The notes under the pieces: model-generated
Database searches by the model: none
Seen by the model: only the letters and a program-made list of their open reading frames with translations
Told to the model about the DNA's origin: nothing
Translations under genes and position numbers: made by a program
In this document: positions 1 to 64,000 of the stretch, in pieces
How the letters are laid out: the number at the start of each line of letters is the position of its first letter
Position numbering within the stretch: the stretch's first letter is position 1
Source of the DNA: Pocillopora damicornis
Taxonomy: Eukaryota
Direction: 5' to 3'
NCBI RefSeq assembly: GCF_003704095.1
Contig: NW_020845264.1
Location: 310,001 to 374,000, forward strand
Length of the DNA stretch: 64,000 nucleotides

Positions 1-158
1 CAAATATGATACTCATCAGCCTCAATGTATACATAAAACTCAACAACACAATGGTTAATTAGAATGCCATTTTATTTGACAGTATTACACTGTCCTAACT
101 TTTCACATTGGGGTACTAAGGTTCATTTTGGTTGGTAAACATATCCATGGTGGCTTAC

Positions 159-805
159 TTCTTTGAACAAAGAACTCAGGAAGAAATCCAGTAACTTCAC
201 ATCCACCTTCAGCAACAGTTTTAGCCACAGTGCCCATAAGCCCAACAGAACCGCCACCATAAATGAGATTGATCTTATTCTTCGCTAAGCAAAGACCAAG
301 AGCTGCAGATATCAAAACCACGTGAGAAATTCAAATGAAAGTTAAAAATCAACAACAATTGATTTGGCTAAATTTCTGCACATACTCATACTGTATGCAA
401 TACGCATACAATTCTCTTTGGGACAGTCTGAACAGTACGTACAGCTTTGTTTTACAACAGGATGAGGCTGTGCAGAAAATGTTACCTTGATTTTCTTCTT
501 ATCCTCAGAAATGCAAGTGAGGAGTTTAAGCAAGCAAGCTGAAACGGTCAGAGGATTAGGCTATTCTTCATAAAATTTGCAGATATTTATTTGAATTAAT
601 CTCTGACAATTGCAGCCATTTCTTGGTTTTCATAACATTGCACGTTTCAACTTATTTGGTAGTGTGCGCATTTGATCACAAGTCTAACCATAGACAAAAA
701 TTATTCGAATTTCCACAGAAGAGAAGTACCTCTCGCGCTCTCCTCGAATCTTGGGTCACTTCCTGAGCTGGAACCACAAAACACAGTGATCGTTTTCAAC
801 GCCAT
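159..805 (-). CDS. LOG-family (Lonely Guy) nucleoside 5'-monophosphate phosphoribohydrolase, 5' part; gene runs off the window start
   Basis: Exon 805-730 (MALKTITVFCGSSSGSDPRFEESAR, GT donor) splices in phase 1 to exon 302-159 (ALGLCLAKNKINLIYGGGSVGLMGTVAKTVAEGGCEVTGFLPEFF). VFCGSS and YGGG.VGLMG are typical LOG N-terminal motifs. Confidence 0.85.
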
Positions 806-2284
806 GATTAATCGAAGTACAATCATAAAGCAAAATTATCCAGGCGTAGTTATTCTAGTTCCCAGATTTCTCTGTCAGATACTGTAAGTTTCACTACCTT
901 TAATAAGTAAACGAGGGAAAAAAACAGAATTTCAACGCGGGCGTTTCCTTTGGAAAGCCCGAGTAATAAGTGAATAAAAAGATGAAAAAACCCTTTGAGC
1001 AGAACTCAACCAGATGCAAAGTTAATAAGGTAATCCGAGCAAATTTCGTGACCGAAATCACTGTCACGCGATGTAAGTTTTAACAGCATTTTGACCAGTA
1101 AGGCAAACCAGAATTAGGCGCAGATGACTGAATACAGACTGCAGGGATTTTATAGCTCATCTGTCTGGATTCGCTTTTTGTCCCGGCTCGAAACTAATCC
1201 TTAGATGTTACCTCGGTCACCAAATGGTTTGTTCACGCAATTCAACTCTCTTTGCAGTGCTTGCTTTGCACCGTAACAATGAATGTTATTGTGTCTTCTT
1301 GAATATCTTAATTCTTTTTAAAAGTAACTAATGAAAACAACTGTTGTAAGCATTCGAGAAAGTCCCGGAGTTCTCCGTCGTTTTCTGCTTTTGGAAGGTA
1401 AAGCTAAAGGTAAACAAGCAAACAAATGGTTGAAACTGTTGGTGCATGTTGATGAAACAGAAAACAATAGTGTCAACTCCTTTCTACATTCAAAGGTTCA
1501 CCCGAGACGCACAAGAGAGGGTCATCGTGATACAATGTTCTTATTTTGCGCCAGCCTCACACAAAGGATGCACCATGATAAATAACAAGGACTACCCATC
1601 TTATTCTCCATGGACGCAATTAACAAACAAAATCGTACATATCAAGCCAATAAGTCCAAAGGCATCCTTGATTTCATGCAAAGCATACGCAGTTAATCTA
1701 CGAAATTCTATCGAGCTCTCTTTCTGATATAACCATTGGTAACAAAAAAGAAAACCCAAACAAAAAACCAAACACAAGCAAACAAAACTCGTCAGAGGAA
1801 GGGAAGATTCGAAAGAGTGCCCCTTTGAAAAATATCTAATTCTCTAGTAATGCTGTACAGAAGAACCAATCACAATATTGGAGCCACTAAAATACTGTCG
1901 AGTCAACCATGAGTCACATGGACACCTCATAATCTAATCAAAGTACATCCAGATCATGATCGACTCTTTATTTCAGCAAAATAGCAAAGACCTGGGTCTT
2001 ATACTTGAACGTTATGAAAGAAACTAACAACAAACTTGACTCTATTCCAAATTCTGAGAGACAAATTGAAATGCCATGTTGGCATTGTTCGACTGTCTGG
2101 AAGGGAAATGTACCGTTTTAAAATACGAGACGAAAGAAAAATAATAAAAGAAATGTCTTTGCAAAAACGTCCTTTCGTTGAAGAAACCTCGAGGTGTTAA
2201 AAGAATTTCACCCCAGTAATGCAGCTAGTGGTGTTTAAAAGTATTTCTACACTGTTTCTCTCCTTAAACATAGCAATGTCCTTA

Positions 2285-5017
2285 TCATCGCGATGAACTC
2301 GAACTAGATCGGCTGTATCTCCGTCGCCTTGGTGGTGATCGACTTCTGCTCCGTGATTTCGAGCGAGACCTGCGCCTTGGAGACGGAGAACGCGATCGTC
2401 TACCCGCTCTAAACGAGCCACGGAATCGTGCAGGCGGTGATCTCCTCCAAGCTGGCATCGGACGGCGCCTCGGGGGTGGACTGGGACGGCGAGCGGGTCT
2501 AACGTCGCGTGGCCTTATGGGAAGCACCATCTGTGCGGTTATTTCTTGTCCATCAATCTGCCCGCCATCCATATGTTTCAAGGCAGTGTCTGCATCGTCC
2601 GCCTCGTCATACTCCACGTATGCAAATCCCCTGGGCATAAAGTTAAAACGGTCCATGGGTAAGTCAACTGACTTAACGTGACCGTATACGCTAAATATCT
2701 CGAAAACGTGATCCTTCGTGACGTTGCGTGTAAGATGTGCCACGTAAAGCTTGGCCGGTTTGGGGGTTGGGCTCCTTTTGCGTCTTCTAGGTGAGCGTGA
2801 AGAAGCTGAAGAAGACGATGAACGGGCGCGAGGTCCACGCTTCACAGGACTAGGAGACTTGGACACGGATTTGGAAACTGATCGCCGCGTGGGCCTAGTG
2901 CGTGGCGGCGGGGTGGGTGACTTAGGGACTGGTGATTTCTTTGGTGATTTCTTTGGCGATTTCCTCGGTGATTTTGGGGGAGGAGAGGCTTTGGGCGATT
3001 TTGGTTTAGGGGGAGGGGGTAGGGCTTTATCTTTGACTTCTTTGGGTTCCTTTGTTACTTCTTTCACTTCTTTGGTCTCCTTTTCCTTCACTTCTTTTTT
3101 AGTTTTGGGAGCTTTTCCCTTTTCATTATCTACAGAAAAGAAAACAAAAGAAAAAAGTCATTATAGAGGCCCAGTAAGAAGATGCACAAGTATTTACTTT
3201 TATGAACAACAACATTAAAAAGTTTACAAGCTGCAGGGGAGTATACTGATTTTTTTAAAGTCCTAATTCAGCTCTGGGTAATTTTTGAGTGCAATCTCAT
3301 TTTCACAAGCATTAAATTACTTATCAGAAATTCAGAGAATATCTTTGAATATTCAAAACTGAAAAAGACTATCTGGAGGGGATAAGAGGGTTATTGGTTT
3401 TCTCACTATGAGACTTGTAGTGCTCCACATACTCAATGGAACTTGGATTTCAAAGCAGTTGTAAAAAGTTCACAAACCAAGCTCCCTTAACTAACAAGCA
3501 AGACTCTATCATGATAGAATCACTCAGCAACGTAGTGGGTTTAAAATAATTAAAGTATGAAAGGACTCCTAAGTTTATCCACTCAGCTACAGGTGGATGG
3601 TACCTTTGATTCATCACTCTCATGATATTGGATAATAAATGATTAAATCTTTTTTTAAAAATGAGATAGGTCTACTAAGGTGTGTGAATAAGTCAAACAC
3701 TGCATATTTGTTTCCAAGAAAATAATTTGATATCCTTACTACTACTGCTGCTACTTGATCCACTACTACTGCGACTGGACCCACTATGACTTGATCCACT
3801 ACTACTGCTGCTACTACTTCTGCTGCTGCTTGACCCTGAACTGGAGCTGCGACTAGTGCTAGAACTGCCAGAGCTGGATGATGAACTGATAACAACACAA
3901 TCATGAAAATAAGCAATATTTCAATGAGGCTACACATGATATTATGTGAAAAAAAAAAAGCAAAGAGATGGTGGGCTTGGATTCTAGGCAGATTTTGAAC
4001 TCGACATGATAAATCCAATATCCACTACAGATACTACATTTATTAAGTCAACTTCCCACACTTTAGTACAGTTTCACAAAATCTCTCCTCAATGCTTTTT
4101 GACATGTCAAACAAATAGCAACTGAAGCACATTTGAGCATATCCACATAGAATGTGTGCACCAATAATTTGACATCATTATTAGTACCTTACCAATGCTG
4201 AAAAACTTTGGGTTGAACCTTTCCCTAAGTTTTTCATAATTTTCAGAGCTAAGCATTGGGTGAGTGTGAAACACAGTTAGGGTCGAATGAAGTTACCATG
4301 GTTTGGTCGTCGAGGTATACTAGAGAGCACATTAAACAGATCAGTATGTTAAGAGCCAACCTGGCTTACAATGATTAATATGCACTCATATCTCATAAAT
4401 AATGACCAAGACAACGTCTTTGTTGCCATTCTAAAATTTCCGCATGTCAGCTCCAAACAACATGCGAACACATCTTTGATTTGCGCAGGTCACATATGGT
4501 AAACAAAAATGATACATACAGCAAAATGGTTGCTGCCAAATTGAAACTACATTGATCATAGCTTTGTATACATAATGAAACTGATGTGTGGCATAAGGTT
4601 GCGGTTAAATCAGCGATATTCAATGAACAGAGGTAAAAAGCATTCAGAAAGGTCTCAAACAAGTCACCTGCTTGATAAACGATTTCGACGGCTACTTCCT
4701 TTATCTGTGCCGTTTTTGGCAGTCACTTTGCTTGAATCCCCTTTGCTTTTAGCCTTGGTCTTAGCCTTACTTGACTTTACTGGACTCCGGCCACGGGTAC
4801 TAGTAGTTCGCTTCTTTTCTTTGTCTTTGCGAGGTGCTGGAGAGCGCGAGCGACTTCTGCGACCCCTAAAGACCGACAAAATTCACGGCAAAATTAGCAA
4901 ACAAACAATCTAATATGCACCGTGATATAATTAAAAAAATAATTTGATATAAAGAGCAGCTTTTGAATGTGCAATAATAGAAAGATGGCCAAGGATTGTG
5001 CAGGAATCTACTCACAT
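2285..5017 (-). CDS. RNPS1: RNA-binding protein with serine-rich domain 1 (EJC/ASAP component)
   Basis: Exons 5017-5016 (AT), 4865-4668, 3885-3740 (poly-Ser) and 3129-2285 are phase-compatible. RRM KLYVAHLTRNVTKDHVFEIFS...MDGGQIDGQEI, RS/P-rich tail ending SRSSSSSSR. Confidence 0.93.
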
Positions 5018-5096
5018 CCCTAACGCTGACACCGCCAAGATGGCCGAATCCCGTACTTGACTTGGTTTCAGGTCCCACTCTGTCATAGCATCCAAC
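5018..5096. promoter_or_regulatory. Very short divergent interval between the RNPS1 and EEF2KMT start codons, with YY1-like motifs
   Basis: Start codons at 5017(-) and 5097(+); CAAGATGGCCG near 5036 and CAACATGGCGG spanning the EEF2KMT ATG. Confidence 0.6.
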
Positions 5097-8000
5097 ATGG
5101 CGGACGGCTTTAGTCTTTTGAACCTTGATGTTATTCAGAAGCAGTACTTGCAAATGGCTCCGTTGAAATTATTTCTTTGGAAAGTAAGATTATTTTGCAG
5201 AAAGAGTCAGTGGTGACACGACTGAAAATCTTCGGCGGCATATCTTTATTTTCGGGCAGCATAACTTCGGGCGAGATGACTTACTGACAACTTAATTTAA
5301 ACTACTCTTATATAACAAGGCATTTTTTCCCAAACTTAAAAAACTTTTTAAGCCACTGTTGTCGTTCATCGCGCAACTGTCATGTATAATGAAGTATGAG
5401 GTTGTACAGGAATCTCTTCGGTTGATTTAAACAATTTTATTCTCAATGTTATTGATTTTTCAGGCACTTGAGCAGGCAAGTCTCGACTTGGAAAAACAGA
5501 GAAAAATCCTATGCATGGTTTGTCTCATACATCTATCGATTTCAATTTTTTTTGCGTATTTGAATTAGCCATTGAAATATTTAATTATTTTTCAGACTTA
5601 TTTCTTCACTGCAGAATCGTCGTATGCTCCTTCGGTATCGTACCAAAGACTGTTTCTGAAACGCATGCTGAAGTTATGTGAGGACAGGTGTATCAAGATC
5701 GCGGATGAACTCTATGAAGCATACGGAGATGTGTGTGGTAAAGCAGAACACCTGGATAACAAGTGCTTTAAAACATATGTACTGGTGAGGTTCATTCAGA
5801 AAAGTATTGGGGACAATCATCAAAAACGAAAGATTTCCATTCAACCCCATGCTATTCTAAAACAAAGCCTTGGTCCCAGAGGTAATCTGTTTTTGTCGTG
5901 GGGGTAATTTTTTAAAGAAACTGTGGTGCTACCTTTCTTTTATCTGAGAACTGTACCCTCAATGAAGCATGGGGTAATGTGGGAACCTTGCCATCAAAAT
6001 TGACATATACATACATGCCAAGGTCTAAGAAAGTTATAGTATGTGTGTAACTATGATATACAAAAGGCACCACCCATATAAATTGGTTCAAGGACCCTTG
6101 TTCCTCTGGGGCATTTTGGAAAAGGCAACCCCTTTTAAGACAAAAAAAGTCATTTTTAATGTTGTAAGCCATTTATAATTAGAAAATTGGGTGACAGGTT
6201 TTACCCTTGTGAAGGACTTCTGGTGTCATACATTCTGCATCAGATAGGGAAAGTTCTATGTACAAGCATAAGAGTTAGGTGTGTGATCAAGAATATTCTC
6301 AGTGAGAGTATTTAGCATGTGATTGGGTGAATTATTCCTAAAACCTGTGATCTGTTAGGCCTGACATTTTAAGAGGAGCCTAATTAAATGTTAATTGATA
6401 ATTGAGGCAACCTTCAGCAGACTAACAATTTCCATAGAAGAAGGAAATAGTTTACCACTGGCCTCTTCATGCCAAATAAACCATAACATTAAATGGTTTA
6501 ACCTTTGATCACTTTTTAAGCCATGTGGGGCCTTGTTAACCCTTGAAGAAACTCAACAGTTTATCTCTAAAGGAACAACAGGACTTAGCACCTGGATGGT
6601 GAGTTTTCCTCTAAGATAATATCATAATTACTGGTGGTAATTTTTATGTATCCGGGAATGTATCAAGGTGGACTGTTATAGTAAGACGTAGCTGGATTTT
6701 TATAAAAGCCATAGGGGTAAGAACTCAGAGGAAAAATGTTACCAGTAACAACAGATACTTTTCTGCTCACTATTGGTTTTATGCCCACCATTTGATCCAC
6801 GATCAGAACATTATGATAATTGTTCTCATTTTTATTTTTATTCATTGTATTTAAGTCATGGTTTTGATGTAGATTAAATCTTGTAAATGGTAATTTTTTA
6901 ATGTAGATATAAGATTTGGCATGTAACTAATTTTCTCTTTTATTTAAATAATTATTTATTTATTCATCTACTGCTATTTAATTTTCAACTCCTAGTATGG
7001 TGTAAACTGTTTCAGCAGTGTCCCTATTAAAGTGAGAACTATGAGTAGGTCACTCTCCAAAAATTCAACAGGGGTGGAAGGGTAGGAGCTAATTTCTAAG
7101 GGTTGTATTATCAAAATGTTTACATTTGATTTTCTTTTGGAATGACTGATATCACAGGCAGGAGAATACCTTGCTGAGTGGGCACTAGAAAACCCTTCCC
7201 TATTTCAAGACAGGTAACTGTATGCTTGGCTTCAGATTAAGAAAAAGACCAACAACTTGAACTGCAAGTTAAAATTGCAGTTTATTCCATGAAAAAGATG
7301 GTTATTTTAAAAATGAAAATCATTATGCAGGCTTGGCAGTCTTGATGCCATCTTAATGTCTTTAGTTTTTGGCAGTAATAAATATTCAGAGGGCTTGGGG
7401 GATATGCTAGTTGTACCAATGATAAGTGTGCTAAAGATTTGGCTTAAATCCTGGCATGTATGGCAATTGTGTTGTACACTTGACAACTCATTTTGACATT
7501 GCTGCATTGGTTTTGACATTAAAATAAATCTTGCAAACTGTTAGGGAAACCACATGAAATATGGCAGGGTCACCAACTGTAGTAACCCATCTTTTAAGGC
7601 TGGAGTAGTTTTACAGTCAGTTGCTTCATTTGTCAGGAAGGCTGGGGTAGTTGGGGTCGTACAAATCATTCTTGAAGGGTTTCATAGTTCCCAGTTTCAA
7701 TTCTTCCATTTGCCATTCATTTTCTTTGGTGTTATTTTCCAGATCCATCATAGAGCTGGGCTGTGGTACTGGACTTACAGGACTTTCTATTTGCTCCATG
7801 AGTTCACCAAGCCAGTACATATTCAGTGACTGTCATAATGAAGTGTTCAAAGCACTTCAAAGCAACCTTGAACTGAATGGATTTGTCATAAGCCAGGCAG
7901 ACAGTGAATTACCATATTTAAATAACAAAAGGACTTGTGAGTCTCACACAGAGAGTGACATGCATAAACATTGGAAAGGATTGGCTCTCAGGAATCAAGA

Positions 8001-9557
8001 TAATCATGGCTACTCACATCACAGAGATATAACTTCTCAGCAAGACTCTGGAGTGACAACCAGCAAGACACCTGATATGGAAATAACTTTACACAAGTTT
8101 GACAAAACACCACAGTGTATGGCATGTTTATCAGACTATTCTGAAAGTGAAGATATTCATGACCTGTCAAGTTGTGCGTCAGATTTCATTGCTTGCTATT
8201 CAAGACATCCTTCAAGTCAGATAAGGCACTTAATTGAAGACTGTGCCAATCATTCTTGGGACACTCAAGTTGACATTTGTAAATTAGACTGGACAACTTT
8301 AAAGAAGAGTGATTTGAGGAGATTTTCAACTGGGATTATTTTAGCTGCTGGTATGTATAGGGAAATATGGTACACTTTCTCTTAAGTGTAGGACACTCAT
8401 GGGGTGTGGCTGTGGTGGGGGATGATGATTAGGTGATGCTAAATCCACAGAATGTACACTAAGGTGACTTTGGTGTTGGCACTATGTGAAGTTCTTTTCT
8501 GTCCAATAAGGCAATTTAAGCCATGATGATGAGGCCTCACAAGGCCAAAACAGCTGCACTATGCTGCTCTCTTGGTCACTTACTCCTTCAGCTTCTTCTG
8601 TATGATAGAGGAAACCACGGATCACTTACATCAATGCCTTGTAGCCATGAGTGCTCATCCTGAGGTTTCAGTGCACCATCTTAAATCAGACAATTGTTTT
8701 AATCTTGCATGACACCACATTAAGTGTAATCTGATGAATTCTTTCATACTGGTTTACAAATAACAGACACAGTGGTGATTTATCAAAATTGAAAATCTTT
8801 TAGGACCAAATGATGAATTTGTGAAAAGTATGTGTAATAGTTATGGAGATGAAAAGTTCTTCCCATCAAAAAAACCTGCCATCAAATTGGAAGACAAAGG
8901 TTCAGGTCAAAGCACATCAAAAGCAGTTGGGTTTGCCTTTTAGCTCTTGTATGACTAAAAAGCATGAGTGTGTTTGAGTTTTCTTTACTATAAATTGTGC
9001 TTTTAAAAACAAAACTGTTTTTAATTTCTTTAATAGATGTTATTTATGATAGTGAGTTGACCCCAGCATTAGTGAGAACTTTGCATCTACTCTTAAGGTA
9101 AGTACTGATCAAGTTAGTATTTTTTTTTGTCATGGTAGCTTCTCATACAAATTTACTTTGTTCATAAAAATGTCATTACTTGAGAAAGTTAACTAATGTT
9201 TTAACATGTGCATCTGTTGTAGTACTGGTGGCGATAAAAGGGGGAAACCTGTTGCTTTCATTGCTTCAACCATCAGGAATCTGCAAACATATGAATTGTT
9301 TCTTAATTGCCTTTGTAAGTAAAGTTAACTTCATTTGATTCCATTAGTAAAATTAAAACATTTTTATTATGATAAGTGTACAATTGCCCTTAATTTTAAA
9401 AATGTTCTTTGCAAAAAATTATAATTCTGAGGTAGAGTATTTTGTTTGGTTTGCAGATGAACACGATATTTCCTGCAGTGAAGTAACCAAGCCAGCAAAT
9501 CAAGTTTTTTATTATGATCAGAGTTGTGAAATTAAAATTATCAAGCTTGAAGTCTAA
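5097..9557 (+). CDS. EEF2KMT: Protein-lysine N-methyltransferase EEF2KMT/FAM86A-like (9 exons)
   Basis: Exons ~5097-5183, 5464-5517, 5596-5784, 6521-6598, 7158-7213, 7743-8350, 9037-9097, 9223-9314, 9456-9557. FAM86 N-domain (YQRLFLKRMLK, DELYEAY), GTTGLSTW-AGEYLAEW, motif I IIELGCGTGLTG, YIFSDCH, LDW, AADVIYD, ASTIRN. Confidence 0.9.
8526..8557 (+). ncRNA. Degenerate minimal hammerhead-like motif in an EEF2KMT intron
   Basis: ATGATGA-GGCC-tcacaa-GGCC-AAAAC-AGCTG resembles CUGAUGA/stem II/GAAAC, with both core strands mutated. Confidence 0.4.
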
Positions 9558-10393
9558 TTTAATGAGCTTTAATTGTGTGGTATTCCTCAGACAAAATAAT
9601 GTAACAGCTTTCCTTTGTTCAAAAGTTATTCATACTTTATTTACTATACACAATGATATTGGAAGTTTTACCACACAATACATTTTTACATTAAAACTAA
9701 ACCAATTAACATATTATTAGAAAAGTTTTTAAATACTTAGTACTATGAAGTAGTCATTCTTAATAGTAAAACTAAAATTCAGAAGAAGTCAGATGAAACC
9801 TAACAGTGTCATTCAAATGAAACAAATAAATTAATTTATTCTGGCCTTTTTTCCGAACTGATATAGTTGAAAATCTCAGAGATTGAAGAATTTTTTAATG
9901 TAGATCATTTGTTGAAAAGGAAAAACAATTTTAATATTGCTCCATTCTGCAATTAGCTAGCAACCTTAAAAATATATCATTACATTCAAAGGGTAGTTAC
10001 TTTTAGAACTTTAGAGTAATCCACCCTTGATGATCATTTTCATATTAAGTCTCATAAATCATAACTTTGTTTTTACCATGTAAAATATCAAATAGGATTC
10101 TATTCTAAAATTTCTTTCCTCGCAGATTTAAAGTAATTCATTAATTCTAAAGCCCAGATGCCACTTAGTCATTTTAATTCATTCTTAAAGTACTCTCTGT
10201 AGAGAAGTTTCCTACCAACATTTAATTACTTTTACTGTTTACAATTTGCAGAAAGGAAATGGCAAAACTATAGAATACATTTATTAAATAAAACACCACA
10301 TATCTACAATTGCTCTTTACTGAACTAAGAAAATGCTGATCTTTTAGAAGAATCACACAAAACTTGAACCTGTCTGGGGTTTGCAACTCTTCA

Positions 10394-10588
10394 TCCTTTA
10401 ACTCTCAGAAATGATTAACACGAATACTCCCTACAATATCCATACATTCACCAGCAAACAGGTAATGTGAATACTTAAACTTATCACAAAGTTATATCTA
10501 TCTAACATCAAATTCTTGTAACCAATTTACAAGGAAATGTGTGGCAGCTAGAGGGGAGAATTACAAATCAGATCTAGGAGTTAACAGG
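10394..10588. mobile_element. piggyBac-like MITE (same family as 19278-19492)
   Basis: Internal similarity to the 19.3-kb copy (CAGCAAAC.GGTAATG, AGAGGGGAGAA); ends TCCTTTAAC...GTTAACAGG followed by TTAA. Confidence 0.6.
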
Positions 10589-11317
10589 TTAAAGGTCGAT
10601 TGTCAGTCTGAATGCATTGCTGAATTTCTGTCAATTTGAAAATCGTCACTTTGAAATTACAGCCAATCAAAACATTACATCAAGACCACTTCAAATAAAC
10701 AAAAAGACAAAGACAAGAGGCTACTGGGTGTGGACAACAACCTTCAGTAGCTATAACAAAAGTTACATATTATGCTATCTAATATTAAATACTAGCTGCC
10801 CATTACAAGTGTACTCTATGAGAAAACAGCCCTACATGAAACAAATGACAATAGCAGCCTACAGATCTGTACATTGAAAAATATTACATAAAAATACACA
10901 GAAAGACTTTAAACACACCTAAACTTTCTGTAATACATATTCATATTAATTTAATTCTTAAAATTTGAATGAGCATTCATCATGAAATGTTGAGAGCTTT
11001 GATTAATAACAAGAATAGAAATAATTAAAATATTATATGCTATACTTCTCAACCCCCCACTTCCTCAAATATGATTATTATACTTTTCACACATTTAAGT
11101 TATGTATTTGATACCAGCTTAAAGCTGTCTTCTGATCATTCAAAATGAAGTCATTCTCTCTGCAGATCTTAAAGATTTTCTGAAACATAACCTATTCTCA
11201 ATGCGCCAAGGGCAACATTGACATGTCAGTGTCTAGGTGGCTCTTGTTTTAATCAAAGGAGACATTTTTTAATGCTCTTGAAAACAGTGATATTTTACAA
11301 GCTCTGTAATCAGTCAG

Positions 11318-14300
11318 TCACCAATGCGGGAACTGTTCCTCTAGTCCTGAATTCATGAGCCTAATTGGAAGATCTTCCATGTTGGGAAGGACAAACATGT
11401 TCTGAAACACATTACAAAAAAACAAGCAAAGAAATTATGCAAAGACAATTTGAAAACTGTAAGATAATACACAAAAACCAGAGGGATGCAGTCCAAAGTG
11501 GGGTTAAAGCAACAATAACAAAACAGCAAGGGTGACAAAAAGACAAAATTAGGCTTGAAGCACAAGCCAGAAAAGCCACTTGGCATGTCAGCCCAAGTAC
11601 ACTTTTTTAATCAAATATTAATCAATCTTCAGTGATACTTTACAATGACAATGCACCTCTCCAATCTACAGAATGGCTGTCCCTCCTGCTAATGAAGCTG
11701 ACTTGCGGGATTGGTATGAAAGGTGGGGTTGGATTACTATTGACTATCATACCACATATGGGTGGAAACAATAATCCATACAATTATTAGGTCTGTACTC
11801 AGCTCTATGAGTTAGCCCAGACTTATAGCTGTTTGTTGTAGAACTTCACCTGCTCTCTTAATTTTTCTCTAACTTGGTAATTTACATGTAACATCTATTC
11901 ACAAATTTCCATTTAAAAATACTTACCTTAAACTCTTGTTTCAACTTTTTTTCAATCCAGTCAGTAACATGGGTGAGTTTGACTTGACGTTCACCAAGCT
12001 TTGGTCTTGCAGAGACAAACAACATGGGACTCCCCCGGAAACCATACCTGCAACAATGTATCAAATTTGAATTGAATGCAAACTAAAAATTATTACACCC
12101 CATGAACAGATAAAGTCCAAAATGTTCTTCAAAATCTCAAAACTAGTGCTTCTTCCACAGCTTCTAGATCAGATTTTACAACACAATTTAATGTACAAGC
12201 AGGAAATAAATTAAAATTTCAAATAAAAATTTTGCTACTTAACAGGTAAAAATAATAATAATGTTAATTATCATATTGTGTTTTGCATTTTATTTACCAA
12301 CTGGTAATCTATTTAAATAATGAAAATAATTTTTTCTACAATATTGTGTCACAGTTGATTTTCCTCCAAGTGTGTTAAACCTATACATTTACTCTCATAC
12401 CAGTAAGTAACACTCCTCTTTAAGAATCGCCAAGTTCACTAAAAATTTGTTGAGTTTGTTGGCATGTAGCAATAGATTAAATTTACTGAATGTAGAGTCA
12501 CCTACTGTTTGAAACATCTTTAAGTTCCAAATTAATTATTCCCTTTCCATAAAGCTTTTCTTTCCCTTTCCTAATACATGGAAATCAATGATAACCATGT
12601 AAAGCTGGACTTATATCAAATACGTTTTCATACCTGTGAATTGGCACAAAGACTTAGTGGAAAGAGACAATTACCTTGCTAAAAAAAAGAAAGGAGAAAA
12701 ACAGGAGAAAATTTAATGCAGTTGATTACAACATACCACAGCCTGTTTGTAGGAGGTGGGGGAATGTTCAGTGCAAGAGTTCCTTTGACTGTTAATACCT
12801 CCACTGACAAAATAATTGGCAGATTAGAAAACCTCTCAGCTGCTCTCTTGACAATGCCAGTCTCCGCTGCTTTCTTCACCCACTTAGATTTTGCCAGCCG
12901 TTCAATTACACTGAAGATTTTGCGCTTTGGTCCATTCTTAGTAGAAAGACCTAAATGTTTTTTCATTGGAGTACTAGGGGCACTTTCTGATGTCTTCTCA
13001 GGAAGAACTTCAGTGAGCAAGCCTTTATCTGATAGTTCCTCACTTGAACTCTGTTTCTGAGAAGACAGTTGTCTCCTTCTTGGTTGAGTGCTCTTTTCCA
13101 AAGAAGAATTTCCTTCTTCCGCATCAGTTGCATTACTCAGAGATAAAGGATCCTTGCTTTCCAGAAGCTCTTCATCACCATCAAAACTGCTCAAGGTGAA
13201 GGAGTCAGAGCTTTCACTCTGAGGAATATCTTCCAGCTTCTCTCTTCCACTCTGCACAGTTCCAAGAGGCTTGATCATAAACTCTTCAAAGTCAGATTCT
13301 GGTGATTCAAAGTCAGAGTCACTGTCAGGTGGACTCTCAGATCCTGAGTCATTATCAAGTTCAGCTGCGCCCAAACTTTCTTTGTCAAGATTTTCATATT
13401 TCCTTGACAGCTCTGCCATTTCAAGCTCTGCATGCTCACTGTTTCCAAGGCTTAAAAAGTAACTCAAGTACCCTTCTATATTTAAATGGCCTTCAAAAGT
13501 AAGGATCAAGCCTCCATTGTAAGTCACTTCTAAATCAACCCATGTACCATCATGCTCAACCTTCGGAGAAGATGTCTTCGTTATAACTGGAAGACTCTGG
13601 CCAAGGTTAAGATCAGAAATTGAGATGTCCCGGATGAAGGAGGGTTTCTTCATCTTGGCAAGCTTGTTTTCAAAGCGTTCCTTGATCTTGTTAGTCCAAT
13701 ACTTGTCATGCCATACATCCCAAAATACTCTCCCAAACATGACATTAACCCATGCAATTTCTGACTGTTGGGAAGGCTGAGCAATGAGTTTAGCCATGTA
13801 TTGGGGATATGAACACAAAGGCAGGGTCTCCAGGTCGGAAGAGTTTCCAGAATTGTCATTAAGAAGTCTGCACAGGTGATTATACCAATCTTCTTTCTCC
13901 CTACCAGTCCTTGCAAATAAGTAAAGTACACCAACATCATCTAAAGAATCTTGTTCCTTGATTTTGATGCTCTCCTTTGCAGCACTTTCTTCATCAGCAC
14001 TTTTGCTAAAACAGGAGATATCTTCAGAATGTGTCCCTAGCTTTTCAAGAGCAAGGCAGATTGGAAACTTTCGACTCCATACTTTCTTCATTGTCATTGA
14101 TGCTGGTAAAAGTGAAACTTTGCTTCCAGTTAAATCATAGTGTTCATGCTTTGAGAATGATACGCTTGCTCCCTCTTCAATGGATCGCGGGTCAAACTTC
14201 TTTCCAGAATCTTCCACATGAGGATGTGACAGTTTTAAGTTTGTTCCATTTAAGGAGGCAAAGACTGGAATAGTCTCGGCACTGAATTCGAACTTCTCTG

Positions 14301-16251
14301 GGATGTAATCAAATGACTTAAACATCCAGCCCTAGGAAATAAAAAAAAAAAACAAACATAAAAAGAAAGATCTGGACTGAAATTTTACAAAATAAGCAAA
14401 ATATTAATTCAAATGATAAAAACACTGTTTATGTAAAGTACACTTCAAAGTAAAGCCATTTAAAGGCTTTGTACAATTTATGACGTCATTTCTCTGATCA
14501 ATAAAAGTAATATCTAATGATTAATCTGTTAGATAAACTATATTTGTTTCATTTAGCGAAGAAAGTTTTCCTTGTATGTCTCCCTGAGGGTATTTTGCTT
14601 CAATTTTGATGCATCAAAGCTACACCATCCATTTTTTCAAAACTTGATCACAAGGTCTGACAATAAAATCAAGGTTCTATCTATATCATTGGCCAATTGC
14701 ATCAATATACATAGTACGACAAGATTGTAGAAATTCGAATAACATCATTAAAAATTTACCGCGACATAATTTTAAAATGTTATGTTCCTATAGAATATCA
14801 GACTTCCTAAACTCGATGGTAAACGTAACTGTACAAACACACGCTTAAGGCGTAGAAAGTAACATGAAAGTGACGAATACACTTCCAGAAAGAAATGGGC
14901 AAGTGAAAAATCGGTTGAGGAGATTTTCCTTTTCCTGTCGCGAAGAATGTTTTTGATAAATGCAAACTTAAATACTTGCCTCTAATTTGTTTCTCTCTAA
15001 AAGTAACCCAGGATCAGTAGATTTGTAATCAAGCGTGGGGATTCTTGCTAGTCTTTGTTCATATTCCATTAGTTCTTTTTCGTATCGTTCAGCAATGGAG
15101 TCCACTGGACAAAATAGCCAAAGAAATGCACATCCCCCTAAATATGTCAGTAAACCTCCAAGCACTACCCCAGACATAAACGGAGGAGACGATGTGATGA
15201 AGTAGATATAAACTATTAAAGAGCAAAAACAAAAATTGGCGAAATGAGGGGATTTGTCCACCGTAGGGTGCGGTAAATGTCGTACATCACTACCAGCTTT
15301 TGTGTTTCTGGTCTCCTCAAAATGGTTTAAATTGAAAGACAAGTCAGAAGAAGATTGAATTTCAGAGTTTATGTCTGCGCTACTTTCATTTTCTTCGGTA
15401 TCCGAAACAATTTCTTCAGGCTCAACGTGCGCTTCATCTTTCGCTAAACTCGCCAACAGAGATGATAAAGAAATGCCAGCTGAGCTTTTCGGCTTTTCCT
15501 GTTCGGCACCTCCACGGGTGTTTTCATCTTGACGATCTCGATTCAATTTACGACGAAAAGGTGACGGAGACCTAGATCTTGGTCTGTCCACTGTTAATTT
15601 GCTTTGTAAATCTTCATCAACATGAGTTTTGGAGGGAATCGATCCGACATCTTTTTCCTCTTTTATCTCTTGTTCTGGAAGCGAAAGGCCTTCTTTTGCG
15701 GGTTCAGACTTCGGTTCGTTTCCCTGATCTCCGCGACCACGCAGGAACTTCATTATGACCGAATCAGAGTCTTCTGATCGCAAATAACTCGGCCACGTAC
15801 TTTGTTTCTGAACTATCGACCGCTTTTCTGAGGTCGCTCTCAGCTCTTGAGTAGAGTGGCTCTTACTAGCTAATTTCAAGCCAGCTTCCGACGAGCTCTT
15901 TTTCGCATTTGAAATCGCTTCAGTATGTTTGTCAACTTCCTGACGAGAAGGGTCGACGCTCTCAAGCTGTTCGTAATCTTCCACTGTCACTTTACAGAAA
16001 CCATCCTCTTCATTTTCACCTTCGATTCGCAGTCGGGGATCGTTTCTATCATGGCTCTCTCTGTTTCCTTTACGTTCGATGGATATTTCTTCGTCAGAAT
16101 CTAACTCCTTATTGCTAGAACTGTAACGAATAGAGATCGAAGCAAATGCATTTCGAATCGATCTTTCAGGAGCTACTCCGGTTGGCTGGCCACTTCTCGC
16201 GGTCGTTGTTCGTGGTAAGGGTGGTCGGGGTGGCGGCTTTTTTGCACTCAT
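11318..16251 (-). CDS. TEX2: Testis-expressed protein 2 (TM + PH-like + SMP lipid-transfer domain), 4 exons
   Basis: Exons ~16251-14980, 14331-12736, 12048-11927, 11401-11318. Motifs KKVWSRKFPICL, LYLFARTGREKEDW, WVNVMFGRVFWD, GTLALNIPPPPTNRLWYGFR, ARPKLGERQVKLTHVTDWIEKKL, FVLPNMEDL. Confidence 0.93.
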
Positions 16252-16630
16252 TGCTCTCCTCTACTTCACCAGCCCTCTGTACTCTTCCTAATTAAACAGT
16301 TACCCGCCATGAGGCGATGATTACCATTGAAATTGCAATTTTTCCTCGTCAAGTTTATCGACTCCGTGACCCGAGTGAATGGGACAGAAAACAAAGCCAG
16401 CGGCAAAACATTGGCTTCCAGACTCTCACGTACATAGACGCACGAATGCAAAATCACCATTTTCCAGGGGATGGGTGGGAGGGGAATCTTATATCCCAGC
16501 CCGAGTTTAGGTTCCTGGAAGCCCACGGAGAATCAAAAGATAGGATACTGATTTCTTTGTCTATCTTTTCCCATACTTTAAATTTCTTCAAGCAATTCTT
16601 TCATCAAAAAATTTTTCTCAACGGGTGATG

Positions 16631-17352
16631 GAGGGGGGCATCGGGGCCTATTAGAAACCGCAAAACCGTAGAAAAATCATCCAAAAAAAACCGAAAAACC
16701 GAAAACAAATTCGATCAAAACCGAAAACCGCATACAAAACTGTCACAACTGATACATTTTCACATCCCTGATCAATCCGATACAGTGGTGACAAGTGGAG
16801 CATACAGGGTAAACTACACTAATTTCATTACAGGATTTTATGAATGCCATGGACTTGGCATTGTCTTCTCCTATCTGCTTAAATTAACAGCTGGTCTCTC
16901 GACGACCTCGAGCGTGGTCTCTGCAAACTCAGCAGCTGGTAGCGGAGCCCAGTTAAATTAAGGAAATTCGCGCAAAAGTCCTCTATAGGATTGCAGTTTT
17001 GCAGTCGCAAAAAGCTATAGCTCTGGAATGTTTCATCGAAAATCCCTGATCTAACATTTCCATTTACCAACTAAGAATCAATCAGTCACGTGTGGCCTGT
17101 AACTTGGTTACCAACTTCGAGGTGGCGTTGATAAAGAAACTCTGGTAATGTTCGATGCTTAGCCATACGTGTAGCCGTACTCTCCCCTCCCCTCGGATAT
17201 CAAATCCGGAAACCCGTTAGTATTTTTCGCGAAAACTGAAAATCAAATGCTAAAAAAAGGAAAATCCGAAAACCGCAATGAACACCAAAACCGAGAAACC
17301 GATCTAAAAAATAGCCAAAACCGCAAAATCGAAAATCCCAATGCCTCCCCTC
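16631..17352. mobile_element. Non-autonomous TIR DNA transposon (~720 bp) with subterminal AAACCG arrays
   Basis: Left GAGGGGGGCATCGGG versus right CCCAATGCCTCCCCTC (inverted); many AAACCG/AAAACCG copies at both ends; flanks GGTGATG / GGTTATG may be a TSD. Confidence 0.7.
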
Positions 17353-17548
17353 GGTTATGAAAAAGGCAGTCTGCAACATGGCCGACCAAAATGGCCGAAA
17401 AATATGACGTTAAATTTAAACCAATGAGCTTCAAGGACGTCACGAGCGTCGAACAACACGCTGGGAAAGGAACACGGATATTTACGAGAAACACGAGTAT
17501 CCCAAACTCGACCTTGCTTTGTTAATCGGATAGCACAAGTCAGGAAAA

Positions 17549-29218
<11,670 letters not shown>

Positions 29219-30099
29219 ATTATCTTTCTCTTTTTTTAATACTTTTCACCTCTTATTAACTTAAAGCTTACAGACTCCTCTGGTCGTAGCTCAAGTTCAA
29301 GAAGACTTGGAGACTCGGGACTGCCTCTTAATAGAAATGTTCCCAATAGCTACTTACGTTGCATCGTGACACCCCATCCCCTTTCCACTTTTCTCTCTCT
29401 CTCTCTCGCTCTTTTTCTCATGTTAACCTTGCGTGACACTCAAACTTGTTTGTGTTATATTGTTACGGTGGTAAAGAATACTTTGACTCGAGTATCAAGG
29501 TGTTATTTGATATTTTTCCATTGTTAATGGGAGATGAACATGAAATATATATATATATATATATGTATATTATTTTTGAAGAAATGTTTGAAGTAAAAAA
29601 TCCTTGTCCGAGTCATCATCCTTTTACGCTCCAACGGAGCCACTGAGCAAAAAACATAGAATAAAAATGTTCGATGTATTTATTCTGCGGAGAACCCGGC
29701 ATTGTACATTATTTAACGTAAATTCGGAATATAGTTTAGTAAAATATTTTGTAATCGTAGTATCCAATACATCCATCCACAATTCAAAATCGCTTTGTGA
29801 AGAATGAGTTTGAACAATAAAAGATTTGAATTTATTACAGCTCCTTTAGTAATAAGTAGCCGAACTCTGAAAAGGATGCTTTTAGTAGAATACACCGAGC
29901 AGTTCGTGCACTTTAGTAAGGATTTTGAGCGAACAACGCTGGCTGTGTGTAGATCAGAAGTGTATTAAGCTTAAGCTTTGCACTAGATTATTGTTCTCCA
30001 ATCTCTGGGGGCAGGAAGAAAGGGTGGCCTTCAATAATGGGACTCTACAGATGACGTATCGAAATGAAGAACTCGCTGATTAGTAAAGGAGGTGAGTTT

Positions 30100-30235
30100 C
30101 TGATGAAACTATGCTGCTGCGTGGGTGGGAGAGTATAACAAGGTAATTTGGTATCATCAACTAAGTTGATAACGTAAATTGGCCAACATAAAGAGTTTCA
30201 AAACTGACGTTTCGAGCGTTAGCCCTTCGCCAAGG
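30100..30235 (-). mobile_element. Penelope-like pseudo-LTR remnant with a mutated hammerhead
   Basis: Similar to 52091-52210 in reverse; CTTGGCGAAGGGCTAACGCTCGAAACGTCAG, with the CUGACGA core altered. Confidence 0.7.
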
Positions 30236-30554
30236 CGAAACAGTGCATGAGCGACTGTGCATGTCATGAATAAATAAAGTGTTAAAAGCCCCCCTCCCCC
30301 CCTCCGCAATGTGTTGTTCTTTTGTTTAATTTCTTGCTTGTTTTAATAACTTCGTTGCTAAGTCAAACCAAAGACGAGTTTCTTCGTATAGCATGAGATT
30401 TTAATCAATATTGAAACATTAATGTAGATACACAGAAGACCCATTTTCAGGGCCAACGCACACATAACAACACATGAAACAAACGCACATGTAAGCGATA
30501 AAACTACAAAAAAAAAACGCTGATGCATTGTGATTCTAAGTTCATGATCACAGT

Positions 30555-33500
30555 TCAGACTGAATCTCCCCCTCCGTTCAACAGGCCAGGGGGAAGGAAT
30601 GTCGTCATGGAAGGGCTTACAAGCCCGTCTCCTGATCCTGACTGAGGCTCCACATCACGTGGGACTCCAGCTGGAAAGGACCACATACTGGGTACTTGGG
30701 AAAAGTTTCCACCAAGGGCTGTTTGCTGTGAAGGGCCTGTACCCCACAAGTAGGACGGTGCTGGTGCGTGTCCATGTGCACTACCCCATGGTACACTGGG
30801 AGCTGCAGTGTTAGGCTTTGCCCCAGGCTGTTCGCTTCCCTGTGAGCCGATTACCCACTGAGGGCTGGGGGCATTGACCTTGGACTGTTCGCCAGCAACA
30901 AGGCCTTGCGAGGGCGAGGGCAGTGTCCCTATCGTAGATCCCCACTGCATTCCAGATGTGGTGTTATTTACTTTTGGGATGGGCTGTTCAGTGCTTGATA
31001 CTCCGGGTGGAACCTTGCCAATCGGTGCTTTGGTTGTAGATTGAATATTGTCCGAAGTTGCCGCAGAACCAAGCACGTTCTGAAAGGACCACTGATTACC
31101 GTACGTGTTGCTGGGAAATGGGTTTGCACTCCAATCCATGGTTTGCTCAAAGAAGCTACCGATGTCACTGTCTGTAGCGAAGTCTGCTGCCACCTGGGAG
31201 CCAACCAGCATCATGCCATTCAACGCTGCCCTCGCTTTTGCCGCTTCTTCCATGCTGCCGTAACGGATCAAGCTGTTCCCATGGCGAAGATTCAACTGAA
31301 ATGTGAGCAGTGGCCCATGCCTCTCGCACATAGGACGGAGGGTCTTGGGATCCATCTGCAAGCGAGACAAGATCATTAAACGATTGTCATAAGTTCCTCT
31401 TCCTGCTAATTCTTCGATACAGCAGATAAATATTCAATCGACAGTAACATTTGCCTTTTTTTACGATGTATCTGCTAAGAGAGTGGGTGATATGGTAAGT
31501 AATGTCATGTTAATCACGTAAGGAACTAGACCAGACTGTATGACTACTCACTCATGATACTAATATTATGACTTGGCTATGTGGGGAAAAAAGATAGTTG
31601 CCAAGAATTTTCCATTACATTGCCTTAACTGGCTTTCAGATAAAAGAAAGGATTTTAATGGACTCGACAACGTAAGAGCAAAACTCACCCTTGGTGACAA
31701 ATTGCGCAGTACCAGCCAAGTTGACATGGAATTGACAGCAGTTCTAGAAGGAGCAACACCGCTAGATGCAGATACAGGGGGGACAGAAGTCCCAGGTAAA
31801 TTCCCTGAGAGCTTCTCCTCAGCACTCGGTATGGGTTGATTCGTTGACCAGATGATCCCTGAGTTTTGCAAAGATGATGGCTCGGTTGTGCTCACACTTC
31901 CACTACGGTTTTCACTTGTTGCCATAGTTACAGATGATGCCGACGATGACAGAGTAGGAGCAGGACCCCCGACAGCAGCCCAAGGTTGAGGGTTGGGTGT
32001 CAAAGGACTAAACGGCTGCGTACTGCTATCTCTTGGACTCCATGGTGTTGAACTGTTCGCAAACCCAAAGCGACTGAACTGAAACTCAGGCTGGGTTTTA
32101 TCGCCTCCAAGACTGGAACCATCTATTAAGCTTTTCAACCAAGCAGGAGGCTCTTCGTCAAAGAGAGGGGATTCAGGTAAAGTGGTGTCAGATCCCAACC
32201 CAGGGGGAGGTCTCAACAGTGATGCAGCACTGGATCCTGCAGATCTACTTGTCGCTTGCGCAGGTGGGGCAGGGGCTTTATTGCCTAGCCATGGGGTTGA
32301 GCCTACGCCAAAGTCGATTTGACTTGACTCAAATGTATGGTTATTGACCAACAGTCCTGAGAAGGAAGAACTTGCAATGGTAGTGACAACATTGTCTGCT
32401 ACCTTTACATTGCTTCCAAGTTGTACGCTGCTGGGCGCACTGACAGTTTGGTTTCCCAAATTCGACCAGCTATCTGATGAGGAGTCAATAGTGGAAGATG
32501 GACGACTGGAGCTTTCCACGGTGTTGGGAGAAACACTATCTCTCACTTCATCTCTTTTGTCAGATTTTGGAGCAGGGCGCCATGGTACACCTGGTTTAAA
32601 TTCAGGTGGGTCAGCAGACAGCTTGGGACCAGCGTCCACACCCCACCTGCTTGAAACTGGATCAGGAATTCGTGCCCGTGGAGAAACATTGTTGCTGTTT
32701 GGAGCTGAGGAATCAGATAGGTCACTGGTTGAAATGGATGGAGCTGATACGACACTGGTTAGCACACCTGAAGATGATTGTGAAGGAGCTGATATTGTCT
32801 GAGCTTTGGAGTCCACTGAGGCTGGTGTGCTGCTAGTGACGGTGGACTGAGTGACTGGTGCTGATGAAGGTTCATGTAACAATGGCTGCTTCCACTGTGT
32901 GAGCCTAGACTGAGTAACAGGAGAAGGTTGCTTGGGTTGTTCTTCTGATGTCACAGGAGAAACAGCAGATGGTTCGCTGGGCTGAGACTTAACAGCGTCT
33001 GCTGTCTTGCTCGTTGGTGCCTCTGTTGCTGGTTTGTCATTAGTTGCGGCTTTATTGCCCTTCTGTTGTGCATTAGGTGACTGCTGTTGCTGCTGCTGTT
33101 GCAGTAGAGATTGCTGCTGTTGTTGTTGTTGTACTGCAGTAAACGGCAATGCAGGATGTCTCCCGGCCAGCCCAGGCTGCTGCTGCAGAACTTGCTGTTG
33201 CATCTGAGCAATCATGAGTGCAATCTGCTGTTGCTGTTGATACAATTGTTGTTGAGGCACTACCTGTTGTTTCTGTCCTAAGTGTTGCTGAGCAACAGAC
33301 TGTGCAGCCAGGCGCTGTTGAACGAGCTGAAGTTGAGCTATCTGCTGCAGCATAGCAAACTGCTGAGGGGTGAATGGAGGCTGAAGAAGACCTCCCTGAG
33401 CCATTCTCAGCTGCTGCAGATGTATCTGTTGTACAAACTGAGGATGAAGTAATGGATGAGCAAGTGTTGGTCTCAATGGGCCCTGTACCCCTGGGCCTGG

Positions 33501-36500
33501 GGCAGGAGGTACTACTGGTGGACCAGATCTTTTGCCGTTGCTAGGCAATTGCGATTGCCCATTTATGGGCTTTACTGCCCCAGCTACAGATGATGGAGGT
33601 TTTTCAGGTTTTGTTGTGCTCGTGGAAGTTTTTGTTTTAGAGTCTTGTTGTACTTCATCCGTTTTAGAAGTTGATTGAGTTTCTGAAGTCTTGTCTTGTT
33701 GTTCACTGGCAGGTTTAGTAACAGATTCACTGACTTGAGTCACAGACTTTGAAACTGCGACCTCATTTTGTCCTTGCCTTTGTTCAGTTTTTGATTCAAG
33801 AGTTTGTTGCTCGGCTTGCTGTTGCTGTTGAAGTTTCCTTCGTTGTTTGCGGTTTAGTTTACCTTGACCTTGCTGCTGTTGCTGTTGGATTCTTGCTGCT
33901 TCTGCAGGATCAGGCTCTTGGAGTTTTCCACTTGGAACTGATACAGACTGTTCCCTGTTTTCGCTCATGTTCATGGCCAGTAGGTCCCCTGAAAGCACGG
34001 CAACAGATAACGTTATGAATGTTATATCTGACCTTCTGATCAAAATCAGTTAATTAACTCTTAGCTATCAGTTGGGTGATATTGTTTTGATATACCAAAT
34101 TCTTAACACAGGCCATCACAAAACTCTAAGGTAAGCAGTTGGGAGAATCTGTTCACATATCTTTGAAATAAAAAAGCGTAACGTCTGGAGAACTGAATGT
34201 GGTGTGGGATAAAGTTCTATACTATGGAAGGGAGAGTGGTGGAGACCAAAAAAATTTATATTGGGAAAGGAATACGCAAAAACCAATTGAGCCACAAATG
34301 GATTGGTGTAAGAAACATAGGCAGACAACCTGTGGCTGGTCACAACTTACTTATCACCTATTCCAGAATTTCGATCCCCTTCATAATTTTCCTTTTTTAT
34401 AAATTCACTTTACCTATTTCAAACGTTTTCAAGTGGAATTCCCCATGAAAATCTTCTTAAACATTAACCCACTGGATTTTTCAAGAACCGCAAACCAATT
34501 CTGAACTTTTACATTAAAAGAGACCCTATAATAAAATAATGACTGAGAATCATACCTATTGCACTCTCGATGTTCATATGATTTGCCTTCAAAGCTTTTT
34601 CAGCATCCTCTTGCTGCGCAAAATAAGAAACATAATGGTAAAAGGAAACCATTTCAGCTGAGACAATCAAAATTGTCTGTACTTTATATAGTTCTACACC
34701 TAGGAAATACGTTTGAAAACCCGTGCATATTTCGAAAAGAATGTTCTCAAGTTCTCAAATAAGATTAACACGCATCAACTGCATGAATATGCATAGGAGA
34801 TCACTCACCTTGAAACCCATGTCTAACAGTTGTTTGAGAGATCTGTTCATCCACGCATTTGAGTCATTAGCTGGTTTGGGAGCCTAAAACATTTTGAGAG
34901 TAATGATAATTATTTCTCATAAGCAACCAGCCAGAATTTCCATAATAAAATGTAGTGACAGGAGAAAAGCATTAAGAGACAGGAGAGTATTATCCACTTC
35001 TCAGTATAAAATAGCCCAGGCCAATGAAATTTAGCCCTGGTTGAATTTGTCTGCTCTCACATAACTAAGGAACACACAGACTGACCTTAATACAATATAA
35101 TAAAAAAACCTTAGCAACCAGAATAAAGTTTACTCACTTGACCTAGAGTAATTGTAAATCCACAAAAGAGCGTCTGCCTACTATTGACCAGTTACAACAA
35201 CATACAGATGAATCCCGATAACTTAAATCGCTGCTAACTTGAACCTTGCACTAACTCAAACCAAAAGCGATTTCCCCAGGATTTCCGTCATACAATTGCT
35301 GTAATTTTAACCTCGGCAATCTACGTTTCCCCTAAGGTCTTTCTCTATCTATCTTTAACACTCAATAACTCGAACTGTGTCAAACCACATTTGCCAATAC
35401 ATGTGAACTTGAGACAAACGTGTACTGCAGTCCAAAACATTAAATGAAATTATTTTGAAACAGCCCTGTAACATTTGTTGTTTTTCCACATTACAAAAAC
35501 ATGTCAGTCCAGTTCAGGTTTCCTTGGTTTAGGATACATTAAACTACAGTGCCTTTATCTTCATTTCTCAATAACTCAAATTCCCGTTAAATCAAACCTT
35601 TTTCAATTTTTCTTGAAGGTTCAAGTTAACAGGATTTGACTGTAGTAGTCAAATTCAAGTCAGAGACATTTCTTACCCTATTTCTTTTAGATGCTGTGGT
35701 CCACCCATCTAGAGATCCCTCAGATCCTTCATCATTATCCAAATTTTCTTGTCCCCATTCTAAATCTGCAAGTGACACTCCTGTACTCTCTAACCACTGT
35801 GAAACTTTGCTGCTACTCACGGTTTTAAGATCAGAAGTTGTGTCTGATTTTGACACTACATTGTCCCAACAAGAGGTACCCGTGATATCTACAGAAGATC
35901 CCCATTTAGATGAATTAGACACAGGTACTTCACCCCAGCCAGATGAAGGTTTAGTAGTAGAGGTTGAAGTTACAGTTTGTTCAGATTCAATGTCCCCACT
36001 TGATTTGGCCACAGAATTAGAGTCCAAAATAGGTGGTTTACTAGACTTGGAATTTGTGAGTCCATCCGAAGTAGAGTGAGGTTCAGTCCATTTAGTATCA
36101 GTCTCAGCAGGGGTACCACCCCATGAGGCTGTCAGATTACTAGTAACCACTGTTGATGTTGTTGGCACTTTAGGCTTGACAGCCTTTCCAGGTGTTTTGC
36201 TCCAGCTTGGAGTCTCAGATACATATGAAGTGTTCACAAGCTCTCCTTTTCCTGGGTCATGACTGCGCCCTAACGACACTGAGTCCTTTGCATCTGTGCT
36301 ACTCTCCCAGTTTGAACCATTCCCTATTAACCCCCCAAATCCCCCCTTGGTCACTCCGCCCCAGCCTGCCCCAAGTCCTCCATTATCTTTTGCCGTTGCT
36401 GCTTCAGCAGCATCAATAGCCTGATCAATAGACTCATCAATGACATCCCAGTTCTCAGATGATGTTGTTGAAGTCCCATGCCAATTACTAGTTGGCAAAG

Positions 36501-39500
36501 ACTTTTTGTCCATACTAGTGTTGACATTTCCTTGAGCAGAACTTGAATTGTCAGAGATAAGTGCAGTAGACATAGAAGAAACAGAAGTTTTAGGAGAAGA
36601 TTCTGCTGAATACTGACCCTTTTCAGAGCCAGCATCCAAGGAGGAAGTCTTTATCTTATCACCTATTGCTCCTTTTGATCCTACAGATGGCCAAGTGTCT
36701 TTATCTCCTTCATCCACAACAAGTTTATCCCATGTCCCTTCCTTATCTCCCCATTGTCGATCCTCACTTCCCCACTTGTCTGCATCTTCCCAAGTTTCCA
36801 GTGAATTACCCCAGCCTGACCCCTTCACAGGGGCAGATTGTGACCAGCCTGAGTCATCCACTGGTTCTATCATGTCTGCAAATTCTTTTGGTCCAAAACG
36901 ATTAGGATCCTTCTTCTTGTTAACTAACAAAAAAGAATTATCAGACAGTTGAAGGCCCACTATCACATGTCATAATTTGTGTTTTATATGTAGACAATAA
37001 TTATCACTTGCATAATGAGCTTAAGTCTTTAACTGAATAACAAATATGATAATTCCTTCATCAAACTGATCAGGTTGAGTCTTCAAAATCAAATTTGTTC
37101 ATGGAAAATATTGAAAAATAAGGATTCAAATAGGAAAATCTATATGTATTTCCAGTAGGTAGCCCAAGTTTTGATATAAATGTGTCCATATTGTTCTTAA
37201 CACCAAGCCTTTTTTTCCTTAATTAAAAACCAGACATCTATGCAGTCAAAGAAAATAATTTTCAACAATTCTACCTCACTGTTCTTTTTACTACTAGTCA
37301 CCTGCAGGAGGCTGTTTTGGTTGAGGTTTGGTTTGTTGTGGAAGTGATTGTTGTTGCTGCATTTGTTGTGAAGGTGTTTGATACTGTGATTGTTGTTGCT
37401 GTTGTTTCATTTTCTTTTGGAACCTTGGTGGTATTTCTCTTGGATATTGTTGCTGATCTGTTCTCTGCTGCTGTTGTAGTCTCTTCATGTTCTGTAGCAG
37501 TAAAAATGATAGTGTACAGCATAATTGATTATGTCTGAAGGACTGCCAGAATCATTACAGCTGTAACAGATAACTAGAGCTCATGGTTCTCATGTGCTAA
37601 AAAATTCCATTCTCTTCCCCCCAAAATTTTATGAATATGACATGGTAACTTTACTCACTCACTCTTCCTTAAATAAACAAAATCTCTCTTTCAAAGGTTT
37701 ATTTTAATTTGTTTCACAACTATCTCATTTTTTATTGCCACTGCTGTTATATTTTTTCAAAAAAATTGTTGCCTTGTCAACGCAGAGCACTCAGTTTGCC
37801 ACCTACTAAAATATTCAGACTTTTTATCCATAACTGAACTACAGATAAATGCACAGTTAAGTGTGGATGAATGTAAAATTCTTTAGACACTCATGAAATA
37901 TTTAACATTAATCTAATCTGTATCTAATTCAGAGCTTTGCATGGAAGATAAGAAGAAAATGAAACCGATAAGTTCAACATTTACCTGATTTTTGTTTGCC
38001 GCCTTCTCTTTGTCTTCTTTTTCTAAAAATAAAACAATCATTAATTACAGCCTTGAAAAATGAAAGTAATTCGCCTAAGAGTTAAAAACCAAAAAAAATA
38101 CAAACAAATTTTAAAAACCCATACATAATAAGCATATTAAATGCTTTGCCAAATTCACAATCATACCTTTTGCAGCCTGTTGGGCAGCCTGCAGAATAAA
38201 AAAAATACTAGTGAAGTTGATGTACTATTAATTCTCATGTAAGGTGAGATGCTGTGGGTTTGGTGAACCAATTTGCAAGTATTTACAAGATGTTTTGGGA
38301 ATTAATACCAGTTTATGAAAGTCATCAAATGCTGTGCCTTGTATCAGCTGATAAAAATCTGACAAATTCAAGTAAACCCTAAATTATTCACTGTAGGTCA
38401 AAGCATGGTACCATTTGCAAGATATCAAACCCAGTAGATATCAAACTGGTATGTTAGAAAACTCATGCAAAAGATGAATAACAATCTTATCAGACTAATG
38501 AATTCAGACTGTTGATTTAACTGATTCAAGATAACTTGTAATGACATTTAATTTGTGTAACAAAATCATGAACCTTTCTTGCTGCCTTTTCCTTCTCTGC
38601 CTTTTCTTTTTCAGCTTTCTTCCTTTTTTCTTCTTCTTCTCTGCGTTTTTTCTCCTCCTCCTGCTGACGACGTCTTTTCTCCTCTTTCTCTTGCTCAAGT
38701 TTTTGCTGTCTTTCCCGCTCCTTTTGTTCCCTACGGTGGTCATGATCATAGACAAAGATAAGTCCCTGAGTCCCTAAAAGGATATGACCCTCACACCATT
38801 CAATTTTGTGGCTTCCCAAAATTGAATTAGGAAAGATGGACAGCTCAGTCATATAAGAAAGAGAGATAAATAAAAAAGAGTGTCATGCTTGGGACAAAAA
38901 AAAACTAATAAACAAACTGTTGATCAATTCTCATTCAGCAAAGCCCAAAGTTCTGTAAATACACTGAATAGCTAACAACTTCACTCTCTTTTAATCTTAA
39001 GATTTTTTAAATGAACACAGAAAAAAAATACTCAGCCCTGTACAAAATGGCTTCAATTGAATTTTGCAGGGTAATACAGAGTTCCATGTTCAACTACCTC
39101 CCGAATGAGGTGGAAATCTTTGCATACATGTAAAAACAATATTACATTCAATGTGCTAACAAAACAGAAAACATACATCAGTTTTAACCACTGGAAAAAA
39201 ATCTTCAACATAACAACAGTAGTTCTACAGAAATTTCCTAAAAGCAGACAAACAATACAATCTTACTTTTCCCGCCTTTTCCTCTCCTCATTCTGTGCTT
39301 TAATTCTCTCTTCTTCCAGCCGTTTCTGTTTCTCAACCTCAAGCTATAAATGCATAGGAAGTTTGAGTTTTTAATGAAAAGTATAGGACACACTATCGAG
39401 CTATTGCCTAGTAGCTTCTCTCTCTGGCTGATTGATACCTTATCTATTACACATGTTCCAAAACACAATCATATCCAAACCTACTCACTTGTTTCCTTTG

Positions 39501-42500
39501 TTTCTCTTTTTCCACTTCCTCTTTTCGCTTCTCTTCTAATTCCACTGCAATCTTCTCCATTTCCTACAAAGCAAAATAATTCCAGAGAACAGCTTTTCAA
39601 ACACACTGAAAAGTCTGAAGACTTAATTAAGGGTATGTAATTTTCAAAACTAGAAAAAACATATGACAAGGCATACTACTATGCATAAAACAAAATACAT
39701 GAAACAGCAACTACTAACTTTTTCTCTCCGTCGTTGCTCAGCTTGCAGTTGTTTCTTGCTCTTAGGTTTTGGCTAAGAATTAGGTTGATAAACATTATTA
39801 ATAAACACGACACATTTAGTATCTGCAGATTTAAAGCACTGCCAGCATATAACCAAAAGTGATCATTCTGTTACACACTAGATACCAACCTTTGCAACAG
39901 GTACAGGCATCTTCCCTTTCTTGCTTGACTGCTGAAAATTTCAAAGGACAAGATATTTATAGAGAAGACTACAACTTGAAATTCTTTACCATACAAGTTA
40001 ATGTAAAAGGAAAGTATAGAACAGATGAGCAAGAAAATTCTGAGAAGTCACAACTTGTTGGACAAATGAATATACAGGCTGGGATGATCAGTGTTAGTCA
40101 ATGGCAGATGGTGGTGTAGAAGGCCACATTGAGAGAGGCAATGGCCTCTGATCACTAATCCCGGGGTTGAGAGTTCCAGATTCAAATACTGGGCAGGTCA
40201 ATGTGTTGTATTCTTGGGTAATACACTTAACTTTCACAGTGCCTCTCCCTTCCCAGGAGTATAGCACTGGCAAATTGTCTGGGAAGCCTGATAAAATGCT
40301 GGGGGGGGGGGGGGGGGGGTAACCTTTGGATGGACTGGCATTTCATCCAGGGAGGAGTGGTAATACTCCTAGTCACTTCATGCTACATGGAAACCAGGAT
40401 AAGGTTTAGCTAGGTGGGCCAATAGGCTTGAGTACAGACTTCACCTTTTTAGGCCACACCAAGTTTTTTCCTGGTCAGAGAGAGATCCACATTTGGAATC
40501 ACATTAATCTTCCTCTCATTTCAATTCTGATCATCCAGAAGACATAATAATGTTTCCACATAACACCTTGATGGTGATAACTTTCTTCTCAATTCAGGGC
40601 TGTAAGTTTTCAAGCAAAAAACATACTAACAACCATTTATTACCTTTTTAGTAGCATCTCTCTTCATGTCTTCTTTGTGTTGATTTAATTTACTCTTCAT
40701 ATCCATCAACTAAAAACACAACAATTTTCCAAGTTAATGCAATAAAAGTTTACAAAAACAAGAACAATTTTAGTTATTTCAAAAACTTACATTTTCTTCT
40801 TTGAACTCTTCAGGAACATGTTTTCCTTTCTTTTTGCGATTCTAAAATAAACAATGTAAGAGAGACCCTTAGAATTTAGGAACTTTGAAGAACCACTTAG
40901 ACAAAATCAGAATGAAATCTCATATTTGGACAGAAATATTTCCAAAAATTTTAATTTTCCATAAGCTATCAGCTTTTTAATGGATAAAAATAATTGGTGA
41001 AAGGGGTTCAATAACAAATTTAAGTATAAGAAATAATGGAAAGGCTGAGAGATCAATAAATATAACACATAACGAAAACCGAAAAAAAGCAAAAGTAGTA
41101 ACTCTGAGGTGAACCAGGAGGTAGGTTCTGTCATTAATCTTGTGTAACCCAAGCACTTTAGAAGGGGGGGTAAGTTTTTAAAGAAACTGTGGTGCTGCAT
41201 CAGTTTGAGAGTATAACAGGGTAATTTGGTACTCTCAACTCAGTTGAATAACATACATTGGCCACTGTAAAGAGTTACAGAGCTGATATTTCAAGTGTGA
41301 TGAAGGGCTAACACTCAAAATATCAGGTTTGTAACTCTTTACAGTGGCCAATTTACATTATCAACTCAGTCAATGATAAAAAATTATACTTAAGAAGTAA
41401 CTGATCAATTACCAACTAACAGAAGCACTAAGCTTTATTGGACAAAGTGTTACCTTAATGATCTCCATGATACTATCCAAGTCACCCTCTCCATCAACGT
41501 CCTCGTCATCTTCAGTATCTTGGTATCTGTTTCATGTGCAAAGTATATAATGTAACATTTCAGTAAACATTCTCAAAGGCAATCAGCATGTGCAATATCC
41601 ACAAAACATCACAAAGCCAGTGAAAAGAATAGAAATGACTATAAAGTATAGAAATTTGTTTCTATGCAATGTGAATTCACACAAGGAACTTAAAAAAATG
41701 GAGCACAGTTTACAAGGAGAAGTCACTTTCTATTACAGAACTGTAAGGAGCAATAAAAAAAAAAGCAGTCGTCTACTGCAAAAGGTAAACGACAGCTACC
41801 GTTACATTTAAAGAGGTGAAATATTTGTGTAAAGAAAAAAAAATACAGCTACAAAAATACAGATGACCAATAAGAATAATACTTAATTCTCACCTTGAAT
41901 CGAAGTCTCCATCAGAGGAACATGGGTGCTGCTTAGAACCACAGAAATATGTAAGAAAGTTACTAGTTCCAGCTCCTTCTGCATCTAGACAAGAACAAAA
42001 CAAATTGTAAGTTTTAATTATTCCCTAAATTGATAAATGGCCCTCACACCTATTTTCAATCAATTACTGATGATAATAACTATTGACAAAGTGTCAAGCT
42101 CCTATTATCTCAAATGAGCACAAAAGCACCAAAACAAATTGGCATAACAGCTAGTTGTTACATTGACAAACCAGTTGAAGAACCATACATGTAATGGCAT
42201 TTTACAGTCTGTTATTTTTTTAAAAACTTGATAACTCACTGAAACCAGCTCAAGACTAAAACTTGCATGGTCTTCATACTGTATAGGTGAACGGTAATTG
42301 GAAATCTTACAACTAATTGCTTTATCTAGATTCCTAAAGCCTCCATTACAATAACAGTGAGGGGAAAAAAATCCCCATTCTCGAGTTAACCAACGTTTTT
42401 ATCAAGACAACTGTAAAAGATAGGAATGGCTTGTTTGTATTTACACAATAAGTGGGTTAACCGATTCCGGTTTAGGTTTGTGTAGTGTTTACGTGTCAAT

Positions 42501-43659
42501 CGTAGATTGTTAGTAGCAGGGATGACATTGTGTTAATTAAGTACGGTAAAGCCAAACCTGTATAAAACCAAACGTTACACTTAAAACAGCGATAAAGGAA
42601 GCAATTTGCAAATTCTCTTACCTTCTCTCCAGTCAAAGATATCGCGTAGAAAGTCAAAGAAAATCTAAAGAAAAATACAAATTCTTAATTTTCCATCTAA
42701 CTGTATCTCGTGTAAAATGGTATACATCATAAAGAATTCTTTCTGAGGAGAACTCTTAAGTTTAAATAAAACAGATCACATAAATTTTACCTGATCGTAG
42801 TCTGGTTGATTTGTATCGTTTCTGTAATCTGTGTAAAAGAGAAAAAGGAAGAGACATCACGCAAATCCTACAAAGATCTCGCTGTCTGAAACTTAATAGT
42901 CGTACATGATTGAAAGGCACGCAATTCTGGCCAGATACAAAATTAGAAAGTCATATTAACAGAACTACTAAATTAATGACACTACCATGATCTGTCGTTG
43001 CAAATAAATGAATGCAAAGTTAAAATCGCTGTTACCTAAAGTGAGAGATTCAAAAGCTTTGCTGATTTCATCGAACTGCTTTTTAGAGTTGCTTGCCGAG
43101 AAGTCGCTCTGGTTCTGAAAAGTGAAAGCAAGGTCAACAGAGTGAGACTAAATTATCAACTTGGCAAAGAGAAAGTACCAGAGAATGCTGGAATGTCAAT
43201 ACTAAATAGCAGACGTAAAGTTAAAATTTTAAGAAGAAGTGAAGTACTTTTGCTGAAAAAAGAAAGTAACAACAACTGCACAACTGAAATTCTATATAGC
43301 GTAACTTTACCTTGTCAGGGTGAAATCGGAGTGCAAGTTTCTTATATGCTCGTTTGATTTCGAATTCATCTGAAAAATAATCGGCGATATAAGGTAAACC
43401 GTCTTATATTACGAAAACCAACAAATTACAAATTCAAATACATTTTCTGTGGAGTAAATCTAACTATGTGCTAGCCTAAAATTATTCAACGAGCGTGTGT
43501 TCCATCGCCCACTTCAACTCGGAAGTTCCAGGATAGTGAATCGCTTGTAGGATGTACTGTGGTAAATAGGGTAACATAACCACGGAAAAACCTACTTTCA
43601 GGTGAATATTTATCCACTCCCAGTATCTTAAGGTATTCCTTCTCCTCTTCTTTTGGCAT
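30555..43659 (-). CDS. TNRC6: GW182/TNRC6 miRNA-effector protein with N-terminal DnaJ (J) domain, 21 exons
   Basis: Phase-compatible GT-AG exon chain from ATG 43659: J-domain (YLKILGVD/EIKRAYKKLALRFHPDK/KQFDEISKAFESL), acidic segment, K/E coiled coil, YPREIPPRF, GW/WG repeats (35678-36921), UBA (LKQLLDMGFKQEDAEKALKAN), Q-rich, PAM2 (PPEFKPGVPW), RRM (WLVLRNL..LRPMCERHGPL), W-rich tail ending LPPGLL. Confidence 0.93.
35205..35642. mobile_element. Tc1/mariner-like MITE in a GW182 intron
   Basis: TA|CAGATGAATCCCGATAACTT ... AAGTTAACAGGATTTGACTG|TA: imperfect TIRs with a TA duplication. Confidence 0.7.
40128..40447 (+). mobile_element. tRNA-derived SINE with central conserved domain and poly-G tract
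   Basis: Decayed B-box AGATTCAAATACT, TGTGTTGTATTCTTGGGTAATACACTTAACTTTCACAGTGCCTCTC core, G run at ~40300-40319, 3' TACAGACTTCACCTT. Confidence 0.65.
41165..41390. mobile_element. Penelope-like pseudo-LTR arranged as an inverted repeat around a decayed hammerhead
   Basis: Arms ATTGGCCACTGTAAAGAGTTACA / TGTAACTCTTTACAGTGGCCAAT flank GTGATGAAGGGCTAACACTCAAAATATCAG. Confidence 0.7.
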
Positions 43660-43747
43660 TTTAACGCGTTGTCCCTCATGTATCTGTAAAACCCCTCATC
43701 AAATTTCAAAGATTTCTAGACTCAATCGTCTTGAGCGCTTCATAAAT

Positions 43748-43782
43748 CCAACATGGCGATCCCTTCCGATGACGTCACGTGG
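43748..43782. promoter_or_regulatory. GW182 proximal promoter motifs: YY1-like, CRE and an overlapping E-box
   Basis: CCAACATGGCG followed by ATGACGTCACGTGG (TGACGTCA overlapping CACGTG), about 100 bp upstream of the ATG. Confidence 0.5.
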
Positions 43783-44761
43783 CTAAACCTATCCCAGCAT
43801 TCATATACTAATTTAGCGGTACTAGTCAAAATATCGGGTAAAATTTGGTACAACAAAAATTCTCTTTAACAATTATTAGTTATATATACTAAAAAAACCA
43901 CCCACTGAGAAAGACGTACACTGTAACCTTTGTAGATGAAAGAAAGGTTGGCAAGGGTGGCTTGTTTCCTAGGTTCAAGTGACGCAGTGCATTGAATTTC
44001 AACCGGAAGCAAAAACACAGGGATTTGCTCTGAAATATTTCAGAATTCTTAAGACCTTTGAAGCCTTATTTCTATTACAAATTTGTGTCGATTAACATCA
44101 AGTTCCGACACCGATTCAAATACGGTTTTACCAATCCACCTATGCCATGCTTATTATGCCTGATTTCAGATCGTGCAAATGGCAAGATCCGCGTAAAAAC
44201 AAACTAGCTATGTTCATTTCAGTCTTGGTTCTTAGGCCCTCGGAAAGTTCTGCAAGACCAGTGTTCTTGTAAACATGGCAATCAGGAATTTTAATTATCT
44301 AACACAGAGATATGGATGCATGCATATACAACGTAAGAATCTAGAAACTGACACTTAAACAGAAGAGGAATAAGGTTTAAATCCGATTGCATTTCTAGCC
44401 CTCTCATCGTGAGGGATTTCTGTCGCCTGAGGCTCCTGATGTGAGGCGGAAGTCAGCCGCTTACATACAGAGAAATTTGGGGATCGGGCTCCTTAAGGAC
44501 GGGACGGGACAGAAACGTTCGGTCATTTGAACAATGAAAGTTTGCCTTGGCTTGAAATGGAAGTTGAACTTTTTCCGGATTTATTGAAATTCTTGATTAA
44601 CGCATACCTCATCCTAACCTGGTGGAAGGTAGTGAGGATGGACGAACTTTTCGATCATAGAGGAAGTCTGTACCAGACGTCACATGACAAGACGACTCAG
44701 CCTCGTCTTGATGAATAGCGTGACTATGAAAGCGCCCGCGATATCTGGAACGCTAAACAAA

Positions 44762-46895
44762 ATGGCGGCTTCTGGTATGTCACACGGAAGAAGGAAAGGT
44801 AATTTGGCATCATTTTAGCTCAATGATTTCTATATCTTGCGAATATAGCACTTTGACGAAAGGTATTCATGTTCTTAACCTTGCTCTGTGTAGGAAATAA
44901 AGTCCAGGTGGAGCGGAATTTTGATCAGAATTGGAGACAGTAAGTGATTCACTATTAGCTATCATGCAGTTTATTTTATGAGTCCAGGCAAGTTAACTTA
45001 AATGGCACGCTTTTAGAGGTCTTGCTCGTCGAAGAGAGTTCATGATTCTATTGATGCTCATCATTTATTTATTGGCAATGGGAAGAACAACTGTTTAATT
45101 AAATTACACAAAGCTGTAATATTTATACGGAACCAAGTAAAATGAAAGTTCAGTCCAACTGTTTTTCCCTCTTTTATGACAGGTTTTCTACTAAATAATG
45201 GACTTTGCCTGTCTCTTTTTCTCGATGAATCACTCTAAGGGGGTAAATCCGTGGTCATGGCCCCATGCACTTGTCCTGATCTGGAAAATGTAATTATTAA
45301 AGATAATAAAGTGAAGGATTATCTTCATATTGCAGACCTCCAAGATCAGGGTCTCCTAGTACATCACATGTGAATGGTAACAGCTCCCACTCCTCTCTTA
45401 AAAGAGATCCAAATGCAAGTCCTGCAGATCAGGAATTTAAAAAGAATGTAGATTTTTTACAAAGAGGTAAGGTATTTAAAGAATCTTTCATTATAATGAT
45501 TGTTATTGTAAGTGATCTTTTATTAATTCAGAGCTATTAAAATTTACAGGAAAGATTTGGAATTTTTTTCATAGAACTTTGTATTGCTGTTATTTCTCAG
45601 TTTTCCTGATCTCAAAAATGGTAAAGAATTGTAAAAGAGTGCCCTTTTTTTTTTGTAAATACCTCTGTCAGATCAAAACATTCAGTAGAGATATCATTCT
45701 GTAATTTAAATTATTTTTTTTTACTTATACTTATTAACAAACTTCAAATAAAATGTTACTAGTCCAAAAATGAAAATAGATTTCATCAGCACCATTGTCT
45801 CAAATAACCTCAACATGTACCTTCACTGAAAATTAACTTAAGTTGTGAATATTTCACTTGCAGAATGGAGAAAATTGGAAGCTGAGTTAAAGTCAAAAAA
45901 AGGTGAGCTTTGTTTGAACTTAATTGTGTTTTTCTTTTGTTTTACATGAACTGCACCAAACAGGAGTAAAGTACAAAAAGGGTTACTCTTTTACTAAGGC
46001 TTAGCTCCTACTGGTGAAAAAGTGATTGTGTTCATTCATAATTATAGATGTAATTGTAATGGGGTTGTTATCAAGTGAGAACACAAAAGAAGCTCAGATA
46101 AATCACGTAAAGATGCAATTTTAGAAAGTTATGGGCGTGGAATTACCAGAACCAGAGCAATCATTCACCAGAATAGAAATAATTAATATGTCTCCATGAT
46201 TGTATGATTGTCTTTAGTTAGTGATTGTATATTGCAAGATTTTATGTCCCTCTGTAAAGTAACCATAATTATTTGTAATCTGAATCATACGAAAATCTTC
46301 AGTTATTTACTTATGATAACATTCAGGCTGAAATGTATCTTAATGATAATTTGTTTATCAGTGCTCCCACTCAGACACATGAAACATGATAAAGATGTTT
46401 TTTTATTTATGATTGTTTTGTTAGTAGTAATTGGACAGCAAGCCTAATTCAGTTGCCAAATCTTGTTATAATTTTTCCTTAGATACAATTACGCCATATG
46501 TTGGTCGTGATCCAGAAAAACCAGGTATTTTGGATGATGTTTTGATTGCTGCAAGTAACAGTTGAAGAAATCCAAACATTTTTTTGAATCAGTTTATTAA
46601 GGTAGCTTGTTATATTACTGGTTCCATGTCAAGCTGAAATACTTAAATTACCAATCAAATGATTCCCAAAAGTGTTCACTGGCAAACTAAATTTGCTTGT
46701 TTATTTCTGTGTAAACTCTGCCTCAAGCAGCAAACTTTAAACTGCTGACAGAGAATAATGTGAAATTTGAAAATAATATTTTCAATATTATTGTCTTTTC
46801 ATTGTGTTTTCTTTTCTCTAGATTCCCAGGGTGTGGATTTGGATGCATTCCTTGAAAATGTCCACCGCCTTCAGCAGCAGCAACAATTACAATAA
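44762..46895 (+). CDS. MCRIP/FAM195-like protein, 122 aa, 6 small exons
   Basis: Exons 44762-44798, 44894-44939, 45336-45466, 45864-45902, 46483-46524, 46822-46895 total 369 nt in frame. SPADQEFKKNVDFLQREWRKLEAEL..YVGRDPEKPDSQGVDL resembles the FAM195 core (HEENVRFIYEAWQGVERDL..YVEKVPNP..PIDL). Gene model is solid; family call is moderate. Confidence 0.75.
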
Positions 46896-48257
46896 CAAAT
46901 GTAATATTGACTTCTTTGCAACACAAAAGTTTGTTCTAATTTCTGAGGGAGAGAATTATTCCAATTATAGCTGCTTAAACTAGCTGACTGATAGAATCTG
47001 TTTTCATTTTCTCAATTTGAAATAGGAGCTTTGCAATTTGTCAGATTGTGTCACAGGACAAATATTTCATAGTGGTTATTTATCATGTTTTACATGTGTA
47101 GAGTACTTAACACTTTCCAAGTCTTTATTTCAAAAACAGAACAAGTGACTGAAGGATACTTCATGAAATATGACCAGAGTAGGCTCAGAAGATTGGAGGT
47201 GAAATATGGCATCTCTCTTGAGTACAAGAGAAAAAAATGGAAATCTATCATGAAAGCATGTTTTAATGTTATTTTTCCCCGTTATGAAGATTTTCAAAAT
47301 CTCTCACTATCAGATGTGATAAGGGCGTATAGTCTGCATTTTAACACACCATCAACAAACTGCTGTTAATATTGAAGATAACTACAAAGTAACAATGTTG
47401 TTCAGATTTTGATATAAAATTTCCCATGGGTAACCCACAAAGAAATCTTTGATAACTAGCCAGGAGAGTTAGATTTTCAATCTTAGAGGTGAGAGGGTCA
47501 TTTTGAGCATCTCTCTTTGTTGGTGATGAAATATGGCTTTGAAATATTTGAAACTCATCTTGCACTAATTCTTATTTAACAGCCATGTCATCATTTTGTT
47601 TTTGAATGCAGGGAACTCTGGATTAACATTCTCTCTAGCCCCTTGAGGGGATTTAAATGTAACTTCTTTCAACGATATCAGTACATTATCCTACAAATAG
47701 GTAATGGGAATAGTCAAAATGATGAATTAGGGTCTACTTTCATGATACAGCATAGAATAATCTTGAACTGAGTTCTAGAGATGATGACAAATTGAGGGCA
47801 AGAAGCGTGTTTTTGGCTTATTAATTTCCTTAGAGAATCTCCTTGCAAGGAGATCATCAACTTATCTCTTTTTGCTTGTGCTGTTTCTGATTTCACTACA
47901 GCCATCAGAAGATCTTTTGGTAACTCACCATCATTTCTCAAAAGACTCAAATCACGGGATGTAAGTGTCTGCTTTCCTGAATTTAAAATCATTCCAATTT
48001 TTAACTTGAAGGTTGCCAGAAAATTGAGCTCTCCGCTACTTCTGAGTATTTAAGTTTATTCCGCTAATTATTATTGCTGTAAATTATGCATTTTAGATGA
48101 AAATAAAATTTTTAAGTTATTTCAATGTACTAAAGCTTATTGTGAGTCCCTAAAAGAACGGAATTTTAATCGCTACGGCTATGTGTAGCAAAATAAAGAG
48201 CATACTGTTAGACGCCGATCAAAAGATTCTTTTATTAGCTGCAATGGTTTCCTTAAC

Positions 48258-48750
48258 AGATCTTGCAAAACATCGGGATGTGTTTGTGACTCAACTTGAC
48301 AGGTCTTGCAACCTCACGCATGCCTTTGTGTGTTTAGTTTAATCTTGGAAACCATCGGGATTTGCTTGTGACTCTAGCACAGGTCTTGTAACCTCCCACA
48401 TGCCTTTGTGAATGTAATGAAATCTAGCAAAACATGGAGATGTGTTTACGACTAACATTGACAGGTTTTGTAACCTTCCGTATGTCATTTTGACTTTCAT
48501 AAGACCTAGCAAAATATAGGGATGTGTTTACGACTTCTGCACAGGTCTTGAAACTTCTTGTATGTATTTGTGAGTTTAGTAAGATCTAGCAAAACATTGA
48601 CCGGTCTTGCAATCTCCCGCATGTCTATTTGACTTTACTAAGATCCATTAAAACATCGGAATTTGTTTGTCACTTAACTTGACGGGTCTTATTACCTCCC
48701 GCATGTTTGTGACTTAAGTTAGATTTTTCAAAGCATGGCGATGTGGTTTT
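48258..48750. repeat. Diverged tandem repeat, ~80-bp unit, about 6 copies
   Basis: Recurrent AGATCTAGCAAAACATCGGGATGTGTTTGTGACT...ACAGGTCTTGCAACCTCCCGCATG. Confidence 0.85.
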
Positions 48751-63059: not shown

Positions 63060-63294
63060 NNNNNNNNNNNNNNNNNNNNNNNNNNNNNNNNNNNNNNNNN
63101 NNNNNNNNNNNNNNNNNNNNNNNNNNNNNNNNNNNNNNNNNNNNNNNNNNNNNNNNNNNCACATAACAGGTATCATCGAGAAAATAGAGAGTATGGTATG
63201 TTGCAACTAGTTACGTGTACAGTTGGTTCCATTTCTTTCAATTCCACCTTTAAACGTGCAATTGTAAGATCTTAGGGTATTGTTACACTTAGTA

Positions 63295-64000
63295 TTTACG
63301 TCACAGTCATGTGTTCCGATCATACACTCATCTAGATCTAGAACACGAAAAGGAAAATAATGTAAATGAGACCGTTTCTCTCACTAATCTGAAAAACTGA
63401 CGATAACAGACGGAGTGTGAATATGTCAGAACTAGTTACCTGTACATTTAGTTCCATTTCCTTGAAATCCATCTTTACACGTGCACTTGTAAGATCCCAG
63501 GGTATTGTAACACTCAGCATTCACATCACAACCGTGTGTTCCGTTCAAACACTCATCTATGTCTGAGACAACAAAATGAATACCATTAGGGCATGAAGGT
63601 TATTTCGACTTGCTGTGGTTGCACGAATTTTCGTCTTCACGCGAGCGTTTCCTGTTGTCAGATAAGAATATTTACCAGAACAGTTTGTCTTATTTCCATG
63701 ATATCCTTTCTTGCACCTGCAGCAGTACGATCCAATGGTGTTATTGCATGTCGTATTACCCTCACAGCTATGTTTACCAGACAAGCACTCGTCTATGTCT
63801 ATAAAAGGAAAGAGAAGACGATGGATTTTATCTAAGTTGGTTTCCTTAAAGATTTTCATTTTTTATGTTTTTATCTAGATATGGGGTCACGTCTGATCTT
63901 TGCGTAGACGTTGTACTTAGTTTTGTTGCCTCGTAAGAAAGGAAAATGAGAAATTAAAGTTTGTTCGCGTAGATGGTGGGTAAGAAACCGCGTTAGAGAA
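63295..64000 (-). CDS. Inverted paralogous copy of two cbEGF exons and their introns (matches ~59715-60390)
   Basis: [41 protein letters not shown] and a [37 protein letters not shown] exon on minus; intron similarity too. Confidence 0.75.

What the first reader, a model, noticed from the sequence alone, without database searches (positions are those of the whole stretch)
159..805. Intron-containing LOG (cytokinin-activating enzyme family) gene in an animal genome
Seen: two spliced exons with LOG motifs (VFCGSS; YGGGSVGLMG) directly downstream of RNPS1, so it is not bacterial contamination. Established: LOG enzymes release free cytokinin bases from their monophosphates in plants, bacteria and fungi and are not a standard vertebrate gene; some members act on AMP or other NMPs instead. 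Inference: if the host is a symbiotic coral, a host LOG could make or modulate a phytohormone-type signal (for example from tRNA-derived isopentenyl-AMP) at the algal interface, or it may simply do nucleotide salvage.
Basis: partly seen in the sequence, partly recalled or inferred. Interest (0 to 1): 0.7.

Follow-up and report, generated by a model that had tools for sequence, protein, structure and literature searches.

The report
Ancient cnidarian LOG nucleotide hydrolase
This coral gene is an intact, spliced member of the 'Lonely Guy' enzyme family that makes cytokinin hormones in plants, but anemones and jellyfish that lack algae carry it too, so it likely clears modified nucleotides rather than signalling to the coral's algae.

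Summary
Window 805-730 and 302-159 (minus strand) are exons 1-2 of a six-exon, 196-aa LOG gene; exons 3-6 lie just outside the window. All five introns are joined in RNA contigs from two studies. The catalytic Arg93/Glu116, the PGGxGTxxE motif and the type-Ia substrate-site residues are intact, the predicted fold matches Arabidopsis LOG3, and dN/dS is about 0.09. RefSeq already annotates it (LOG7-like, Pocillopora). The symbiosis reading is not supported. Orthologues occur in stony corals, sea anemones, a scyphozoan and a hydrozoan, and form one cnidarian clade (97/90) that follows the species tree. A divergent LOG is also in Trichoplax. Six of the 12 named animal genera have no algal symbionts (recalled). 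The genome scan found one tRNA isopentenyltransferase but no cytokinin receptor domain or cytokinin oxidase. In P. acuta the LOG transcript is enriched in oral epidermis. Best reading: an old cnidarian housekeeping enzyme that likely cleaves N6-modified or damaged nucleoside monophosphates. Substrate and deep origin (vertical or early transfer) are unresolved. I found no paper on cnidarian LOG as such. Modest interest.

The parts
730..805 (-). LOG exon 1 (ATG at 805; codons 1-25 plus 1 nt; VFCGS motif with phosphate-binding Ser12). An in-frame ATG 21 nt upstream is used by the RefSeq model (203 aa).
   Evidence: RNA joint
303..729 (-). LOG intron 1, 427 nt, GT-AG, phase 1. The same site is inferred for Nematostella, Rhopilema and Hydractinia from their annotated isoforms.
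   Evidence: isoform break points
159..302 (-). LOG exon 2, 144 nt (YGGG glycine-rich loop)
1..158 (-). First part of LOG intron 2 (288 nt, GT-AG, phase 1), which runs off the window's left edge. Beyond the edge, on G000:C1899 (window position = contig position minus 310000), minus strand: exon 3 at 309870-309791 (Met90, His91, catalytic Arg93, Lys94); exon 4 at 309513-309446 (PGGxGTxxE motif, catalytic Glu116); exon 5 at 309264-309189; exon 6 with stop at 308867-308721; then the neighbour gene MPG (methylpurine-DNA glycosylase) at 308474-307169, 246 nt after the LOG stop.
2285..4870 (-). Upstream neighbour RNPS1 (at least three coding exons; 5' end not mapped); same order in an Orbicella-like transcript contig (L100)

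Best explanation
[quoted passage not shown] Shown: gene structure, splicing, active-site residues, purifying selection, cnidarian-wide clade. Inferred from solved homologues: a homodimer binds the phosphate through Ser12 and the PGGxGT loop, and Arg93 and Glu116 break the base-ribose bond. Inferred from yeast, Dictyostelium and mouse work: the likely substrates are N6-modified AMPs from RNA turnover (isopentenyl-AMP from tRNA, methyl-AMPs) and base analogues, perhaps with slower turnover of AMP. Free isopentenyladenine would then be a by-product.
For: Six-exon model and 5 of 5 RNA joints in two studies. All catalytic, AMP-site and prenyl-site positions named for Corynebacterium LOG are matched (PMC4979012 passages; table). 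TIGR00730 174 bits against a cut-off of 96. Model pLDDT 82; best PDB fold match AtLOG3 2A33, E 4e-20, rmsd 1.6. dN/dS about 0.09 against another coral's transcript. One locus found in the genome. Cnidarian clade 97/90, with Hexacorallia 100/99 and a medusozoan branch 94/84. Present in 6 of 12 named animal genera that lack algae (lifestyles recalled). No CHASE or cytokinin-oxidase match, and only a tRNA-type IPT. Yeast LOG1 protects against the base analogues HAP and 5-FU, and the authors propose clean-up as the family's original role (PMC5940212 passages). Dictyostelium LOG, also type Ia, cleaves both isopentenyl-AMP and AMP (PMC11228631). N6-modified AMPs from RNA turnover inhibit AMPK and must be removed in mice (10.1101/2024.05.23.595515 abstract).
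Against: No activity data exist for any cnidarian LOG in what I saw. The residues cannot tell substrate apart: nearly all 66 rows of the tree, plants and bacteria alike, carry the same set. Expression is not uniform as a pure housekeeping gene might be: in P. acuta the LOG transcript is strongly higher in oral epidermis than in aboral tissue (log2FC 12.0, SE 3.75, padj 2.3e-7; gene id linked to the name by list order only), which suggests a cell-type-specific job. Dictyostelium LOG turns over cytokinin nucleotides faster than AMP. Animals already have the ADK-ADAL route for these nucleotides; whether this coral has ADAL is open (the scan found only ADA).
Confidence: 0.62

Rival explanations
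1. Host-made cytokinin for the symbiosis: tRNA-derived isopentenyl-AMP is converted by LOG to isopentenyladenine that acts on the algal symbionts.
For: Type-Ia prenyl-site residues are identical to plant LOGs. A tRNA-IPT is in the genome. The gene is kept in all six zooxanthellate or facultatively symbiotic coral genera named. An old housekeeping gene could have been co-opted.
Against: It predates the symbiosis and is kept, even duplicated in Nematostella, in species without algae. Enriched in oral epidermis, while gastrodermis markers were higher in the aboral sample (oral gastrodermis was not sampled). No match for the words cytokinin, phosphoribohydrolase or Lysine_decarbox in the supplements searched for an Acropora symbiont-inoculation study or an Aiptasia study; one file of each was not searched and naming may differ, so this is weak.
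Confidence: 0.1
2. Epidermal cytokinin-like signal or defence metabolite unrelated to algae: LOG releases isopentenyladenine or another modified base in the seawater-facing epidermis to act on the animal's own cells or on surface microbes.
For: Strong oral-epidermis enrichment in P. acuta. Dictyostelium uses a type-Ia LOG to make cytokinins outside plants. Retention across cnidarian classes.
Against: No CHASE receptor or cytokinin oxidase found (exon-wise scans can miss genes). No dedicated adenylate IPT found. The expression figure comes from five low-input dissections per tissue with a large standard error.
Confidence: 0.15
3. Canonical AMP/NMP nucleosidase for purine turnover, supplying ribose 5-phosphate and free bases in secretory epidermal cells.
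For: Bacterial type-I LOGs hydrolyse AMP and were crystallised with it (5ZBK, 5ZBL); Dictyostelium LOG also cleaves AMP.
Against: Where both were compared, N6-substituted nucleotides were preferred or AMP was slow or not used.
Confidence: 0.1
4. Recent horizontal transfer into corals from bacteria, algae or plants.
For: After cnidarians, the best hits are plant and bacterial proteins at about 43-53% identity.
Against: Five spliceosomal introns; the clade spans Anthozoa, Scyphozoa and Hydrozoa with species-like branching; shared intron-1 site inferred from isoforms. Only an ancient transfer before the cnidarian radiation remains possible (AU p 0.076 for cnidarians with Bacteroidota, 0.059 with fungi).
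Confidence: 0.03

Closest known systems
Arabidopsis LOG3/LOG8 (type-Ia cytokinin riboside 5'-monophosphate phosphoribohydrolases; PDB 2A33, 1YDH)
   Same: Best PDB sequence and fold hits (E 1e-51; 46% identity, rmsd 1.6); same catalytic, AMP-site and prenyl-site residues.
   Different: Plants have multi-gene LOG families inside a full cytokinin pathway (adenylate IPT, CHASE receptors, CKX). The coral has one LOG and none of the other three was found.
Dictyostelium discoideum DdLog (PMC11228631)
   Same: Single-copy type-Ia LOG of about 200 aa in a non-plant eukaryote.
   Different: DdLog is biochemically shown to act on isopentenyl-AMP, benzyl-AMP and AMP, in an organism that makes cytokinins; nothing of this is shown for the coral. 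I did not align the two.
Saccharomyces cerevisiae LOG1/YJL055W (PMC5940212)
   Same: Single LOG in an organism with no plant-type cytokinin signalling; model for the clean-up role.
   Different: Its role rests on genetics with base analogues; fungal and cnidarian LOGs were not joined in the tree, and the ascomycete-type genes seen have introns at other sites.
Corynebacterium and Pseudomonas type-I LOG (PDB 5ITS, 5ZBL, 5ZBK)
   Same: 39-44% identity, TM 0.82-0.85, source of the residue assignments.
   Different: Bacterial and intronless; assayed mainly on AMP.
RefSeq XP_027043453.1 'LOG7-like' (Pocillopora damicornis) and cnidarian orthologues
   Same: Same protein as the model here, plus 7 N-terminal residues from an upstream ATG.
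   Different: Automatic annotation only; I found no study of it.

Membership tests
LOG family, type Ia | PGGxGTxxE motif | tested here: met
   Residues 108-116, in exon 4
LOG family, type Ia | Catalytic Arg and Glu (CgLOG Arg99, Glu122) | tested here: met
   Arg93 and Glu116; kept in 10 of 10 named cnidarian rows
LOG family, type Ia | AMP-site and prenyl-site residues Ser, Met, His, Lys, Glu, Glu, Trp (type Ia, unlike Ib and II) | tested here: met
   Ser12, Met90, His91, Lys94, Glu115, Glu119, Trp123
LOG family, type Ia | Rossmann-like alpha/beta LOG fold | tested here: met
   AlphaFold2 model pLDDT 82.4; Foldseek 2A33 E 3.9e-20; type-I structures rank above type-II
LOG family, type Ia | Family profile above curated cut-off | tested here: met
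   TIGR00730 174.3 against 96.35; PF03641 128.9 against 27
LOG family, type Ia | Homodimer with active site at the interface | not tested
   No complex prediction was obtained; inferred from homologues only
LOG family, type Ia | Phosphoribohydrolase activity on a nucleoside 5'-monophosphate | not testable with these tools
   Needs an enzyme assay
Classical cytokinin-activating LOG (plant sense) | Selective for cytokinin nucleotides, inactive on AMP | not testable with these tools
   Residues do not discriminate. NCBIfam equivalog NF058542 scores 115 against a cut-off of 300, but all four proteins scanned fell equally short, so this says little.
Classical cytokinin-activating LOG (plant sense) | Part of a cytokinin pathway: adenylate IPT, CHASE receptor, cytokinin oxidase | tested here: not met
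   PF03924 and PF09265 gave no candidate; PF01715 gave one locus, a 506-aa tRNA-type IPT. Exon-wise scans can miss genes.
Symbiosis-specific host gene | Restricted to hosts of photosynthetic algae | tested here: not met
   6 of 12 named animal genera lack algal symbionts (lifestyles recalled)
Symbiosis-specific host gene | Expressed in alga-hosting cells or induced by symbiosis | tested here: inconclusive
   Oral-epidermis enrichment in P. acuta, oral gastrodermis not sampled; no hits in two symbiosis supplements; the Stylophora cell-atlas supplement was not seen
Horizontally acquired gene | Nested within a donor clade with support | tested here: inconclusive
   Cnidarian clade sits in an unresolved polytomy; AU rejects neither fungi (p 0.059) nor Bacteroidota (p 0.076) as sister

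The most novel reading that the evidence does not exclude
Cnidarians are animals with a complete tRNA-IPT to LOG route that makes free cytokinin (isopentenyladenine) in the seawater-facing epidermis, and use it as a signal to their own cells, surface microbes or algae: the first native cytokinin-activating enzyme working as such in an animal, a relic of a pathway that vertebrates lost.
Probability: 0.15. Interest if true: 0.72.

Novelty: new member of a known kind. Interest (0 to 1): 0.3.

Why it matters
LOG is treated as a plant, fungal, amoebal and prokaryotic enzyme. The passages I read list no animal member, and ten literature searches found only one passing mention in a coral gene list. 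Showing a cnidarian-wide, selected, spliced LOG extends the family to early-branching animals. It gives a clean test in Nematostella, Hydractinia or Aiptasia of whether the family's old job is clearing modified nucleotides, and of where cytokinin bases in animals come from. As it stands this is a range extension of a known enzyme that databases already label, not a new mechanism or a symbiosis gene.

Tried and rejected
Contamination or pseudogene: rejected. Lysine decarboxylase, the Pfam name of PF03641: a known mis-annotation. Second LOG copy in the genome: none over threshold. ESM Atlas: it did not hold P0003; the Nematostella and Trichoplax proteins returned only bacterial LOG clusters, which says nothing on range. 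Nearest prokaryotic loci were mostly alphaproteobacterial at 39-51% identity with no outstanding donor; that list was cut at 80 of 585 and is biased by the seed patterns. Intron comparison with ascomycete-like metagenome genes: none of their intron sites, in the four loci viewed, matched the five coral sites, so this gives no support for shared ancestry and, given intron turnover, little against. Trichoplax LOG is a long branch; joining it to cnidarians is neither shown nor rejected (AU p 0.48). The three AU groups were chosen after seeing the tree. ADAL search found only ADA: inconclusive. Homodimer prediction: no job was run, the queue was full; no verdict. Earlier findings of this scan: nothing by sequence, words or place. 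The paper reader closed, so the Stylophora single-cell atlas supplement (PMC8162421), which could show the expressing cell type, was not seen. Bilaterian range was not established: only the best 120 of about 7,700-7,900 hits were listed in each search, and no named bilaterian was among them.

Full report
Observation. On the minus strand, window 805-730 is a 76-nt exon from ATG to a GT donor, and 302-159 is a 144-nt exon between AG and GT. Exon 2 alone matches Arabidopsis LOG8 at E 1e-9 and other LOG structures. The window is G000:C1899:310001-374000. The neighbouring stretch holds four more exons at contig 309870-309791, 309513-309446, 309264-309189 and 308867-308721. Spliced in a script, the six give 591 nt and 196 aa with no internal stop; introns are 427, 288, 277, 181 and 321 nt, all GT-AG. 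Of four runs laid, RNA runs X7 and X17 (two studies) join 5 of 5 introns at these lengths, X1 joins 4 of 5, and X19 (library type not on record) covers the gene in one contig with no joint. A database protein of 196 aa from a 906-nt contig, P0003, is 194/196 identical. The RefSeq protein XP_027043453.1, 'LOG7-like', Pocillopora damicornis, equals the model plus seven N-terminal residues. So the gene is real, transcribed and already labelled by automatic annotation.

Protein. P0003 scores 174 bits on TIGR00730 (cut-off 96) and 129 on PF03641 (cut-off 27). Its best PDB hits are AtLOG3 (E 1e-51), AtLOG8, and Claviceps, Pseudomonas and Corynebacterium LOGs; type-II LOGs are far weaker. An AlphaFold2 model from a 13-sequence alignment has pLDDT 82.4 and matches 2A33 at E 3.9e-20, rmsd 1.6. 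The residues named for Corynebacterium LOG (PMC4979012, passages) map to Ser12, Met90, His91, Arg93, Lys94, Gly110, Gly112, Thr113, Glu115, Glu116, Glu119 and Trp123, all present. This is the type-Ia pattern (PMC5379747, passages). 10 of 10 named cnidarian rows keep them, apart from Ser12Ala in Hydractinia; nearly all plant and bacterial rows keep them too, so they prove family and not substrate. dN/dS against one other coral transcript is 0.09 (dS 1.4, a rough pairwise figure). No strongly hydrophobic 19-residue stretch was seen (maximum 1.12), which fits a cytosolic protein.

Range. With P0003 as query, 7,703 of 7,999 scored candidates passed and 120 were listed; the top 13 rows are coral- or anemone-type at 56-100% identity, then plants, bacteria and a few other eukaryotes at 53% or less. 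Named members are Pocillopora, Stylophora, Orbicella, Oculina, Desmophyllum, Acropora, Montipora, Nematostella (two adjacent copies) and Actinia. A profile search added the jellyfish Rhopilema at 43%. Of these 12 animal genera, six have no algal symbionts: Desmophyllum, Nematostella, Actinia, Rhopilema, Hydractinia and Trichoplax (recalled, from no call). No named bilaterian appeared, but only the best 120 rows were shown in each search, so the range outside Cnidaria is not settled.

Origin. I chose 66 rows by hand to cover each branch of the 339-row tree, replacing three rows by fuller or named cluster members. The careful tree gives a clade of ten named cnidarians plus three unnamed rows at 97/90, split into Hexacorallia (100/99; anemones 99/91, stony corals 98/98) and a branch with Rhopilema and Hydractinia (94/84). 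This follows the species tree. Annotated isoforms of Nematostella, Rhopilema and Hydractinia break at the codon where coral intron 1 lies, and a Nematostella isoform skips the coral's exon 2; this is inference from proteins, not genomic mapping. The gene was therefore in the cnidarian ancestor. Deeper placement is open: Trichoplax is a long branch with five changed site residues (AU p 0.48 for joining it), and AU rejects neither fungi (p 0.059) nor Bacteroidota (p 0.076) as sister; these groups were picked after seeing the tree. Ascomycete-like genes from metagenomes have introns at other sites (four loci viewed).

Context. Upstream is RNPS1; 246 nt after the LOG stop begins MPG, the methylpurine-DNA glycosylase. 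Among 30 metagenome loci, one contig carries RNPS1 and then a LOG start 100% identical to Orbicella's over 73 aa, and one carries LOG and then MPG. The order is thus kept in at least one other coral family; a contig across two genes shows no single transcript. The genome scan found one LOG locus, one 506-aa tRNA-type isopentenyltransferase, and no cytokinin-oxidase or CHASE domain. These scans go exon by exon and can miss genes.

Expression. A laser-dissection study of Pocillopora acuta (PMC13581030; abstract, sections 8, 18 and 24, passages and supplement rows seen) names 'LOG3' among the top five genes of an oral-epidermis enrichment. The gene id in the matching list position, g15141, has log2FC 12.0, SE 3.75, padj 2.3e-7. 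Gastrodermis markers were mostly higher in the aboral sample; oral gastrodermis was not dissected. Supplements of two symbiosis studies gave no hit for LOG names, with one file unsearched in each (PMC10017044; PMC10584924).

Mechanism. Shown: an intact, selected, spliced type-Ia LOG. Inferred from structures: a dimer that hydrolyses the base-ribose bond of a nucleoside 5'-monophosphate. Inferred role: removal of non-canonical monophosphates. Yeast LOG1 protects against HAP and 5-FU, and its authors propose clean-up as the family's first function (PMC5940212, passages; echoed in PMC8989509, passages). Dictyostelium LOG cleaves isopentenyl-AMP, benzyl-AMP and AMP (PMC11228631, first two of four parts). 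In mice, N6-modified AMPs from RNA turnover inhibit AMPK and are removed by ADK and ADAL (10.1101/2024.05.23.595515, abstract). A coral LOG would be a parallel exit for such nucleotides, releasing isopentenyladenine as a by-product. Against this: no assay, a strongly tissue-biased transcript, and a redundant known route. I put clean-up at 0.62, an epidermal cytokinin-like signal at 0.15, plain AMP turnover at 0.10, algal signalling at 0.10 and recent transfer at 0.03.

Novelty. Ten searches of the held library (listings only, unless read as stated above) turned up no study of a cnidarian LOG beyond the P. acuta mention; subscription journals are not covered. PMC8234997 (passages) and PMC13143021 (passages) added only background. 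Earlier findings of this scan showed nothing. Verdict: a new member of a known kind, already auto-annotated, of modest interest (0.30) as a range extension to early-branching animals; the symbiosis idea is not supported.

Noticed in passing
G000:C1899:308474-307169 (outside the window's left edge), L089: MPG (methylpurine-DNA glycosylase) starts 246 nt after the LOG stop on the same strand, and the pair is kept in another coral. Both enzymes cut N-glycosidic bonds of modified purines, one in DNA and one in free nucleotides; the link may be chance.
   Followed up: partly
window 2285-4870, 7651-8382, 30558-34049 and the MPG gene: RNPS1, MPG, a Methyltransf_16 gene (looks EEF2KMT-like) and a long low-complexity gene resembling TNRC6/GW182 (by eye, no Pfam hit) lie together; their human counterparts are on chromosome 16p (recalled), which hints at an old linkage group from which vertebrates lack LOG.
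   Followed up: no
P0348 (Trichoplax): The placozoan LOG keeps the catalytic Arg and Glu but changes five substrate-site residues (Phe, Tyr, Asp, Asp, Gly at 90, 91, 115, 119, 123), suggesting a different substrate or separate origin.
   Followed up: partly
P0022, P0024 (Nematostella): Two LOG copies with consecutive accession numbers on contigs of the same length, a likely tandem duplication in a non-symbiotic anemone.
   Followed up: no
G000:C1224:138404-139924 (L086:1177-2697): The tRNA isopentenyltransferase gene is one uninterrupted 506-aa reading frame, intronless in its coding part.
   Followed up: partly
window 925-969: A stretch of about 43 nt, about 120 nt upstream of the LOG start, recruits many unrelated contigs in all four runs, so it is a short dispersed repeat in or near the 5' region.
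   Followed up: no
window 12682-14331 (-): 550-aa open frame with an MMM1/SMP-domain hit, likely TEX2-like.
   Followed up: no
window 52893-53378 (-): 162-aa frame with a weak ALKBH8_N hit, a pattern typical of the tail of LINE-type reverse transcriptase remnants (recalled).
   Followed up: no
L003:158-1561 (G000:C1899:290358-291761, +): Exons of an amine-oxidase-like gene (GRLYFAGEAT motif, by eye) about 15 kb beyond MPG.
   Followed up: no

What the first reader, a model, noticed from the sequence alone, without database searches (positions are those of the whole stretch)
30555..43659. GW182 carries an intact HPD-motif J-domain: an Hsp70 co-chaperone built into the miRNA silencing scaffold
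Seen: three small exons absent from the ORF track (43659-43596, 43369-43311, ~43115-43036) encode MPKEEEKEYLKILGVDKYSPENEFEIKRAYKKLALRFHPDKNQSDFSASNSKKQFDEISKAFESL and splice in frame through 18 more exons to the GW, UBA, PAM2 and RRM regions. Established: HPD J-domains activate Hsp70; Hsp70/Hsp90 load Argonaute; bilaterian GW182s lack this domain. I recall a DnaJ domain being noted in sea-anemone GW182, so the architecture may not be new, but I know of no assigned function. Inference: direct Hsp70 recruitment to RISC or P-bodies for loading, recycling or condensate dissolution, linking silencing to heat stress.
Basis: partly seen in the sequence, partly recalled or inferred. Interest (0 to 1): 0.75.

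Follow-up and report, generated by a model that had tools for sequence, protein, structure and literature searches.

The report
Coral GW182 gene with J-domain
This stony-coral gene for the microRNA-silencing scaffold GW182 really does begin with an Hsp70-recruiting J-domain, but the same architecture and the same functional idea were published for corals and sea anemones in 2013, so it is a well-confirmed rediscovery.

Summary
Observation confirmed. On the minus strand a 22-exon gene (43659-30555, 5,700 nt, 1,899 codons, 21 GT-AG introns, no in-frame stop) starts with a J-domain. Exon 2 alone passes Pfam DnaJ (28.0 bits, cut-off 27.8) and carries HPD. The gene continues through a K/R/E-rich helix into GW-rich, UBA, Q-rich, PAM2-like and GW182-type RRM regions.

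Contigs from four poly(A)/RNA runs of four studies show the splice chain from the HPD exon to the GW exon (exons 2 to 18). Thirteen of 14 listed joints occur in 4 of 4 runs, and one 1,329-nt contig spans exons 1/2-17. The "separate gene" rival is therefore essentially refuted. Junctions 18-21 rest on frame, homology and conservation. Junction 21-22 is seen in a related coral's transcript-derived protein.

It is not new. Moran 2013 reported a DnaJ domain on GW182 of Acropora, Hydra and Nematostella and proposed Hsc70/Hsp90 Argonaute loading. Zielezinski 2015 and Mauri 2016 repeat the architecture. My searches found no experimental function.

Added nuances:
- The whole ~400-residue N-terminal module is conserved in Anthozoa.
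- An octocoral (Xenia) model has FPD instead of HPD.
- RefSeq predicts a J-less Nematostella isoform.

The scan had no earlier GW182 note.

The parts
43596..43659 (-). Exon 1: start codon and J-domain helix I (MPKEEEKEYLKILGVDKYSPE)
   Evidence: Read. GT donor. 13 of 21 residues identical to the Nematostella GW182 N-terminus. The junction to exon 2 is not directly shown by RNA. The contigs run 127-236 nt past exon 3, but only the first 30 letters, which are exon 2, are printed.
43311..43369 (-). Exon 2: J-domain helix II and the HPD loop (EFEIKRAYKKLALRFHPDK)
   Evidence: Pfam DnaJ 28.0 bits, above the 27.8 cut-off. PDB J-domains. Joined to exon 3 in 4 of 4 RNA runs: the loose end at 43116 equals window 43313-43342.
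43036..43114 (-). Exon 3: J-domain helix III (..KKQFDEISKAFESL..)
   Evidence: 15 of 24 residues identical to Nematostella residues 40-60. Joint 42828|43036 in 4 of 4 runs. No Pfam or PDB hit on its own.
42791..42828 (-). Exon 4: end of the J-domain (..PDYDQ)
   Evidence: Joints on both sides in 4 of 4 runs. GT-AG and in frame.
42622..42664 (-). Exon 5: conserved FFDFLRDI motif
   Evidence: 8 of 9 residues identical to Nematostella and 6 of 10 to Xenia. Joints in 4 of 4 runs.
41894..41984 (-). Exon 6: conserved F.TYFCGSKQH motif
   Evidence: 67% identity over 27 aa to Nematostella. Joints in 4 of 4 runs.
41454..41526 (-). Exon 7: acidic stretch
   Evidence: 56% identity over 25 aa to Nematostella. 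Joints in 4 of 4 runs.
40791..40841 (-). Exon 8: start of the K/R/E-rich region
   Evidence: Joints in 4 of 4 runs. Aligned to Nematostella.
40644..40709 (-). Exon 9
   Evidence: Joints in 4 of 4 runs. Aligned to Nematostella.
39890..39931 (-). Exon 10. Its counterpart is where the predicted J-less Nematostella isoform X3 joins.
   Evidence: Joints in 4 of 4 runs. Isoform comparison.
39719..39772 (-). Exon 11 (PKPKSKKQLQAEQRRREK)
   Evidence: 77% identity to Nematostella and 76% to Xenia. Joints in 4 of 4 runs.
39489..39563 (-). Exon 12: charged helix
   Evidence: 85% identity to Nematostella. Joint 39343|39489 in 3 of 4 runs (absent in X15). Joint 39562|39718 in 4 of 4 runs.
39267..39343 (-). 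Exon 13: charged helix
   Evidence: 88% identity to Nematostella. 100% over 15 aa in the related-coral contig L004. Joints.
38574..38730 (-). Exon 14: charged helix (K/R/E about 70% over exons 11-14)
   Evidence: 85% identity to Nematostella. 92% in L004. Composition. Joints in 4 of 4 runs.
38167..38188 (-). Exon 15 (22 nt)
   Evidence: Joints on both sides in 4 of 4 runs. The 'side' value is only 21 nt because the exon is that short.
37985..38022 (-). Exon 16
   Evidence: Joints in 4 of 4 runs. 100% over 12 aa in L004.
37302..37491 (-). Exon 17: Q-rich, with conserved YPREIPPRFQ
   Evidence: 59% identity to Nematostella. 69-77% in four related-coral contigs. Joined to exon 18: the loose end at 37302 equals window 36894-36923 in 3 of 4 runs. 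X15 record 9 carries 567 nt of exon 18 plus exon 17.
35677..36923 (-). Exon 18: GW/WG-rich putative Argonaute-binding region (415 aa)
   Evidence: 20 W, 13 GW or WG, and 22 [GST]W/W[GST] motifs. 38% identity over 438 aa to Nematostella. Single copy in the genome. No Pfam Ago_hook hit.
34809..34883 (-). Exon 19: start of the UBA domain (..SLKQLLDMGFK)
   Evidence: Aligns with the UBA of TNRC6/Gawky proteins. 83% identity to Nematostella. 100% in L004 and L005. The junctions are not RNA-verified.
34556..34613 (-). Exon 20: middle of the UBA domain (QEDAEKALKANHMNIESAI)
   Evidence: blastp-short E 3.6e-6 to 1.7e-4 against the UBA of three TNRC6-type proteins. Weak Pfam UBA-like hit, E 0.06. The junctions are not RNA-verified.
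31689..33988 (-). Exon 21: end of the UBA domain, Q-rich region, PAM2-like PPEFKPGVPW, W-motifs and the first RRM strand (WLVLRNLSPR)
   Evidence: 13.1% Q. The EF.PG.PW motif is shared with 9 of 10 bilaterian TNRC6/Gawky hits. 39% identity over 778 aa to Nematostella.
30555..31355 (-). Exon 22: rest of the GW182-type RRM, C-terminal W-motifs and the TGA stop (30557-30555)
   Evidence: The only PDB hit is the Drosophila GW182 RRM 2wbr, E 2.4e-9. The junction with exon 21 is seen in the transcript-derived protein P0022 of a related coral, which reads ..LRNLSPRMDPKTLRP... With that junction, RRM_1 reaches 21.2 bits against a 20.7 cut-off. Single copy.

Best explanation
This is the single-copy GW182/TNRC6 orthologue of a stony coral, tentatively Pocillopora. 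Shown: one mRNA encodes, in order, an N-terminal J-domain with an intact HPD loop, short conserved motifs, an acidic patch, a ~190-residue K/R/E-rich helix, a GW-rich region, UBA, a Q-rich region, a PAM2-like motif, a GW182-type RRM and C-terminal W-motifs. No G/F region, zinc finger or DnaJ C-terminal domain is present, so it is a class C (type III) J-protein. Inferred: like other class C J-proteins, it brings ATP-bound Hsc70 to one particular assembly. The HPD loop and basic helix II trigger ATP hydrolysis, so Hsc70 clamps onto nearby disordered segments. The charged helix probably acts as a spacer between the J-domain and the Argonaute-binding GW region. My preferred client-level reading is the least secure step. 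In it, Hsc70 remodels or dissolves the multivalent GW182-Argonaute-deadenylase assemblies and keeps the Q- and GW-rich disordered regions soluble, rather than loading empty Argonaute.
For: Gene model: 22 exons, 21 GT-AG introns, no in-frame stop. RNA: 14 splice joints between exons 3 and 17 lie at exactly the predicted sites, 13 of them in 4 of 4 runs from 4 studies and 1 in 3 of 4. Loose ends tie exon 3 to the HPD exon (4 of 4 runs) and exon 17 to the GW exon (3 of 4 runs). One 1,329-nt contig has piece coordinates that add up to spliced exons 1/2-17. J-domain: Pfam DnaJ on exon 2 and PDB J-domains. The colinear Nematostella orthologue scores 56.8 bits for DnaJ, and its residues 6-79 align to E. 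coli DnaJ chains, including the one in 5nro. GW182 identity: RRM to 2wbr; UBA and PAM2-like motifs shared with TNRC6/Gawky; 10 of 10 long hits of the RRM exon carry GW182-family Pfam domains. Class C: no other DnaJ-family Pfam domain in any exon or in the orthologues. Conservation: J-domain exons are 13/21, 14/19 and 15/24 identical to Nematostella, and helix exons 12-14 are 85-88% identical.
Against: No biochemical evidence exists here or in the papers I could read. The main text of Mauri 2016 never mentions chaperone, HSPA or heat shock; their GST-nvDNAJ pull-down list is in a supplement I could not open. The Xenia orthologue has FPD at the HPD position and scores 27.4 bits, below the 27.8 cut-off. 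RefSeq predicts a Nematostella isoform lacking residues 2-172. Exons 1 and 3 give no J-domain hit on their own. The whole coral J-domain was not scored or folded, because the joined step was left out. Junctions 1-2 and 18-21 are not RNA-verified in this species. The choice of remodelling over loading rests on recalled literature, not on any call.
Confidence: 0.6

Rival explanations
1. This is the published hypothesis. The J-domain recruits Hsc70/Hsp90 to load small-RNA duplexes into Argonaute, so GW182 acts before or during RISC assembly.
For: Proposed by Moran 2013 and echoed by Zielezinski 2015, citing Hsc70/Hsp90-dependent RISC loading. A J-protein, DNJ-12, binds the miRNA Argonaute ALG-1 in C. 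elegans (PMC11194074; title and abstract start only). DNJ-12's J-domain is the top PDB hit of exon 2, although a 17-residue match does not discriminate subfamilies.
Against: From recall, not from a call: GW182 binds loaded Argonaute through the PIWI tryptophan pockets, which places it after loading. In a HEK293 pull-down of nvGW182 N-terminal pieces, including nvDNAJ, mass spectrometry found no human AGO. That could simply reflect species incompatibility.
Confidence: 0.2
2. The J-domain is a J-like or decaying appendage. The conserved function of the N-terminal module lies in the charged helix and flanking motifs (dimerisation, spacing or localisation) and does not depend on Hsp70.
For: The Xenia orthologue has FPD and fewer basic residues in helix II (RLAYFK against KRAYKK), with DnaJ below the Pfam cut-off. 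tblastn of Xenia against the window found exons 7, 11-14 and 17-22 but none of exons 1-3. Helix exons are better conserved (85-88%) than J exons (60-74%) against Nematostella. A J-less isoform is predicted in Nematostella.
Against: HPD, the helix II basics and helix III are intact in this coral and in Nematostella. The Nematostella J-domain scores 56.8 bits. Only one octocoral species was seen, through three isoform models of one gene.
Confidence: 0.15
3. The J-domain and coiled-coil exons belong to a separate upstream gene, and the fusion is an artefact of reading frames.
For: Contigs cannot prove a single molecule; the tool itself warns that a contig across two genes shows no single transcript. 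Junctions 18-21 and 1-2 are not RNA-verified here.
Against: An unbroken chain of 16 in-frame GT-AG junctions from exon 2 to exon 18 appears in RNA contigs of four studies, and no competing joint is listed. No exon ends in a stop. RefSeq models of Nematostella and Xenia carry DnaJ, UBA and RRM in one protein and align colinearly to all parts of the window gene.
Confidence: 0.02

Closest known systems
Cnidarian GW182/TNRC6 with an N-terminal DnaJ domain: nvGW182 of Nematostella vectensis, and the Acropora and Hydra homologues of Moran et al. 2013
   Same: The domain order is the same: DnaJ, GW-rich, UBA, Q-rich, PAM2, RRM. The gene is single-copy. The RefSeq Nematostella protein XP_032234471.2 (1,695 aa) aligns colinearly to window exons 1-3, 6-9, 11-14 and 17-22. 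HPD is intact in both.
   Different: It comes from a different species and is longer (1,899 against 1,695-1,698 aa). Identity is only about 38% in the GW and Q-rich exons. Nothing categorical differs.
Bilaterian GW182 family (human TNRC6A/B/C, Drosophila Gawky)
   Same: It has a GW182-type RRM (2wbr, E 2.4e-9; 51% identity over 83 aa to a TNRC6-type protein). It also shares UBA, the PAM2-like EF.PG.PW motif and W-rich disordered regions.
   Different: Bilaterian proteins have no J-domain. None of the 10 long hits I scanned has one, though most are N-terminally incomplete models. Zielezinski 2015 found none in their 446 non-cnidarian genes. Conversely, the coral protein does not hit the Pfam families Ago_hook, M_domain or TNRC6-PABC_bdg.
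Class C (type III) J-domain proteins that tether Hsp70 to one machine (auxilin on clathrin, Zuotin on the ribosome, Cwc23 on the spliceosome). These names are recalled; only Cwc23 appears in a call, as 5y88_T.
   Same: A J-domain with HPD, no G/F region, zinc finger or DnaJ C-terminal domain, fused to a client-specific targeting part.
   Different: Here the targeting part is the miRNA effector scaffold itself. No activity has been shown.
DNJ-12 / DNAJA-type co-chaperones acting on Argonaute in trans (Frederick et al. 2024, PMC11194074; title and abstract start seen)
   Same: A J-domain protein is physically linked to the miRNA effector complex.
   Different: It is a separate polypeptide that binds Argonaute, not GW182, and is class A rather than class C.

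Membership tests
GW182/TNRC6 | GW182-type C-terminal RRM | tested here: met
   Exon 22 has one PDB hit, the Drosophila GW182 RRM 2wbr, E 2.4e-9. With the exon 21-22 junction, as in P0022, RRM_1 reaches 21.2 bits against a 20.7 cut-off. 51% identity over 83 aa to a TNRC6-type protein.
GW182/TNRC6 | N-terminal GW/WG-repeat region (Argonaute binding) | tested here: inconclusive
   By composition it is met: exon 18 has 20 W, 13 GW or WG, and 22 [GST]W/W[GST] motifs in 415 aa. Pfam Ago_hook gives no hit. Binding itself cannot be tested here.
GW182/TNRC6 | Central UBA domain | tested here: met
   Exons 19 and 20 align to the Pfam-defined UBA of P0082, P0088, P0099 and P0174. The Pfam hit on the exon 20 ORF alone is weak, E 0.06. 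The colinear Nematostella orthologue hits UBA at 27.3 bits and the TNRC6C UBA structure 2dkl.
GW182/TNRC6 | Q-rich region and PAM2 motif for PABP | tested here: met
   Exon 21 is 13.1% Q. PPEFKPGVPW matches EF.PG.PW, which is found in 9 of 10 bilaterian TNRC6/Gawky hits. Pfam TNRC6-PABC_bdg gives no hit.
GW182/TNRC6 | C-terminal W-motifs that recruit CCR4-NOT | not testable with these tools
   Exons 21 and 22 hold 17 W, 12 of them in [GST]W/W[GST] context. Recruitment was shown for nvGW182 by Mauri 2016, not for this protein.
J-domain proteins (PF00226) | Significant match to the DnaJ profile | tested here: met
   Exon 2 alone scores 28.0 bits against 27.8, E 2.3e-6. The whole coral domain was not scored because the joined step was left out. 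The orthologue P0206 scores 56.8 bits.
J-domain proteins (PF00226) | HPD tripeptide after basic helix II | tested here: met
   ..KRAYKKLALRFHPDK, read and aligned to the HPDK of DNJ-12 and DNAJA1. It is not met in the Xenia orthologue, which has FPD.
J-domain proteins (PF00226) | Helices I, III and IV of the J fold | tested here: inconclusive
   Exons 1 and 3 alone give no Pfam or PDB J-domain hit. They are 13/21 and 15/24 identical to the Nematostella J-domain, which aligns over residues 6-79 to solved DnaJ chains. No fold was predicted.
J-domain proteins (PF00226) | Stimulates Hsp70 ATPase | not testable with these tools
   This needs an enzyme assay. I found no such result in print.
Class A/B Hsp40 | G/F region, zinc finger, DnaJ C-terminal domains | tested here: not met
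   No DnaJ_C or DnaJ_CXXCXGXG hit in any exon or in P0206 and P0207. It is therefore class C.

The most novel reading that the evidence does not exclude
The J-domain is only the tip of a ~400-residue N-terminal module conserved across Anthozoa: J-domain, FFDFLRDI and FCGSKQH motifs, an acidic patch and a long K/R/E helix. Its inclusion may be switchable through an alternative first exon, as RefSeq predicts for Nematostella. Cnidarians would then make Hsp70-coupled and Hsp70-free GW181-type scaffolds, that is J-plus and J-less GW182, and could tune miRISC and GW-body dynamics to proteotoxic or heat stress. Octocorals, with FPD, would have uncoupled the module from Hsp70.
Probability: 0.2. Interest if true: 0.6.

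Novelty: already known. Interest (0 to 1): 0.3.

Why it matters
A chaperone-recruiting domain built into the central scaffold of microRNA silencing would physically couple proteostasis to post-transcriptional repression. That is of obvious interest in reef corals, whose main threat is heat. The architecture has been in print since 2013, but its function is still untested according to my searches. The value of this window is therefore confirmatory. It gives a fully resolved, RNA-supported 22-exon model in a stony coral, and it shows that the whole N-terminal module is under constraint, not only the J-domain. It also flags two facts that any functional hypothesis must accommodate: the FPD variant in an octocoral and a predicted J-less isoform in Nematostella.

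Tried and rejected
- Pfam on single exons: exons 1, 3, 18, 19 and 21 gave nothing. My first exon 3 query was one base out of frame. I repeated it in frame and it still gave no hit.
- PDB search with exon 1 gave only chance matches at E>2 to a repeat of an unrelated bacterial protein. Exon 3 gave nothing.
- Word searches with exon 18 and exon 21 returned almost only exon-sized ORFs called on genomic contigs, without names or Pfam. Only P0022 was spliced.
- The big search with exon 22 listed 137 hits, mostly fragments, and no full-length cnidarian protein. Of the 10 longest that I scanned out of the 137, none has DnaJ, but most lack their N-termini, so this is weak support for absence in Bilateria.
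- The metagenome loci L002-L006 are genomic and reach at most exon 13, so they say nothing about J-domain exons in those corals.
- The ESM Atlas look-up of Nematostella residues 1-400 gave only generic DnaJ clusters at scores of 0.78-0.79, below the tool's own lead level.
- The match of the K/R/E helix to CRIF1/mL64 (E 7e-5) is, I judge, compositional.
- The Rfam scan of the intron 7 hairpin gave only miRNA-precursor matches far below the gathering scores. I read the hairpin as a high-copy MITE-like repeat.
- I could not test for a J-less isoform in the coral. Contigs show no transcript starts. No competing joint was among the 15 shown, and 1 more was not shown.
- Supplements were closed. Supplementary Table S1 of Mauri 2016 (GST-nvDNAJ pull-down mass spectrometry) may already show whether Hsp70s bind. 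Table S1 of Zielezinski 2015 may explain why their Hydra model lacks DnaJ.

Full report
WHAT IS THERE

Exon 1 is 43659-43596, exon 2 is 43369-43311, and exon 3 is 43114-43036. The ATG at 43659 follows an in-frame TGA 13 codons upstream.

From the sequence I extended the model exon by exon. A script that handled each exon separately confirms 22 coding exons, 21 introns that are all GT-AG, no in-frame stop, and 5,700 nt ending in the TGA at 30557-30555.

J-DOMAIN

Exon 2 alone (EFEIKRAYKKLALRFHPDK) reaches Pfam DnaJ at 28.0 bits against a curated cut-off of 27.8 (E 2.3e-6). It also matches 61 PDB sequences at E<=1. All 60 shown are J-domain proteins or fusions that contain one, and the HPDK residues align.

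Exons 1 and 3 are too short to score on their own. My first exon 3 query was out of frame and was repeated.

No G/F, zinc-finger or DnaJ C-terminal domain appears anywhere, so this is a class C J-protein.

ONE TRANSCRIPT

I found RNA runs holding the region. They are labelled coral or marine metatranscriptomes. I laid the Logan contigs of four runs from four studies on window 37260-43249.

- Fifteen joints were shown. Fourteen are CT..AC on the plus strand, which is GT-AG on the minus strand, and they sit exactly at my predicted boundaries for exons 3 through 17.
- Thirteen of the 14 occur in 4 of 4 runs, and one (39343|39489) in 3 of 4.
- The fifteenth joint lies inside an intronic repeat. 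One further joint was not shown.
- The loose end beyond exon 3 is identical to window 43313-43342, the HPD-coding end of exon 2, in 4 of 4 runs.
- The loose end beyond exon 17 is identical to window 36894-36923, the start of the GW exon, in 3 of 4 runs.
- One 1,329-nt contig in run X5 has piece coordinates that add up to spliced exons 3-17, plus 231 nt further 5'.
- One 760-nt contig in X15 carries 567 nt of exon 18 joined to exon 17.

Caveats:
- Contigs do not prove single molecules.
- Some joints have short 'side' values because the exons themselves are 22-43 nt.
- Junction 1-2 is inferred; only the first 30 letters of the loose end are printed.

Junctions 18-19, 19-20 and 20-21 are not RNA-verified. 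They rest on three things:
- phase and GT-AG sites;
- the UBA domain being split across them;
- 95-100% conservation of exons 19 and 20, in order, in two related-coral contigs.

Junction 21-22 appears in P0022, a 1,029-aa protein from a 3,852-nt Logan contig of a coral 90% identical to this one. It reads ..WLVLRNLSPRMDPKTLRP..

IT IS GW182

- Exon 22 has a single PDB hit, the Drosophila GW182 RRM (2wbr, E 2.4e-9).
- A whole-library search with exon 22 gave 137 hits. I Pfam-scanned the 10 longest; all 10 carry GW182-family domains and none carries DnaJ.
- Named examples are TNRC6B, TNRC6C and Gawky-like proteins.
- Exons 19 and 20 align to their UBA domains. The PPEFKPGVPW of exon 21 matches a motif present in 9 of those 10.
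- Exon 18 has 20 tryptophans, 22 of the motif occurrences being in G/S/T context.
- Exons 18 and 22 are single-copy in the 234,350,878-bp assembly.

That assembly size equals the 234 Mbp quoted for the published Pocillopora damicornis assembly (PMC9646523, passage). The species assignment is only tentative.

ORTHOLOGUES

A third word search, using the longer P0022 as query, reached two full-length RefSeq models.
- Nematostella XP_032234471.2 is 1,695 aa, with Pfam DnaJ at 56.8 bits, UBA and RRM.
- Xenia sp. XP_046855350.1 is 1,591 aa, with DnaJ at 27.4 bits, just under the cut-off, and RRM.

tblastn of both against the window is colinear from the first exon to the last for Nematostella. Identity is highest in the charged-helix exons 12-14 (85-88%) and the UBA exons (80-83%). 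It is about 60-74% in the J exons and only about 38% in the GW and Q-rich exons.

The conserved unit is therefore a ~400-residue N-terminal module, not the J-domain alone. Exons 8-16 are 61.5% K+R+E+D.

Two facts cut against a simple story:
- In Xenia the HPD position reads FPD in all three isoform models, and helix II has fewer basic residues. tblastn also found no match to window exons 1-3.
- RefSeq Nematostella isoform X3 (XP_048575579.1, 1,523 aa) lacks residues 2-172 and starts with a different first exon, so it has no J-domain.

WHAT IS KNOWN

- Moran et al. 2013 (PMC3840309; passages read) found one GW182 homologue each in Acropora digitifera, A. millepora, Hydra vulgaris and Nematostella. 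They state that all carry a DnaJ domain absent from bilaterian GW182, call its role unknown, and propose Hsc70/Hsp90-dependent loading of Argonaute.
- Zielezinski & Karlowski 2015 (PMC4615383; passages) surveyed 448 genes in 185 genomes. They report the domain only in Nematostella, which conflicts with Moran over Hydra.
- Mauri et al. 2016 (PMC5314787; passages) draw the domain, built a J-deleted construct and a J-only construct, and pulled the J-only construct down for mass spectrometry. Their main text never mentions chaperones, and the list is in a supplement I could not open.
- Searches for later functional work found none. The nearest is DNJ-12 binding ALG-1 in C. elegans (PMC11194074; title and abstract start).
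- A review on chaperones in RISC assembly (PMC5084781) was seen only in a listing.

MECHANISM

Shown: an HPD J-domain and the silencing scaffold lie on one mRNA.

Inferred from the established behaviour of J-domains: it recruits ATP-bound Hsc70 and triggers hydrolysis.

Which client it acts on is open. I favour remodelling or solubilising the multivalent GW182-Argonaute-deadenylase assemblies over Argonaute loading. From recall, not from a call, GW182 engages Argonaute after loading, and class C J-proteins typically disassemble the machine they are tethered to.

The FPD variant and the J-less isoform keep alive the rival that the helix, not the J-domain, is the essential part.

VERDICT

Novelty: already known.

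Noticed in passing
window 41248-41361 (intron 7 of the GW182 gene): A hairpin with 51-nt arms, 86% complementary, and a 12-nt loop. RNA contig depth there is 3,000-10,000 against tens to hundreds on neighbouring exons, with many different loose ends. The genome has 3,304 first-look candidates, and the 40 that were scored match at about 76-89%. Rfam gives only miRNA-precursor matches far below gathering scores. It looks like a high-copy MITE-type repeat that is transcribed within many genes.
   Followed up: partly
window 43660-43790 (5' leader and promoter of the gene, minus strand): By eye, a CACGTG immediately followed by TGACGTCA lies at about 43781-43770. If the leader is as long as the RNA contigs suggest (about 110 nt), several upstream ATGs with short ORFs precede the main ATG. 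This may be relevant to stress-dependent translation. Not tested.
   Followed up: no
P0211 (Nematostella XP_048575579.1) compared with P0206: RefSeq isoform X3 replaces residues 2-172 of isoform X1 with a short alternative N-terminus. It therefore lacks the J-domain but keeps the charged helix and everything downstream. I could not check whether this coral has the same isoform.
   Followed up: partly
P0207, P0213, P0214 (Xenia sp. GW182 isoforms), residues 36-38: FPD stands at the position of HPD in all three isoform models. Only one octocoral species was available.
   Followed up: partly
window 40300-40325 (intron 9): A run of about 22 C on the minus strand sits inside a stretch with weak, unspliced RNA contig cover. 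It is probably part of another repeat.
   Followed up: no
Together with GW182, this would make two J-domain fusions to RNA-pathway proteins in one genome. I did not examine it.
   Followed up: no
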